DNA of 64,000 nt. Source: a virus. A program made the position numbers and the translations under genes. Under the pieces are notes generated by a model. It made no database searches and had not been told where the DNA came from. It saw only the letters and a list, made by a program, of their open reading frames with translations. Below are positions 1 to 64,000 of this stretch, piece by piece. Location of the stretch: the IMG/VR virus record IMGVR_UViG_3300033149_002817, positions 31,585 through 95,584 of that record; one strand, written 5' to 3'. Position 1 is the first letter of the stretch. Each line of letters starts with the position of its first letter.

Positions 1-1151
1 TCTCGCAGGATCTCGTCAGCGTCCAGCCGATGGACGGACCTGTCGGGCTCATCTTCTACTTCGACCTGATCTACGGGTCCAACAAGGGCCGCATCCGCGC
101 CGGCACCCCCGTCTTCAGCTCGCTGACGGGACACCCCGGTGACGATTTCTACAGCTCGCCGCGGATCGAGGAGGAGGCCATTGCCACGGGCAACGGCGCC
201 ACCGCGAACTACACCGGCACGCTCGACTACACCCCGTGTGTCCCCGGAACGCTGCAGATCACTGACGGCGCGCTCAGTGCGCAGGACGACGGTCAGGGCA
301 ACCTGATCGGCGACATCGTCGCTGGCGGCGTGAACACCGTCAACTACAGCACGGGCGCCTTCGATGTCACCTTCTCGGCGAACATCGCGGCCAACAACCC
401 GATCGTCGCGAACTACGAGTACGACAACGAAGCGAACAGCCAGGTTCCCGAGATCGACTTCCAGCTGACGTCGGCCCCGGTCGTCGCCAAGATTTTCAAG
501 CTCCGCACCCGCTACAGCCTGGAGGCTGCTCAGAACCTCCGCGCGCTGCACGGGCTCTCCGCGGAGACCGAGCTGGTCGTCGCGCTCGCGCAGGATCTCC
601 GCTTCGAGATCGACCGTACCATCATCAAGGAAGTCAACCAGTTCGCGCAGGCCACCTCGGTCAGCTGGCCCCTCACCCCGTCGGCGGGCGTGTCGTGGAC
701 GGAGCACAAGCTCAGCTTCGTCGACAAGCTCATCGAGGGCTCGAACAACGTGTTCGAGCTGACGCGGCGCGGCAACCCGAACTGGTGCGTGGTCGGGCTC
801 AAGGTCTCCAACGTCATCGAGAGCCTCCCCGGCTTCAAGCCCTCGGGCGCGATGTCGAACCCGGTCGGCGTCATCTACGCGGGTGACCTCAACGGCCGGT
901 GGAGGATCTACAAGGATCCGTACAACATCGACGGCACCGCGACGCAGCGCAACTTCCTCATCGGCTACAAGGGCTCGACGTTCCTGGAGGCCGGCTTCGT
1001 GTACGCGCCCTACATCCCGTTCTACACGACGCCGACCGTCATCCTCGACGACTTCCTCGCGAGGAAGGGCATGGCGACGCAGTGGGCGCGCCGGAAGGTC
1101 AACGGGCGCTTCTACTGCCGCGGCACCGTCTCCGGCAACTTCGCCCCGTAG
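1..1151 (+). CDS. Major capsid protein, T4 gp23-like (5' partial)
   Basis: Frame open from nt 3 (SQDLVSVQPMDGPVGLIFY); gp23-type motifs VQPMxGPxGLIF, EAAQNLRALHGL, EIDR, GYKG..EAGFVYAPYIP. Confidence 0.92.
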   Translation, partial: SQDLVSVQPMDGPVGLIFYFDLIYGSNKGRIRAGTPVFSSLTGHPGDDFYSSPRIEEEAIATGNGATANYTGTLDYTPCVPGTLQITDGALSAQDDGQGNLIGDIVAGGVNTVNYSTGAFDVTFSANIAANNPIVANYEYDNEANSQVPEIDFQLTSAPVVAKIFKLRTRYSLEAAQNLRALHGLSAETELVVALAQDLRFEIDRTIIKEVNQFAQATSVSWPLTPSAGVSWTEHKLSFVDKLIEGSNNVFELTRRGNPNWCVVGLKVSNVIESLPGFKPSGAMSNPVGVIYAGDLNGRWRIYKDPYNIDGTATQRNFLIGYKGSTFLEAGFVYAPYIPFYTTPTVILDDFLARKGMATQWARRKVNGRFYCRGTVSGNFAP

Positions 1152-1198
1152 TTCGGGGATCGTAGCCCGACGAGAGGTTGGGCACGCTATGCCGATTG

Positions 1199-1238
1199 AA
1201 GCCCTCCCGCCCTCTCTCGGAGGGTCGGAGGGCTTTTC
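1199..1238 (+). terminator. Rho-independent terminator after capsid gene
   Basis: aagccctcc...ggagggctt stem with inner ccctc/gaggg, ending in T run. Confidence 0.75.
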
Positions 1239-1253
1239 AGTAGGGGACAGACA

Positions 1254-2408
1254 ATGGCGCGTATACGCCGCGCAGACATTGAAGCGCTGCTTAGCAAACC
1301 GTCGCCGAAGGCAGCGGTTTGGGGCTTTCAAGCGAACGCACTTGGGCAAGGGCTCGACTCAGCGCTCGCCGGAAACCATAGCAAACGTCAGAGATGGGTG
1401 CGGGGTCTTCTGAAGACTTCATCTGCGGACACCTTCACGACCCGGCAGCAGTCCGTATGGTACCGCGGCATACCGCGTAAAACCCACAGGGTAGTGATTA
1501 TCTCCGAGCTGAACGGCGCAGACGTCTACCACTACTTTCCGAAGGGCGGAGAGCACGGACCGATTGCTAAGCTCTGGAAGTCCTACGGCGAGGGCACAAC
1601 GCCTCCGCTTAAGAAGGGGAAGAAGCACGCGAGGACGAACTCACGTCCGACGATGGAAGCGACAATGAGCGAGCGGCGTAGCGCGAAGGAGCTTCTCGGC
1701 GCGACGCACGCTATGACGGGCATTTCGTGGTACCACAAGGAAACCGACAAGAAGCTTGCGCATCTATCCTACGCGACGCTCAAGCTCACGGTCATGCCAC
1801 GCGTGTCCAAGGCGTTCGAGAAACTCATCCGCGCCGACGCGACGCAGTACAAGAAGGGTCAGGTTCACACGAACCCGAGCGGGCAGTCGACCACGTGGGG
1901 CCACGAGCTGAAGGAGGCGACACCCGATCGGCAGGTTCAACTCATAGAGACGCTCGTCTCTCACCTCGACGAAGCACGGATGAGTAAGTCCGAGTTCGCG
2001 AAGGAGTGCCGGCGTCGTCGGGACCACGGGCTCGTGCTGTCGGGCAACACGTACCCCATCAAGGAAAAGATCAAGGCGCAGGGTGGTATCTGGGATTCTC
2101 GTCTGCGGGCGTGGTTGGTTCCGGACGTCACCGTGATGAACAAGCTCGACAGCTTGATGTCTGGCTCGTCTCGCAGCTCGTCCCGTACTTCTTCGTGGGA
2201 TGCCAGCGACGCCGCTGCTACCAGTGTCGCCGCTGGCAGCGGTGCATCTCGCAGCACGATAAAAACTCGTGCTGGAGGTTGCGCAGAATGCGGGGCAAGC
2301 CTTCAAGGTCGCGGTCGCAGCACGTTACGTCACGACTCGTCCGGCCTCCCGGGCTACGTGTGCAGGCGCTGCTCGTCAACTTCAAGCTACGAACTGAGCT
2401 TTGCATAG
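1254..2408 (+). CDS. Basic protein, probable head-internal; GNTYPxK..G..W module and C-terminal Zn finger
   Basis: GGGGA SD; GNTYPIKEKIKAQGGIWD; CAEC...CRRC; PDRQVQL motif shared with next gene. Confidence 0.6.
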   Translation: MARIRRADIEALLSKPSPKAAVWGFQANALGQGLDSALAGNHSKRQRWVRGLLKTSSADTFTTRQQSVWYRGIPRKTHRVVIISELNGADVYHYFPKGGEHGPIAKLWKSYGEGTTPPLKKGKKHARTNSRPTMEATMSERRSAKELLGATHAMTGISWYHKETDKKLAHLSYATLKLTVMPRVSKAFEKLIRADATQYKKGQVHTNPSGQSTTWGHELKEATPDRQVQLIETLVSHLDEARMSKSEFAKECRRRRDHGLVLSGNTYPIKEKIKAQGGIWDSRLRAWLVPDVTVMNKLDSLMSGSSRSSSRTSSWDASDAAATSVAAGSGASRSTIKTRAGGCAECGASLQGRGRSTLRHDSSGLPGYVCRRCSSTSSYELSFA

Positions 2409-2414
2409 GAGCTT

Positions 2415-2708
2415 GTGATGAGCGTCGCCAAAGACTACGAAATGTACCTTCAGGGTAAGGATGGCGACCGTCCGATGAAGGAGTCAACATCCGTGGAGAG
2501 CGCGCCCGACCGGCAGGTTCAGCTCGCAGAAGCACTCGTCGAGCATTTCACGCATTTCGACGAGGCGCGCAAGCCGAAGCCGAAGAAGAAGAAGCCGTTC
2601 GCGAAGTGCATGGAGTGCGGTCGCGGCTTTGCGTCTGTGCGGGCGGCGGAGCGGGCGATGTCTGTAGGTTGTCCGGGCTGCGGTGGGTCTGACATCGACA
2701 TGGCGTAG
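2415..2708 (+). CDS. Small Zn-ribbon protein with PDRQVQL leader
   Basis: AGGAG SD; CMEC...CPGC; Lys-rich linker. Confidence 0.7.
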   Translation: MMSVAKDYEMYLQGKDGDRPMKESTSVESAPDRQVQLAEALVEHFTHFDEARKPKPKKKKPFAKCMECGRGFASVRAAERAMSVGCPGCGGSDIDMA

Positions 2709-2717
2709 GAGAACACG

Positions 2718-3062
2718 ATGGATCGGCAGAGTCGTCTTGCATCTTACCTCCGCGAGTCGCGGCAGCCGCAGCAGCCGGTCGAGGAGGCGAAAGATCCGAA
2801 CGACGTCGCCGTTCGGATGCTGCAGAACCCGAAGAGGCCGCTCGATCTGATCCGAAAGCGGCTGTCCGCGCTGGAGAAGGCGTTCAAGGCTCGGGCGCAG
2901 GAGTTGGAGGGGCTCAAGAAGCTCGGGTCGGCCAACATCTCAGCTCCTGACCTTTTGGGCCGTATCGAAGCGGAGGAGCTGTACGACCTGGGCGTTGCGG
3001 TGAAGGACATGGAGTACGGCGTGTCGCAAGTGCTCAGCGCTGCGCGGCGCAGTAGAGGATAG
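2718..3062 (+). CDS. Hypothetical helical protein
   Basis: AGGAG SD; coiled-coil-like; begins MDRQ. Confidence 0.65.
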   Translation: MDRQSRLASYLRESRQPQQPVEEAKDPNDVAVRMLQNPKRPLDLIRKRLSALEKAFKARAQELEGLKKLGSANISAPDLLGRIEAEELYDLGVAVKDMEYGVSQVLSAARRSRG

Positions 3063-3078
3063 GGGGAGTCCTCTCCCC

Positions 3079-3126
3079 GGGTGGCTCTCCCGCCTGCCCT
3101 TGTCACGGGGAGAGCCACCCACCTTT
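3079..3126 (+). terminator. Stem-loop, probable terminator
   Basis: 12-bp inverted repeat gggtggctctcc (3079-3090) / ggagagccaccc (3109-3120). Confidence 0.55.
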
Positions 3127-3142
3127 CACGGAGGAGCGAGCG

Positions 3143-3511
3143 ATGTCAGGGATCACGCCGGATAAGCCTGTGGCGCGGCCGACGAGCGGGCTTGCGCAGC
3201 GCGTCACTGAGCTGGAGGAGCAGGTCGAGAAGCTGCAGTCTGACGTTGCTCGGCTCGCGAATGCAACCGCGCAGCAGCAGGCGAACATCATCGACCTCGA
3301 CACGCGCGTTGAGAAGCTGGAGGGTGCCCCTCCGACACCGATCCCGCCCATCGAGCTGCCGGGCATGGTGAAGTGCGACCACAAACCCTTCAGCTACCCG
3401 GACGGGCAGCCTTATGTCGTACCCGCTCCGTTGGCAGGAACGCGAGCAGCACCGGTGTCGCACCTCTACATGTGCTCCATGTGTGGGGTACTCTACGGGG
3501 GGAATGCGTGA
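3143..3511 (+). CDS. Coiled-coil protein with C-terminal Cys/His cluster
   Basis: GGAGGAG SD; heptad repeats; CDH...CSMC. Confidence 0.65.
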   Translation: MSGITPDKPVARPTSGLAQRVTELEEQVEKLQSDVARLANATAQQQANIIDLDTRVEKLEGAPPTPIPPIELPGMVKCDHKPFSYPDGQPYVVPAPLAGTRAAPVSHLYMCSMCGVLYGGNA

Positions 3512-3774
3512 TGCCGTTCGTCCCGGTCGAGAGGCTCGTGGAGAAGAAGGCGAGCTATCGCGCGGTCGTTCGCGGACGCGGGGATGGGTTGCAGTCCGCG
3601 GACGTGTTCAAGGGTGACGTCATTCACGACGGTACGCACGGCTCGCAGGGGGCCGTGCAGGCATGGCTGCTGCGCCACTACCCGAGCGTTGACGTCGAGG
3701 ATCACTCTCGCTTCGCGTCGCCCGAGGTTGACGACGATGACGACGGGGAGATGGTCGAGGAGGGATTGGCGTAG
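3511..3774 (+). CDS. Hypothetical protein (MPFVPVERLVE...)
   Basis: ATG overlaps the previous TGA; acidic tail. Confidence 0.55.
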   Translation: MPFVPVERLVEKKASYRAVVRGRGDGLQSADVFKGDVIHDGTHGSQGAVQAWLLRHYPSVDVEDHSRFASPEVDDDDDGEMVEEGLA

Positions 3775-3876
3775 ACCCGGATACGATTGAGCGTTATCTT
3801 CAACCAGGACTTGTGACTGTCGAGTAGCAACGTGCGGCCCGTTGGCAGGCAACCGCACACACTCTGAGGAGAGGAC

Positions 3877-4419
3877 ATGGACCAGAAGGAAATCACGCCG
3901 GACCAGGAGACGGACCTGTTCTACTACTGGAACCCGCACACGAACAACATCGACCTCACGCTGCCGCAGCCGATCGGTACCGTTCGCGTCGGGCCGCGCG
4001 GTAGCGGGCATGAGTTCATCCCGACGCCGCACCACAAGGAAGACGGCGTCACGGCGAAGATGCTGCGGGACTTCGAGGGGCCGTCATTCCTCTCGCCGAC
4101 TCCGCCCGAAGTCCGGAGGTCGCTTCTTGAGAAGGCAGGCAAGGGGGTGCCTTCGTGGATGGCTGATCGTACGCGACATCTTCCTCAGTTTCAGGTTGAT
4201 GCTGGCGTGCTGGCGCAAGCGGCGACAGCTGCAGCGGGCGCGCCTCTCACGCCTCGCGCGGGAAGCCTCGACGGCGCAACGCGTGCATCGGTGGATGGAA
4301 GCGCGAAGGTCGGAGCGGTAAAGGGCACGGAAGGACCGAGTTCAGGCCAGTCGATGGCGGAGTCGCTGCAGGTCATCGCTGACGCGCGGTGTAGCGGACG
4401 GTCCGTCAAGAAGGGCTAA
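3877..4419 (+). CDS. Hypothetical head-region protein
   Basis: GAGGAGAGG SD; normal codon bias. Confidence 0.7.
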   Translation: MDQKEITPDQETDLFYYWNPHTNNIDLTLPQPIGTVRVGPRGSGHEFIPTPHHKEDGVTAKMLRDFEGPSFLSPTPPEVRRSLLEKAGKGVPSWMADRTRHLPQFQVDAGVLAQAATAAAGAPLTPRAGSLDGATRASVDGSAKVGAVKGTEGPSSGQSMAESLQVIADARCSGRSVKKG

Positions 4420-4434
4420 CCGCGGGGGAACCTC

Positions 4435-5232
4435 ATGTCAGGCGAGAACGTCAACCGGCATGCCTCCAACTACCGGCGGAACGAGAGCGAAGGCGTTCGT
4501 CGGCGGGGACTGACCGAGGACGAGGTTTACGCGTACGTTCTCACCGCTATGGGGTTCCCCAACGTCGATGTCGAGACCTCACGTGAGCAGCTTCGTATCT
4601 TCTGGCAGAAGACGCTTGATGTCTACAACACGTACCTCCCGCACCAGAAACGCGGCGTCCTGGATATCCAAGCGCAAGCGCACGAGTACGACTTTGAACA
4701 GCTGAACAAGGCGTATGGGCGCGGTGTCGTTGACGTGCGGCTCGCCCCGCGACGTGACTTCTTCTCGCCCATCTCCGGCGTCTTCGCGCTCGGCATCCCG
4801 CATCCGATCTCACCGCTCAGCCCAGACCAGTACGACCTTGCGTTGCGGTACATCGACATGGCGAAGCGGGTCTACAGCGCGGGCTTTGACTGGGAGTGGC
4901 ATGAGCCCGTGCTGTGGGTCTTCGCTCCGCCCGGCTACGGAGGACCATACATCGCAGCGTACACGTACTTTGTCGAGGCGACAGAGGCGAACGACATCCC
5001 GAGTCATGACATCCGCTGGATCAAGGACTACATGCTCAACATCGTGCGCATTGCTGTTGGTGAAGCGCGAGGTAAGTTCGGCATCGTTCCCGGTCCGTCG
5101 CAGGCGAACCTCAACGGCTCTGAGCTGATTCAGCGGGGTGAGGCGCAGATCGAGAAGCTGGAAGAAGAGCTGCGGATGCGGTCGTTCGCTCTCACGCCGC
5201 CTCTCGGACCGGGTGCGAGGGCCAGCGGATGA
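4435..5232 (+). CDS. Neck protein, T4 gp13-like head-tail adaptor
   Basis: MGFPNVDVE N-terminal motif; GEARGKF...LNGSELIQRGEAQIEKLEEEL C-terminal motif; position. Confidence 0.8.
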   Translation: MSGENVNRHASNYRRNESEGVRRRGLTEDEVYAYVLTAMGFPNVDVETSREQLRIFWQKTLDVYNTYLPHQKRGVLDIQAQAHEYDFEQLNKAYGRGVVDVRLAPRRDFFSPISGVFALGIPHPISPLSPDQYDLALRYIDMAKRVYSAGFDWEWHEPVLWVFAPPGYGGPYIAAYTYFVEATEANDIPSHDIRWIKDYMLNIVRIAVGEARGKFGIVPGPSQANLNGSELIQRGEAQIEKLEEELRMRSFALTPPLGPGARASG

Positions 5233-5849
5233 CGGACGTCCACCAGGACATTCTCATCGAGTTCGAGGCGCGACGGGCGCGCGCAAACCCGCAGCTCTTC
5301 CAGGGCATGCGGGATCAAGACCGTCAGGACGCTTTCGTTAAGGAGTTCGTCCTGCGGCAGGGCGCTGCCGTCATCCTCGCGCCACGCGTGAACCGTTTGC
5401 ATCCCGAGGGCGAGAACATCTTCGCAGGTGTCGATCCGATCGACGTGGATCGCCTCGATATCGAGTACATAGACGGGATGCTGCAGGTCAACGTGCGGGC
5501 GCTCATCGAGCACGAGCCATCGCGGCAGCTGCTGACGAAGTACGGCGTTGAGGAGGAGCGCGACGTTGTCTTTTACGTCCCGTTCTCGGAGCTGAACCGG
5601 CTCGGGCTCGTCAACGACGACCGCTTCCGTGGGCTCATACTCGGCGACCTCTTCGAGTGGGATGGGACGTGGTACATCGTCCGCGAGGCACATCGCACGA
5701 GCTACCACGGGCTCACAGACCGCTATCACCTCACGGCGGGGTTCTGCACACGGTACTACCACACTGCAACACCTCGGGACTGCGATGGGGCGAACTCGGA
5801 TCTCGTACCGATGGCGCCGCCTCCGAGTCCGTCAACGAGCGGAGCGTAG
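5229..5849 (+). CDS. Neck/head-closure protein, T4 gp14-like
   Basis: Follows gp13-like gene; LTKYGV and GDLF motifs. Confidence 0.6.
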   Translation: MTDVHQDILIEFEARRARANPQLFQGMRDQDRQDAFVKEFVLRQGAAVILAPRVNRLHPEGENIFAGVDPIDVDRLDIEYIDGMLQVNVRALIEHEPSRQLLTKYGVEEERDVVFYVPFSELNRLGLVNDDRFRGLILGDLFEWDGTWYIVREAHRTSYHGLTDRYHLTAGFCTRYYHTATPRDCDGANSDLVPMAPPPSPSTSGA

Positions 5850-5850
5850 C

Positions 5851-6363
5851 ATGTCACTGCAGCACATGGAGATCGGCGGTCTCAGCTTTGAACGCTACGG
5901 GCAGGGCTTAGCAGCACGGAAGCCGATCCTGCACGGCGAAGTACACGGTCGGGGTCCGATAGAGGATCCCGTACCGCCGACGACGTCGCTGGAGGCGTTG
6001 AAGGAGGGCGCCGGCTCTGCGCTCTCCGCGTGGCGTGACATCGAGGCGTCATACGGCATCGTCGGGAGTCCCTTCCCGAACAAGGGCACGGGTACGCCGG
6101 ACCAGGTCGAGCCGATGATCAGGTCGGCCCCGGCTCCTGTCATGCAGACGGCGGAGAGCTATGTGCCGCCAGCTGCTGGGTTGCGGTACTCGGACGGCTC
6201 GCCGATGCAGGTGGGCGACGTGGTCGTGCTCGACGAGGTTCTCTACGAGGTGAAGGGTCGCGACTTCGCGGGTGGCATCATCGTCGAAGGGCCGGGCGTC
6301 GGTACGCGGACAGTCCCGATGGTAGCGTTGGGGCAGTGCCGGGTTCTCAAGCGGAAGGTTTAG
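5851..6363 (+). CDS. Hypothetical protein, C-terminal SH3-like barrel possible
   Basis: GGAG SD before ATG 5851; QVGDVV..YEVKG. Confidence 0.55.
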   Translation: MSLQHMEIGGLSFERYGQGLAARKPILHGEVHGRGPIEDPVPPTTSLEALKEGAGSALSAWRDIEASYGIVGSPFPNKGTGTPDQVEPMIRSAPAPVMQTAESYVPPAAGLRYSDGSPMQVGDVVVLDEVLYEVKGRDFAGGIIVEGPGVGTRTVPMVALGQCRVLKRKV

Positions 6364-7053
6364 GTGCAAATCAAGCCTGGCAAACGCTTTTGGCAGGCAC
6401 AGCACTTCATCGAGACACTCCCCGACGAGGTCGCGGAGATCGCGCGAGACGAAGTGTTGGGGGTCTCCGTGTCGATCGCGGCGGAGATCAAGAAGCGCAT
6501 CTCCCTGCAGCAGTATGCCCACCAGCCGCTGAGCCCGCGCTACCTCGCGTGGAAGAAGCGCCGGAAGCTCGACGAACGCATCCTCATCGCCACCGGGCAC
6601 TACATAAACGCCATCGGTATTCAGCCGGTCACGCGGCAGGTGCGGACATATAAGCCGGGCACCCCAGTCGGCATGCCGGAAGAGTTCAAGCGCGAAGCGT
6701 CGATGAGTAGTGCGAAGACGAAGGTCGTCGGCTACCGCGTAGGGCTCCCGGACAAGGTTCACCCGCCTTCGGGTCTTCGCTACCATGTCCTGGCGATGAT
6801 CCACGAGTACGGGTCTCCGCGGGCGCACATACCGGCACGACCTCACTGGTACCCGGCATGGCGGGACTTCCTTCGCGCCGACAAGCGGAAGACTGTTCGT
6901 AATGTGTTCGACCGTATAAAGAAGCGTCAATTGAAGCCGAAGCACAGGCTCTCACCGTCGGGTGGCGTCCCTGCGAGCGCAGTTAGGGCTCCGACGCCTC
7001 AGCCTTCAGCGGTGCGGCGGTTCTTCAAGCGCTTCCTCGGTCTCGGGGGATAG
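6364..7053 (+). CDS. Virion morphogenesis/tail-completion protein
   Basis: PLSPRYLAWK, LIATG, IHEYG...IPARP motifs. Confidence 0.75.
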   Translation: MQIKPGKRFWQAQHFIETLPDEVAEIARDEVLGVSVSIAAEIKKRISLQQYAHQPLSPRYLAWKKRRKLDERILIATGHYINAIGIQPVTRQVRTYKPGTPVGMPEEFKREASMSSAKTKVVGYRVGLPDKVHPPSGLRYHVLAMIHEYGSPRAHIPARPHWYPAWRDFLRADKRKTVRNVFDRIKKRQLKPKHRLSPSGGVPASAVRAPTPQPSAVRRFFKRFLGLGG

Positions 7054-7054
7054 G

Positions 7055-8641
7055 ATGAAGCTCTCCGGCGATCTGGAACTGGACTACGGCTCGCTCAAGA
7101 ACGCCATCGTCGATCCTGTGTCGTCGTTGCCGGCGTTCGTTCCCGGGCAGGATGAAGGCCGTCTCATCTACGTCACGACGGGCGTCAACGTCGGGATATG
7201 GATCGGCGCGAACGACGGTACTGCATCCTACACGCGGATCATCATGGGCGCGGTCATCGGCACGTACAGCACCGTCCAGGTCATCAACAACGGGGTCACG
7301 TTCCAGGGCGTGCTCACACCAGCGGCGTCTGCACCTCAGCGGGGCTTCCTTGCGCGTGTCTCTCTGTCCGCCGCTGCGATTGGTGCGGGTAAGGTGGTAG
7401 TCGAGATCCATGAGGACGCAGGACGTTCCAGCCGCGTCTACAAGCGCGTCATCGACCTCGCCGACAACAGCCGCGACGACTATCCCGCGTACTACGAGTC
7501 CGACAGCGGAGCAGGCAACCTCTACATCTCCATCACGAACCTCACCGGGTTCTCCGACACTTTCACCGCCACGCTCAAGTCGATGGCGGTCATTCCCGTC
7601 ACACCGCCGGCACCTCCCGGCGCGGGCACGGGGATCAACGCGGGCGTCGCCGGAGACGGTGTTGCTTACGACGGCATCAACGTGCGGTTGGAGGTGGATC
7701 TGCTCTCGACCGGCGGCTTGCAGACGACAGGCGTGACGCCGGATGCAGAGCTGGGCATCAAGCTCGCCCCCAGCTCGGGGCTTGCAGTCGGTGGTACGGG
7801 CCTCGACGCCACCGGGTGCGTGAAGACGACGACGGCCCAGAGCATTGCGGGCATCAAGCGCTTCACGGGCTACGCCATCGCCATTGACCCGGCAGCGGGG
7901 ACCGGCCCGCCGGCAGCCGGAACGTGGACGAAGGGGGCCATCTACCAGGACTCGGCGCAGAACTTCTGGCTCTGCTCCGTGGCAGGCACGCCGGGCACGT
8001 GGATTCCGTGGTCGTCTCGGAGCGACAAAGCAGGAGGCGGCGCGATCGGGACGTATACCGGCACGGTGACAGCGGGCAACTCCCTTGACGTCCCGTTGAC
8101 GACACCCTTCTCCCGGCGCGGTCGGATCGAGAAGCTCATCGTGTGGGCAGCAGCTCCCACCTTCACGGCGACGCCGATCGACTCACCCTTCCGTGTCGGG
8201 ATCTACCCGAACAGCAACTATGAGGGGCGCGAGCGCATTGGCTACTTCCAGGGTCAGGCTCGCACGGAATTGGTAGTCGCCCCCGGTGCCGCGATCAATG
8301 CGACTGTTATCCCCGTAGCGTCGGTGGACTTCATCAACCTCGACGATCTCGTCAGGCTTCGCGCGCTCGCGGGACCGACGGAGGAGTACGCTGCGGTGAC
8401 GGTGCGCGCGACTGGCCCGCCCACGATCGCCGTGGACGAGAACATCGACAACGCGCTCGCAGTGGACGACCTCGTGATGGCCGCGACGGAGTTCACGGGC
8501 TTGCCGTGGTGGAACGACGACACGACGCCCGCGAACTACTACAAGCTCTACCTGAGGCTCTTCAACGACGACCCCGCACAGGATCTCGTCTTCGGCTATG
8601 AGGTCTGGCTTGAGCAGTCCGGTGGAGGCCAGTCGGTCTAA
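7055..8641 (+). CDS. Fibre/appendage structural protein
   Basis: G/T/A/P-rich beta protein; QSIAGIKRF fibre motif; GTWTKG..W.C..AGTPGTW module. Confidence 0.65.
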   Translation: MKLSGDLELDYGSLKNAIVDPVSSLPAFVPGQDEGRLIYVTTGVNVGIWIGANDGTASYTRIIMGAVIGTYSTVQVINNGVTFQGVLTPAASAPQRGFLARVSLSAAAIGAGKVVVEIHEDAGRSSRVYKRVIDLADNSRDDYPAYYESDSGAGNLYISITNLTGFSDTFTATLKSMAVIPVTPPAPPGAGTGINAGVAGDGVAYDGINVRLEVDLLSTGGLQTTGVTPDAELGIKLAPSSGLAVGGTGLDATGCVKTTTAQSIAGIKRFTGYAIAIDPAAGTGPPAAGTWTKGAIYQDSAQNFWLCSVAGTPGTWIPWSSRSDKAGGGAIGTYTGTVTAGNSLDVPLTTPFSRRGRIEKLIVWAAAPTFTATPIDSPFRVGIYPNSNYEGRERIGYFQGQARTELVVAPGAAINATVIPVASVDFINLDDLVRLRALAGPTEEYAAVTVRATGPPTIAVDENIDNALAVDDLVMAATEFTGLPWWNDDTTPANYYKLYLRLFNDDPAQDLVFGYEVWLEQSGGGQSV

Positions 8642-9978
8642 TGCAAGGACCAGCACACGCTTGCGTCAATTTGCTCTCGCGGAACGCTCCGATCTGGACG
8701 AAGGGCGCAGTGCTGTACTGGGACATCAGGGGTGGTGCGAAGGCTTCAGTCCGAGGGGCGTCTGCATATAGCACTGTGCGGGTACAGTTGGGAAGCGGAG
8801 AGTACTGGACGTTCGACAGAGGTAAGGGGCAGTACGTTCAGATCACCGCTGCCTCCGGCTCGTTTCCGCTTGACGGGCACTTCGCGGAAGCACGAGCCAA
8901 CTACTTCAATGACACGACGAACGTCATGCGTGGCCCATTTTCGGTAGAAGCCGGGGCGGTTGGCTCGAATCCCGTGCTCGACGCCACCTACATCGTGGAC
9001 ATCTCGACCATTCCGATGGCGAACGGCTTCCGTGTTACAAACATGACCGGATCGCTGCGCCGCTTCTACCGCTTGGAGTCGACCTCGGGCACTTACCGCC
9101 GCTACTTCTCCCTCCTGGCGAAGCGGACAGATGGCGGGGTCATTGATGGAACGGTGCTGTCTCTCTACACAGCGTCGTCAGCTGATCCGCTCGGCTCGAA
9201 CCTCATGGAGGCTGCGACAAGGTACAAGAAGATTCGTAGCGACGGGTGGTACCAGCTGTGGGCGGTGCATCCCATCGACGGCGCGAGCGTCTACTTCGGT
9301 GGGCTTCTGACCAGTGGCTTCCCGGTCGACATCGAAGCGCCGATGACCGAGGGGGTTGGGTCGAGTCTTGGCGCTCCGGGGCAGTTCACGGAAAGCCCCG
9401 CTGGTGCGCCCACGCCGCCACTGAGCTACATCGAGATGGCGCGGACGAGCGGAATTGCAGAGCCTTACCCCGCGTGCGGATGGTTCGGTGCGGCCTTCAC
9501 GAACCGTTGGGCACACGACGAGCCTCACGATCAACCCGGGCCACGTTGGAAGACTGCTTACATCGCGAACTGGCAAGTAGACGGGAGCAACAAGGTCTCC
9601 ATCTACATGAGCCAGACGTCACAGGTGTGGGTTGGCTGGATGAGGAAGGCGGGCACGTCAGAGTTGTTCCTGACCGGTCCTGCAACGTGGGCAGAGAACG
9701 AAGCGATGGGGATTGTGATGACGTGGGGCTCGCGCAAGGGCTCGCAGTACGGTGTGCTCGCGGTAAACGGGAAGCAGTACGACGTCGAGACCTTGTTCTC
9801 ACTTCCGACCGGTACTCCGAACTTCATCGAGGTCGGGGACATCGGGGGTCTTGGGTACGCGCAGTCGGCGAACTGCCACGTTGAGGCGATGGCGGTCGGA
9901 CGGCAGGCGCTCACGCGCCTCGACGCGCGTCATCTCTCCCTGTGGTTCAAGGATCAGGCAGTGGGGGTCATCCGGTGA
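8641..9978 (+). CDS. Virion protein with probable LamG/concanavalin-like C-terminal domain
   Basis: IVMTWG...LAVNG pattern; start overlaps previous stop. Confidence 0.55.
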   Translation: MQGPAHACVNLLSRNAPIWTKGAVLYWDIRGGAKASVRGASAYSTVRVQLGSGEYWTFDRGKGQYVQITAASGSFPLDGHFAEARANYFNDTTNVMRGPFSVEAGAVGSNPVLDATYIVDISTIPMANGFRVTNMTGSLRRFYRLESTSGTYRRYFSLLAKRTDGGVIDGTVLSLYTASSADPLGSNLMEAATRYKKIRSDGWYQLWAVHPIDGASVYFGGLLTSGFPVDIEAPMTEGVGSSLGAPGQFTESPAGAPTPPLSYIEMARTSGIAEPYPACGWFGAAFTNRWAHDEPHDQPGPRWKTAYIANWQVDGSNKVSIYMSQTSQVWVGWMRKAGTSELFLTGPATWAENEAMGIVMTWGSRKGSQYGVLAVNGKQYDVETLFSLPTGTPNFIEVGDIGGLGYAQSANCHVEAMAVGRQALTRLDARHLSLWFKDQAVGVIR

Positions 9979-12900
9979 CGACGAGCGGACTCGCAACCGG
10001 TGGAGCGGGCTCCATCCTCGTTCCGTTCGGGGACGGCGCGACATCGCGCAACAGCGCAGCGTGGAACCCCTACGACGGCAAAGCCTATCGCAACAACAAG
10101 CCGCGCCTCACGGATGGTCTCCTCTTCAACTGCTCGGTGAAGCCGAAGCTGTTCGACACCTTCCCCGAGCCGACAGCCTTCATGTACTACCATCCGACGC
10201 AGGGCACGCCGAATCTGATCGACCGGGAAGCGATCTTCGAGGCGAACTACCCCGAGTTTGACAAGGTCGCGCTCGGGCAGTCCTACCAGGGGCGGGACAT
10301 CATCGCGTACCGGCTCGGTCCGGTCACGCGGAAGCACTTCGTCGTGGACATGGTGGTCCACGGGAACGAAGCGGACGGCGCTCAGGGCACCTTCCGGGCG
10401 ATGGAGATCCTCGCGCGCGACCCGATCTTCGCAGCGTTTCGGGCGGAGTGGACGATCTTCTTCATCCCGGCGTTGAACCCCGATGGGTGGTACCTCGACA
10501 CGCGTAATCTCGCGGAGATCGGACCCGGCGGGGTGACGATCAACCTAAACCGCAACTGGGATTGGTTTTGGGATGAGTATGTCTCTTCGTCGTACGAGTC
10601 AAAAGGCTCGGCGCCGGAGAGCACACTGGAAGCACAGGCGTTCCTCAACTACTACCGCGACCCGCAGGTGACGTTTGGCTTCCTGCTCGATCAGCATGCG
10701 GACCGCGGTGTTGGCGCGCGATACATGAGCCGCGACCGCATATGGCGAGGTTTGGCATCGGCCCCGGGCGTCGCTGGAGAGGTACCGAACAACTACCGGT
10801 CACTGTGGCTTGACTGGATCATCTGGCGCTATGTTGGGCAGGTGACTCACATCCGGGCTCGGGACGCGGGCGGCTTCGACAATTACTGCCGGTACTACCG
10901 CAGCCGTTTCCGTCCGCACCTTCACAGCTACTTCAGCTCTCTCGGCATCGTGTCGATGGCGATGGAGGACGAGAAGGTCAGCGACGCGGGCGGTCTGGAG
11001 ACCGTCGCGAGCGCGTGCAACTTCCGTCTTGACGCGACGCTCGCCGCCGCGTTGTGCTGCACCGAGTCGCTGTGGGTGCACCAATACGAAGAGGGCATCC
11101 TCCTCGAAAACGACGCGGTGACACAGCAGCTACAGAACGCGAGCTTCAACAGCTGGCAGGACGACGAGTACCGCCCTGGCTACTACACGATGAGTCGTAT
11201 GACGACAGCGCGCGCGGCGAAGGCGGACAGCTACGTTGAAGACGGCGGCCGGGCGGTCGAGATGACCTCGCAGACGCTTATCGAGCTGTCGCAGGCGGCG
11301 GAGTTCAACGCGGGCGCGATGACGGGCTACACGAGTTTTCTGTTGGTTACCAGCAAGGGGCAGCTGTTCAAGATCCCGACCGCTTCGGCATCTTCGTCAG
11401 GTGACGTCATCGACCCGCTGACGAGCTTCACGAGTTGGGTGGGGGCGGCAGCCTTCCCGGGCAACGTGGATGGCGGCATTCAAGTGTTCGGCGGCGGTTC
11501 CTCGGAGAAGGACGCAGCGCCGACGACGCAATACTACCTGCTCGATGACACGACGGAGACGCCGCTGACGGGCTTCGGTGCGGTCCCGGTCGGGACGCAG
11601 CACGCGGGTTTCTGCGACAACATGCTGTCGGATCCGCCTTCGCCTTTCCTTCCCGGGCGCGAAGGCTACCTCGTCGGCGGATGGACTGGCATCGCTCCGA
11701 CGGCAGCGATGTACACGCTCGACATTCCGAGCTTCATCTGGACGCTTTCCGCGGCGACGATGCCGACTCCGACGTATGGCGCGCTCGCGGTCTACGATCC
11801 GATCAGGGGCTACGTGTGGATCATCGGGGGCTTCAACGCCGCCGGCACACCGCAGAGCACGGTGGGATATTGGAATCTGGTGGCGGACACCTACACGCCA
11901 TCGACTCCGCTCCCGCTCGCTTTGGGTTACGTGGCGGGCGTCTACGCGCGTGTTGACAATCGCATTTACATCTACGGTGGGCAGCTCAACACGGGGAACA
12001 TGGCGCCGACCATCTACCAATTCGACCCGAGCAGCGCGACGTGGGTTCTGCTGGAGGTGACGGCGAACCTCGACGACGACGAGGATCAGCAAGAGCCGGA
12101 AGACCCGGTATGGAACGTCTTGCTCGGGCGGGCGCAGGCCATTCTTCCGGTCGAGAACGCAACGGACGACGGGGTTATCTACCTGCTCGGCGGACGGCAG
12201 ACAAGTACTGTGGGGGCGCTCGCGGACGACTTCTACAAGCACGATCTATTCGACGAAATTATCGGGCGCGTGGCAGATTCCGAATACGGCTACCTTCGCT
12301 ACTCGTCATCGATCCAATCGGGATGGATAGCGTATGTGCTCTCGCAGCAGCCGAGTATCACGGGAGGCGCCTTCGCGGGTACGTGGACGGATACGACACC
12401 CGGAAACTGGACCGCGTACGCGGGCGCTCCGGCAACGGGGACGAAGACGGGCGCGGCACACAGCGCGCTGACGCATAGCGAAACGGCCCCGAACTACGCG
12501 AGCCATCGCATGAAGGTGGACCTCTTCAAGGACGGCGCTGGGACGCTCCTGCTCTTCAGCGCGGTGCTGCGCGGGAGCTACATCGGGGCGAACATTCAGA
12601 CCGGCTACCGGGTGCGGAACAACATCGGCGGAACGACATGGGTGTTGGAGCGCTTCGTCGGTGCAGCGGGTACGACGCTCGACACGACGACTGCGGACAC
12701 CATCGCCGACACGACTGCTCGCGAGCTTGACTTTCGCGTGCTTGGACAGAGTCCGGTGCGCATCGTCGTCTACTACAATGACGTCGAAATCTTCAACTAT
12801 GTTGACGCCTCATCTGCACGACGCCGCAACCCGGGCGTCTCTGGGTTCGAGGGGCAGAGCGGAACGGCGAATCTCGTCGTGTCGAACTACTGGGCCACGG

Positions 12901-14495
12901 AGACGGCGGCAGGAGAAGAGAAGTTCAGCGGTTCGGCGCTCGTGAAATCGAAGCTCGCGTCTTCTACAGGGTATGTGCGCCTCGCCCTTCAACCAGGCGC
13001 GCAAGAGGTAGCTGATAGCGAGTTCGTCACGCGACGCGTGCGCAACTACTACACCATTCCGCCGTCGGGGTACTGGTTCAACTACCGCGTGCGCGCGTTC
13101 CTCCGGCATGGCCCTCGGGCGTATGTTGAGGACCGTGTTCGCTACTATCACCGTGTGTACAAGGACTCGCAGACGGCGGTCATCGACGGCATCGTGCTCA
13201 CGAGGGGTACGTTGCTCGGGCAGACGTTCCTCGACACGGGGCAAGCTCGTGTGGGCGAGAGTCATACCTTCGCGACGCCCGTGCAGATGAATCGCCTTCA
13301 CGCCTCCTTCACATGGATGCCGACCTTCGGCTACCCGGACATAGTTGACGCGGACCTTGAGATCGCGCGCTTCGCGGTCGACGGCAGCAACTACATCCGC
13401 GTCATCCTGCTCGCGGGGAACGACGAAGAGCGCGAGTTCAACCGCGACGACCTCTACGCGCAGCACGACCCGATCATCCGCCTCGACAAGGTGCGCGGCG
13501 GGGTTCAGGTCGCGTATATCGACCTTGTCTGTTACTACAGCTACATAATGCGAGAGCCGGGGTGCGAGCGTGTTGACGAGTCGCTCCGCTTCACGATCGT
13601 TCACATCGAGGACCAGCTGTTCCGCTTCTCCATCGAGCGCTTCGGCTTCGAGGTCCACAAGTCGCAGGCAGTCGACCTCATCGGCTTCGTGACGACCGCG
13701 GGAACGCTGGCGTACAACGGGCAAGGGGTCTACGGTAAACCAACTATCAGCTATGACGGCATGCACGCGAACGGTATGCGCGCCATGCTCGGGCGCCGCG
13801 ACATCGATCAGCGGCTTGTTGAGCTTGAGAGGACCGGGTTGTTCGTTTCGGGTGAGCGCGACCCGACGCAGGGCGCCATCTCGACCTACAACAAGTACCG
13901 TCCCTTCCTCGACGGTGACGACTTCATCCGCCCGGACGACAGCAACCTCGGGAGCGGGTGGGACGTCATCAAGCAGACCGGGAACGGGTGGGATGTCGTA
14001 TCCAGCCAGGCCCGATGCGTTGAGCTTGGCTTTGAGAGTCGGGAGGGCGACCCGCGGCACGCCGACTACATCATGGCGGCCGACGTCACGGTGCAGAACA
14101 ACAACGACGTCGTCGGCCTCATGGGGCGGGTAGATCGCTTCCTGTCGGGGTCATACTCAAGCTACGAACCTCACGGGTACGGGTTTGAGCTGATTCAGAC
14201 CTCGCCGACGGCGGCGACGTTGCGCATCGTCACGTACTGGAACGGCGTACGGGAGATCCTCAACACACAGGCGCTATCATCCTACACTGCGGGTGAGACG
14301 CTGCGGATTCAGGTGACGCTGACGAACACGACGCTCCGAGCCGAAATCTCGGGGCGGGCGGTCGTTACGACGACGGACTACCTCTTCAAGAGGCCGGGCC
14401 GTGCGGGGATCATGGGAGAGACGGGCGGACCGGCGCAGTACGTCACGGTCGACAACTGGTCGATGACCGAAAACTTCGAGTCGAGCACGGTTTAG
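9975..14495 (+). CDS. M14 zinc carboxypeptidase + Kelch propeller + lectin-like domains
   Basis: GQSYQGR, HGNE (HxxE), NPDG, NLNRNW, LDQH; at least five Kelch GG motifs (VFGG, YLVGG, WIIGG, YIYGG, YLLGG); GTG start overlapping previous TGA. Confidence 0.85.
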   Translation: MTTSGLATGGAGSILVPFGDGATSRNSAAWNPYDGKAYRNNKPRLTDGLLFNCSVKPKLFDTFPEPTAFMYYHPTQGTPNLIDREAIFEANYPEFDKVALGQSYQGRDIIAYRLGPVTRKHFVVDMVVHGNEADGAQGTFRAMEILARDPIFAAFRAEWTIFFIPALNPDGWYLDTRNLAEIGPGGVTINLNRNWDWFWDEYVSSSYESKGSAPESTLEAQAFLNYYRDPQVTFGFLLDQHADRGVGARYMSRDRIWRGLASAPGVAGEVPNNYRSLWLDWIIWRYVGQVTHIRARDAGGFDNYCRYYRSRFRPHLHSYFSSLGIVSMAMEDEKVSDAGGLETVASACNFRLDATLAAALCCTESLWVHQYEEGILLENDAVTQQLQNASFNSWQDDEYRPGYYTMSRMTTARAAKADSYVEDGGRAVEMTSQTLIELSQAAEFNAGAMTGYTSFLLVTSKGQLFKIPTASASSSGDVIDPLTSFTSWVGAAAFPGNVDGGIQVFGGGSSEKDAAPTTQYYLLDDTTETPLTGFGAVPVGTQHAGFCDNMLSDPPSPFLPGREGYLVGGWTGIAPTAAMYTLDIPSFIWTLSAATMPTPTYGALAVYDPIRGYVWIIGGFNAAGTPQSTVGYWNLVADTYTPSTPLPLALGYVAGVYARVDNRIYIYGGQLNTGNMAPTIYQFDPSSATWVLLEVTANLDDDEDQQEPEDPVWNVLLGRAQAILPVENATDDGVIYLLGGRQTSTVGALADDFYKHDLFDEIIGRVADSEYGYLRYSSSIQSGWIAYVLSQQPSITGGAFAGTWTDTTPGNWTAYAGAPATGTKTGAAHSALTHSETAPNYASHRMKVDLFKDGAGTLLLFSAVLRGSYIGANIQTGYRVRNNIGGTTWVLERFVGAAGTTLDTTTADTIADTTARELDFRVLGQSPVRIVVYYNDVEIFNYVDASSARRRNPGVSGFEGQSGTANLVVSNYWATETAAGEEKFSGSALVKSKLASSTGYVRLALQPGAQEVADSEFVTRRVRNYYTIPPSGYWFNYRVRAFLRHGPRAYVEDRVRYYHRVYKDSQTAVIDGIVLTRGTLLGQTFLDTGQARVGESHTFATPVQMNRLHASFTWMPTFGYPDIVDADLEIARFAVDGSNYIRVILLAGNDEEREFNRDDLYAQHDPIIRLDKVRGGVQVAYIDLVCYYSYIMREPGCERVDESLRFTIVHIEDQLFRFSIERFGFEVHKSQAVDLIGFVTTAGTLAYNGQGVYGKPTISYDGMHANGMRAMLGRRDIDQRLVELERTGLFVSGERDPTQGAISTYNKYRPFLDGDDFIRPDDSNLGSGWDVIKQTGNGWDVVSSQARCVELGFESREGDPRHADYIMAADVTVQNNNDVVGLMGRVDRFLSGSYSSYEPHGYGFELIQTSPTAATLRIVTYWNGVREILNTQALSSYTAGETLRIQVTLTNTTLRAEISGRAVVTTTDYLFKRPGRAGIMGETGGPAQYVTVDNWSMTENFESSTV

Positions 14496-14503
14496 GGGGC
14501 GAC

Positions 14504-14980
14504 ATGGCAGAGCCATACGGGTTCGCAGTGCGGACGGACGGTGCGACGGAGCTGCGCAGCGCCCTCGCTCAGCATGAGGCAGAGTTGGTCATCCTCACGC
14601 AGGAGGACCACGGCGTACCGATCGCGTCCTTCGACATCGTGCGCGTGTCAGTCCTGAGCGCGGAAAACCTTGCGTGGGATGTCTACTTCTATGACAGTGC
14701 GCCCGGGGCGCTCACGGCGCACGACGACAACCCGGTCGTGGATTGGATCGAGTTCGACGCCACGCAGGGGAAGCAGATCAACGCGACCGGTCCGTTCATC
14801 TACTCCCTGTCGGCCTTCAAGACGCGCTACATCAACCGTAATGGGGAGCCGACCATCTACGTCCGCCTCTGTCAGCGGGACGCAGCGGGGAAGACGGCGA
14901 ACGATCCGGGGCGGGTGGTCGTCATCGTCGAAGGCACCTCAACGGGTAACGACTACCCGGCGCAGCATCCGGAGACGTAG
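14504..14980 (+). CDS. Hypothetical virion protein
   Basis: AGGGGG SD; beta-rich. Confidence 0.65.
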   Translation: MAEPYGFAVRTDGATELRSALAQHEAELVILTQEDHGVPIASFDIVRVSVLSAENLAWDVYFYDSAPGALTAHDDNPVVDWIEFDATQGKQINATGPFIYSLSAFKTRYINRNGEPTIYVRLCQRDAAGKTANDPGRVVVIVEGTSTGNDYPAQHPET

Positions 14981-14982
14981 GC

Positions 14983-15120
14983 ATGAGTGGTTGGTGGAAT
15001 TGGTATGACAGGACACCGGGGAAGCAGCTGAGCGACATGGACGTAGGGCTGAAAGTACTCTACGTCTCCGTCGGTCTGATGGTTCTTCTCGTGTTGCTCG
15101 TGACTATCGACGTCTGTTGA
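14983..15120 (+). CDS. 45-aa single-TM peptide (not in ORF track)
   Basis: MSGWWNWYDRTPGKQLSDMDVGLKVLYVSVGLMVLLVLLVTIDVC; fills the intergenic gap exactly. Confidence 0.5.
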   Translation: MSGWWNWYDRTPGKQLSDMDVGLKVLYVSVGLMVLLVLLVTIDVC

Positions 15121-15129
15121 GGGGACAAC

Positions 15130-15630
15130 ATGCCGCCTGCAGGATCAGTAGTCGTTGGTGGTAGTGGTGGTGGTACCACGCCATCGACAGCTGCGGAGGA
15201 CACAAACGTGTGGGTCATCACGGGATCGAAAGCGCTTCAGACCTACGGCACGTCCGGGCAGACGTACACGCCGATGGACGTGGCCGACACGCTTCGCATG
15301 CAGAAGCGCGTGCTGACGGCCGGTGACTACACGGTCAGCATCAACTACGCGATGGCGTCTGCCTCCGCCAACGCGGTCAAGCTGCAGTGCGACTACCTCG
15401 TGACCGACGACGGTGACGACCCGGATGCTGCTCTCGGCGCGGCAACTCCGGCGACGTCCGAGTTCTCGCCCGGCAACGACACCGACATGCACCAGCACGA
15501 GACTTTCGTGGTGACGGTCGCCGCCGACGGTGAGAACCTCGTCATCGTGCTGACCCGGATCGCCCCCGGTGCTGCTGCTCACCCGGGCCTGCTGCGCGTC
15601 ATCGACGTCAACCTCGACCCCGTGCCGTAG
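15130..15630 (+). CDS. Beta-sandwich virion protein
   Basis: GAGGGG SD; strong GC3 bias. Confidence 0.65.
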   Translation: MPPAGSVVVGGSGGGTTPSTAAEDTNVWVITGSKALQTYGTSGQTYTPMDVADTLRMQKRVLTAGDYTVSINYAMASASANAVKLQCDYLVTDDGDDPDAALGAATPATSEFSPGNDTDMHQHETFVVTVAADGENLVIVLTRIAPGAAAHPGLLRVIDVNLDPVP

Positions 15631-15638
15631 GAGCTGAC

Positions 15639-16406
15639 GTGGCCTTCAACACTGCTGTCATCGCTGGCGTCGAGGAGTACACCTCGTGGGATGACGTGCT
15701 TGCTCGTCCCGCCTCGGACGGCGACAAGGTCATGTTCATGGGATTGAAGTGGCGGTACGACGGTACCGCTTCAATATGGGTTCCTGCTTGGGTCTACGGG
15801 GAGACCATATTAGACAAGCTGTTGGTTGATGGCGACGAAGCTAACGACGCTGCACTTGTCGCGAAGGGCTGGACTGTCAACAAGGCAGCCGGTGGCACCG
15901 TCACGTATGACGGCGTGCGGGTGAGGTTCAAGGGCGATTCCGCAGATGCCGACATCAGCAACGTAGCATTTACTCATACGGGCGACCAGGACGATAAGTA
16001 CTTCTTCTATGGTCGGGTGCGAGCTGACAACTGGAGGGGTACTCCCTACTGGGCCGGATGTATAGCTGGTCTTGACGATGGCACGCACTCCAGACAATTC
16101 AGTTTTCTCTACACGTCTGCCACCGACTATGCTGGGTTCATTGGCAACATGGCAAAGAAGGGGGAGGCGGACGTATCAATTGATTTCACGACTGAGCGGT
16201 TCGTGCTGATCTTCTGGAGAAAGACGACCGGAGAAAAAGCAAGCTATGCGTGGGTGCAAGGCGGAGCATGGCTGCCTGCTCCAAACTACGCTTACACGGG
16301 AACGACCTTTACGGGCACGGCCTCAAAGCGGCTCGGTATTGGTGTTTTGAGTAGCGGAGCCGGTAGTGACGTTCACGTTCGTGACGTAGTATTCGCGAGG
16401 TATTGA
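15639..16406 (+). CDS. Tandem paralog 1 (putative receptor-binding/lectin-like)
   Basis: SWDD..VMFMG.KW..W.P.WVYGET family motif. Confidence 0.75.
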   Translation: MAFNTAVIAGVEEYTSWDDVLARPASDGDKVMFMGLKWRYDGTASIWVPAWVYGETILDKLLVDGDEANDAALVAKGWTVNKAAGGTVTYDGVRVRFKGDSADADISNVAFTHTGDQDDKYFFYGRVRADNWRGTPYWAGCIAGLDDGTHSRQFSFLYTSATDYAGFIGNMAKKGEADVSIDFTTERFVLIFWRKTTGEKASYAWVQGGAWLPAPNYAYTGTTFTGTASKRLGIGVLSSGAGSDVHVRDVVFARY

Positions 16407-17176
16407 TGGCCGCCAACACAACGTACCCATCGCTCGGTGTTGAGGAAGTTACTTCCTGGGACGACATGCCCTCCAGCCCCCTGGATGGTCAGGCTGTCAT
16501 GTTCATGGGGATGAAATGGCGGTACAGCACTACAGACGGGCTCTGGCTCCCGGCATGGGTCTACGGAGAGACTCTACTCGACGTCGGACAGATTGTTGGG
16601 GATGAGTCGAACGATGCAGCCCTCGTGGCGAATGGCTGGGGCGTCACCAAGTCCGGGAGTGGCGCTACGTACTATGACGGGACACGGGTCAAGCTCGATG
16701 GTGGCAGTATAAATGCGAACTTCGCGAGTGCAAACTTTGTTCACGGTGGGAATCAAGCAAGTCATTACATCGCCTATGGACGTGTGACTGCTCATAGCTA
16801 CACCAGCGGTGGTGCGCAGGCCGCTTGTGTCCTCACAAATCAGGACGGGACGGAAGACAGAGCCTTCATGTTCCGCTACGATCCCGCGCATACGTACAAC
16901 GCCTTTGGTGGTTTCGGTGGCATCTACGGGCAAGTCAATGACCTTGCTTCTTTCGCTACCGAGAGGTTTTTTCTTGTGTACTGGCACCCTCATGCTGGGA
17001 GCGGTATCGCTCAAAGCGCTTGGGTGGAAGGTGCTGCATGCATCCCATCGCCTACGTCCTTCTACGCCGGAACGGCGATGCCTGCATCTGCTTCGCAACG
17101 CTGGTATATCGGTGACTGGACCGGTAATGCTGGTGGTTCGTTGTCCGTTCGCAATCTCGTCGTCGCGAGGTACTAA
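16406..17176 (+). CDS. Tandem paralog 2
   Basis: MAANTTYPSLGVEEVTSWDD start; overlaps previous stop. Confidence 0.8.
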   Translation: MAANTTYPSLGVEEVTSWDDMPSSPLDGQAVMFMGMKWRYSTTDGLWLPAWVYGETLLDVGQIVGDESNDAALVANGWGVTKSGSGATYYDGTRVKLDGGSINANFASANFVHGGNQASHYIAYGRVTAHSYTSGGAQAACVLTNQDGTEDRAFMFRYDPAHTYNAFGGFGGIYGQVNDLASFATERFFLVYWHPHAGSGIAQSAWVEGAACIPSPTSFYAGTAMPASASQRWYIGDWTGNAGGSLSVRNLVVARY

Positions 17177-17949
17177 TGGCAGCCAACACGACCTACCCAT
17201 CGCTTGTCGTGGAAGAGGTCACCTCGTGGGACGACATGCCCGTCAGCCCTCTCGATGGGCAGGCTGTCATGTTCATGGGGATGAAATGGCAGTACGACGG
17301 TACCGCTTCAATATGGGTGCCTGCTTGGGTCTACGGAGAGACTCTACTCGACGTCGGACAGATTGTTGGGGATGAGGCGAACGACGCGGCCCTCGTGACG
17401 AATGGTTGGGCCATTACTAAGGCAGGCGCTGGTGCTACGTCCTATGACGGGACGCGAGTCAAGTTCGATAGTAGCGGCGCGAATGCGAACTTTTGCAATG
17501 CGCTCTTCCCTCACGGTGGGAATCAAGCAAGCCATTACATCGCCTACGGTCGTGTAAATTCTCACAGCTACACCGGCAGTGTCAAGCAATCCGCTTGTGT
17601 TCTTGCAAATCAGGACGGGACGGAAGACAGAACCTTCATGTTCCGCTACGATCCCGCGAATGCATACAACTCCTTCGCGGGTTCAGGTAGTACCTTTGGA
17701 CAAGTCAATGCTCTTGCCACCTTCTTCGCTACCGAGCGTTTTTTCCTCGCATATTGGCGCCCTCATGCTGGTAGTGGAATCGCCCAAAGTGCTTGGGTGG
17801 AAGGTGCCGCGTGTCTCCCGTCACCCACGTCCTTCTATGCCGGTACAGGGATGTCTGGAACTGCGGTGCAGCGCTGGTATATCGGTGACTGCACCGGCAA
17901 TGCCGCCGGTTCGCTGTCTGTTCGCAATCTCGTCGTCGCGAGGTACTAA
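17176..17949 (+). CDS. Tandem paralog 3
   Basis: Colinear and closely similar to paralog 2. Confidence 0.8.
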   Translation: MAANTTYPSLVVEEVTSWDDMPVSPLDGQAVMFMGMKWQYDGTASIWVPAWVYGETLLDVGQIVGDEANDAALVTNGWAITKAGAGATSYDGTRVKFDSSGANANFCNALFPHGGNQASHYIAYGRVNSHSYTGSVKQSACVLANQDGTEDRTFMFRYDPANAYNSFAGSGSTFGQVNALATFFATERFFLAYWRPHAGSGIAQSAWVEGAACLPSPTSFYAGTGMSGTAVQRWYIGDCTGNAAGSLSVRNLVVARY

Positions 17950-18746
17950 TGGCCTTCAACACCGCCGTCATTGCTGGGGTTCAGGAGTACCTCTGGGCTG
18001 ACCGTCCTCTTGTGGGGGCGGTGGATGGGGACATGGCTGTTATCAGGGAGTTCGGCACACGTCCCTACCTGCGGATCTACGACGCCTCGCTTGGGGAGTT
18101 CGTACCTGCTGTAGTCCACGGGCGCTTCTCTGATTGGGTGCAGACAGCGCAAGTGGTGGGGACAGAGGTGGACGCTGCCGCTCTGCTTGCAAACGGGACC
18201 AGCGTCAACGCTTACGCTGGTACGCCTACCATTGGCTACAACGATAGCGGCAAGCTGCACCTTACCAATACCGGCGGCTCGGACGGTATTGCTATCGAGG
18301 CAAACACTGCTCCATCCAATGGCTTCTCAGCCTACTTCCGTGGTCTGATTAGAGTCATTCAGATCGGCGGCAAGGAAGACATCTACTTCATTGCGAGCGA
18401 CGGTTCGCATGAGGCGTCGAAGGCGGCCTTCGCATTGCACGGCGGGAACCTCTACCCATTCCCGATGACGGGTACGGCACACGCCGGGACACAGACCGCT
18501 GTCAACAGCGGCATCGCAACGCTGTATGCTGCTGAAGGTCTGTTGGAAATCTTCTACATAGGCAACAACGATGACCGGTCCCTACCTGACGCTGCAATGA
18601 TGTTCTGGCTCAATGGGGTCTTTGCGGGATTCCAGACTAAGAGTGAGATGACGGGTGGTAGCTCGAATTACTGCAACCTCGTCCAGCTCATCAGCAGTAC
18701 GAACGAGATCACGATGCGTAATGTGTCGCTGTGGGTGAGGGACTAA
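17949..18746 (+). CDS. Tandem paralog 4 (divergent)
   Basis: MAFNTAVIAGV N-terminus shared with paralog 1; similar length. Confidence 0.75.
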   Translation: MAFNTAVIAGVQEYLWADRPLVGAVDGDMAVIREFGTRPYLRIYDASLGEFVPAVVHGRFSDWVQTAQVVGTEVDAAALLANGTSVNAYAGTPTIGYNDSGKLHLTNTGGSDGIAIEANTAPSNGFSAYFRGLIRVIQIGGKEDIYFIASDGSHEASKAAFALHGGNLYPFPMTGTAHAGTQTAVNSGIATLYAAEGLLEIFYIGNNDDRSLPDAAMMFWLNGVFAGFQTKSEMTGGSSNYCNLVQLISSTNEITMRNVSLWVRD

Positions 18747-18747
18747 C

Positions 18748-19329
18748 ATGGCAGCCAACACGACCTACCCCAGCCTCGGCGTTGAGGAAGTCACCTCGTG
18801 GGATGACATGCCGGCGTCTCCCCTGGATGGGCAGGCTGTCATGTTCATGGGGATGAAGTGGCGGTATCAAACAGCCGATTCTATTTGGCTCCCTGATTGG
18901 ATCTACGGGGAGACGCTGGTCGAGAAGCACACCATCGATGGCGATGAGGCCAACGACGGTGCTCTGACCGGCAAGGGTTGGACGATTCAGGAGGCCGGAT
19001 CCGGGAACATCACATATGATGGTACTCGTGTCGGGTGCACCACGACAGCCAACGCTGACCGCGCCCAGATTGGGTATCTCCACACAGGGGACGAGGACGA
19101 CAGCTACTTCCTATATGGCCGATTCGACTTGGCAGCTCTAAGGAGATCGCATGCCTCCCTTGAAGCAAGTCATCGCAGCCGGCGGTGGTGGCGCTACGCC
19201 CGCGACGTACTCGTGGTCGAAGAACCTCGTCACCGATCAGACCTTCACGGACATCTTCGGTTTGCTCGACATGACGACCGCATGGGCGTTCGACGCGGTG
19301 GAGGGGCTCGGCAACGGTGCGGTCGCTGA
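18748..19329 (+). pseudogene. Tandem paralog 5, truncated at about 19130
   Basis: Family homology ends after YFLYGRF; the rest is Arg-rich shadow overlapping the next gene. Confidence 0.65.
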
Positions 19330-19783
19330 CTCGGCGGTAGCGGTGTTGCCGACCGTCGCCCCCAACTCGACGCTCAAGGATCAGAAGATCATCGTCGAGC
19401 TGAAGGCTCCGAACGCGACGCTTGAGTGTGGCGTCATCCTTCGTATGACAGGCTTCAGCTCACCCGATGCGAATTACTACTGGGCTCGCATCACCGGCGG
19501 TCGTGCGCGCATCACCAAAACGCTCGCAGGTGTGTCGACGACTATTGCTGGTGGAGCGAACCCTGCTGATCTCTTTCCGCACAACGCAGGAGAGGTCATC
19601 AAGATCACGTTTCAGGTCGTGGGTGGCGACCTCACTGCCGATTTCGAGAACTTGACTACCCCGGACACGCACAACCTGACCGTTACCGACACGGACATCG
19701 CCGGTCCGGGGCAGGTTGGTATGCGCACAGGCTTCACGAACTCGCAGATTTGGTGGCGCAGCGTCAGCATTCAGTCGCTGTAG
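19151..19783 (+). CDS. Concanavalin/lectin-like beta-sandwich protein
   Basis: AAGGAG SD; GVILR..NYY..G.VG.R pattern resembles C-terminal domains of the M14 giant. Confidence 0.65.
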   Translation: MPPLKQVIAAGGGGATPATYSWSKNLVTDQTFTDIFGLLDMTTAWAFDAVEGLGNGAVADSAVAVLPTVAPNSTLKDQKIIVELKAPNATLECGVILRMTGFSSPDANYYWARITGGRARITKTLAGVSTTIAGGANPADLFPHNAGEVIKITFQVVGGDLTADFENLTTPDTHNLTVTDTDIAGPGQVGMRTGFTNSQIWWRSVSIQSL

Positions 19784-19792
19784 GGGCAGAGC

Positions 19793-20617
19793 ATGCCGAA
19801 CATCCCGCAAGGTCCAACGAAGAACGAGAGCTTCGCGGGGCTCTCGGAGCACGCGCCGGCATACTCCGACATCGCACCGGAGACGTGCCTGCGGATCATG
19901 GACAAGGCGATGCTGGAGTGGCTGCAGAGCCTGCGCTTCCGCGGGCAGAAGCCGACCGTAGTCGCGGGGTGGAAATCACGCTACTTCAGCTCCGTGAAGG
20001 AGATGCATGGCGACAAGCGGCTTGGCGACAAGCAGCAGGTGCCGTTGCCGATGATCGCGCTCCTCAACCAGGGACTCGCGGTCGATCCTTCGCGATTCGT
20101 CTTCGGGAACGTGCGGCGTCTCGGACCTGGCGCTGCGAGCGAAACGAACACCATCTACCACGGCACACCACCGAACGAGGATGGCGTGCTCTTCCTCCCG
20201 TGGCCGATGCCGGTCGACATCACGTACCAGATCGAAATGTGGACGAAGGAGATGCAGGATATGCGGTACCTCCGCACTGCCCTCCTCATGCAGTGGTCTA
20301 CGCACCCGACAGAGGCATACCTCCGGGTTGTCTTCCCCGCGCCGTACGGAGAGAAGCTCATCCCGCTGCTCATCGAGCGGGACGACAACATCAGCGACTT
20401 GGAGCCCGGGGATCAGGAGCGACGTCTTCGGCATGCGCTCACGGTGACGATGAAGGGCTGGATCTTCCGCATGCCCATCCTGCAAAAGACGATCAAGAAC
20501 GCTCACGCCGTATTCATTGAAGGCAACTACGACGAGCTGGTGGACTGGTACTGCGACATCGATCACTACCACTTCAACGAGGACTATTCGGTGCTCGAAA
20601 GCATCGACGAGCCGTAA
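19793..20617 (+). CDS. Tail terminator/sheath stabiliser, T4 gp15-like
   Basis: PLPMIAL, PMPVDITYQIEMWTK, KGWIF; upstream of sheath. Confidence 0.75.
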   Translation: MPNIPQGPTKNESFAGLSEHAPAYSDIAPETCLRIMDKAMLEWLQSLRFRGQKPTVVAGWKSRYFSSVKEMHGDKRLGDKQQVPLPMIALLNQGLAVDPSRFVFGNVRRLGPGAASETNTIYHGTPPNEDGVLFLPWPMPVDITYQIEMWTKEMQDMRYLRTALLMQWSTHPTEAYLRVVFPAPYGEKLIPLLIERDDNISDLEPGDQERRLRHALTVTMKGWIFRMPILQKTIKNAHAVFIEGNYDELVDWYCDIDHYHFNEDYSVLESIDEP

Positions 20618-20625
20618 GGTGACAC

Positions 20626-21003
20626 ATGGCAGCCCCGACCGTACCCCCGCAGCTGCTCGCTTCGACGCAGGACGAGTCGAGCGTCACGGTGACACACATC
20701 CCGCCCGTCGGAGACGCGGAGTATGTCCTGAGTCGGGTGTACTACGGGCTACCAGGGGAATCGGGTACACTGTGGGGTACGTCGGACGCGCATGAGGCGC
20801 TGGCTATCACAGGTCTTGAGGCGTCCACGACCTACTTCGTGTACGCGGTCCCTGAGGACGTGGCAGGGATCTTAGGGCCTGCAAGCGAGGTCGTCGTCAT
20901 GGAGACGACGGTAGAGACGCCGAGTGTCGTGAGCGACCCGCAGACGCGGATTCTTCTGACGCTGAGCTTTTCAGACGGAGCGCTGACGAGGGTCGGCCCA
21001 TAG
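20626..21003 (+). CDS. Fibronectin type III-like protein
   Basis: SSVTVT..PP...Y...ITGLEASTTYFVYA..G..SE. Confidence 0.7.
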   Translation: MAAPTVPPQLLASTQDESSVTVTHIPPVGDAEYVLSRVYYGLPGESGTLWGTSDAHEALAITGLEASTTYFVYAVPEDVAGILGPASEVVVMETTVETPSVVSDPQTRILLTLSFSDGALTRVGP

Positions 21004-21021
21004 ATAGGGAGGAGCGGGAGC

Positions 21022-23295
21022 GTGGCAGTCTACATCTCTGCTGGTGTCTACATTCAGGAGCGTGATAACTCCCTGTACGCCCCCGCGATTGCTCCGACGG
21101 TCATGGGACTCGTCGGTACCGCGACGAAGGGGCCTCTCAACACTGCGACCCTCGTGACGACCGAGGCGCAGATGACCGACATCTTCGGCGTCCCGCGCAC
21201 GAAGGACATGGGCATGCACACGGCGCTCGAAGCGCTGAAGGAGTGCAGGCTCATGTACTACTGCCGGATCGCCGGTGCGAGCGCCGCGAAGGGTGTCATC
21301 ACTGTCGCGGACGACGGCTCCGGGGCGACCTCGGGATGCACACCACAAGCTGCGAATAACGAATACTACAACTTGGAGCCGAACGCGACGATCGTCTTCA
21401 CGGACAGCGTCACCGGCACCGCGACCTTCACGGCGACGGCAGCGAACATCACGTCGGGTAGCGCGGAGACGTACAACCTGACCGCCATTGCAGCTGCTGC
21501 TCCGGTCACGCTGACCATTAGCGTCGATCAGGGGCCGACGCAGACCTGTACGATCGCGTCCGGTGACGTCTCGAACTTCGCCGCGGTGACAGCGCTGGAG
21601 GTCATAACCCTCCTGAACGCCCAGATTTTCGGTATCCAGGCGACGGTCTCCGCGACCTCGGTGAAGATTGCGAGCGACACACGCGGTACCGGCAGCTACG
21701 TCGAGATCACCGGCGGTACGGCGAACGACGTTGTCAACGGCCTCAACTTCTCGACGACGCCTGTGCAGGGTACCGGCAACGTCGTCAGCATCGACGCGGT
21801 GACGGGCGCAGAGATCAAGACGATCGTCGAGCTTGCCATCGCGACGATTTCGGTCAGCCTCAGCGTCAACGGCGCGCCGACCTTCTGTACCGTTGCCGTC
21901 GGCATAGCGGCGGACATCGGCATCAGCGCGACCTCGACGGCGATCGGAGCAGCTCCTCTCATCTCCGTGCCGACAGGAATCACCTACACGGGCCTCGCGG
22001 CAGCGCTGTCGCAGAACACCATCAGCTTCACGGCGTCGTCGGAAGGCTCTCATTCCAGCGAGATCGACGTCGTCATCTCGACCTCGACGGTTCACGCGAG
22101 CCTCAAGAAGATCGTCGTCATGTACCGGGACGCGGTCGTCGAGACGTACGACGCTCTGTACAAGGGTACGGACCCGGCTCCGTCAGGCGTCACGTACTAC
22201 GAGATGATCACGACGCTCAACGCCGGTTCGACGGACGGCGCCTTTCCCGCGTCGGAGTACATCGTTGCGGCGGACCTCAACGCGGCGGCCGAAGACCCGA
22301 CGGACGGCACGAACACGCTCTCCGCAGGTGACGACGGTGACAACTGGACGACCGGCACCGTCATCGGCACCGTCATCGGCCAGACTCGCACCGGCATGCA
22401 GGTGTTCGGCGACCCCGAGCTGATCTACATCACGCTGCTCGCGACGCCGGGAATCGCCTACCCCGCGGTCATCGCTGAGGGGCTCAGCATGTGCGCAGAG
22501 CGCGCGGACTGCTTCTACATCGCGGACCCGCCGCAGAGCCTCACGCCCGCGGAGGTGGTCGACTGGCACAACGGCAACGCGGGCGGCGCCTACGTGGTCG
22601 ATCAGGAGGGCCGGAGCGAGGCTGGCGCGAACACGACGTACTTCAACAGCTCGTACGGTGGGCTGTGGCACGACTACTTCACCGCGTTCGACGCCTTCAA
22701 CGACGCGAACATCACGCTACCACCGTCGGCGACCGTGCTGCGCACCGTCGGCTACACCGACAACGTCGCGGATCCGTGGTGGGCGCCGGCCGGGCCGAAC
22801 CGCTCACAGACGAGCGCCGTCATCGCGCTGGCTTCCTCGCCGACGCAGGGCGAGCGTGACCTCATGCAGATGCAGGGGAACAACGTCAACCCGATCGCGC
22901 TCATCAGCGGAGCGGGCATCGTCATCATGGGGCAGAAGACGATGCAGAAAGCGCCGACGGCGCTCGACCGCGTCAACGTCCGCCGGCTCATGCTCTACGC
23001 GGAGAAGATCGTCGCGACGACGGTGCTCTTCCTGACGTTCGAGCCGAACGACCCGACGATGTGGCGGCGCTTCATCAACCTCGTGCAGCCCGTCTTCGAT
23101 GACATCGCGGCGAGACGTGGTCTCGAAGACTTCCGCGTGATCGCGGACAGCTCGACGAACACGGATGTGCTCATCAATCAGAACACCTTCCTGGGCAAGA
23201 TATTTCTCACGCCAACCAAAAGCGCAGAGAAGGTAATCGCCGAGTTCAATCTTTTGCCTTCAGGAGCGGATTTCACAGAGTACGCGCAGGCTTAG
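21022..23295 (+). CDS. Contractile tail sheath protein
   Basis: SAGVYIQERD, KGPLN, WWAPAG, GQKT, LDRVNVRRL, FEPND motifs. Confidence 0.95.
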   Translation: MAVYISAGVYIQERDNSLYAPAIAPTVMGLVGTATKGPLNTATLVTTEAQMTDIFGVPRTKDMGMHTALEALKECRLMYYCRIAGASAAKGVITVADDGSGATSGCTPQAANNEYYNLEPNATIVFTDSVTGTATFTATAANITSGSAETYNLTAIAAAAPVTLTISVDQGPTQTCTIASGDVSNFAAVTALEVITLLNAQIFGIQATVSATSVKIASDTRGTGSYVEITGGTANDVVNGLNFSTTPVQGTGNVVSIDAVTGAEIKTIVELAIATISVSLSVNGAPTFCTVAVGIAADIGISATSTAIGAAPLISVPTGITYTGLAAALSQNTISFTASSEGSHSSEIDVVISTSTVHASLKKIVVMYRDAVVETYDALYKGTDPAPSGVTYYEMITTLNAGSTDGAFPASEYIVAADLNAAAEDPTDGTNTLSAGDDGDNWTTGTVIGTVIGQTRTGMQVFGDPELIYITLLATPGIAYPAVIAEGLSMCAERADCFYIADPPQSLTPAEVVDWHNGNAGGAYVVDQEGRSEAGANTTYFNSSYGGLWHDYFTAFDAFNDANITLPPSATVLRTVGYTDNVADPWWAPAGPNRSQTSAVIALASSPTQGERDLMQMQGNNVNPIALISGAGIVIMGQKTMQKAPTALDRVNVRRLMLYAEKIVATTVLFLTFEPNDPTMWRRFINLVQPVFDDIAARRGLEDFRVIADSSTNTDVLINQNTFLGKIFLTPTKSAEKVIAEFNLLPSGADFTEYAQA

Positions 23296-23330
23296 GGTTA
23301 CGCAAGATGTGCGTTATATGACTGTCTCGA

Positions 23331-23369
23331 TGCTATACTCTCCCTATTGCTTGAAGGGAGGAAGGTATG
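23331..23369 (+). promoter_or_regulatory. Extended -10 promoter and SD-sequestering hairpin of the GIY-YIG gene
   Basis: TGcTATACT 23331-23339; ctccct (23340-45) pairs with agggag (23355-60). Confidence 0.5.
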
Positions 23370-24149
23370 ATCGAGATGGTCGTAGTGTATGGTCTGTCGG
23401 AGACGCCGGAGCGAGCAGGGATTCACTATGTTGGAGTCACATCCGATCCGCGTCAGCGCCTGTATCAACACCTAAGCGAGGCTCGCTGTACAACACACCG
23501 CGGGTACGACAGCCGAAAAAGTCAATGGCTCAGAGGTCTAACGCAGTCGCCGCACATTTTGTCCTTGGAGCGTGTGTCTGCCGAAGACGGGCGGGATGCG
23601 GAGCAACGTTGGATCATGTTCTTGCATACGAAGGGGAACGCACTCTTCAACAAGCTTTGGTTCGCAGCAACGTGCCCGTGGACGCGCGAAATTCGTGCGA
23701 ATATGTCGTTTGCTGCCAAGAAGCGGTATCAGGATCTTGGGCAGCGGCAAGCGTTGTCTTTGCGCGCGCAAGAACGAGCGAAGACAGACGAAGGGCGCGC
23801 TCATCTCAAGCGCATCAGCGCGCTCGGCGTCGCAACGATGAAGAACGACGAGAGCGCGCGTCAGCGGCAACGGGCGGGGCTCAAACACTCGTGGAACGAG
23901 ATGCCCCCGGAGCAACGCGCCGCCCGCGTCGCGAACGCGACAGCGGGTCTGAACGCTCCGGGCGTTCAGGAGCGGAAGGGAGCAGCCATCTCAGCTGCGA
24001 AGTTCCGACGTTGGGCACGGAAGGGATGGACGAAGGGGCACGTCGAGGTGATTATCAGTGAGAGTCGGAACCTCGACAGCGCTGCGGCGATACTTGGTTG
24101 TACTCGACCAACCCTTCGCCAGCTCCGCAAGCACTACGGTATCGGTTGA
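23367..24149 (+). mobile_element. Free-standing GIY-YIG homing endonuclease
   Basis: VYGL...HYVGVT..PRQRLYQHL; later conserved E and N; basic tail; inserted between sheath and tube. Confidence 0.8.
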
Positions 24150-24201
24150 CGGGATGATGAAGCGCCTCCTGTCCGGGGGCAGACGATAGAAGGAGGCAGC
24201 A

Positions 24202-24765
24202 ATGACGCTCATCAATGCTCAGCACCTCGCCCCGGCGCTCGGCTTCTTCGAGCCGCAGCGCACGTTCTCGTGGGTGCTGGAGATCGGCCTCGACGATGTT
24301 GGGGATCAGATCCTCATCATGCAGTCGTTGGAGTCGTTCGGCGCCCCGAAGGAGTCGAACGAGACCATCGAGTTGCACCACGGTAACGAGGTGCGGAAGG
24401 TCGCGGGTAAGGTGTCGTTCGAGGACATCACCCTCGTCCTGAAGGACTTTGTCGACTCCAAAACGGCGCAGGCGGTCGCGAAGTGGAGGAGGCTTGTCTA
24501 CAACCCCGAGACGGGCTCCGTCGGTCTCGCACGCGACTACAAGAAGTCCGCCGACCTCATCATGTTTGCACCCGACTTGTCGAGTGCACGTGTCTGGAAG
24601 CTCTTCGGCGTGTGGCCGAAGGATGTCGACTACGGCACGCTTGACATGACGTCATCCGACAAGGTGACGCTCTCGCTCACTCTGAGCATCGACCGGGTTA
24701 TGCCGGGCTTCGCCATCGCCATTCCGGCGGGCATCAATCAGGGGATGTCGCAGCTCCCGATCTGA
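24202..24765 (+). CDS. Tail tube protein, T4 gp19-like
   Basis: KVAGKVSFEDITL, W.L.GVWP, LSID; position. Confidence 0.9.
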   Translation: MTLINAQHLAPALGFFEPQRTFSWVLEIGLDDVGDQILIMQSLESFGAPKESNETIELHHGNEVRKVAGKVSFEDITLVLKDFVDSKTAQAVAKWRRLVYNPETGSVGLARDYKKSADLIMFAPDLSSARVWKLFGVWPKDVDYGTLDMTSSDKVTLSLTLSIDRVMPGFAIAIPAGINQGMSQLPI

Positions 24766-24782
24766 TCTACGGTTGGACAATG

Positions 24783-24821
24783 AGCCTACCGCGCCTGTGG
24801 CAGGGGATGCGGTAGGCTTTC
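24783..24821 (+). terminator. Terminator-like hairpin after tail tube
   Basis: agcctaccgc / gcggtaggct 10-bp stem followed by Ts. Confidence 0.65.
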
Positions 24822-24839
24822 GCACAGGAGGAGAGGACA

Positions 24840-25673
24840 GTGCTTGAGCAGCTCCAGGCTATGCAAGCGGACGTGCTGCGGGAGTGGATGCCCGTCACGC
24901 TACCGTCTCGTGGGTTCTACTACGGCGACAAGTGTCCGATGGGCGAGGTGCATATCACCCCGTGGACGACTGCGCAGGAGGAGGCCATTGCGCGACACAC
25001 GAGCGGGAAGGCAAGTCTGCTCATCCAGCAGCTCATGACTGGCAACATCAAGCTGGGCGAAGGCGGGTTGGCATACGACGACCTTCTTGTCACGGATCAC
25101 TTCTATCTGCTGTTTCAGCTTCGACGTGTCAGTCTCACGTCGCACTACACCATCGAGCGGAATTGCTCGTCGTGCGGGTTCGCGCACAAGATCAGCGTCG
25201 ACCTCGGCACTGACCTCCCCATCAAGGATCTCTCCGACGAACCGGTGATAGAGCCGTTCGAGGCGTTTCTTCCGCGTGCGAAGCAGACCGTCACGTTGCA
25301 ATTTCTGCGCGTCAGGGACGAAGCGGCCATGAACAACTACGCGGAGCGGAAGCTGCGGGAGGTGACAGAGACAGGTTCTCCGGCGACGCGTTTCCGTCAC
25401 GCGCGCCGCATCGTTGCCATCGACGGGAAGGATGAGCCGTTTCAGGAGCGTATGCAGTTCGTGGCAGGCTTACGGATGCTCGATCTGCAGGTCATGGACA
25501 TGGTGATTGAAGAGCACGAGACGGGACTCGTTCCCGAGATGACCAGCACGTGCCCCCGCTGCAACCATGTGGACGAGTGGGGCGTGCCGATGTCGGCGGA
25601 GTTCTTTCGTCCTTCAGCAGATGACATCAGAGCAGAGATCGCAGCTGCTAAGCTCGCTCATGGCGGAGACTGA
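24840..25673 (+). CDS. Baseplate hub assembly protein, T4 gp26-like
   Basis: LPSRGFYY, two CxxC pairs, FFRP near the end. Confidence 0.75.
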   Translation: MLEQLQAMQADVLREWMPVTLPSRGFYYGDKCPMGEVHITPWTTAQEEAIARHTSGKASLLIQQLMTGNIKLGEGGLAYDDLLVTDHFYLLFQLRRVSLTSHYTIERNCSSCGFAHKISVDLGTDLPIKDLSDEPVIEPFEAFLPRAKQTVTLQFLRVRDEAAMNNYAERKLREVTETGSPATRFRHARRIVAIDGKDEPFQERMQFVAGLRMLDLQVMDMVIEEHETGLVPEMTSTCPRCNHVDEWGVPMSAEFFRPSADDIRAEIAAAKLAHGGD

Positions 25674-25812
25674 TTTTCTCGTAGGCGAAGGTTACAGCTT
25701 CACCGAGGTCATGCTCATGTCGTCGTCACGACGACGCCGGATCTGTCAGGCGAAAATTGAGCGCGCTCGTAAGCGTGACGAGCAGATAAAGCACCAGCGA
25801 AAGGGCCGATAA
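25621..25812 (+). CDS. Small hub assembly protein, T4 gp51-like (possibly made by frameshift)
   Basis: FL...YS.TEV..M...RR pattern; overlaps the gp26-like end in the +1 frame. Confidence 0.55.
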   Translation: MTSEQRSQLLSSLMAETDFLVGEGYSFTEVMLMSSSRRRRICQAKIERARKRDEQIKHQRKGR

Positions 25813-27605
25813 TGGGTGCTGAAGTCGGCGGCTTCAACTTCGTCATCGGTGCGGACATCGAAGAGTTCCGCAAAGGGATTCAGCAGGTCCAGAAGGCGAT
25901 GAACGGGCTGGCGGGCCTTGCCGCGAAGCTGACCGAGGACTTCGCGAAAGCAGCTGGAGGTGACGCCCCGGCCAAAGGCTCGGGTGGCGGCAAGAAGAAA
26001 AAAGGGAAGTCGACGGGCGGCCTCATCGGGGCGTGGTTTGGTGATATCGGCGCCAAAGCGCTCGCAGAGGAGACGATCCCGGGGCTGGGCAAGGCGCTAA
26101 CTGGCCTTCGTTCACCGATCGTCGGGCTTGGCATGGTAGCCGTCGCGATGACGCGCGAGTGGATGGCGTTCCACAACGAAACCGACAAGTTCCGTCGCTC
26201 CGTTGGCATGACACGCGAGGAGATGTTCGAGACGCAGCAGGACTTGCTCGACGTGTCCATGCGCTATGGCACCAGCGTCAGCAAGCTCGCGAGCATCTTC
26301 ACGTTCGTTGCTACAGGTGCAGCGCGCTCCTCCAAAGAGATGGCAAAGATGGCGGGGCACTTCGCGGAGCTGGAGAAAGCCACCGGATCGTCACAGAAGA
26401 CCATCGTCGACTTCGGCCTTGCGCTGCGGCAGTCGCTGGAGATGTCTGAGGATCAGGCGAGAGCAACTGAGCTTGCGATCATCCGGTACTCGGGCATGTC
26501 GATGATGACTGACGAGGCGGCTCGCCAGTCAGCTACCGAGTTCATCGGCCAGACGAAGCAGTTCGGAGCAGACAAGCGGAGAAAGCTGTTCGAGCAGTAC
26601 ATCGCGCTCACTCACGCGGGTAAGCAACTCGGCGGGAAGGAGGAGAGTGAAGCGCTTGGCGCTGCTGCTATTGCTATGTTGACGAAGTCCGGTGGGCTCA
26701 CTGGCTTGGAGGTTCTTGAAAAACACGCGTTTGACTTGCAGAAGGCTCTTGAGCCGGTGTTCCTGCGGTTGGATGAAGCTGATAAGGCAGGTAAGGAGCT
26801 TGTCTTCGGTGAAATAGCGCGCGGAGCTGGAATGGAGGGCTTTGCGCGTCAGGCGCTGGAGGGTTGGAGGAAGATCAACGCGGGCATCAACGAGGGTACG
26901 AGTGCCCTTCAGAAGTACAAGAAGGCGCTCGTAGACACGCAGGGTATGACACCTGAGCAGGTACAGCAGGCGCTCGAAGGCATGAAAGGCCCGTGGCAGA
27001 AGGTGGACGACTCTATTGGTCGCATCAAGGGCCTCCTGTTCGACATCGTGACTGGACCTCTTCTGCCTGCGATCGAGGGTACGTTCAAGCTCGTTGAGAC
27101 TGCGCTCTCTGGTATTCTCAAGCTTGCGGCCTGGTTCAAGGGATCAGACAAAGCGGACGCTGAGACTACGCGCAAGGCTACGCAGGCGAAGCAGTGGAAA
27201 TCGGGTATCGCTGGTGAGGTTCAGGTGATCGACGCGCTCATGGAACAGATGCAGGGGCGGTGGGGTGGCCCCTCCGACAAGATGGTGACCGACGCGTTCG
27301 CGGACGTGCGACGGGATACGGTGCTTACGGCGGGCGACCCGTTCATGACGGGAACGAACGAAATGACGTCGCAGTTCGCTGGTGGTTTTGAGGAGACACC
27401 TCTCGAAGCTTTCCCTTCGTACAACCCTGCCGCTTACAAGCGGGGTACCGAAAGCACGATGCTTCACGCGTACGAGTCCAAGGCGCGAGCGAAAGAAGTC
27501 ACGAGCGCTATGGATCGGTTGACGGCAGCGCTCAATGAGGCGAATGCGGTCGATCGTGCTCGCGTGCGGCACGACGAAACTACAGCTGTACTCGGGGGAC
27601 CGTAG
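25812..27605 (+). CDS. Tape measure-like protein
   Basis: Helical A/G/K/E-rich; follows chaperones. Confidence 0.7.
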   Translation: MGAEVGGFNFVIGADIEEFRKGIQQVQKAMNGLAGLAAKLTEDFAKAAGGDAPAKGSGGGKKKKGKSTGGLIGAWFGDIGAKALAEETIPGLGKALTGLRSPIVGLGMVAVAMTREWMAFHNETDKFRRSVGMTREEMFETQQDLLDVSMRYGTSVSKLASIFTFVATGAARSSKEMAKMAGHFAELEKATGSSQKTIVDFGLALRQSLEMSEDQARATELAIIRYSGMSMMTDEAARQSATEFIGQTKQFGADKRRKLFEQYIALTHAGKQLGGKEESEALGAAAIAMLTKSGGLTGLEVLEKHAFDLQKALEPVFLRLDEADKAGKELVFGEIARGAGMEGFARQALEGWRKINAGINEGTSALQKYKKALVDTQGMTPEQVQQALEGMKGPWQKVDDSIGRIKGLLFDIVTGPLLPAIEGTFKLVETALSGILKLAAWFKGSDKADAETTRKATQAKQWKSGIAGEVQVIDALMEQMQGRWGGPSDKMVTDAFADVRRDTVLTAGDPFMTGTNEMTSQFAGGFEETPLEAFPSYNPAAYKRGTESTMLHAYESKARAKEVTSAMDRLTAALNEANAVDRARVRHDETTAVLGGP

Positions 27606-27606
27606 C

Positions 27607-28389
27607 GTGAAGCACCTCGACCGTACTCGGTTCCGTATCAGCCTTGAGCCGGAGTCGCTCATCGCGAGGAACAAGTACGACGCGCGTCTGTTTCTCGCGT
27701 TCCCCGAGCTACCGGAGACGATGAGCATCGCCAAGTCGGTGAACTACGCGGACGAGGTCATTCCGGGCTGGTCTGAGCCGCTCGTCGGATGGTCGAGCTG
27801 CGCGGCGACGACCATCGACTTCACGGTCAAGTTCGTCGCTACAGGTGAGAATACACCGAAGAAGAAACAGGTCAGCCCGCCCGGATCGTTTGAGACAACG
27901 GCGGCAGAAGACGTGGGGCAGGGTGTACTCGATGCTCTGCAGAACTTCCCTCTTGCCGTCCCGATGGTGGGGCAGGACGGCTACCCCTACGACAACACGC
28001 AGCCGCTCAGCGATCTGTCTGCAGTCGTTATCGACGAGGTGCTGACGAAGGCAGAGTGGCTGCTGGCGCTCACGCACCCACAGTATGACAACTCTGGAAA
28101 GCCATTCCCGCCGCCGATCGTCTGGCTGGAGTACGGGCAGAACTTCCGGCGTCGTGGCGTCCTCAAGAGTGTAACCCTTACGCTGCAAGGCCCCTGGCAT
28201 CCCGTGACGCTGCTATGTCAGCGCATCGACGCTGCTGTGTCGTTTCAGGAGATCAACCGCGGCCCGGTTGGTTACAGCAACGTCAGGCGGGGCATTCATT
28301 ACCCTGAGTCTAATCTCAACCAGTCCATCTATGCCGCGTCGCGCCCGAACAAGGACATTTTGGCACTGGCACGGTACAGTCAGGGGTAG
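27607..28389 (+). CDS. Tube initiator/baseplate-tube junction protein
   Basis: P...S..KS.NY...IPG.SEP and PPP motifs; position. Confidence 0.7.
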   Translation: MKHLDRTRFRISLEPESLIARNKYDARLFLAFPELPETMSIAKSVNYADEVIPGWSEPLVGWSSCAATTIDFTVKFVATGENTPKKKQVSPPGSFETTAAEDVGQGVLDALQNFPLAVPMVGQDGYPYDNTQPLSDLSAVVIDEVLTKAEWLLALTHPQYDNSGKPFPPPIVWLEYGQNFRRRGVLKSVTLTLQGPWHPVTLLCQRIDAAVSFQEINRGPVGYSNVRRGIHYPESNLNQSIYAASRPNKDILALARYSQG

Positions 28390-28392
28390 TGC

Positions 28393-28767
28393 ATGGCAAC
28401 ATCGGACGCTACGACGGTCCGCGTCTCACCGAGGTCGCGGCACCGCTCGACTCCGCTCTTTTTGGAGCGCTACGACGTTTCATCGGGAAGCACTACCGAA
28501 ACACGCTCTCGTACTTTTTACGGTACGTGGGAGCCTCCGACGGTGTTCGAGACGCGACAGCCAACTCTCTGGAAGGTGGAGGCGGACGAGGCGGGGCGAC
28601 CGGACCTGCTCGCGTATCGGCTCTACAAGGACTCCACGCTGTGGTGGGCGATCTGCATCCGCAACAACCTCTTCTTCCCTCTCATCGATCTCCGTGCAGG
28701 CATGACTGTCATCTGTCCGCATGTTGAGGATGTCATTGCGGGGCTCAACTCGGCAAAGCGCACATGA
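28393..28767 (+). CDS. LysM-like baseplate wedge protein, T4 gp53-like
   Basis: GRPDLLAYRLYKDSTLWWAIC..N....P...L..G. Confidence 0.85.
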   Translation: MATSDATTVRVSPRSRHRSTPLFLERYDVSSGSTTETRSRTFYGTWEPPTVFETRQPTLWKVEADEAGRPDLLAYRLYKDSTLWWAICIRNNLFFPLIDLRAGMTVICPHVEDVIAGLNSAKRT

Positions 28768-30155
28768 CCGATCGTACAATCGACGTTGGAAACCTGCGCT
28801 ATCCCTTCGTGGAGCTGCACGCAGAGACAGGCGACCGGAAGCGTGTACCGATCACGGTCGTGAACACTGCCGAAGAGGCGTTCGCGCAGAACACGCCGAA
28901 CAAGCTCGCCGTGGCGGTAGTGGACTTCTCATACACGACGGTGACGGGCGGCGCTGGCAGCACGATTTCCATGCGTGTTATTGACCCGTCATTCGACGGT
29001 TTGGAAACTCATTTCCTTCAAGCTGCAGGTATGCCTGTAGTGTGGTTCCGCTACGGTTGGCGGTTCAGCGACGGCACAGAGATGGCGTCTGAGCTGGCTC
29101 CGATGCGGGTCACGAACTGGGAAGGCGAGTTCATTGGTAACGCGACCTTTACGGCGGCGGCGCTCACCATCACCGCAATGGACGACTCGGCGCTGCTGGG
29201 TTCGCAAGCGACGCAAATCGGGCTGAAGTCTACCGACAGCATTACTGCTGGCATCTCTGACATCGTGAACGCAGCAAAGGGGGCAACGGCCGGCAAGAAG
29301 CTTGTCGTCGAGGTGCGCGCACCCACGACGACAACGATGACCGACGCTCTCAACAAGGCGCACGGCCGCACGCCGATCCGCTACATCAGGGATCTTCTCG
29401 CATATGCGTCAACAGACGAGCTGTTCTTGACCTACTACATGGAGTACAAGGACGGTGCTTGGCATCTGGTCATAGACGCGGTGAAGCCGACAGCCAAGCC
29501 GCAACGCGTCTACGTGTTCTCTCGTGATCGTCAGGGAGAGATGCTGAACTTCCGCCCGAAATACAGCGGACTCCTCATTCGCGGGATTGGGGGCGGGCAG
29601 GTGGACAGCGTAGCGACGGACTCATCTACGCTGACGGCAACGCCGAAGTCGTCTTCTGCCTCAACTGACGACGATCCGGCACATGGGAACTACTTCCCGC
29701 GCGACGACGAGATCGGCGCTCCGTCACGCATCGTCGCGCTCGCATCCCGGGAGCAGCAGCTCATAGACGCATACATTCGGTCCCGGAGGCGTCGGGCCGA
29801 CTTGGCGACGTACCCGGCGACGGCGGACATCGTCGGCGACCCGTTCATTCGTCCTATACGCAACGTGCTGGTCATCGTCTCCAAGGGGGCGCATGCGCTT
29901 CAGGCGGCGCAGGATCTGTTCCGCGAGGGCGACTACCATCACAGCACCGGGCTCTACACCGTCATGCAGATAACCCATTCGATCACGCCGGGCGTCTACC
30001 GCACGCAGCTGAACCTGCAGAGGGGCTCAACCAACGTCGGCGGGATCAAGGCTAAGGTGACGTCAGGAGATGGACCGAAGGGCTGGGTGCGAGAGAGAAC
30101 AGCGAAGACGGAGAGCGAAGTGGAACGCGGTGTGAAGTCTGTGGGGGCGGACTGA
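28764..30155 (+). CDS. Baseplate hub protein (gp27/GPD-like)
   Basis: FRYGW; IVGDP; TGLY.V..ITH.I..G.Y.T.L.L. Confidence 0.75.
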   Translation: MTDRTIDVGNLRYPFVELHAETGDRKRVPITVVNTAEEAFAQNTPNKLAVAVVDFSYTTVTGGAGSTISMRVIDPSFDGLETHFLQAAGMPVVWFRYGWRFSDGTEMASELAPMRVTNWEGEFIGNATFTAAALTITAMDDSALLGSQATQIGLKSTDSITAGISDIVNAAKGATAGKKLVVEVRAPTTTTMTDALNKAHGRTPIRYIRDLLAYASTDELFLTYYMEYKDGAWHLVIDAVKPTAKPQRVYVFSRDRQGEMLNFRPKYSGLLIRGIGGGQVDSVATDSSTLTATPKSSSASTDDDPAHGNYFPRDDEIGAPSRIVALASREQQLIDAYIRSRRRRADLATYPATADIVGDPFIRPIRNVLVIVSKGAHALQAAQDLFREGDYHHSTGLYTVMQITHSITPGVYRTQLNLQRGSTNVGGIKAKVTSGDGPKGWVRERTAKTESEVERGVKSVGAD

Positions 30156-31198
30156 TGGAACCTCTCATGAAGCGGCTGCTGGAAGACGGCCCGGGGAGTC
30201 AGACGAGCTTCGGACTCTTCCGCGGCGACGTCATACGCAACGACGACCCGGAGAAGCGTGCTCGTGTGCAGGTGCGTATCGTCCAGGTTCACGGTGACGG
30301 GCTCGACCCGAGTCAGACGGTGGCGTCTGACCGCCTGCCGTGGGCGGAGCCATGCTTCCCGATGTCAGGGTTCGCCGACGGCGGGGTCTACTTCGTGCCT
30401 CCGGTGCCGTCGACGTTGTGGTGTGCCTTCGAGAACGGAGACCCGCATCGCCCGGTCTACCTCGGTGGGTGGTGGAAGAACGACGAACCTCCGGCAGAGG
30501 TGACGGACCCGGACGAGCAGCGCGTCATCAAGACTCCGGCCGGGCATGTCCTGCTCTTCGACGACGCGCCTGACGGGATCATCCGCCTCTCGCACGAGGA
30601 CGGGGACCGTGAGATCATCCTCGACGGGAACACCGGCACGACGACGATCAAGAACAAGTCGGGACAGACAATCGTCCTGAACGAAACAGCACAGTCCGTC
30701 ACCGTTACGAACGGAACACAGGTCATCACGCTTGACGGCGCGTCAGGTACGATCAACATTCAGAACGGCGCGACGCAATCCGCGACGATGAACGAGACGG
30801 CGCAGACGATCAACATCCAGAACGGACCGTTGCAGACCGTGCTCATGAACGCGCTGCTCTCGCAGGTCGTACTGACGAACGGTGTGCTTCAGGTGCTCAC
30901 GCTCGACGGGCTCCTGCAGACGACGCTGCTCATCAATGGTCTCGTGCAGGTGCTCACGAACGGTATCCTCGGCAAGGTGCAGATTAACACGCTGACGGTG
31001 GACGGGATCGAGCTTGGAACCGGGGCGGCGGCGGAGACATACGGAATCGTCGTTGGGGCGTTCAAGACGCTGTTCGATGGGCATACGCACGCGAAACCTG
31101 CGGGGTGTGCTGGTGGTGCGGCTACAGGTCCACCAGCTGCTGGAATGGTTGTAGGCACGGACATTTCGACCATCGTCAAGGCGAAGGCGATGCCGTAG
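30155..31198 (+). CDS. Central spike, gp5/gpV-like (OB fold, beta-helix, HxH tip)
   Basis: DPEKRARVQVR, LPWA, FENGDP..P.YLG, KTPAGH, HTH near C-terminus. Confidence 0.9.
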   Translation: MEPLMKRLLEDGPGSQTSFGLFRGDVIRNDDPEKRARVQVRIVQVHGDGLDPSQTVASDRLPWAEPCFPMSGFADGGVYFVPPVPSTLWCAFENGDPHRPVYLGGWWKNDEPPAEVTDPDEQRVIKTPAGHVLLFDDAPDGIIRLSHEDGDREIILDGNTGTTTIKNKSGQTIVLNETAQSVTVTNGTQVITLDGASGTINIQNGATQSATMNETAQTINIQNGPLQTVLMNALLSQVVLTNGVLQVLTLDGLLQTTLLINGLVQVLTNGILGKVQINTLTVDGIELGTGAAAETYGIVVGAFKTLFDGHTHAKPAGCAGGAATGPPAAGMVVGTDISTIVKAKAMP

Positions 31199-31207
31199 GG
31201 GGCAGAC

Positions 31208-31594
31208 ATGCCGTTCGTACGGGGTTCGCAGTCGCGCGGGTGCGCTTTCCCTATCATCAAGGGGCGGGAGGGCTACTGGCCGCGTCGGAACAGCGCGGCG
31301 CTCCGGCGGTCGAGCATCATGATGATCCTCGGCACGTACCCCGGCGAGCGGGTCGGAGAGCCCGAGTTTGGTTCGCGCCTGCCTGAGCTTCTGTTCGAGC
31401 AGAATGATGCCCGCGCGATGGAGCTGGCTCGGCGGTACACTGTAGAGGCTATACAGCGGTGGGATCCGCTCGTCGGCATCGTCGGGGTGGTTGCGGAGCG
31501 TAGAGATTACGCCTTGCGCATCTACATCGACTACATCGACCGGGCTGACGAGAACACGAACGTCCGCCGTGCGACGTTCACTGTGCGGAAGTAG
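31208..31594 (+). CDS. Baseplate protein gp25/GPW-like
   Basis: ILGTYPGERVGEPEFGSRL..LLFE; RWDP. Confidence 0.92.
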   Translation: MPFVRGSQSRGCAFPIIKGREGYWPRRNSAALRRSSIMMILGTYPGERVGEPEFGSRLPELLFEQNDARAMELARRYTVEAIQRWDPLVGIVGVVAERRDYALRIYIDYIDRADENTNVRRATFTVRK

Positions 31595-32294
31595 GGGCAG
31601 GGACATGCTTCCAGGTGCGACCTGTGACGGCCGCGTAGACCGTGCCGGTGGAGACACCGTAGCGCTCGGAGAGCTGCCGTACGGGTACACCGTCAGCATG
31701 GCAGGCGCGCATCTCTGCGACGAGGAAGTCGGTGAGCTTGGCGACGGCGGAGCGGGTGCCGGCGGGACCGCCCGGCATCGGGACCGGGCCGGGCAGATGC
31801 TTCCAGGTCTTGCCGACGATGGCACAGTGGATGGCATCCTTGGAGACGTCGTAGCGCTTGGCGAGTTCGGGGAGCTGAGCGCCGGAGCGGAAGGCGTCGC
31901 GGGCAGCGAGAACGTCGGTAGCGGTGAGCTTCGCGCTCCCGTTGTGGGAGCCGACGTTGCGATGTGGACTCATCCTCGCAGCATGCTCCGCGTTCTCTTT
32001 GCGCGTGCAGTATTCGAGATTGTCGAGATGGTTGTTGAACGGCCGTCCGTCCCGATGGTTCACTTCGCGCCCGTCCGGTCGTGGACCGACGAACGCCTCC
32101 ATCACGAGATGGTGGACGAGCGCCTTGCGCTTCTTTCCTTGGTAGCACAGTGTGACCCTTCGGTACCCGCTGATATCCTCCAGCTTCAGGAGATCACGTC
32201 GCGTGCCGTTGGCGCGCGCGTCGCGGCGTACGCGACCGTGATCGGAAATAGAGTAGGCACCTTCCCATCCAGGGACGTTCTTCCAATTCTCCAC
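31578..32294 (-). mobile_element. Free-standing NUMOD4-HNH homing endonuclease
   Basis: WKNVPGWEGAYSISDHGRVR; VHHLV..AF..VNH.DG...NNHLDNLEY..R.EN; two AKLT/HTH repeats. Confidence 0.9.
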
Positions 32295-32320
32295 GAGTAC
32301 CTCCGTTTCTGGTATACTCC

Positions 32321-32349
32321 ATTCTGCGTGAAGGTGTAGCTCATGTCAA
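32321..32349 (-). promoter_or_regulatory. Sigma70-type promoter for the minus-strand HNH gene
   Basis: TTGACA (32349-44), 17 nt, CAGAAT (32326-21); GGAGG SD before GTG. Confidence 0.55.
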
Positions 32350-35300
32350 GCACGCTGCCGCCAATAGATTACACAGCCAGAAGTTACGCTGAGATCAAGG
32401 CAGCCCTCGAACGCCATGTTCAACTCTACTTTCCCGGATCATGGTCCGACTTCCTCAACTCGAACCTCGGCGAGGCGATACTACAGCTGACGGCTTACGT
32501 AGGGGATCAGCTCGGCTTCTACCTCGACCGGCAGGCGAACGAATGCTACCTCTCGACCGCGGTGCAGCGCGCGAACATCGTGCGGCTCGCGGAGCAGCTT
32601 GGGTACACGCCCAGCACGGCGTCACCAGCTCTCGTACCGGCACGCTGCACGCTGGAGCTGGCACAGATTGACCCGGTCGTCATCGCGGCCTACAGCGTTC
32701 TCAGCGACAAGAACGGGACCGAGTACGAGTTTCTGGAGAACGTGAGCGTCGCGGCCGGCGTCACGAACACCGTCGATCAGCCCGTCACCGGCGAGGTGCT
32801 CACGACGGCGAACGGGAGCGACCGCGTCTTCTCTCTCAAGACGACGAACGACAACCTGACGCTTGGTAGCGTTACGGTCTACTTCACCATCGCGGCGCAG
32901 AACTACGTCATCAATGTTGGCTCCGACGGGAGCATCACGCTTCCCTTCGGCGGCTCTGGCACGCTCGACTACGACACTGGTGAGTTCGACCTCGTCTTCG
33001 CTGTCGGCGGAGAGCCAGACATCGCGACGACGATCACGGTGGACTACCAGTGGTCGCAGCGCATCACCGCGTACGAGGGGCGGACGTACGTCAACGTCGT
33101 CAGCTCGGACGGTACTCCGTCGCAGCGCTTCCAGTTGCCGCGTTCACCGGTGCTGCTCGACCCGCTCGTGCGAGACGAAGATGTCGATCCGAACCCGCTT
33201 CGGTTGGAGGTCTGGGAAGGCGACCCGGCGGCGCCCTTTGGAACCGCTGCCGGCACGCAGTGGACCCGCGTCGATTCGCTCGTGACGGCCGCAGTAACGG
33301 ACGAGGTCTTCCAGGTCATTCTCAATGAGAACGACGAAGTCACCATCCTGTTCGGGGACGGCGCCAACGGGAAGATCCCACCTTCCGGCACCGACAACCT
33401 CAGCGTCATCTACCGCGTCGGCGGCGGCCTGAAGGGCAACATCGCCATCGGCTTCATCGACACGACGCTGACCGGCACTGCGGGCCTCGCGACCGTCACC
33501 GTCAAGGTCTACAACTACCAGACCGGCACGGGCGGCGCAGAGCGGGAGACGGCGGACGAGATCCGCATCAACGCGCCGCGCTGGCTCAAGACGAACGACA
33601 CGGTGACGACGGAAGAGGACTACGACACTCTCAGCGCGGGGTACGTCCTCCCGGGCGGCGGGACCATCGCACGCGCGAAGTCGCGGTTGACACCCGCGAG
33701 GTCGTTCGCCGCGCTGACCATTCACACGGGCGTCCTGCTCGGGACGTTCGGGGCGGCGCCTGCGCTGGCGACGTTCTTCCGCCTCCCCGCCTCCCCGCTC
33801 GATGCCAGCAGCATCCGCGTCTACTACCGCGTCGCGAGCGTCTCACAGGTGGCGACGGCAATCGACCTCGGGTTGGGTTCCGCGCAGCTCAGCGGTGTGA
33901 GCCTCGACATCGCGAATCGGCTCCGCATCGATCAGATCAACTTCAGCGGCATCTCCCCGGCGGGGTTCAGCGGCGACGGCACGACCATCATCTTCCTGAC
34001 GGCGACACCGCTCGACGCACCGATCTTCCCGGGCTCGCTCATCCTGTCCTACACCATCGGCGGCACGGACTACGTCGCCTACGACGACGGTGCGGGGGAG
34101 CTGATCGGGGCCAACATCTACGGTCCGTCGGCGCTGGGGAACGGCACCGTCGACTATGTCACCGGGGTGGTGTCGCTTCGCTTCGGCTCGCAGGCGACGA
34201 AGCTCAGCGGCAACGCGGAGACATACGATTTCAACGCGATCAACGGCGGCGCCAACGTCTTCCTGAGCGTGGATGTAGACGGCGCAGGCGCGGCGACCAT
34301 CACCTTCACGTCAGGCGCCTTCGTGAGCTTTGCGGCAGCGACGGCGGCGGAGGTGCGGACCGTCATCAACGGCATCATCGCGGGACTCGCGTCGGTCGAG
34401 TCGGGCAAGGTACGGCTGACCTCTCCGACCTACGGTGTGACGTCGAGCTTGGAGGTCGGGGCACCGGCGAACGATGCGAACGACGTGCTCGCTTTCGCGC
34501 TGCCGGTCGTGAACGGTGCGGACTACCCACCGGACAGCTCTACGCTGCTGGCCTTCTCGTATGAAGCGGCGCTCTACTTCCTCTTCACCGCGCTGCCTGA
34601 CGCGCTCTCTGACGTCACGATGGACGCACAGAGCGGGCCGACGGTCGAGCAGCTTCCGACGAACAACATCGAGGTCTACACGTGGAGCTTCGACTCCGTG
34701 GGGCTGCTCGTTCCGCCGTCGGACGCGCTGAAGGACTCGCTGAAGACGTACCTCGACCTCCGCCGTGTGCTTGGTACGTCAATTGAGGTGCTGTCGGGGT
34801 TCAACGTCTCTATAACGCTTTACCTGACCGTTACTTATGATGTGAAGGTGCCTGTTGCGGAGACGAACGCTCTCATCATTTCGACGCTGGAGGCGTTCTT
34901 TCTCTCGCAGGTGAATGTCGAGGCAGGCTCTGACGTTCCGCTCGCGAGCGTCTACGCGGCGCTCTACCCGCTTTTCGGCGTGGAGACGCTTGTCATTCAG
35001 GACGTTGCGCTCGACGTGCCTGTAGCGACCGGGGACGGCGCGACGGTGCTCTTCCGCGACGACGGCGAAGCGCCCGGTCAGCATGTGTCTTCCGGCAAGC
35101 TGCCGATGGTTGGAGGTGCGGACGAGATCAAGGCTTACCGCGGCTTGACGGAGGTCGGGACGAGCGACGCAGGCACGCCGGTCGCGAACCTTGCTTCGGG
35201 TGGTGGGCATCTCACGAGCAGCTGGGTGAACCTGCAGACGGGTGATTTCGAGCTGCGCTTCACGGTTCCGCCCGCGCGCGATGAAGTCGCGTCGCTACGA

Positions 35301-35417
35301 TTCAAGCTTGACGAGGTCTCATCCTCGTCCGGTGTCGCGCTGTGGAACATCGCGATTGAGGAATGGGAGATCGCGGCGCTCGGGTCCGTGTACGTCAACG
35401 GTACGCTCATCAGCTGA
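32343..35417 (+). CDS. Baseplate wedge protein, T4 gp6/baseplate J-like, with inserted domains
   Basis: IDYTARSY, WSDF, YLDRQANE, LGY, FGDG.NGKIP, YRVGGG..GN, GGAERET, VTTEEDY. Confidence 0.92.
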   Translation: MSSTLPPIDYTARSYAEIKAALERHVQLYFPGSWSDFLNSNLGEAILQLTAYVGDQLGFYLDRQANECYLSTAVQRANIVRLAEQLGYTPSTASPALVPARCTLELAQIDPVVIAAYSVLSDKNGTEYEFLENVSVAAGVTNTVDQPVTGEVLTTANGSDRVFSLKTTNDNLTLGSVTVYFTIAAQNYVINVGSDGSITLPFGGSGTLDYDTGEFDLVFAVGGEPDIATTITVDYQWSQRITAYEGRTYVNVVSSDGTPSQRFQLPRSPVLLDPLVRDEDVDPNPLRLEVWEGDPAAPFGTAAGTQWTRVDSLVTAAVTDEVFQVILNENDEVTILFGDGANGKIPPSGTDNLSVIYRVGGGLKGNIAIGFIDTTLTGTAGLATVTVKVYNYQTGTGGAERETADEIRINAPRWLKTNDTVTTEEDYDTLSAGYVLPGGGTIARAKSRLTPARSFAALTIHTGVLLGTFGAAPALATFFRLPASPLDASSIRVYYRVASVSQVATAIDLGLGSAQLSGVSLDIANRLRIDQINFSGISPAGFSGDGTTIIFLTATPLDAPIFPGSLILSYTIGGTDYVAYDDGAGELIGANIYGPSALGNGTVDYVTGVVSLRFGSQATKLSGNAETYDFNAINGGANVFLSVDVDGAGAATITFTSGAFVSFAAATAAEVRTVINGIIAGLASVESGKVRLTSPTYGVTSSLEVGAPANDANDVLAFALPVVNGADYPPDSSTLLAFSYEAALYFLFTALPDALSDVTMDAQSGPTVEQLPTNNIEVYTWSFDSVGLLVPPSDALKDSLKTYLDLRRVLGTSIEVLSGFNVSITLYLTVTYDVKVPVAETNALIISTLEAFFLSQVNVEAGSDVPLASVYAALYPLFGVETLVIQDVALDVPVATGDGATVLFRDDGEAPGQHVSSGKLPMVGGADEIKAYRGLTEVGTSDAGTPVANLASGGGHLTSSWVNLQTGDFELRFTVPPARDEVASLRFKLDEVSSSSGVALWNIAIEEWEIAALGSVYVNGTLIS

Positions 35418-35425
35418 GGTATGAC

Positions 35426-36373
35426 ATGCAGTCCGTACCAGGTAGCTCAAGCCCCTCGGGAAAGCTTCCCTACGATATCCCCGAGGGCTCGACGCCGTCG
35501 GGAGCTGCGAACCTCGCGAAGGTTCGGGCGAGGGACGACGGCACAGGCGCGACCGAGCTGGTGACTGTCTTTCAGAACTCTGAGCAGGTTCTCGCGCGTG
35601 ACGGTGGTGGTACCTTCCTGCACGAGAAGAGCTTCAGTCTTGCGCCGCCGTCAGGCACGGGATCGTACTACATCGCGGGGTTCTACGAGGCGCCTGCTAC
35701 CGATGCGAACCTGAACCAAGGTTCGACGACACAAGCATATGGCTCGGCGAATCACTTCTACGCTGCTCATGCTTTTCTCGTCGCTGGTGGTGCTGGTACG
35801 GCGACAGGTGGCGCGGGGGCCGTCACTGTCACCGTCACCGGAACGTCGTTCACCGACGCGGGTGTGCGTATTCCTGGTGACTCGGAGACCATCGTCGCCG
35901 ACATCACCGGTGCGGCGCTGAACCAGTATTTCGAGACGGCGAAGAAGTGGCTCGGCTTAGTTACCTTCACTCTCGACGTTGGTGCGACAGGTCATACAGC
36001 CTACGCCTTCGATTTCAACTATGGTTGGTGCAAGTACGACGACCGTATCAACACGAACTTCATCCTTCAGTCCATCGAGTGCGTAGGTCTCGCAGGCGCG
36101 AACGACAGCGGCTTCAACATCGAGCTGCTGCATCACAAGGCGGCAGGCTGGTTGTACTCCGCTGCGGCTTTCGCTCCCGGAGTCGTCATCTACGACATGA
36201 ACACCGACCATGTGACGGAAAAGAACCTCGTCAGTGGCGAGTATTTCGCATGGAAGAGAGGGAACCTGGCGACAGCTATAGCAGGCTCTGCCAGCGAAGG
36301 CTTCATCGTGCGGATAACCATCGGCGCGAACAACTCCGTGAACTATATGGACGTCCACATAGGTACCGAGTAG
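35426..36373 (+). CDS. Baseplate/fibre-associated structural protein
   Basis: GAGG SD; G/T/A-rich beta protein in baseplate operon. Confidence 0.65.
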   Translation: MQSVPGSSSPSGKLPYDIPEGSTPSGAANLAKVRARDDGTGATELVTVFQNSEQVLARDGGGTFLHEKSFSLAPPSGTGSYYIAGFYEAPATDANLNQGSTTQAYGSANHFYAAHAFLVAGGAGTATGGAGAVTVTVTGTSFTDAGVRIPGDSETIVADITGAALNQYFETAKKWLGLVTFTLDVGATGHTAYAFDFNYGWCKYDDRINTNFILQSIECVGLAGANDSGFNIELLHHKAAGWLYSAAAFAPGVVIYDMNTDHVTEKNLVSGEYFAWKRGNLATAIAGSASEGFIVRITIGANNSVNYMDVHIGTE

Positions 36374-36384
36374 GAGCGTAGACA

Positions 36385-39300
36385 ATGGCCGAGTCGAGAG
36401 GTATGGCGATCGTCCGCTCGGGCGATACATCCATCCTGTTTCGCGCTGCGCTCTACGATGTCGCGGATGCGAAGATCGTTGCAGGTACGACGAGCCTGCG
36501 GTTGTGGCACGTCGTGCCGACGACTGGCGCCGTCGAGACCTACGATTTCAACGATGACACTTTCAAAGCCGGCGCGGTGACGACTGCGACCTCGGCGATG
36601 GTGCATCGTCAGGCGGAGAACAGCACGTACGACACCGGCGTGTGGACGCTTCGCCATGCGACGCTGACCGCGTTCACGACGGGAGACAAGTACGTCGCTG
36701 AGGTCTCGCACGCGAGTCTCACCCGCGAGATTCACATCGAGTTCCAGTACGGCGCGACCGAAGGCGATGTGCAGTTCGACGTGTGGGAGGAGATTCTCAC
36801 CGCTGGTACGCACGACGTCGCGACTTCGGCCGGTCGTCGCCTCCGCGAGATCGGCACCTCGGTCATCCGTGAGAACACGGCGCAGGGGCCGGGCACAGGC
36901 AACAACCAAATCCAGCTCGACGCTGGCGCGTCGGCGGTGAACGGACAGTACGATCCTTCTCTCGTCGTGCTCACGGGCGGCACAGGCGCCGGACAGAGCC
37001 GGATGGTGCTGGAGTACGCCGGAGCGACGAAGACGGCGACCGTGGATCGCAACTGGCGGACGAATCCCGACGCGACGACGGTCTTCCAAGTTCTCGCTTT
37101 CCCCGGTCGTGAGCACGTCAACGAGGGACTCTTCACGGCAGCTACTGCGATCACGGCGCAGCTCAACACGGCAGCCTCGGCGCTGGATAACGCCTACCTC
37201 GGACAGACGCTCTTCATCCGCTCGGGGACAGGTGAGGATCAGGCTCGCGTCGTCGTCGCTTACGAAGGAGCGACTCGCACCTGCATCATAAACCGGCCTT
37301 GGGGCGTCACGCCCGACACGACGTCGGCCTATGTCATGCTTCCGCAGAGCACACCGGCGGAAGTACCGCACAACCCGACGGGCTCCAGCCTTGTCACCGG
37401 GTCGACCATCTCCGGTACCGTCACGAACATCGGGCTCAACGATGCTTCGTATTGGGTCATGGCACCTGTTGGTGTTGCGGTTGGTGGGTTCGGTCTGAAC
37501 CTTGAGCTGACCTTCTTGCTCACGCAGTACAACGCGGCCTCTGCGGTCGTCGTCGATGCGAAGTGGACAGGCTCGGGGCCTGTCGACATGTGGATATGGA
37601 ACTACGCCACATCCGCGTGGGATCGCCACAGCCATGTCGGCAAAGAGATCGATGGTGCGGCCGATCAGACCTTCACGTACGCCGTCCTGAGCGAGTACCA
37701 GCAGGACACCGACGGTGAGGTGAAGCTGCGGTTCACCTCACCGAGCACGACTGTCGGCGATCGGTTCAGCCTCGACCAGTCTGTCGTGCAGTCGGTGCCG
37801 GTAGGTAAGCTGACGGCTGCTGACACATCGGACTCGGCCTTCCGTCGCTTCGTGCCTCTTGCGTACGACGGTGCCGTCCATATCGACACGGTTAGCGGTG
37901 TTGCTGGCCGGGATCTTGGTTTTCATGGTACGACGACGAACCCGGTTGACAACGTCTCTGACGCACGAGCGTTAGCTGATCTGCTCGGAGTCAGGGCTTA
38001 CCACCTCGAACCTGGCACGTCGATCACACTCGTGAGTGAGCACAAGAACTGGGAGTTCATGGGGCCTAACGCAACGGTGGACCTCGGCAGTCAGGATGTC
38101 GACCGGGCGTTCTTCCAGTATTGCCGGGTCACCGGCACGTGTACGATCTCTGCTCCATTTGCCTTCCCGACTTGCTACGACTGCAATCTGAACTCGCTCA
38201 TCACCCCGCTTATCGTTGCAATCCGGTGCTCGTGTCGTGACGTGACGATGTCGACAGCGTCGCAGTTCCACACATTCGCCGACTGCAACGGTGGTGAGAC
38301 GGGTGCGGCCGTCCATGACCATACCTTTGCGGCAACTTGTGAGGCGCAGTTCCTCCGTTGGTCGGGGCAGCTCTCCCTCAAGTCGATGGCGGCCGGATGC
38401 ATCGCACACGTCGAGGGTACGTCGGTCGAGCTGACCATTGACGCGACCTGCTCGGGCGGTGTCGTCAACATCGCCGGCAACGTCCACCTCACGGACAACT
38501 CCGGCGGCGCGGTGACGATCAACCAGGAGGCGCGGGTCACAGAGCTGTCGCTTGCGGCGGGTGTGTGGGATGAGAACATCGTCACCTCGCACGGCACGCT
38601 GCAGTCGGCCGGCTACCTGGTCCGTCAGCTCGCCGCCGGTATCGCCGCCCGCACGAACAACAGCAACCTCAACGCGCTGCTCGCGGTCGCCGACGTTCCG
38701 GGGCACACGCTCCCGAGCACAGACGCCGACGCGGTGTGGGATGAGAACATCGTCACCGCACACGGCACCGGGTCGACTGCGGGCCTCCTCCTGCGTGCTC
38801 TCGGCGCGAACATCTCTGCGCGCGCCAACTTCCCGACGCTGAACGACCTGCTCGCGGTGCCGGACGTCGTGAACAACACCATTGCGCACAGCATCTGGGA
38901 TCGTGCGCTTACCGCGGTGCTGCACAACGTCGTGGACTCGGCAGGACAGCGGCTTCGCGCGATCGACGACCTCTTGCAGGGTGGTGGCTCCGGTGACGCG
39001 GCGGCCATTCTCTTGGAGGTGTCGAAGCTCGACGCGGCGACGCTCACGTCTCCGCCGATCGCCGGCAGCGTCGCAGCGAAGCTTGACGCGATCATCGCGG
39101 GCATCAGCGGTGGCGTGGAGTTCGTCGTCATCGTCTCGATTCGTGGCACGGAGCTGCACATCGAGGTCGGGCTTGAGGAGCTTGGCATCGTCCTGACGAC
39201 GCCGACGACGTGTCAGGTCGAGTTCTTCGCTGAAGGGGGCGGGCTTGTTCACACCCTTTCGGCCGGCGACTTCGGGGCGATCGGCACGCGCGGCTTCTTC

Positions 39301-39414
39301 CAGTACGACTGGGATCCGCATCTCTTGACGGTCGGCAACGCGTACCAGCTGAAGATCAACATCGACGCCGGTACGTACATTTCGACGAAGCTCATCAAGC
39401 TCATCAGCGTGTAG
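36385..39414 (+). CDS. Large fibre-like virion protein with internal repeats
   Basis: Two GTG.[GD]Q.R....Y.GAT....W...PD.T repeats; four (V/I)W(D/E)...H...(S/T)AG..L repeats; Cys-rich beta-helix-like middle. Confidence 0.7.
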   Translation: MAESRGMAIVRSGDTSILFRAALYDVADAKIVAGTTSLRLWHVVPTTGAVETYDFNDDTFKAGAVTTATSAMVHRQAENSTYDTGVWTLRHATLTAFTTGDKYVAEVSHASLTREIHIEFQYGATEGDVQFDVWEEILTAGTHDVATSAGRRLREIGTSVIRENTAQGPGTGNNQIQLDAGASAVNGQYDPSLVVLTGGTGAGQSRMVLEYAGATKTATVDRNWRTNPDATTVFQVLAFPGREHVNEGLFTAATAITAQLNTAASALDNAYLGQTLFIRSGTGEDQARVVVAYEGATRTCIINRPWGVTPDTTSAYVMLPQSTPAEVPHNPTGSSLVTGSTISGTVTNIGLNDASYWVMAPVGVAVGGFGLNLELTFLLTQYNAASAVVVDAKWTGSGPVDMWIWNYATSAWDRHSHVGKEIDGAADQTFTYAVLSEYQQDTDGEVKLRFTSPSTTVGDRFSLDQSVVQSVPVGKLTAADTSDSAFRRFVPLAYDGAVHIDTVSGVAGRDLGFHGTTTNPVDNVSDARALADLLGVRAYHLEPGTSITLVSEHKNWEFMGPNATVDLGSQDVDRAFFQYCRVTGTCTISAPFAFPTCYDCNLNSLITPLIVAIRCSCRDVTMSTASQFHTFADCNGGETGAAVHDHTFAATCEAQFLRWSGQLSLKSMAAGCIAHVEGTSVELTIDATCSGGVVNIAGNVHLTDNSGGAVTINQEARVTELSLAAGVWDENIVTSHGTLQSAGYLVRQLAAGIAARTNNSNLNALLAVADVPGHTLPSTDADAVWDENIVTAHGTGSTAGLLLRALGANISARANFPTLNDLLAVPDVVNNTIAHSIWDRALTAVLHNVVDSAGQRLRAIDDLLQGGGSGDAAAILLEVSKLDAATLTSPPIAGSVAAKLDAIIAGISGGVEFVVIVSIRGTELHIEVGLEELGIVLTTPTTCQVEFFAEGGGLVHTLSAGDFGAIGTRGFFQYDWDPHLLTVGNAYQLKINIDAGTYISTKLIKLISV

Positions 39415-39421
39415 GCACCGC

Positions 39422-41491
39422 ATGACGATCATCGTTGATGACAGTGGGCATCCCGTACTGCCGGGGGTACTCCCCGGTGTCGCGATCGGTCCCGCTTCTG
39501 TTCCGCCTACGTCCTTCTGGGCGACGATGGCGGCGGTTCCGCCTGTCGTCGCTCCGCCTGTCGTCTCCGATCCTGACGCGGATGTGCGCTTCGTCCTGCC
39601 GGATCTCTACTATTTCTACCCGCAGGTCATCCGCAACGAGGACGTGTATCTCGTTCCGCGCGGTGACGTTCCGGTGTACTTCTGGGACACCGTGCTGACG
39701 TGGGACACCGAACCTTACTCGTGGGATCAGCTGATCGGCCCGGAGCCGATTCTGCACACGACGACTCGCTGCCAGCAGATTGAATGGGAGCGCTCAGCGC
39801 TGGAGATCAACCGGCTGACGCGGCTGATCGACATCTTTGAGGTGCCCGCTGCCTACCTCGTGTACATCGCGGCGCAGCTCGGGACGGTGCTACCCGGCAC
39901 GAACGTCAGCGAGCAGCGGCTCTTCCTCTTCAACCTCGTGAAGTTCTACAAGGGGAAGGGCACACCGCTCACCTTCGTGCGCATGTTCGAGACGATGGGT
40001 TTTCATGTCTTCCTCACCGAGCAGTACCAGCGGGTGACGGACGCGAACTTCGTTCCCGGACCGCAGATAGCGCTTGTCGAGAGCACGTATGTCCTGGACG
40101 AAGCGGCCGGTACGACCATCGCCTCTCCGGGACCGTACCGGCTACGCCTTGCCAGCAACCCCGTCATGCGTGGCTCCATCAAGGTCACGGTCTACGATCA
40201 GGATGCCAACGCCCCGCGCGTCTTCATCGACAACAACGGCAGCTGGTCGGGCAACGTCACTGGCACCATCGACTACGAGACGGGAGCAGGCTTCTTTGTG
40301 CTGCCAGACACGCCGACGCTCGTGGGGCAGCCGATCACCGTCACGTACCGCTACCTCGCCGATCCGTTTCCGGACCCGTACGGAAGCCGGTGGGTGGACA
40401 GAGTGCGCAGCTCGTACGTCGCGGCGGCGTTTCAGGCGATCGATGACACGGTCGTCGTCACCGAAGAGCTGGCTGAGCGGCTGGAGGCGATGCTGGAGTT
40501 GCTTCGCCCCGCACACGTCCTGTTCGACGACGTTAGCCTCCGCAGCGCGTGGATCGAGGACGCGGCACCGACCGAAGAGATGAACATCTTCGGCATCCTG
40601 TTCTATGAACCGGTGTTCGAGGTGCCTTATCGCGGCTACGGCTACGACGTTACTGAGAACATGTCGACCATCCCGGACCAGCCGTTCGCGGGTCGGCACC
40701 GGGACGAAGAAGAGTGGATCATCACGTACGAGCAGGACGCCTTGCCGACTCCGCAGGCGCCCTACGTGTACCCGTGGTCGCGCACGGGGACGTTTTACAA
40801 CCCGCTCGACGTTACCTCTCCGACGAAGGACTACCTCGGCTACAGCCCCTACGACAGCTATGAGAGCGCGGTTACGGCGGACCTCGTAGCCTCGACGACC
40901 ATCTTCTCCATCACGGACGTGGGCACTCTCCCGGCGACGATCGGTAGCGGCAATTGCAAGCTCGTCTTCAAGACGGCGTCCGCGAAGCTCTCGGGGGAGT
41001 GGAGCGGCGTCGTGACCATCGTCGATAGCGGCGCCTACTTCACGGTCACGGTGAGCCCCGCGCTTCCGCTCGTGCCAGAGACGGGCGACGAGGTCATCCT
41101 GCTCCCGAACCGCGCGGTTCGGCGGGATTGCCTCGACGTGCGGCCGATCGACGCCCTTGATATCTACTACGTCGAGGACGCGTACCCGGGCAACGGCATC
41201 GCGACAACCTTCACGGGTTTCTACATCGCGAGCCAGCCGTGCCTTCCGAATGCGGTGCTGCTACGCTTCACCGTCGCCGGGACGACGTACGAGGAGTCTG
41301 ACGACGGTGTCGGAGGCTTCTCGAACAACAGCGGGCTCGTCGTCGGCGGAGGCACGTCCATCGACTACACGGGACCGGGCGCACCTCCCGCGGGTGAGTT
41401 CAAGTTTCAATCGACGATCGCACCGGACGGCGCAACGAATGTGCAGGTGCTCTACGGCACGGCGGGCACGACAGGACTGGGGGATTTCTGA
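39422..41491 (+). CDS. Baseplate wedge protein, gp7/P2 gpI-like
   Basis: YL.YIA.QLG, FYKGKGT, LRPAHV motifs. Confidence 0.8.
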   Translation: MTIIVDDSGHPVLPGVLPGVAIGPASVPPTSFWATMAAVPPVVAPPVVSDPDADVRFVLPDLYYFYPQVIRNEDVYLVPRGDVPVYFWDTVLTWDTEPYSWDQLIGPEPILHTTTRCQQIEWERSALEINRLTRLIDIFEVPAAYLVYIAAQLGTVLPGTNVSEQRLFLFNLVKFYKGKGTPLTFVRMFETMGFHVFLTEQYQRVTDANFVPGPQIALVESTYVLDEAAGTTIASPGPYRLRLASNPVMRGSIKVTVYDQDANAPRVFIDNNGSWSGNVTGTIDYETGAGFFVLPDTPTLVGQPITVTYRYLADPFPDPYGSRWVDRVRSSYVAAAFQAIDDTVVVTEELAERLEAMLELLRPAHVLFDDVSLRSAWIEDAAPTEEMNIFGILFYEPVFEVPYRGYGYDVTENMSTIPDQPFAGRHRDEEEWIITYEQDALPTPQAPYVYPWSRTGTFYNPLDVTSPTKDYLGYSPYDSYESAVTADLVASTTIFSITDVGTLPATIGSGNCKLVFKTASAKLSGEWSGVVTIVDSGAYFTVTVSPALPLVPETGDEVILLPNRAVRRDCLDVRPIDALDIYYVEDAYPGNGIATTFTGFYIASQPCLPNAVLLRFTVAGTTYEESDDGVGGFSNNSGLVVGGGTSIDYTGPGAPPAGEFKFQSTIAPDGATNVQVLYGTAGTTGLGDF

Positions 41492-41940
41492 TGACGCAAG
41501 GCTTCGACTCCGCGGAACCGGTTGCTGGGTCAGCGGTTGTCTCACAGCCGGTGCGCTGGAACTTCAATGCAGTCGCGACGACGCACTACGGAGACTCCGC
41601 GCCGTCAGACCCGCAGAGCGGATGGCCGTGGGTCGACAGCAGCGACCCGCTCAACGTCAAGCTCAAGTTCTACATCGAGGGCATCTGGTACGTCATAATC
41701 TCGGACCTGACGGCGGGGGCAATCACCCCAAGCGGGCTCGGGAAGTACATCCACAACGAGAGCGCGCCCGCCCTGACGTGGACCATCACGCATGGGCTCA
41801 ACACGGCGAGTCCGCTCGTCGGGGTGTGGGATAGCTCGAACCAGCTGATCCTCCCGGACACTGTCACGGTCATCGACACGAACCACGTGACGCTCACATT
41901 CCTCGTCGCGCAGTCAGGTCAAGCCATTATCGTGGGGTAA
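41491..41940 (+). CDS. Small fibre/baseplate protein
   Basis: TWTITHGLN..P.V.V.D...DTN..TLTF....G.A module. Confidence 0.7.
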   Translation: MTQGFDSAEPVAGSAVVSQPVRWNFNAVATTHYGDSAPSDPQSGWPWVDSSDPLNVKLKFYIEGIWYVIISDLTAGAITPSGLGKYIHNESAPALTWTITHGLNTASPLVGVWDSSNQLILPDTVTVIDTNHVTLTFLVAQSGQAIIVG

Positions 41941-41942
41941 GC

Positions 41943-42488
41943 ATGGGCATCTTCTTCCCTGAAGAGCTGGAGATCATCGAGAAGCAGCGTCGGGCGGCTG
42001 AAGGGCGCATCCTCGTCCAGGGGTGTTTGTCCTTCGTCGCGCGCGAGCCGGGCAAGCCGGGGCGGCTCCTCAGCGTCGGGGAGAACCTCGTCGTCAACGA
42101 GGGGAAGCAGTCGCTCGCGAAGCTGTTTGGGCTCACCGCGCTCGCCGGCACCTACCCGGCGGTCGCGGGCGTCTCCGACATCGGCTACTTCGCCGTCGGT
42201 GATGGGGGCCTGTCGCCGCTGCCGACGACGAACGCGCTCATCAACGAGCTGACGGGCGGGGCCGTTCCGCGGCCGACGTTCATCGTGAGCCTACCACCCC
42301 CAGGCCCCCCGCATGTTACCATGCTTGCTGTAGCACAGATCGGTACGTCAGATTTGAACGGCTCGAATATCGATGAGGCCGCGATTTTTTCGCAGGACAA
42401 TACAACCATGTTCGCCGCCCGCGGATTCGGTGCCATCGCGAAGACCGCGGCGTACGCCTTAGAGGGTCGGTGGACGATTACGTTCTGA
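41943..42488 (+). CDS. Tail-collar/fibre attachment protein
   Basis: NLVVNEG, AVGDG, L.NE, I.EAAIF, MFAAR, W.ITF. Confidence 0.75.
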   Translation: MGIFFPEELEIIEKQRRAAEGRILVQGCLSFVAREPGKPGRLLSVGENLVVNEGKQSLAKLFGLTALAGTYPAVAGVSDIGYFAVGDGGLSPLPTTNALINELTGGAVPRPTFIVSLPPPGPPHVTMLAVAQIGTSDLNGSNIDEAAIFSQDNTTMFAARGFGAIAKTAAYALEGRWTITF

Positions 42489-42501
42489 TGTCGATTGACG
42501 C

Positions 42502-42550
42502 TTGACCTTTGACTACCGCGTGGCTATCCTTCCTCACGGAGGTAGCCATG
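42502..42550 (+). promoter_or_regulatory. Sigma70-type promoter and SD-sequestering hairpin of the HNH gene
   Basis: TTGACC (42502-07), 17 nt, TATCCT (42525-30); tggctatccttcc pairs with ggaggtagcca. Confidence 0.6.
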
Positions 42551-43237
42551 AAGAGATCAAGGGAACGTGTCGAGAAGGTCTGTGAGCACTGCGGGGAGCA
42601 CTTCACCATCCTGGCAACGCGAGCGCGTAGAGGGAAGGGACGGTTCTGTTCTCGCCCGTGCGCAAACCTCGGCCGGCGGAAGGTCGGCGAGCGTACATGC
42701 GCGCAGTGTAAGGAGCTGTTCCATCGGCCACCGTCAGAGATGGGAGCGTTCTGCTCAAAGCAGTGTGCGGACGCATCGCGCAGGGTTCCAGCGGAGGAGC
42801 GCTTCTGGAAGCACGTGCAGAAGGGCAAGCCGGACGAGTGCTGGGAGTGGACGGGAGGTCGCTTCAATAACGGCTACGGTCTGCTGTCTATCGACCGGGT
42901 GCCGACCGGAGCCCATCGGTTCTCGTACCAGCTCGTGTACGGTGAGATTCCAGAAGGACGTTACGTCTGCCACACGTGCGACAACAAGGGCTGCGTCAAC
43001 CCTGCGCACCTCTTCGTCGGTACCGCCGCCGACAACATGCGAGACGCACAACAGAAGGGTCGTATGCAGCGTGGTGCGGACCGACCCGCAGCGAAGCTCT
43101 GTGAGGTCGACGTGCGCGTGATACGTTCTCGCGCTTCAGCGGATGAGCTTCATCGGGTCATTGCAAGCGATTACGACGTCTCGTCGGTAACTATCGGGCG
43201 CATAGTTCGACGCATCGCGTGGGCACACGTAAAGTGA
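42548..43237 (+). mobile_element. Free-standing HNH homing endonuclease with N-terminal Zn fingers
   Basis: CWEWTG...GYG...AHRFSY...VCHTCDN..CVNP.HL..GT..DN; two CxxC..FCSxxC repeats. Confidence 0.9.
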
Positions 43238-43245
43238 GGTAGGTT

Positions 43246-44532
43246 ATGGTTTTAGGGATAAAAGGCGCCGACGGGTTGGAGGTAGTCCGCGCTTACGTGG
43301 CGCAAGACCTTGTCTACGCGTCGATTGACAATAGGCCGATCGATGACCTCGGCGCGAGAGATGAGGATCTTCTCCGCCTCCACAAGCCTGCTCACGGTAT
43401 GCACATCGATCAGACGGCCTCGCCCTCCACGCAGGTCGTTGCTGCGCCTGGTACGTGGTACGCCGATGGCACGTCCATAATGCAGTACGCGGGAGCAACG
43501 CTTGCAGCGATCACGCCTACTGCAGCCGGGCGGATCAGACTCGACGTCATCTGGTTCTCCCTCGCGACCTCCCTCGTCACCGTCACGGCGGGTACGGGCG
43601 CAAGTGAGGGTGCTGTTGGGGCCGGTTTCGCTGCCCTAACGCGACCCGATCTTCCCGCGAACACCGGGGCGGTGCCGATCGCGTACCTCTACGTGGGAGA
43701 AGTCACGGGCTCTACGGTCCCCTTCGATCGGACCATTGCGATCAACACCGCGGGGCACATGGAAGACATCCGGCCGATGCCGGGGTTTGGTACCCCGCTC
43801 GGGGCACTGGAGTCGTCAGCTCCTAACCTTGCGGTCGATGGTGTGGCCGCTCTCGGCACGCAGGACGCGCTCGTGCGCTCCGACCATGTTCACCCCGCCA
43901 ACGTCAGCGCGGTGCTTCCCGCGTCGCTCTCCGTGGGCGCGGCAGGTGTGGCAGGCGCAGCATCGGTCTACGCGCGCGTGGATCACAACCATGCGGTTCC
44001 GCCGGCTACGTCGGGCGCGACCTTCCAGAGCGATGTCAGCGGCGGCTCGGCGGGCGCTTCGGCGCTTTTCGCGCGTGCCGACCATCGTCACGTGACGAAC
44101 GTCGGTGCCTCGACGCCTGCGCAGATCACACCAACTTCAGGCAGCGCGTCGGCCGGTAGCGGTACGGTCTACGCCCGGACCGATCACGTTCACTACGATC
44201 CGAACGTCGTCGAGCTGTACACCGTCACGTGGCAGTCAGGTGTGATCGCGCACGGAACCGACATCTTCAACACCTTCATCAATGGCGTCATGAGGTTTGC
44301 GGACAACGGGCTCGTCACGTCGAAGTCGACCGTGCGGTGCGTCGGCTTCGGGATGGTTGGCGCGCCGGACTTCACCGAGTCGAACGAGCGGCACCATGCC
44401 TCTCTCAGCTCGTCCTACATCATCACATACAACCATTTCGGCGTATGGGGGAACATCTCGTACTTCGCGACGTTCGCAGCGAAGCGTGGTACGTGGCGGA
44501 ACGCCCAGAACTTCATCGGCTACTTGAGCTAA
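43246..44532 (+). CDS. Tail fibre protein with four RxDHxH repeats
   Basis: R.D.I...PIAYLYV..I.D.RP N-terminal attachment-like domain; RSDHVH, RVDHNH, RADHRH, RTDHVH. Confidence 0.8.
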   Translation: MVLGIKGADGLEVVRAYVAQDLVYASIDNRPIDDLGARDEDLLRLHKPAHGMHIDQTASPSTQVVAAPGTWYADGTSIMQYAGATLAAITPTAAGRIRLDVIWFSLATSLVTVTAGTGASEGAVGAGFAALTRPDLPANTGAVPIAYLYVGEVTGSTVPFDRTIAINTAGHMEDIRPMPGFGTPLGALESSAPNLAVDGVAALGTQDALVRSDHVHPANVSAVLPASLSVGAAGVAGAASVYARVDHNHAVPPATSGATFQSDVSGGSAGASALFARADHRHVTNVGASTPAQITPTSGSASAGSGTVYARTDHVHYDPNVVELYTVTWQSGVIAHGTDIFNTFINGVMRFADNGLVTSKSTVRCVGFGMVGAPDFTESNERHHASLSSSYIITYNHFGVWGNISYFATFAAKRGTWRNAQNFIGYLS

Positions 44533-44543
44533 CGGAGGCGATT

Positions 44544-44810
44544 GTGCGTAACTTGGGGATGACGTTACTGCTTCTGCTTGCGGTGCTTGTGCTTAGCGCG
44601 TGCCCCGTCACCGTGCAGCAGTACGACGAGCAGACGGTAGCGAACGTGCGGAAGACCATTGACCACGAGCGGAAGACGATGGCGCGAATCGAGGCGACAT
44701 TCCCAGCGGACAAGCTCGCACCGTTCCGAGTGCTGCATGACGCGGAGATCGACCGCCTCGATGCGTGGCTCCTAATGGAAGAGGCCAAGTCGGAGAAACC
44801 CCCGCAATGA
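44544..44810 (+). CDS. Lipoprotein (o-spanin-like or exclusion protein)
   Basis: GGAGG SD; MRNLGMTLLLLLAVLVLSA-C lipobox. Confidence 0.7.
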   Translation: MRNLGMTLLLLLAVLVLSACPVTVQQYDEQTVANVRKTIDHERKTMARIEATFPADKLAPFRVLHDAEIDRLDAWLLMEEAKSEKPPQ

Positions 44811-45388
44811 CAGCTTTCCACGAGGACGCAGCCCCCTCCGAAGACCTTGAGATGCGCTCTCTCCCCGTCGAGGACTGCAGCATCGCACCGGGCGAGGGCG
44901 ACACGACCGCTGGACCGAATGTCGTCATCCCGCCGCGTGCGCCGCTCGACGAGATCATCGAGGTAGTAAAGTTTGAGGACGCCGTCGAGGCGGCGAAACT
45001 CAAAGCGGAGGTAGTGGCCGACGCGATTGCCGAGATCATCAAGACGCAAGCGCAGGTAGCGCTGACGCAGCTTGCGCAGGCGACCGAGACCGGGCTCGAC
45101 CTCGGCAAGCGCATCGTCCAGGGGATAGCGAACGTCGCGGAGCTGCTCGCCAAGGGTGAGATCGACACCGAGACGGCGAACGAGGCGCTCTCTCAGCGCA
45201 TGATGGCGTTGGAAAACCTCGCGTTCGCAGAGCGGAACGAGGCCGCTCAGATCGCCGCAGCGAGCGCGCGTGCTACCTTCACTGCTGTGTCGAGCGTGCT
45301 CTTCGGGCTCGTGTCGACCGGCATGACGATCATCTCGCCAGCCATCGGCGTTGGTCTGTCAAAGGCTTTGGGATCGCTTGGCGAGTGA
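44807..45388 (+). CDS. Helical protein with hydrophobic C-terminus
   Basis: ATGA overlap with lipoprotein; C-terminal VSSVLFGLVSTGMTIISPAIGVGL. Confidence 0.65.
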   Translation: MTAFHEDAAPSEDLEMRSLPVEDCSIAPGEGDTTAGPNVVIPPRAPLDEIIEVVKFEDAVEAAKLKAEVVADAIAEIIKTQAQVALTQLAQATETGLDLGKRIVQGIANVAELLAKGEIDTETANEALSQRMMALENLAFAERNEAAQIAAASARATFTAVSSVLFGLVSTGMTIISPAIGVGLSKALGSLGE

Positions 45389-45408
45389 AGATCCGCACGT
45401 TACCGGGT

Positions 45409-45561
45409 ATGAGCAAGAAGACGACGACCCGCGCCTGCGAGCATTGCGGTCGCCGGGTCATCGCTGAGCTGTGGATCGCTGTCAAAGACTGCGTGTGCTT
45501 GCACGGTGTGTGGAGAGAGCGCTACTTCTACCACTGCCCCTACTGTGACGGATTGCGATGA
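45409..45561 (+). CDS. 50-aa Zn-ribbon peptide (not in ORF track)
   Basis: MSKKTTTRACEHCGRR...YHCPYCDGLR; stop 7 nt before kinase ATG. Confidence 0.6.
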   Translation: MSKKTTTRACEHCGRRVIAELWIAVKDCVCLHGVWRERYFYHCPYCDGLR

Positions 45562-45568
45562 GGCGCTC

Positions 45569-46660
45569 ATGCCGCCCGACGAGTACGCGCTCCTGTTTGC
45601 GCACATGCTTGATGGCTTCGCGCTGCACGAGATCATCCTCGATAGTTCTGGCAAGCCCGTCGATTACAGATTCCTCGCGATCAACCCCGCGTTCGAGAAG
45701 CAGACCGGACTCCGTGCGGCCGACCTCATAGGGCGTACGGTTCTCGACGCCCTCCCCGACACAGAGCCCCGATGGATCGCGACCTACGGAAAGGTCGCGC
45801 TCACCGGTGAGCCGGTCGAGCTGGAGGAGTACGCTCAGGGGCTCGACCGCTACTTTCGCGTCGTGGCGTTCCGCCCGCGACCGATGCAGTTCGCGGTCAC
45901 CTTTCAGGACGTGACGGAGATCACGCGGGCGGCAGAGCTTCTTGAGCTTCGTGTTAAGGAGCGCACGGCAGAGCTGCAGTCGGCAAATGAAGAACTTGCA
46001 TCGTTCAGCTACGCGATCTCGCACGACCTCTGCTCTCCGCTCAGGGCCATCAACGGATTCGCGACGATCCTGAAGGAAAAATGCGCTCAGACGGCGACAG
46101 CGGACCCGCAGGCGAAGGTGTTCTTGCAGCGTATCTGCAAAGCAACGCTGCATATGGAGGCGCTTATCCGGGGTCTTCTGACGCTGTCGAAGACGACGCA
46201 GGCCGCGATTCGCTGCGTTGAGGTAGACGTGACGGACATGGCGAAGCGGATCGTAGAGACGCTACACTCCGAGGACACGAGCCGAAAGGCGGCCGTCACC
46301 ATCCATCCGGGCATGACGGCGATGGGCGATTCGTCTCTGATCCGTGTGCTCCTCACGAACCTCATCAACAACGCGTGGAAGTTCACCTCAGAGCGGAAGA
46401 CGACCGAGATTCGCATCGGGTACTCGGACGCCGTGTTCTTCGTTGAGGACAACGGTGCCGGGTTCGACGATACGGAGATGGATGGTCTGTTCAAACCCTT
46501 CCACCGGCTGCACGGCATTACCGAGTTCCCCGGCACGGGCATCGGGCTCGCGACGGTGCAGCGCATCGTCCACCGTCACGGTGGTGAGGTGTGGGCTCGT
46601 GCTCAGGTGGACAAAGGTGCGACCTTCTACTTCACACTTCCCCGTGTACCCCCGAAGTAA
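45569..46660 (+). CDS. Cytoplasmic PAS-domain sensor histidine kinase
   Basis: PAS (INPAFEKQTG...LIGR...QDVTE); H box SHDLCSPL; N box NLINNAWKF; G1 DNGAGF; F box FKPFHRL; G2 GTGIGL. Confidence 0.95.
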   Translation: MPPDEYALLFAHMLDGFALHEIILDSSGKPVDYRFLAINPAFEKQTGLRAADLIGRTVLDALPDTEPRWIATYGKVALTGEPVELEEYAQGLDRYFRVVAFRPRPMQFAVTFQDVTEITRAAELLELRVKERTAELQSANEELASFSYAISHDLCSPLRAINGFATILKEKCAQTATADPQAKVFLQRICKATLHMEALIRGLLTLSKTTQAAIRCVEVDVTDMAKRIVETLHSEDTSRKAAVTIHPGMTAMGDSSLIRVLLTNLINNAWKFTSERKTTEIRIGYSDAVFFVEDNGAGFDDTEMDGLFKPFHRLHGITEFPGTGIGLATVQRIVHRHGGEVWARAQVDKGATFYFTLPRVPPK

Positions 46661-46682
46661 CAGCATTTCTCTCAATTCTGTC

Positions 46683-46729
46683 TTGACTTCGTGTCCCCGC
46701 CATCGTACTATACTTGTGGAGCGAGTGAG
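46683..46729 (+). promoter_or_regulatory. Repeated early promoter element, copy 1
   Basis: TTGACT-17-TACTAT; 29-nt core catcgtactatacttgtggagcgagtgag at 46701-46729. Confidence 0.85.
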
Positions 46730-46747
46730 CTGAGACACGGAGCGCAC

Positions 46748-47089
46748 ATGGGCGACTTTGACAGATACTGGGCGATCGACGAGTGGGGTTCCCACCCGGA
46801 CGAGGGCAATGACGACCTGTGGACCGGAACCGAGCCGTTCCGGGCGGACGAGACGGACGCGAGGGCGTTCTTCAAGGGGTTCTCGCCCACCGAGGGGAGC
46901 AGCACGATGTATCTCGTACTCGTGAAGCTCGACGCCGAAAAGAGCAACGTGGGTGATCCGGTCGCTTACCGCCGGAACCCGGGATACCGGAAGACGAAGG
47001 ACGACCTGTCCGACTGGAACCGCGAGATCGCCATGCAGGCGGGCATGGGCGGCGGCTGCGACGCCTACAACGACGCAATGGGGTACTGA
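46748..47089 (+). CDS. Small acidic early protein
   Basis: GGAG SD; C-terminal EIAMQAGMGGGCDAYNDAMG. Confidence 0.7.
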   Translation: MGDFDRYWAIDEWGSHPDEGNDDLWTGTEPFRADETDARAFFKGFSPTEGSSTMYLVLVKLDAEKSNVGDPVAYRRNPGYRKTKDDLSDWNREIAMQAGMGGGCDAYNDAMGY

Positions 47090-47496
47090 TGACACGGCTC
47101 TGGAAATGCCCGGAGTGCGGGAAGGGGCTGCGCGCCCCGGGCCGGCTCCGCAAGAACGACACGCGGCGTTACTGCCTCCCCTGCTCCGCGAAGACAGGGA
47201 AGTTGGTAGAGCGCGTCTGCCCGGCAGCAGAGAAGAAGCGCGGCGTCGCCGCTGACAAGGCGAAGAAGCGCGGCGTGAGGCGTAAGTGCCATCCCGACAA
47301 CGAGACCGGCGTCAAGAGTCTTGACGTGGTGGCGGCCGACCCGCGTGTCGTGAAGGTGTGGAGCGAAGGCGAAGACGGCTATTGGGCGGAGCTGAAGCCG
47401 GGGCACAACTTCGAGGGCTGCTCGACGGTGCATGAGTGGACGGTCGAGTACATGAAGGTGGCGCTTGACCTCGTCGAGGAGGGCGACCCGTATTGA
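47089..47496 (+). CDS. Early protein with N-terminal Zn finger
   Basis: CPEC...YCLPC; coupled start. Confidence 0.7.
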   Translation: MTRLWKCPECGKGLRAPGRLRKNDTRRYCLPCSAKTGKLVERVCPAAEKKRGVAADKAKKRGVRRKCHPDNETGVKSLDVVAADPRVVKVWSEGEDGYWAELKPGHNFEGCSTVHEWTVEYMKVALDLVEEGDPY

Positions 47497-47517
47497 CGGG
47501 TTTCGTCGATTTTAGAC

Positions 47518-47564
47518 TTGATTTCGTGGCCTCCACATCGTACTATACTTGTGGAGCGAGTGAG
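47518..47564 (+). promoter_or_regulatory. Repeated early promoter element, copy 2
   Basis: TTGATT-17-TACTAT; identical core 47536-47564; ctccaca/tgtggag inverted repeat around the -10. Confidence 0.85.
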
Positions 47565-47587
47565 TCAAGCGAAGCGGAGAAGACACC

Positions 47588-48022
47588 ATGTGGCCTGAGT
47601 TCAAGAAGCCTGAGCCGAAGCCGGTCGGCACTTTCCATCTGGCTGAGGACGTGGAGTACACACAGCACTACGAGACCGCCTCGTGGTGGAAGAAGCACGC
47701 CGTCAAGGCGGGCAGCTACCCGATCGTCAAATCGACCGATCACGGTACGAACTACTGGTACCTCGTGCGGCTGCCGTCGGTTGTCGGGAACAGCGCCTTC
47801 GGCCGGAACCGGTACGAAGCCAACAGGGACAAGGGTCAGAGCGGCACGTACCATCTCCAGTTCGACGCCTACCAGGTTGCCAACTTCGTCGGCGAGGGCA
47901 AGGTGACGCTGAACGAGGACTGGGAAGTCGAGACGGTTGGTAAGTACGGCCCGGAGTGCGGGAAGCTGGCCGAGAAGCCGATAGTTCGGGTGAAGCCGGC
48001 TGGCTCGCCCTTCCAGGGGTAG
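47588..48022 (+). CDS. Hypothetical early protein
   Basis: GGAG SD; strong codon bias. Confidence 0.7.
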   Translation: MWPEFKKPEPKPVGTFHLAEDVEYTQHYETASWWKKHAVKAGSYPIVKSTDHGTNYWYLVRLPSVVGNSAFGRNRYEANRDKGQSGTYHLQFDAYQVANFVGEGKVTLNEDWEVETVGKYGPECGKLAEKPIVRVKPAGSPFQG

Positions 48023-48030
48023 GAACGGAC

Positions 48031-48378
48031 ATGGCAAAGAGCAAGCGCGACATCTCGGTGCTCTACGAAAGCATCGACCGCTTCTGTCAGCGGCGGAAGT
48101 TCAAGACTGTGAAGGGCGCAAGCAAGTTCGCCCGGAAGTGGGTCGGCGATCATCCCGAGCAGGGCTCCTACTACGCGGTCAGCTTCGACGGTGTCGGCAA
48201 GGTGAGCTGGTCAGGAGCGACGTTCGACGAGCTGTTTCCGCGCCCGGAGCCCGCCAAGAGCGACGACTACGGCTTCGGTGATTACCCCTACTGCCCCGAG
48301 CCGCCCGAGGTTGATTTCCCGTCGGATCTGCCGCAGTGGGTCGGACCTCCGATCGACGAATACCCCCTCCCGTTCTAA
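48031..48378 (+). CDS. Hypothetical early protein
   Basis: Y.SID....RKFKT..GA.KFA..WVG..PE.GS.YAVS.DG pattern; SD. Confidence 0.7.
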   Translation: MAKSKRDISVLYESIDRFCQRRKFKTVKGASKFARKWVGDHPEQGSYYAVSFDGVGKVSWSGATFDELFPRPEPAKSDDYGFGDYPYCPEPPEVDFPSDLPQWVGPPIDEYPLPF

Positions 48379-48397
48379 GCGGGAGTCGATTTTCCTC

Positions 48398-48444
48398 TTG
48401 ATTTCGTGGTCTCCACATCGTACTATACTTGTGGAGCGAGTGAG
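48398..48444 (+). promoter_or_regulatory. Repeated early promoter element, copy 3
   Basis: TTGATT-17-TACTAT; identical core 48416-48444; one mismatch to copy 2 over the element. Confidence 0.85.
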
Positions 48445-48464
48445 TGAGACGCGGAGACACGAGA

Positions 48465-48611
48465 ATGACGACGACTGAGCAGAGGGCCGACGCGGTGTTG
48501 GCTGAGGCAACTCGGGCAGCACGGGCAGGTGGGTTCCGGAAGGCGGGACAGCTCGCAAGGCGGGCAGCTGGCCTGTACGCCGACGCGCGGCGGGAGAAGG
48601 CGCTGATATGA
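48465..48611 (+). CDS. 48-aa Ala/Arg-rich peptide (not in ORF track)
   Basis: GGAG SD; ATGA-coupled to next gene. Confidence 0.55.
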   Translation: MTTTEQRADAVLAEATRAARAGGFRKAGQLARRAAGLYADARREKALI

Positions 48612-48883
48612 ATTGGGGTGAAGCGGCAGCTAAGAGATACGACTACGAAGCGCAGCTGTTCGGGTTGTCGCCGGAAGATCAGCGCTCTGAAGACGACGCG
48701 CTACTGTCCGCCGCTGCTGACGATAGCGAGCAGGGCGCAGCCGTCGCTGACGCGCTCGCCGTCGAGGCGGAGGCAGAAGGGGATCACGAGCGCGCCGCGG
48801 ACCTTCGGGCGTCCGCTGACGAGCAGCGTGAGGACGCGAAGCGCTACCGCGCCGAGGTCGATAAGCTCTACGAGGTGAGGTGA
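48608..48883 (+). CDS. Small acidic helical protein
   Basis: Coupled ORF; D/E/A-rich. Confidence 0.6.
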   Translation: MNWGEAAAKRYDYEAQLFGLSPEDQRSEDDALLSAAADDSEQGAAVADALAVEAEAEGDHERAADLRASADEQREDAKRYRAEVDKLYEVR

Positions 48884-49104
48884 TGAAACTACTACCGCTG
48901 GACCGAAGGCTCCGGGAACAAAGCCCCCGGTGGAGCATCGAAGACGGTATTGACGACCTTCAGACCGCGCTCAACATGGCGCGGGCGAACAACGACCGGC
49001 AGCTCGCGCTGATCGCGCGGCTCGCTCACTCGGGCGCGAGGATGGTCGAGTCGGGGCGGAAGCGCCTCGCGGAGAGCGCGGAGATCGAGGCGCTGTTCTC
49101 CTAA
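48880..49104 (+). CDS. Hypothetical protein
   Basis: GAGG SD; coupled; stop overlaps convergent gene. Confidence 0.6.
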   Translation: MMKLLPLDRRLREQSPRWSIEDGIDDLQTALNMARANNDRQLALIARLAHSGARMVESGRKRLAESAEIEALFS

Positions 49105-49460
49105 TCGTCTTCCGGCTCGATCTCATCGGGGGCCAGCGTGATGCTGTTGCCCTCGCCGCTTTGTACAGGGGGAGCCGGCGGGTGGTCGTCCGGTACCGGG
49201 GGAGGCTCGATCACGACCTCCTTCGGCAGCGACGGCGGGGCAGCCTCGAAGGTCGCGCTCGACTTCAGAAACTCGCTGCGCTCGACGCTGTCTTCGGCGA
49301 TGCGAGCGAAGACGTCGGCGACCTCGCGCACCGGATCGTCGGGTGCCCAGTTTCCCTTCTCCAACGCCCACGTCAGACCCCGATGCACGGCATACACCGC
49401 CCGGATGTCCATCTCGACGTTGTAAGTGACGTGAGGCTGAGCTTTTATGAACGTGGACAT
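49101..49460 (-). CDS. Hypothetical protein with Pro/acidic tail (MSTFIKAQ...)
   Basis: GGAGGGA SD before ATG at 49460. Confidence 0.6.
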   Translation of the reverse strand: MSTFIKAQPHVTYNVEMDIRAVYAVHRGLTWALEKGNWAPDDPVREVADVFARIAEDSVERSEFLKSSATFEAAPPSLPKEVVIEPPPVPDDHPPAPPVQSGEGNSITLAPDEIEPEDD

Positions 49461-49798
49461 TCTGTTCCCTCCGGTTTTCTCTGCTCCAACTCTACCACGG
49501 TGTGGGCGTCGATCAGGGGCGACACGAGAAGCTCGTCCACCGTCTCGAAGAACAGTCGTGGGGCGCCGCTCATCAGCTGGCCTACGATAGGGGCGATGTC
49601 GTCCACCTGGTACGAAGAGAGGCCCCCTGAGAGGGTTGTGAGGTGGACTACCCCCGGGCCGCTGTTCTCTCCTACCCCAGTCGCGTCCTTCCATCCCGCC
49701 TCGCGCAGCGCCTCGCAGAACGTCGCGACCGTCTCCCGAGCCTGCTCGGGGTCGAGACCGAAGGAGCAGCGAACCAAGGCGACCAGCATCTCCGTCAC
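49445..49798 (-). CDS. Hypothetical protein (start uncertain)
   Basis: Protein-like composition within the minus-strand operon. Confidence 0.5.
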   Translation of the reverse strand: MTEMLVALVRCSFGLDPEQARETVATFCEALREAGWKDATGVGENSGPGVVHLTTLSGGLSSYQVDDIAPIVGQLMSGAPRLFFETVDELLVSPLIDAHTVVELEQRKPEGTECPRS

Positions 49799-49849
49799 CG
49801 GACCCCGGACCGCGATCCCCTCTGCGAGCTGCAGAGAGACGGTGTCGAC

Positions 49850-50005
49850 TCACTCCTCTCCTTCTGCCGGGACGATGGGGTCGAAGGCCCGGCCACCCCA
49901 CCGGTAGAGCCACCCCTCATGAGCGACGAGGTTCCCGGGGCGTGGCGGGTGCTTGTGTACCCTGACGAACTCGGCGGCGGTCGGTGCGTGCTCAGGTGGG
50001 GTCAT
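49850..50005 (-). CDS. Small hypothetical protein (MTPPEH...)
   Basis: GAGG SD; overlaps end of HTH gene. Confidence 0.45.
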   Translation of the reverse strand: MTPPEHAPTAAEFVRVHKHPPRPGNLVAHEGWLYRWGGRAFDPIVPAEGEE

Positions 50006-50423
50006 CGTTCGCTGACCTCTGCTTTCTCTGGTGTCTGTGGTCGATCGCGTCCCCGAGGGCGTCGCTGAGCCCGAGGTTACTGACGACCCAACCGTCGAGC
50101 CAGCCCCCATCCGCTGTGCGCTCTGCGAGCTTGCCCCGCTCGTCTACCACGACGAGCTTCGGTTCCTCTCGTTGTACCATTCGCTTCGCACCCACCGCGA
50201 GGAAGCCGAAGATGCCGTGCTCGTGGACCAGCTCCCGAGTGCGGACATGGTCAGCGACGAAGGCGACAGATAGCGCTTTGAAGACCGCGCGAACGTGCTG
50301 AGGTAGCGCGTCGAGTCGTAGCCAACGTCTCATCCTCTGAGGTTTGACTCCGAGCTGCGCCGCAACCTCTTTGTAGCTCAGCTTTAGCGACCGGAGCATC
50401 AGCCTGATAGAGTCTCCGTCCAT
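49992..50423 (-). CDS. XRE-like HTH protein
   Basis: IR.ML..L.LSYKEVAAQLGV....MRRW. Confidence 0.7.
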   Translation of the reverse strand: MDGDSIRLMLRSLKLSYKEVAAQLGVKPQRMRRWLRLDALPQHVRAVFKALSVAFVADHVRTRELVHEHGIFGFLAVGAKRMVQREEPKLVVVDERGKLAERTADGGWLDGWVVSNLGLSDALGDAIDHRHQRKQRSANDDPT

Positions 50424-51360
50424 GCTCTCACACTTTCGTATACGGCAAAACGACTACCGATGATTCGCTACAACCCCCGTGGTTGAGGGAATCTATAACC
50501 ACCACAAACCCCGTTTTTGAACACCACTGGACGTGTGCAAAGCTCCGTAGAGTCGACCTGTGGGGACATGTAAGCTGAGAGGCAGCAAAGACTTGTGTGC
50601 TGTTTTCGGGCATCCTATGAACACCCTATAAAATCGGATTTTTATATCGAGCATCTAAACACTGAGCACTGAAGGGTTTGCAAAGACGAATGAGCACCGC
50701 TAACGCTACCAATGTTTATTGCTATCATTTTCTTTGAAACTGATTGTTTCGCCCCATCTCTGACACCCGAATATGGCCCATCAATATCCGGGGTTACGAG
50801 GCCGGTTTTCACTGGTACAGAAAAACGATGTCAATAAACTGAGCGCCGGGTTGCCCTCTTCCGCCTTCGACGTGGGGTGAATCCTACTCAACCTGACGGA
50901 TAATCTCCGCAACTCCTGACGGAAACTCAACTTACACACTTGGGAGATTCCCTTAGCGCGGCGGTCGGATTTTTCCTCGCGCGTAAGAAGCTTCTTCTCT
51001 TCGTTCAGAACAGTAAGAAGAACATCAAGATGGAAAACCAATACGGGATGTACCTTTTTGTACAAGTTGAGTAAGCTTAAGCTGTTAGCGAGCGGCGTGC
51101 CAAAAACTCGGCGGAGGAAAAAATTATTTTCGACTGCGGGCATTTGGCTCTCTGGCCGATCAGACAGATGTGACGACACCGCGAGGCTACCATCCGCACA
51201 AGCGTACCCCGCTCAGACTCCCGAGGCGGATTCCAGCCCCGTGTTCCGACATGATCCCGCGTCAGGAGCCCCGGAAGCCCGTCCAGCCCAGCATTCGAGA
51301 GCGGGTAGACGAGGGGTAGGGCGACGAGTATACTCGGCTCGGTTGTGGCGAGGCGAAAGC
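50424..51360. other. AT-richer non-coding region at a divergent strand switch; candidate origin/control region
   Basis: No codon-biased ORF; A/T tracts; several palindromes. Confidence 0.5.
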
Positions 51361-51675
51361 GTGCGATACTGGATCACTCTCATCCTGCTTGGGTTATGGC
51401 TTCTGGCGTTCCCCGCCACGGCTGGGGACGACCCAGCGTACGGTCTGTTCTCCCGCCCCTACTGCCATTGCGACGCCTGCTGTCGGGTCCGTGACGAGAC
51501 GCTCACGAGCTACCAGGTCCGTCTCGCGGGTCGTTCAGGTGGCTTCGTCTTCAGGTTTGTAGTCTTCATTGTTGAGAGTATGAGGTCTGGGAGTTTTCTT
51601 GATAGTGAAGAGGTTGATTTTGTGTCCTTCTCATCGTATCCTGTAGGTGAGGAGGTTCAAACACATGACAAGTGA
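51361..51675 (+). CDS. Possible secreted small Cys-rich protein
   Basis: GTG start; MRYWITLILLGLWLLAFPATA signal peptide; CHCDACC. Confidence 0.45.
   Translation: MRYWITLILLGLWLLAFPATAGDDPAYGLFSRPYCHCDACCRVRDETLTSYQVRLAGRSGGFVFRFVVFIVESMRSGSFLDSEEVDFVSFSSYPVGEEVQTHDK
51614..51642 (+). promoter_or_regulatory. Diverged fourth member of the promoter family, upstream of the replication module
   Basis: TTGATT-17-TATCCT with shared spacer t.gtgtcc....catcg. Confidence 0.65.
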
Positions 51676-52030
51676 CACGGGATGGGGCGGCAGGCGTGAA
51701 GGTGCGGGAGCTAAGCAACGGGAGCCTGAAGGCCCTGGGGTGCCGGTGAAGGTGCGCATCACGGGGCATATGATCGAGCGGCTGGCGGAGGTGAAGCTCA
51801 GGAGCTTCGTAGGCAACCGGCTGATGGAGATCGCGGCCCCGGCGACCCGCAGCGACTGCATGCGGCACGCGATGCACCTTGGGCTGAGCATTCACACCGC
51901 GCTGATCGAGCGGAAGCCCGAGAAGCTGCTCGGCCCGCTGCAGACCGCGCTTGAGGCGTCGAACGATATCGGACGGAAGGGCGTCCGCGAGGCGCTCCAG
52001 ACGCTGAAGGACGCCCTTCGGCAGCGGTAG
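51665..52030 (+). CDS. DNA-binding protein (WGGxRxGAG motif, ribbon-helix-helix-like)
   Basis: GAGGAGG SD; WGGRREGAGAK, VKVRIT..MIERL, RSDCMRHA. Confidence 0.65.
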   Translation: MTSDTGWGGRREGAGAKQREPEGPGVPVKVRITGHMIERLAEVKLRSFVGNRLMEIAAPATRSDCMRHAMHLGLSIHTALIERKPEKLLGPLQTALEASNDIGRKGVREALQTLKDALRQR

Positions 52031-52037
52031 GATCGGC

Positions 52038-53912
52038 ATGCGCGTAGAGCTACGCTATGGACCGGTATGGACGGGGTTCTTCGCTTCAGGTGCAGACGCG
52101 AGCTTCGCCATCCACAAGCACATGGGGCAGGTGCCCAACCCGCGGTTTCGCGCCGGAGGGGATGAGCCGCGGTTCTACAACTTCCTCAAGGGCGGACAAT
52201 TTCTCACGGGTCTGACGGATTGGGTGGAGCCGAAGCTCGTCGCCGACGGCGTTGAGGTGGTCCGCACGGACTTCCCCGAGTGGCCCGCGGTCAACGGCTG
52301 GAAGCCGGACCTGCTCGGCTCTGACCTCACGCTTCGCCCCTACCAGGTCGAGGCGGTCAAGGCTTGCATAGTCGGCGGCAGGGGCGTCGTGGAGATCGCT
52401 ACCGGTGGTGGGAAAACCCTCGTGTCTAAGGCGCTCACGAGAGCCCTGGGCACGCCGCGCACGCTCTTCCTGTGCCCGGACACGGCGGCGCTTCGCGACA
52501 TGTACCGGCGGTTCTCATGGGTCTTCGGTCGTGAGCTTGTCGGGCGCTACGGTGAGGGCTACTCGGACTCCGATCGGCAGATTGTCATCGCGACCGTCCA
52601 GGGGCTTATGAACGGGCTCAAGCGCGGTCGCAGCATCGTGACGGAGCTGCTTGAAGACATTGAGCTGCTCTTCGTTGACGAGGTCCACCGGTACGCGACG
52701 GCAGACGCTTGGCGGGAGGTGATCCTCTACTGCCGGGCTGCGCGCCGCATTGCGCTCAGCGGCACACCGTTCAACGCCGGCAGCGGTCCCTACGATCCTG
52801 AAGACATGGTGGTGCGGGGCCTCGCTGGCCGCACGCTGGTGAAGCTCTCGGTGAGCAAGCTCACGGAGATGGGCTATCTCACGCCGTGCTCGTTCATTCG
52901 GTTCCCGGCCGGCGGAGAGGACAACTACGTTCGGAGCTGGAACTGGGCTACGGTCTACAAGGAAGGCATCGTCCGCAACATGGAGCGCAACGAGCGCATC
53001 GTCACCTTGGCGACGAACCTCGCGGACGCTGGAGCACGCCCCCTTGTCACCATCGACCATCTCGATCACGGTCGGGCGCTGCAGTACATGCTGCTCGCGA
53101 ACGGCATCCTGTCGGTGTGTGCGTACGGGTCCGGGGCGCTCTTCGTTCCTCGCGAGCTGCTCGACGCTTTTGGGCCGGTCAAGTACACCGCTCCCGGCGT
53201 CAAGAGGGGGCAGCGGTGGATACCCTACATTGACCTCGTTCGGCACACGGAGAGTCGTTTCGTCCGCATTGAGGCGGACAAGCATCCGGAGGCGGAGGTG
53301 CGGGTACGGGAGCTATTTGAGGAGGGCGCGGTCGCAGTTCTCATCGGCTCCCGGATCTTCGACGAGGTGCAGAACATACCCTTCCTGACCGATCTCATCA
53401 CGGCGGCAGGCTACAAGCGGGGTAAGCGTGTTCGTCAGCGCATCGGGCGCGTGCTGCGGCTGTACCCGGGGAAGACGGCGGTACGTGTTTGGGATCCTCA
53501 GGATACGGTCCACAAGTTCCTCTCCAAGCATTCGGAGGAGCGGGAGTCGGTTGCGCGAGACGAGGGTCATCGGGTAGCTGATGGTCGGGTCGCTCCTGCA
53601 GAATGCCTCCTTCGGTTTCGAGACGTGCTTCCGAGGTACCTCAGGAGGGCTGACGTGCAGCTCACGAGCGTGAGTGTGAAGGTCGGGATGAGCTTGCCGT
53701 TGCAGAACGGTGCGATGGCTCACCCCGAGGTGGAGCTTACCGCGGCGCTTGACGAGGGCGAGGACGGTAAGGCAGTGGTTCAGCAGCTGGGCGTCAAGGC
53801 GCTCGGTGCTTGGTTTCAGGAAGCGCACAGACAGTCCTACTGGCTGTCGCAGGTTGCGACCGCGGGCGTGCAGGCTTCGCTGGCACAATTCATCGAGCAT
53901 CGCAAAGGGTAG
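52038..53912 (+). CDS. SF2 DEAD/H helicase, UvsW-like
   Basis: LRPYQ, ATGGGKT, DEVH, SGTP, QRIGRVLR. Confidence 0.92.
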   Translation: MRVELRYGPVWTGFFASGADASFAIHKHMGQVPNPRFRAGGDEPRFYNFLKGGQFLTGLTDWVEPKLVADGVEVVRTDFPEWPAVNGWKPDLLGSDLTLRPYQVEAVKACIVGGRGVVEIATGGGKTLVSKALTRALGTPRTLFLCPDTAALRDMYRRFSWVFGRELVGRYGEGYSDSDRQIVIATVQGLMNGLKRGRSIVTELLEDIELLFVDEVHRYATADAWREVILYCRAARRIALSGTPFNAGSGPYDPEDMVVRGLAGRTLVKLSVSKLTEMGYLTPCSFIRFPAGGEDNYVRSWNWATVYKEGIVRNMERNERIVTLATNLADAGARPLVTIDHLDHGRALQYMLLANGILSVCAYGSGALFVPRELLDAFGPVKYTAPGVKRGQRWIPYIDLVRHTESRFVRIEADKHPEAEVRVRELFEEGAVAVLIGSRIFDEVQNIPFLTDLITAAGYKRGKRVRQRIGRVLRLYPGKTAVRVWDPQDTVHKFLSKHSEERESVARDEGHRVADGRVAPAECLLRFRDVLPRYLRRADVQLTSVSVKVGMSLPLQNGAMAHPEVELTAALDEGEDGKAVVQQLGVKALGAWFQEAHRQSYWLSQVATAGVQASLAQFIEHRKG

Positions 53913-53923
53913 GCGGCGCACCC

Positions 53924-55387
53924 GTGATCGAGGAGACAGCCGCAAATTACGATTTTGGTACTACTTTTCAGTTCTCCGCAGTCGCGATGGCACTGCGAGA
54001 TCCGGATTTCCTGAAGCTGTACGGGGATGTCTTCAATCCCAGCTACTTCACGCATGTCAACCTCAGCACAATTGCTGATTTACTGAAGCGACACTTCGAG
54101 CGCTTTCAGCATACGCCGAACATCGATGCCCTGGAGGCTTCGTGTAGTGAGCACGCGCGGAAGTACGGTGGTGAAGCTGACAAGGCGGCTACGCTACGCG
54201 CTGAACTACACCAGCTGATAATCAACCTCTGCGATCTGTCACTCAACGATGCTCAGTATATTCGAGAGCGGATGGTTGCCTTCGCGCAGGAGCAGGCGTT
54301 GAAGCATGCGATCCACGAGGGCATCCGGCTGATCGAGAAGAAGGAAGAAGGCGACTACACGCAGTACCGGGAGGTCGTCGAGAGGGCGCTGCAGGTCGGT
54401 GTGGCTCGCGAGGCGGGTATCACCTACGAGGACGTCGCGCCCGACCTGACGGCATACATTCGCACGTCAGGCGTATATGACCCCGCACGTAAAGTGCCCT
54501 TCGGTCTGGCGCAGCTCGACCGCGAGATCAAGGGTGGCATCGGTGCTGGGGAGTTAGCGGTTGTCGGAGGCCGGGCCGGGCTCGGCAAATCAACGCTACT
54601 CGTGAATCTCGGCAAGTCGGCGATGTTCACCTTTGGCAACCAGAGCAAGAGCAACGGCCGCCGCCCGCGTGCTGTCGTTCACGTGACGCTTGAGCTGAAG
54701 GAGCCGGACGTCGCGGTCATGTACTCGGCGCTGCTCGCGGGCGTCACACGTGACGATCTTGTCATGGGTACGGACGCGTACAAACCTCGGATACAATCGG
54801 TGCTCGACGACGTTGCGCCGCTCTTCATACGCTACTTCTCTTCTGCGTCAATCGGAACGAATGAGTTGGAGTGGTACGTCAGTAGCCTGACATTGCAGAA
54901 GGACGTAGACATCGGGTTGCTGATCGTCGACTACGCGGACCTCCTGAATGACATAGGCGGCAAGCGCGGTGACGACACGTACCGCGGTGCAGGGGCCGTC
55001 TACAGCCGACTCATCAACATCGGCGACAAGTTCGGCTGTGCCGTTGCGACGGCGACGCAGATCAATCGTGAGTGGGCGTACGAGAGCGTCGTCGACCTGC
55101 GTGGCGTTGCGGATTCCTTCTTGAAGGGTGCGCACGCGGACATCTTCGTGCTGATGGGACAGTCGCACGTGGACGCGAAGCTTGGTGTCGTCAAGCTCTT
55201 CCTGGGCAAGAACCGACGCGGTGCGTCCAACAAGACAATCCTCTGTGGGCACAACGGTGCTCTCGCGTACATCCGAGAGTTGGGGCCGGAGGAGATCGAG
55301 GTCTTCAAGAAGCACGTCGCCGATCACGCTGACGACGAGGTCCGCAGTCCGAGGGACCGGGGAGGGGGCTGGCGTGGGCGGCGTTGA
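53924..55387 (+). CDS. Replicative helicase, DnaB/gp41-like
   Basis: GRAGLGKS, VTLEL, IVDYADLL, ATQINR, KNR. Confidence 0.9.
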   Translation: MIEETAANYDFGTTFQFSAVAMALRDPDFLKLYGDVFNPSYFTHVNLSTIADLLKRHFERFQHTPNIDALEASCSEHARKYGGEADKAATLRAELHQLIINLCDLSLNDAQYIRERMVAFAQEQALKHAIHEGIRLIEKKEEGDYTQYREVVERALQVGVAREAGITYEDVAPDLTAYIRTSGVYDPARKVPFGLAQLDREIKGGIGAGELAVVGGRAGLGKSTLLVNLGKSAMFTFGNQSKSNGRRPRAVVHVTLELKEPDVAVMYSALLAGVTRDDLVMGTDAYKPRIQSVLDDVAPLFIRYFSSASIGTNELEWYVSSLTLQKDVDIGLLIVDYADLLNDIGGKRGDDTYRGAGAVYSRLINIGDKFGCAVATATQINREWAYESVVDLRGVADSFLKGAHADIFVLMGQSHVDAKLGVVKLFLGKNRRGASNKTILCGHNGALAYIRELGPEEIEVFKKHVADHADDEVRSPRDRGGGWRGRR

Positions 55388-56342
55388 CAAGATCGTGCAT
55401 CGGCTGCGCGGTAAGCTCGGCGCGCCTATGCAAGCTCCCGGCGACGAGTGGCGCTTCAATAGCCCCTTCCGTCAGCACTTCCACAACCCGGGCAAGGATG
55501 ACACGGGCGGGCATCTCTACGTCAACCCTGACCGTGGCAAGTTTATCTGCTACAAGAGCGGCCTGTCGGGCGGTATGGAGCATCTGTTCAGGTTGCTCGG
55601 GCTCGACTACGAGGGAGCCGAAGACGAGGTCACGCCGGTACCGACGGCGGAGCTGCGTGAGCGTCTGACGGCTCTCGACGCGCCGGTCGACACTTCTGTG
55701 CCGACGAACGACCTCCCCGACTTCTATGAGCCGGTGCGTTACGGCGGGTGCGTGTACGACTACCTCCATCACGAGCGTAACGTGTCCGACGAGGACATCG
55801 TTCGGTACCGCTTGGGGCAGGGCACGGTCAGCTCTGGACAGGATCACATCCTTGTCATCCCAAGCTTCGATGAGGAAGGTCAGTGTGAGTTTTGGCAGAC
55901 CCGTCGGACGGACGGGGTAGAGTCGAAGGTGAAGTACCGCAACCCGCCTGGGTCGAAGCGTCGGTTTCACGTTGGTTTCATCGAGGTCGCGCGCGCGGTC
56001 GGCACGACTGTCGTCATAACCGAAGGCGGCTTCAGCGCTATAACTACTGGGCCTGACGCGGTTTGTATGTACGGAAAGTTCATATCGGACTACCAGCTTT
56101 TGAGGCTACGGAATCGAGGCTTTCATCGTATAATCATCGCACTGGACGGCGATGTCCCCACGAAGACCGTTGTCAGCGTAGCGACACGGGCACTGGGGTT
56201 TGGGTTGGACGTTGGTTATGTGGCGATGGCGTACAAGGACGACCCGGACGACATAGGGCGAGACGTGATGCGAAGACGGATCAATGAGGCGCAGCCGCTT
56301 ACTCGGACTGGCCTTCTTCGTCTTCGCCTCGCACGTCTATGA
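55374..56342 (+). CDS. DNA primase, DnaG/gp61-like (TOPRIM)
   Basis: KYRNP, ITEG, LDGD, KDDPDD; degenerate Zn-binding N-terminus; GGAGG SD. Confidence 0.88.
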   Translation: MGGVDKIVHRLRGKLGAPMQAPGDEWRFNSPFRQHFHNPGKDDTGGHLYVNPDRGKFICYKSGLSGGMEHLFRLLGLDYEGAEDEVTPVPTAELRERLTALDAPVDTSVPTNDLPDFYEPVRYGGCVYDYLHHERNVSDEDIVRYRLGQGTVSSGQDHILVIPSFDEEGQCEFWQTRRTDGVESKVKYRNPPGSKRRFHVGFIEVARAVGTTVVITEGGFSAITTGPDAVCMYGKFISDYQLLRLRNRGFHRIIIALDGDVPTKTVVSVATRALGFGLDVGYVAMAYKDDPDDIGRDVMRRRINEAQPLTRTGLLRLRLARL

Positions 56343-56914
56343 CGGGGGACGGTGTGGACGACATGCGCGAACGGTTGGAGGCTCTCGCGAAGAACTTGCG
56401 GGGTCTCGTGGATACGGCGCGTCGGAAGTTTAGCTGCCCGAGCTTCATTGATACAGACGACGTGCTCTACACGTCGCTTATTCCTGTCGAGGAGGCGACA
56501 AGACCGTTCCCGATCGGTAGCAGCGACTGGCGGAACATCAGCACTGCGATCGTCAGGCGCACGTGCATCAACGTCATGCGGAGCTGGATCGGCCGGAGGG
56601 TCGTGCGTAAGTCTGTGCATATGGACGACGACTTCTTCAATTCGCTGCTGGCACCGTCGGAATGGGATCCCGTGACGGTTGCGGTGATCTCCGACGAGGT
56701 CGACTACCTGCAGCAGCTCGTTGGGTTCAGCGAATCCTTTACTGCCCTCCTTCGTACCTGCGCACACACGGGTCAGCGGATCACGCCGACACTCGTCGCG
56801 CAGTCCCTCGGTTGTGGAGACGGAAGCGCACGGTACCAGCTGCGTAGGCTGCACGATGAGGCGCGGCGCATCTACCCGAATGCACCATTGAAGAGGGGAT
56901 GCGCGTGCAGCTGA
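56339..56914 (+). CDS. Divergent sigma70/ECF-like factor
   Basis: Region 2-like DTDDVL...EAT..F...IVRR..IN.MR; C-terminal HTH VAQSLGC..SARYQL. Confidence 0.5.
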   Translation: MTGDGVDDMRERLEALAKNLRGLVDTARRKFSCPSFIDTDDVLYTSLIPVEEATRPFPIGSSDWRNISTAIVRRTCINVMRSWIGRRVVRKSVHMDDDFFNSLLAPSEWDPVTVAVISDEVDYLQQLVGFSESFTALLRTCAHTGQRITPTLVAQSLGCGDGSARYQLRRLHDEARRIYPNAPLKRGCACS

Positions 56915-59900
56915 GTCCGTTGTGCGAGAAGTGCCCGCTGAACGCGGCGCAGGGATGTGCTCCCGTTCTACCGAAGATGCACGCGCCGGAGCATGAGCCG
57001 CGTTACCTCGTGCTTGGGGAGGCGCCCGGACCGACGGAGGTGCAGCGCGGTATCCCCTTCGTCGGCGACGCGGGAGGGATGCTGCGCGAAACGCTTGTCG
57101 AAGCGAAGATCGACATCAACGACTGCATCTTCGCGAACGCGACGTGGTGTATGCCGCACAAGGACGGCATGGCGACGAAGTTCCGCAAGCCGACACCTGA
57201 GGAGACGAGCGCCTGCCTTCCGCACACGCTGCGACTCATAGAAAAGCACTCCCCTCCGGTCATCATACTCGCCGGCAACGCGGCTCTCGAAGCCTTCACG
57301 GGCCTGAAGAAGATCACCGCGGAGCGGGGCAACGTCTACCGTCTCGGCGACTTCTACCAGCGCCTCCCCCGGTCGCTGCGCTACCTCGACTACCACAAAT
57401 GGGCGGGCGACAACGCGCCGGATGCGCTGGACGGATTCTGGCGCTACCGCTTCAAGGCCGCAGACGGGACGGTTGCGCAGCTGCAGATGGACGGCGCGCA
57501 AGAGCACGGCTACCGCCCGTTCCTTGAGGATAAGACGACGGTCGTCCCGGTCTTTCACCCGAGCTACGTCCTGCGTGAGGGAAAGGGCACGAAGACGCAC
57601 AGCCTCTTCCGTTCTGATCTCCTCTCTGCAACGACGATCGGCAAGCTTGCGAGCGTCGAGAAGAAGTACAGCGTCATCAACGATTTCGACGCTCTCGAAC
57701 GCTACGCTGATGAGACCATCGAGATGCACCGTTCCGGCACGTGCGACTTCATCGCGGTCGACGTCGAGGGTTCAGAGGAGCTGGGCGAGAAGTACATCTG
57801 GATGAGCCCCTTCCACCCGCGCACACGCATTTTCACGGTGCAGGTGTCGCGCGAGGACCACGAGGGTGTGCTCATCCTCGTGAACCACGTCGATAGCGTC
57901 TTCAACACGCCCTTCATGCTCCGCAAGTTCATCGCGGTCTTCTCTCGGCTGCTGCATGCGGTGCCGGTCGTCGGCCACAACTACGAGTTCGACTACAAGT
58001 TCCTCCGCTGCAAGCTGGGCATCAAAGACTACAAGGTCGTCGGCGACACGTTGCTCGCGGATCACTGGCTGACGATGGGTCAGGACGTCATGCGGAACCT
58101 GCCGGCGATCGGTCGGCGCTACCTTGGCGCGCCGAACCACAAGGTGGAGATGCGGGCCTGGCGTCTCACGAACCCCGGGAAGACGTTCGAGGACGCACCA
58201 CGCGACATAGAGACGCGCTACGGATGCCTTAGTGGTAACAGTCTTGTACAGCTCGGAGACGGCTCGTGGAGGCAGATTCGTGCTCTCGTGCAAGATCGCT
58301 ATGACGGGACCGTGAAGGCTGTTGTGGATGGTTGTGTGGTAGATGCGACCGTGACGGGGTGGCATCGTGCTGACGTTCGTCAACGCGAGTGGTACAGGCT
58401 TGTCACCTCGACGACGCCGGACGGGTCCGGCCCGCTGTTTACACCAGAACACGAGATATACACGGACCGTGGTCGTGTTCGTGTGGATGAGTTGCAAGCT
58501 GGCGTTGATTCCATTCTCACAGACGAGAACACGTTCTCTTCGGATCAGATGTCGGTCTTTCTCGGTACGGTTCTCGGGGATGGCGGACTGGGGGGCCGTA
58601 ACGGTAAGTCTGTTGGGCTGCGCTTCGGTCAGCGTAGCAGCTGCGTTGGTTATGCGGAGTGGAAGGCGGCGGTGTTTGCCCCGTTCTCTCCTAAGCACAT
58701 ACAAGCACCCGACAAATTTGTTCGCTACGCTCTTCCCTACTCTCGGTACCTCGCGTCCCTCTTGCGATTGTTCCCAAAACGCAAGCGGGAGGATCACGGT
58801 CACTGCAAGACGAAGATCACGGGCAACGTCCTATCCCTACTTGGTGTTCTCGGGCTTGCGGTGTGGTATCAGGACGACGGCACACTCGTGAAGAACCGAG
58901 ACGCTTCCAGAATCTATGCGAAGCTGCCTGACGAAGAAGCGCAGCTACTTGTCTCCTGGCTTCAGCGGTTGTTCGGTTCGGAGGTCGCGTACAACGAGAG
59001 GCAGGGGTTCGTCAGAATTCGCGGTGGCGCTTTTCAAGAGTTTCACAAAGTAATAGCTCCGTTTGTGCATCCGTCGATGGCGTACAAGAGCCCGTTGACG
59101 ATAGTCGGAAGCGAGGTTATTTCTCCAGAGGCAGGCCCGTTGTTCTACGAGCTGTTAGAGCGCGTTGAACCGGCACACCCGGATGTACTTGCGGCGCGTG
59201 GATGGGGTGTACGCTTCTGCCTGACAGTTCCGGAGGCTGGTAACTTCGTAACGCATGTTGGCGTTGTAGCGAACTGCGGCGACACGGACGTGACGCGGCT
59301 GGTCTACAAAGAGCAGGTTGAGCAGCTTCGCGACGAGGAGCGCTACGACGACTACTACAGGCTCTACTTCGGCCAGCATGAGTCATGGCAGGCTATCGTA
59401 GACATGATGTACCACGGCATGCTCTACGATCCCGTCGAGTGGGGCAAGCTGAACGAGCGCTTCCCCGAGCGTATCACTACCGTACGGCAGAAGCTCAATG
59501 CGAATCCGCACGTGCTCAACTTGATTGAGCACAGCCGCAAGCAGCACAACATGCGGGCTGAGGAGTACAACTACGAGCTGAAGGAGTCCGGTAACAAGCG
59601 CAAGAAGCCGCGGACGCTTTACGACGCCTCGACGTGGTACCACGAGGTGGAGACCGACAAGAAGACGGGCGAGACGAAGCATACCCGCTGGTGGAACCCG
59701 AGTAGTGACAAGGCGTATGATGCTCTCGTGCTGCATGGGCTCGGCATCATGGATCACAAGCACTTCTTCAACGACTTGGAGACCCGCGAGAGGGGCGACA
59801 CACCGAAGCGGTCCGAGCACAATCGGGCCATCTTCACGTCGGCTTTTGCACGTATGGCGAGAATGGCGCGGGAGGCGCTGGCGGAGGTCGAGGGGAAGAA

Positions 59901-62097
59901 CGACCAGCGCGCGGCCATTCAGATGCACACGCACAACGCTACGGTGTACTCCTCTGCGTCTGAGCTGTTTGCCCTGACGAACCAGCTCGCGTCGCTGACG
60001 AAGACGAACAGCACGTACGTGCGCGGCGTACCGAAGCTCACGGCCGACTACCCGGTCGACGACAAGAACCCCGCGGACGTGCGCAGCCGCATGCTTCCCA
60101 TCTACCGCCCCTTCGCGGACCAGCCCCTCGCCTATTGCCTGCACTCCGAGCTGAAGATGCACGGCACGGTGAGCGGCCGGCTGTCCAGCGCGAACCCGAA
60201 CGGGCAGAACTGGCCGAAGCGTAAGGCTGACAAAGAGACGGACGTCACGAGGATCTACATCTCTCGGTGGTGTGGTCGCGGTGGCCTCCTGCTCGGCGCA
60301 GACTACTGTCTCGTAGCTGGTACGCCGGTCGTTACCGCGGATGGTGTGATGCCCATCGAGGAGGTCGTAGAGAAGCTGCCTCCTGTGCTCTCGTCTCCCG
60401 ACGGTCGCACGGTCGAGTTCCAACGTACGACTCGGGGTGCTTTGGTGGGGACGCTTCCCATCGTTGAGATGATGTTGGAAGACGGAAGCGTCGTCCGGTG
60501 TACGGAAGACCACAAGTGGATGCGGTTCGACGGGTCGATGGCAAAGACCTCGGAGCTACGTCCGGGTGACCGGCTTGCGCACGTACGTTCAGGGCTCTCG
60601 GGGCACTATCCGACGTGGTATATGCGGAGCAACCGTGATTACGCTTACCAGCACCACGCCCTTGCGGACTTCCTCTTTCCGAGTTCTCGCGAAGGGCGAC
60701 ACAGACGTGAGCTTGAAGTCGATCACATAGATGGGGACATCGACAATAACACGCGCGAGAACCTACGTGTCATTTCTCGGGTGGAGAACAGAGGGCAGGG
60801 CGGTAAGCGTTGGTGGACCGAAGCATCCGATGAGGAGCGCAAGGAACGATCTCGCAAGCTTGTGGCGGGGCAGGCGAAGCGTCGGTCCTACACAGGTTCC
60901 GGGAATCCGAACTTCGGAAAGACGAAGAAGGTGGAGGCGGTGTGCCCGACGTGCGGTGTGACCTTCCATGCCGCGCCGTCCGCGCGTAAGAAGTTTTGCT
61001 CTAAGTCGTGCTACACGCCGGAACGACGTAGCGCTGCGCGTAAGCGTGGGAGCGGGAACCATCGCGTCAGGTCGATCAAACCTGTCGGTGTGGCACCGGT
61101 TTATCAGATTACCGTTGAGGGTACACACAACTATGTGCTTGGGAACGGGCTCGTCAGTGGCAACTCACAAATCGAGGTGAGGGTTATGGTTATGCTCGCT
61201 GTCGCGCGAGACATAGCTGTTGCGATTGACAAGGGTCTCGACATCCACAAGGTCATGGCGTCGCGCGTGTACCGCTGCGCCTATGAGGAGGTCACGAAGG
61301 CGCAGCGCACGCCGACGAAGAGCATCACCTTCGGCATCCTCTACGGTCAGGGTGTCAACGCGCTCGCGACGAAGCTGCAGATAGCGAAGGAAGAAGCAGA
61401 AGCACTGGTTAAGGTGTTCTTCGATCAGATTCCCGAGGTCAAGCTGCTCATCGACCGCTACCACGCGTTCGCTGAGGAGAACGGCTACATCGACACTCTC
61501 TTCAATCGGCTTCGTTACATCCCGACGGCGCAGAGCAAGAAGCAGTATGAGGTCGCGGGCGCAAAGCGGCGTGCGGTCAACACCCCGATTCAGTCGGCCG
61601 CGAGCGACATGACGCTGTCGGCGATCGGAAGGTGCTGGAAGACGGCGAAGGCGCTGGGGATCCCGAACGGCATTCCGTGGCTTACCATTCACGACGCGCA
61701 GTATTGGGATACGCTCGACTGCACCTTTGACCTCATGGAGCTGATCTACTATCAGATGGCGCTTGCCCCCTACGAGTTGTGGGATTGGGTCATGTGCCGG
61801 CCCGAAGCGGAGTTTGACCTCGGGACGACTTGGGGCACGATGGTCGAAGCGAGCTTCCTCTGGGAGGACCGGGAGACGTACGTGTTCGATAAGGAACACC
61901 TCAACCTCACTGGCTCGCCGGGGAAGCTTGACCTCGTGTGTGACGAGTGGCGTGGGCTCAAGGTCATCGGGGAGAAGGAACATGCGCACGAGCCGGGGAA
62001 GCTCGTGCGCACGGTCCGGGTCAAGCGTGATCGAGTTTACTGCACGATTGAGAAGAAGCGGTTAGTGGACGGCAGCGGCTCTATCGTGAAAATCTGA
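56899..62097 (+). CDS. Family A DNA polymerase with N-terminal family-4 UDG, 3'-5' exonuclease and two inteins
   Basis: UDG: CxxCPL, GEAPG..E...PFVG.AG, HPS; exo: DVE, HNYEFD, YGCGD after splicing; pol: SGRLSS.NPN.QN, ADYSQIE after splicing, R...K.ITFG.LYG, N.PIQ..A.D, IHDA. Confidence 0.95.
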   Translation: MRVQLSPLCEKCPLNAAQGCAPVLPKMHAPEHEPRYLVLGEAPGPTEVQRGIPFVGDAGGMLRETLVEAKIDINDCIFANATWCMPHKDGMATKFRKPTPEETSACLPHTLRLIEKHSPPVIILAGNAALEAFTGLKKITAERGNVYRLGDFYQRLPRSLRYLDYHKWAGDNAPDALDGFWRYRFKAADGTVAQLQMDGAQEHGYRPFLEDKTTVVPVFHPSYVLREGKGTKTHSLFRSDLLSATTIGKLASVEKKYSVINDFDALERYADETIEMHRSGTCDFIAVDVEGSEELGEKYIWMSPFHPRTRIFTVQVSREDHEGVLILVNHVDSVFNTPFMLRKFIAVFSRLLHAVPVVGHNYEFDYKFLRCKLGIKDYKVVGDTLLADHWLTMGQDVMRNLPAIGRRYLGAPNHKVEMRAWRLTNPGKTFEDAPRDIETRYGCLSGNSLVQLGDGSWRQIRALVQDRYDGTVKAVVDGCVVDATVTGWHRADVRQREWYRLVTSTTPDGSGPLFTPEHEIYTDRGRVRVDELQAGVDSILTDENTFSSDQMSVFLGTVLGDGGLGGRNGKSVGLRFGQRSSCVGYAEWKAAVFAPFSPKHIQAPDKFVRYALPYSRYLASLLRLFPKRKREDHGHCKTKITGNVLSLLGVLGLAVWYQDDGTLVKNRDASRIYAKLPDEEAQLLVSWLQRLFGSEVAYNERQGFVRIRGGAFQEFHKVIAPFVHPSMAYKSPLTIVGSEVISPEAGPLFYELLERVEPAHPDVLAARGWGVRFCLTVPEAGNFVTHVGVVANCGDTDVTRLVYKEQVEQLRDEERYDDYYRLYFGQHESWQAIVDMMYHGMLYDPVEWGKLNERFPERITTVRQKLNANPHVLNLIEHSRKQHNMRAEEYNYELKESGNKRKKPRTLYDASTWYHEVETDKKTGETKHTRWWNPSSDKAYDALVLHGLGIMDHKHFFNDLETRERGDTPKRSEHNRAIFTSAFARMARMAREALAEVEGKNDQRAAIQMHTHNATVYSSASELFALTNQLASLTKTNSTYVRGVPKLTADYPVDDKNPADVRSRMLPIYRPFADQPLAYCLHSELKMHGTVSGRLSSANPNGQNWPKRKADKETDVTRIYISRWCGRGGLLLGADYCLVAGTPVVTADGVMPIEEVVEKLPPVLSSPDGRTVEFQRTTRGALVGTLPIVEMMLEDGSVVRCTEDHKWMRFDGSMAKTSELRPGDRLAHVRSGLSGHYPTWYMRSNRDYAYQHHALADFLFPSSREGRHRRELEVDHIDGDIDNNTRENLRVISRVENRGQGGKRWWTEASDEERKERSRKLVAGQAKRRSYTGSGNPNFGKTKKVEAVCPTCGVTFHAAPSARKKFCSKSCYTPERRSAARKRGSGNHRVRSIKPVGVAPVYQITVEGTHNYVLGNGLVSGNSQIEVRVMVMLAVARDIAVAIDKGLDIHKVMASRVYRCAYEEVTKAQRTPTKSITFGILYGQGVNALATKLQIAKEEAEALVKVFFDQIPEVKLLIDRYHAFAEENGYIDTLFNRLRYIPTAQSKKQYEVAGAKRRAVNTPIQSAASDMTLSAIGRCWKTAKALGIPNGIPWLTIHDAQYWDTLDCTFDLMELIYYQMALAPYELWDWVMCRPEAEFDLGTTWGTMVEASFLWEDRETYVFDKEHLNLTGSPGKLDLVCDEWRGLKVIGEKEHAHEPGKLVRTVRVKRDRVYCTIEKKRLVDGSGSIVKI
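58225..59274 (+). mobile_element. Intein 1 (350 aa) with LAGLIDADG endonuclease, in Exo III motif
   Basis: CLSG start, TPEH block B, LGTVLGDG and WYQDDG, ends VVAN before C. Confidence 0.92.
60307..61164 (+). mobile_element. Intein 2 (286 aa) with HNH endonuclease and Zn finger, in polymerase motif A
   Basis: CLVAGT start, CTEDH, VDHIDG...NN..ENL....EN, CPTC..FCSKSC, ends VSGN before S. Confidence 0.92.
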
Positions 62098-62138
62098 CGA
62101 CGTAGTGCGGGAAATCACGCTTGGGGCCGATTAGATAG

Positions 62139-62798
62139 ATGGAGGTTGGCATGGACGGCAAGCGGATCGTTCTCTGCGGCGCAGCGAGTGAGCGTGGCGG
62201 TTACGTCGCGGAGGTGCTCAGGCAGCGCGGACATAGGGTCTTCGGTGTTGGGCTTCACGGGCCGGACTACGCGGTCGACTTTGCGCTTGCGGGCGACGAC
62301 GTCGCGGAGGCGGTCTTCTCGCGCGCGTTCGCGGCCTTCGACGGTTTCCCTGACACGCTCGTCATCCTGTCGTCGAGGCACTTCACCGGAGAGATGGCGG
62401 ATCATACGCCGACGATCATCAACCAGGGCATGAGCATCAACTTCGTTGTGCCGTTCCTGCTCCTGCAGCGCTTCTGCGACAACGTCGACAAGCACCGTGT
62501 TGACAACGCGTCAGCGGTGTTCGTGCTCGGGGCGGGCAACACGCCGCACGCCTACACCTACAACGCATCGAAGGCGGCGCTACGCTCGGTGCTGAAGACG
62601 CTTTCGCTTGACCTTGTCGAGGGGGAGTCGGTACCCGTGCGCCTGTTCGGAATCGCGCGGACGTGTCCGCACTGCTCGCCACACAATCGGCCTGACGCGC
62701 CGTCAGACATGGCGAACGTGGTTGTCTACATGATTGAGGACGCGCCCGCCTTCATGAGCGGGACCGTCCTCACACTGGGGGGAGGTGTTGGTGGCTGA
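62139..62798 (+). CDS. Short-chain dehydrogenase/reductase-like protein
   Basis: Rossmann-like IVLCGA...GG.VA; YNASK (YxxxK); SG.VLT.GGG. Confidence 0.75.
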   Translation: MEVGMDGKRIVLCGAASERGGYVAEVLRQRGHRVFGVGLHGPDYAVDFALAGDDVAEAVFSRAFAAFDGFPDTLVILSSRHFTGEMADHTPTIINQGMSINFVVPFLLLQRFCDNVDKHRVDNASAVFVLGAGNTPHAYTYNASKAALRSVLKTLSLDLVEGESVPVRLFGIARTCPHCSPHNRPDAPSDMANVVVYMIEDAPAFMSGTVLTLGGGVGG

Positions 62799-63297
62799 CC
62801 TGACCATATGGCGGAGGCTGTTCGTGGAGTTGTGTGAGACCCTTGACGGCTCGGAGGTTCCGCTACTCGACGAGGAAGGAGCGCGGAACCTCAACGCGGT
62901 CATCGACATTCTGGAGTCCAAGTTCAAGCTCGAACAGCTTGGGCCTGCGATGTGGGATGCTCCCGGGGTCGCGGCGATTACGGCCTTCTACGCGCGTACG
63001 TTCCGCCACCGCACGAACCAGCAGAAGGACATCCTTGACGAGACGGCTGCGGTCTTCTACGTCGGCGAGAAGAAGGTTCTCAACGTGACGGGTAAGGTGC
63101 CGTCTGACCGTTCCATTGACGAGCAGGTCAAGACACACGGACCGTACGTGCAGCACAAGCGCTGGCACGTCCGGCTGACGCACTACGCGTCGAAATTAGG
63201 TGAACTGCACGAACTCATGACTGTACGTTGTCGGCTGCTCGAACAGCTCAGCAACAACTACAGGCAGGAGCGGCGCATAGAGGAGGAGATGGCGTAG
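62785..63297 (+). CDS. Helical protein, possibly UvsY-like recombination mediator
   Basis: Coiled-coil character and position before SSB only. Confidence 0.45.
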   Translation: MLVADLTIWRRLFVELCETLDGSEVPLLDEEGARNLNAVIDILESKFKLEQLGPAMWDAPGVAAITAFYARTFRHRTNQQKDILDETAAVFYVGEKKVLNVTGKVPSDRSIDEQVKTHGPYVQHKRWHVRLTHYASKLGELHELMTVRCRLLEQLSNNYRQERRIEEEMA

Positions 63298-64000
63298 TGG
63301 TCGACATCAATGCACTTGGTGTGCAGACGGTTGAGGGCATTCGCGCCGCGAAGGCGCAACTTGACGCGGACAGCCAGCCAGACAAGCGGTTCTTCAAGGT
63401 GCCGAAGTCGACGAAGGTCTACTTCTACATCCTGCCGCCGTGGTCGGTGAAGGCGAACGGGTTCTTCGGCAAGGTCGTCTTCAAGTGGTGGTTCCCGAAG
63501 GCGTGGAAGACGAACCCCGTCATCGGGCTGAAGACGTGGAACATGGGGGAAAAGGATCCTATCGAGATCGCCGTTGAGGAGGTCCAGAAGCTCAGCAGGG
63601 ACGTGCGCAAGTCCGTTTCGCTGAACAAGCGGGCGCACATGAACATCCTGCTCATGGGCCGCGAGAAGTACGACGAATCCGGTAACATGATCCAGGCGTT
63701 CACGCCGTACGAGGACAAGGCGCAGCGCGAGCACCTTGCGCAGATCGCGGACTTTCCCACGAGCATCTACAACGAGATTATGACCCTCGTGATGGGTCTC
63801 GGTGAGGACAGCCTCATCACTGCCATGCACGCTGCGACTCCGGTGTGGGTCAAACGCGATCACGGCGAGCGGCTCGACACGAAGTACAGCGTCGGCATGC
63901 TCATGAAGGACGTCACCGCTGGTGGTCCCGGTGGTCGTATCACGCGTAACGTGTTCGCCGAAAGCGAGGCCCGCCGCGTCGAGATCATCTCGTCGATGTA
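63297..64000 (+). CDS. gp32-like ssDNA-binding protein (3' partial, not in ORF track)
   Basis: GTG start; FFK......ILPP....FF, KDPI, G.RLDTKYSV; open to window end. Confidence 0.7.
   Translation, partial: MVDINALGVQTVEGIRAAKAQLDADSQPDKRFFKVPKSTKVYFYILPPWSVKANGFFGKVVFKWWFPKAWKTNPVIGLKTWNMGEKDPIEIAVEEVQKLSRDVRKSVSLNKRAHMNILLMGREKYDESGNMIQAFTPYEDKAQREHLAQIADFPTSIYNEIMTLVMGLGEDSLITAMHAATPVWVKRDHGERLDTKYSVGMLMKDVTAGGPGGRITRNVFAESEARRVEIISSM

Follow-up and report, generated by a model that had tools for sequence, protein, structure and literature searches.

Phages are known to use small inhibitor proteins against the signalling of their hosts, and they carry quorum-sensing receptors. Sensor kinases have also been found on phage genomes. 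The Clostridioides difficile phage phiCDHM1 encodes AgrC without AgrA (PMC7790227), and in this respect it is like the kinase described here, which has no cognate response regulator in the phage record. However, AgrC is a membrane kinase that senses peptides, belongs to another subfamily and is carried together with AgrB and AgrD by a temperate phage, whereas the present kinase is soluble, has a PAS domain and belongs to a myovirus in which no integrase was found. In the Burkholderia phage vB_E427 (PQ789820.1), two genes annotated as 'hypothetical' at positions 2748-4828 correspond to an OmpR-type response regulator and a kinase of the CusS-HAMP-HisKA-HATPase type. The kinase, carried here by an isolated phage, is likewise of the HisKA/HATPase kind, but it is of the membrane CusS-HAMP type, and the regulator directly upstream makes it one half of a complete, unannotated pair (CusS/CusR-like). 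Furthermore, the core of the kinase studied here falls in several phage and prophage kinase families of the PHROGs collection. The two phages and the PHROGs families temper the statement in the original prediction that sensor kinases are rare in phages; no biochemically studied phage sensor histidine kinase was found in the open literature that we searched. Phage-borne kinases are already known, and it is the lineage-specific features of this one that make it a good experimental case.

Among bacterial proteins, the kinases annotated as 'PAS domain S-box', with a PAS-HisKA-HATPase architecture, share with the phage proteins the domain order, the PAS motif, the H, N, G1, F and G2 boxes and the linker length class, at 38-53% identity. 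The phage proteins differ from these bacterial kinases in having Cys rather than Arg at position H+3, one heptad fewer, no downstream receiver, and a Zn-ribbon ORF upstream. The nearest solved core by sequence is the kinase domain of the bacteriophytochrome RpBphP2 (8F71; E 6e-29, TMt 0.83), followed by HK853 (2C2A, 3DGE). The likeness to bacteriophytochromes is confined to this core, since the phage kinase has one PAS_4 domain only and no PAS-GAF-PHY; without this bilin-binding module the phage proteins are not phytochromes. The earlier description of the kinase core as bacteriophytochrome-type therefore holds for the kinase half alone, for which 8F71 is the best PDB match by sequence. YF1, SB2F1 and kinases of the FixL type (4GCZ, 8A6X; about 365-385 aa) have, like the phage kinase, a single N-terminal PAS-type sensor, a coiled-coil linker, a DHp domain and a CA domain. 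YF1 and SB2F1 are, however, engineered LOV-FixL chimeras with flavin, are 22-24% identical to the phage protein, and differ from it in that the phage PAS domain has neither the LOV Cys motif nor a known cofactor.

Predicted architecture of the kinase

The window analysed in this study is a stretch of 64,000 nucleotides, which comprises bases 31585-95584 of a linear IMG/VR virus record of 95,584 bp with a completeness of about 44% as estimated by CheckV. The sensor histidine kinase gene lies on the plus strand at 45569..46660 and encodes 363 amino acids plus a stop codon. A search of the 363-aa protein against Pfam gave matches to PAS_4 (3.8e-06), HisKA (2.4e-09; 37.6 bits, cut-off 26.9) and HATPase_c (5.4e-22; 78.8 bits, cut-off 26.4), all of them above the gathering cut-offs. 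The PAS sensor domain covers aa 1-118 (45569..45922, plus strand), with the PAS_4 match at aa 32-117, and carries the motif DYRFL..NPAFE..TGL that is common to the phage kinase and its bacterial homologues. A signalling helix and DHp hairpin follow at aa 116-211 (45914..46201, plus strand), and the catalytic ATP-binding (CA) domain, which holds the HATPase_c match and the N, G1, F and G2 boxes, occupies aa 216-363 (46214..46657, plus strand).

We predicted the structure of the protein with AlphaFold2 from 91 aligned sequences, and the model has a mean pLDDT of 93. It consists of a PAS fold at aa 3-114, one long helix at 116-174, a second DHp helix at 180-211 and an alpha/beta CA domain at 217-356. 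The best whole-chain matches of the model in Foldseek are the soluble one-sensor kinases YF1 and SB2F1 (4GCZ, 8A6X), while HK853 and 8F71 are among the best core matches; the latter, the RpBphP2 kinase domain, also ranks first in the PDB by sequence. The Foldseek probability is 1.00 for HK853, RpBphP2 and ZraS. By its sequence and predicted fold, the protein is a soluble, one-PAS, class-I (HisKA, PF00512, plus HATPase_c, PF02518) sensor histidine kinase. Against the PADLOC models of defence and counter-defence systems it gave only a chance-level match (E 0.006).

We judged the conservation of the functional boxes in two alignments, one of 13 homologues and one of 91. In the H box, SHDLCSPL, H152 is encoded at 46022-46024 and C155 at 46031-46033. 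H152 is invariant in both alignments, and the acidic residue at H+1, D153, is invariant among the 13 sequences and nearly invariant (at least 90%) among the 91. The columns of the N box (N264/N268), the G1 box (D294-G296-G298), the F box (F308/F311) and the G2 box (G322-G324-G326) are invariant or nearly so. These columns and the Pfam scores bear out the prediction of an intact soluble PAS-HisKA-HATPase protein with all of its boxes. The codon style had also been described as like that of the neighbours, and this is what we find: the kinase gene has a GC3 of 0.77, compared with 0.76-0.86 for the adjacent genes. A GAGG sequence lies 5 nt ahead of the kinase ATG, and the gene has its own GAGG/GGAG ribosome site.

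Genome setting and conservation in a second phage

The record derives from a large, uncultured tailed phage, a myovirus, that is probably virulent; no integrase, tRNA or second kinase or HATPase gene was found in the 95,584-bp record. In a gene call based on GC3, the genes of the window lie on the plus strand, with the exception of a few minus-strand ORFs in the early region. To the 5' side of the kinase are genes for a head maturation protease, the tail sheath, baseplate hub and wedge proteins, long fibre-type proteins and an HNH endonuclease. To the 3' side of three repeated promoters are small ORFs, followed by two helicases, a primase and a family-A DNA polymerase with endonuclease inserts. 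With tail genes upstream and replication genes downstream, the kinase closes the late block and stands directly before the early region, at the late/early boundary where the original prediction had placed it. Relatives of the phage were sought in IMG/VR by means of the kinase, a two-phage kinase profile and a conserved 149-aa tail protein, and in the INPHARED phage collection by a DNA search, and none were found; the tail sheath and helicase gave distant matches only, so that no cultured relative or host could be named.

In the protein database the identical kinase occurs on 6 contigs, and there is one further protein (P0002) with 68% identity to it. The latter is carried by L010, an independent metagenome contig of 15,731 bp that is collinear with positions 35363-52200 of the window at about 72% nucleotide identity. 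The gene order common to both runs from the fibre genes through the fibre-tip protein (428 aa in the window, 466 aa in L010), the lipoprotein, a protein of 193 or 174 aa respectively and the Zn-ribbon ORF to the kinase, and after the kinase the order of promoter, early ORFs and helicase is also that of the window. Only the HNH gene is missing from L010 within the collinear stretch.

The stop codon of the kinase at 46660 is followed after 22 nt by a sigma70-type promoter, TTGACT-17-TACTAT, at 46683..46711 on the plus strand, a spacing that agrees with the earlier reading of the sequence. This is the first of three repeated promoters and marks the start of the early region. The pattern recurs at 47518-47546 and 48398-48426, giving three exact matches where 0 are expected by chance; each of the three copies is followed by a shared leader, TGTGGAGCGAGTGAG, and they head small early ORFs. 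L010 has copies of the promoter element at 10223-10251 and 11572-11600 with a better -10 box (TATAAT); 16 nt past its kinase stop the element reads TTGATT-17-TATAAT and has the same leader.

To estimate selection, dN/dS values were calculated by the Nei-Gojobori method for the window phage against L010, a comparison of two genomes in which dS is about 0.8-1.0 throughout. The whole kinase has a dN/dS of 0.30 with a dS of about 0.87, the same as the structural genes, and the values for its parts are 0.34 for the PAS domain, 0.26 for DHp and 0.28 for CA. Six neighbouring virion or membrane genes range from 0.19 to 0.35, and the Zn-ribbon ORF has a value of 0.14. Between the two phages about 30% of amino acids differ. 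Around the phospho-acceptor His, a stretch of 20 residues is identical in both despite 8 synonymous codon differences. As the same gene is found in the same place and under purifying selection in both, these well-diverged phages inherited it from their common ancestor. The kinase lies between tail and replication genes and is retained syntenically in L010, which qualifies it as a phage accessory gene; on the evidence of these sequence comparisons, it is functional, vertically inherited and under purifying selection.

Bacterial matches to the kinase number in the thousands, and the best of them, which are 38-53% identical, come from metagenomes and MAGs of many phyla. The phylogeny that had been proposed for finding the donor, a FastTree tree of 141 rows, unites the two phage kinases in one clade with a support of 100 and contains no supported bacterial sister group. 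Judged from this tree, the capture of the kinase is either old or from an unsampled lineage.

The kinase is the last of four tightly packed genes, which encode a lipoprotein, a coiled-coil membrane protein, the Zn-ribbon protein and the kinase. The first, at 44559..44810 on the plus strand, encodes an 83-aa predicted lipoprotein with the lipobox LSAC, as read from the sequence and the L010 alignment; it has no family match, and its stop overlaps the start of the next gene. The product of the second (44807..45388, plus strand) is a coiled-coil protein of 193 aa. It has a hydrophobic anchor at its C-terminus and gave only faint tape-measure-like PHROG matches. This protein is kept in L010 with the same MTAFHED start and a dN/dS of 0.23, and its stop overlaps the Zn-ribbon start. 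Around the kinase and among the four packed genes, no sigma70-like promoter or terminator could be recognized other than the downstream early promoter. From this and from the packing of the genes we infer that the four are co-transcribed late, which would place expression of the kinase with that of the membrane-protein genes.

The third gene, the Zn-ribbon ORF (45385..45561, plus strand), has the pattern CxxC...C...CxxC and can be read as 58 aa from GTG 45385 or as 50 aa from ATG 45409. The GTG is the more likely start, because L010 has the same length of 58 aa and the same kind of overlap with the upstream stop. The original prediction of a CxxC..CxxC ORF whose stop (45561) lies 7 nt before the kinase ATG thus stands, with its length revised from 50 to a probable 58 aa. 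The ORF is 74% identical in L010 with five conserved Cys and, at a dN/dS of 0.14, is more conserved than the kinase. It has no match in Pfam, PHROG, NCBIfam or PADLOC and no homologue among 5.8 billion proteins, with only generic small zinc-ribbon look-alikes in the Atlas; as far as these searches reach, it is found only in this phage lineage. The kinase frame is open upstream, from GTG 45506, and overlaps the Zn-ribbon ORF over 56 nt. We set aside the idea that a frameshift fuses the Zn-ribbon ORF to the kinase, because the kinase has its own ribosome site and only the Zn-ribbon frame is conserved in the overlap.

Lineage-specific features and possible targets

The H box had been singled out as unusual, and comparison with the homologues confirms this. 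In the 272 distinct homologues whose H box could be read, the residue at H+3 is Arg in 258 cases, and the exceptions include 7 with Gln, 2 with Thr and one each with Lys and Ser; Cys occurs in the phage pair only. C155 thus stands where class I kinases have a basic or polar residue (Arg, Lys or Gln), and it is the sole Cys common to both phage kinases. In the Michaelis complex of CpxA, Arg251 at H+3 hydrogen-bonds the gamma-phosphate of ATP (PMC3904827). By analogy, C155 may lower or condition the autokinase activity and need not abolish it. 8F71 carries Lys at this position, and the existence of natural kinases with Gln or Lys at H+3 means that Cys need not change the activity. The phage kinase has kept R159 at H+7, a position that is needed for receiver binding in DrBphP (PMC8292422); by comparison with that protein, the retained R159 fits continued docking of a receiver.

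The linker between the sensor and the DHp domain is also altered. In both phages, 36 residues separate the end of the PAS domain from the His, where most homologues have 43. Linker lengths in the homologues fall into two classes, 36/43/50 and 32/39/46, and the phage linker stays in the first of these, which implies that one heptad has been deleted with the coiled-coil register kept.

The third feature is the missing receiver. A search for Response_reg (PF00072) in the 95,584-bp record, which is about 44% complete, gave no match, and neither did a receiver profile built from hybrid members of the family; no receiver is present among the listed ORFs of the 15.7-kb L010. The absence of a receiver domain that had been reported for the window therefore extends to the rest of the available record, and the kinase does not form part of a complete two-component system within these 95,584 bp (about 44% of the genome) or among the listed ORFs of L010. 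In 50 bacterial loci with adequate flanks, a receiver ORF lies within 300 bp on the same strand in 29, the kinase is a hybrid in 4, and there is no receiver in 11. Adjacent receiver ORFs are mostly short, and 99 of 113 are downstream of the kinase, in line with the expectation that relatives of this kinase signal to separate receivers. Ten other contigs that IMG/VR has filed as viral carry members of the family, nine of them with a full-length kinase, and all nine of these have a receiver ORF at or just past the kinase end; the IMG/VR kinases with a readable H box keep Arg or Lys at H+3 (6 of 6). In both phages, the early promoter occupies the place where the relatives have their downstream receiver.

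Taken together, these data favor, with a probability of roughly 0.55, a selected accessory sensor kinase that is co-transcribed late and acts on host receivers, possibly with a shifted balance of kinase and phosphatase activities. The kinase would be made late, along with the products of the lipoprotein, membrane-protein and Zn-ribbon genes, and its PAS domain would read an intracellular cue. It would then act on a receiver of the host, the simplest candidate being the short one of a homologous pair; a host target is suggested because the phage lineage has lost the short downstream receiver of its bacterial relatives. The change from Arg to Cys at H+3 would take away the side chain with which CpxA contacts the gamma-phosphate of ATP, and C155 may give rise to a weaker autokinase with net phosphatase or phosphate-sink behaviour, or to a thiol-sensitive enzyme. 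The small Zn-ribbon protein, whose gene is adjacent to that of the kinase and co-conserved with it in two genomes, may serve as its partner or regulator. Action on host receivers would place the phage within one of the host's two-component pathways; otherwise, this is one more accessory gene of bacterial origin. The kinase offers a clean test case, in that it is a small, soluble protein predicted with high confidence and under selection across two diverged phages, with a single lineage-specific change by the phospho-acceptor His, a lost ancestral receiver and a co-conserved partner ORF.

It is rather unlikely that the kinase is instead half of a complete phage two-component system, in which a receiver encoded in the remaining 55% or so of the genome regulates phage genes and not host pathways. 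The CheckV completeness of 44% leaves room for such a gene, and the kinases of vB_E427 and of the IMG/VR contigs do come with receivers. However, the receiver of the relatives lies directly downstream, at the place taken by the early promoter in both phages, and there is no receiver in 95.6 kb of this phage nor in the 15.7 kb of L010.

We consider it unlikely that the protein is a decoy or poison without turnover, one that pairs with a homologous kinase of the host in mixed dimers or ties up a host receiver, its own autophosphorylation being crippled by C155. Such a role would be consistent with a Cys that is unique among 272 homologues at a position where Arg contacts the ATP gamma-phosphate in CpxA, and with the conserved DHp region and R159 at H+7. 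On the other hand, purifying selection, with a dN/dS of 0.28 for the CA domain, has preserved the His, the acidic residue at H+1 and all of the ATP-binding boxes, which a pure decoy is not expected to retain; moreover, Gln and Lys occur at H+3 in natural kinases of the family.

A more elaborate proposal, and in our estimation quite an improbable one, is that the kinase with its Cys in the H box and the Zn-ribbon ORF make up a signalling module of two genes that is specific to the phage and has been rewired away from the ancestral pair of kinase and receiver. The PAS domain and the thiol by the phospho-His would let the kinase sense the redox or energy state of the host, and kinase and Zn-ribbon protein together would control a host receiver or the adjacent membrane or lysis-type proteins to time late events such as lysis. 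Were this so, a virulent phage would be taking an infection decision with a sensor of its own.

Finally, the original prediction had itself raised outcomes against the gene, namely a chimeric assembly or a host gene of recent capture that is not expressed or is in decay. These have the bacterial affinity of the family in their favor and nothing more, and are refuted as far as sequence evidence goes. Both junctions recur in the independent contig of a phage that is about 30% diverged, and the identical protein is found on 6 contigs. The GC3 of the gene is like that of its neighbours, and the nearest bacterial homologues are only 38-53% identical, with no supported sister clade. The synteny in L010, together with a dN/dS of 0.30 at a dS of about 0.87, as in the structural genes, shows that the kinase is neither chimeric nor decaying.

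Other genes of the phage

Several other genes of the phage gave observations that are independent of the kinase. A homing-type HNH endonuclease gene (Pfam HNH_3) lies among the tail genes at 42509-43237 and is missing at the same place in L010; from this comparison it looks like a mobile insertion. It is followed at 43246-44532 by a gene whose fibre-tip-like product of 428 aa has D-H-x-H motifs at four spaced sites (DHVHP, DHNHA, DHRHV and DHVHY). This protein is 59% identical overall to its orthologue in L010, with a dN/dS of 0.35, and its C-terminal third is divergent, as expected for the receptor-binding part.

The pair formed by the lipoprotein and the coiled-coil membrane-anchor protein (44559-45388) may, to judge from sequence features, be a lysis or spanin-like cassette; no family match supports a lysis-module reading of these genes. 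The corresponding genes of L010 are at its positions 7889-8931, where the lipoprotein frame extends upstream through two hydrophobic segments.

The early region contains a minus-strand ORF at 49992-50423 with weak matches to PHROG families of the helix-turn-helix or repressor type (E about 1e-3) and 43% identity in L010, which may encode a regulator; another minus-strand ORF of this region is at 50781-51179. Further downstream, at 56899-62097, the 1732-aa ORF of the family-A DNA polymerase has internal matches to HNH and LAGLIDADG endonucleases, which suggests intein-type insertions. At the other end of the record, upstream of the window, bases 428-4240 encode a 1271-aa head-region protein in which a short segment, aa 749-809, matches a PHROG 'toxin' family.
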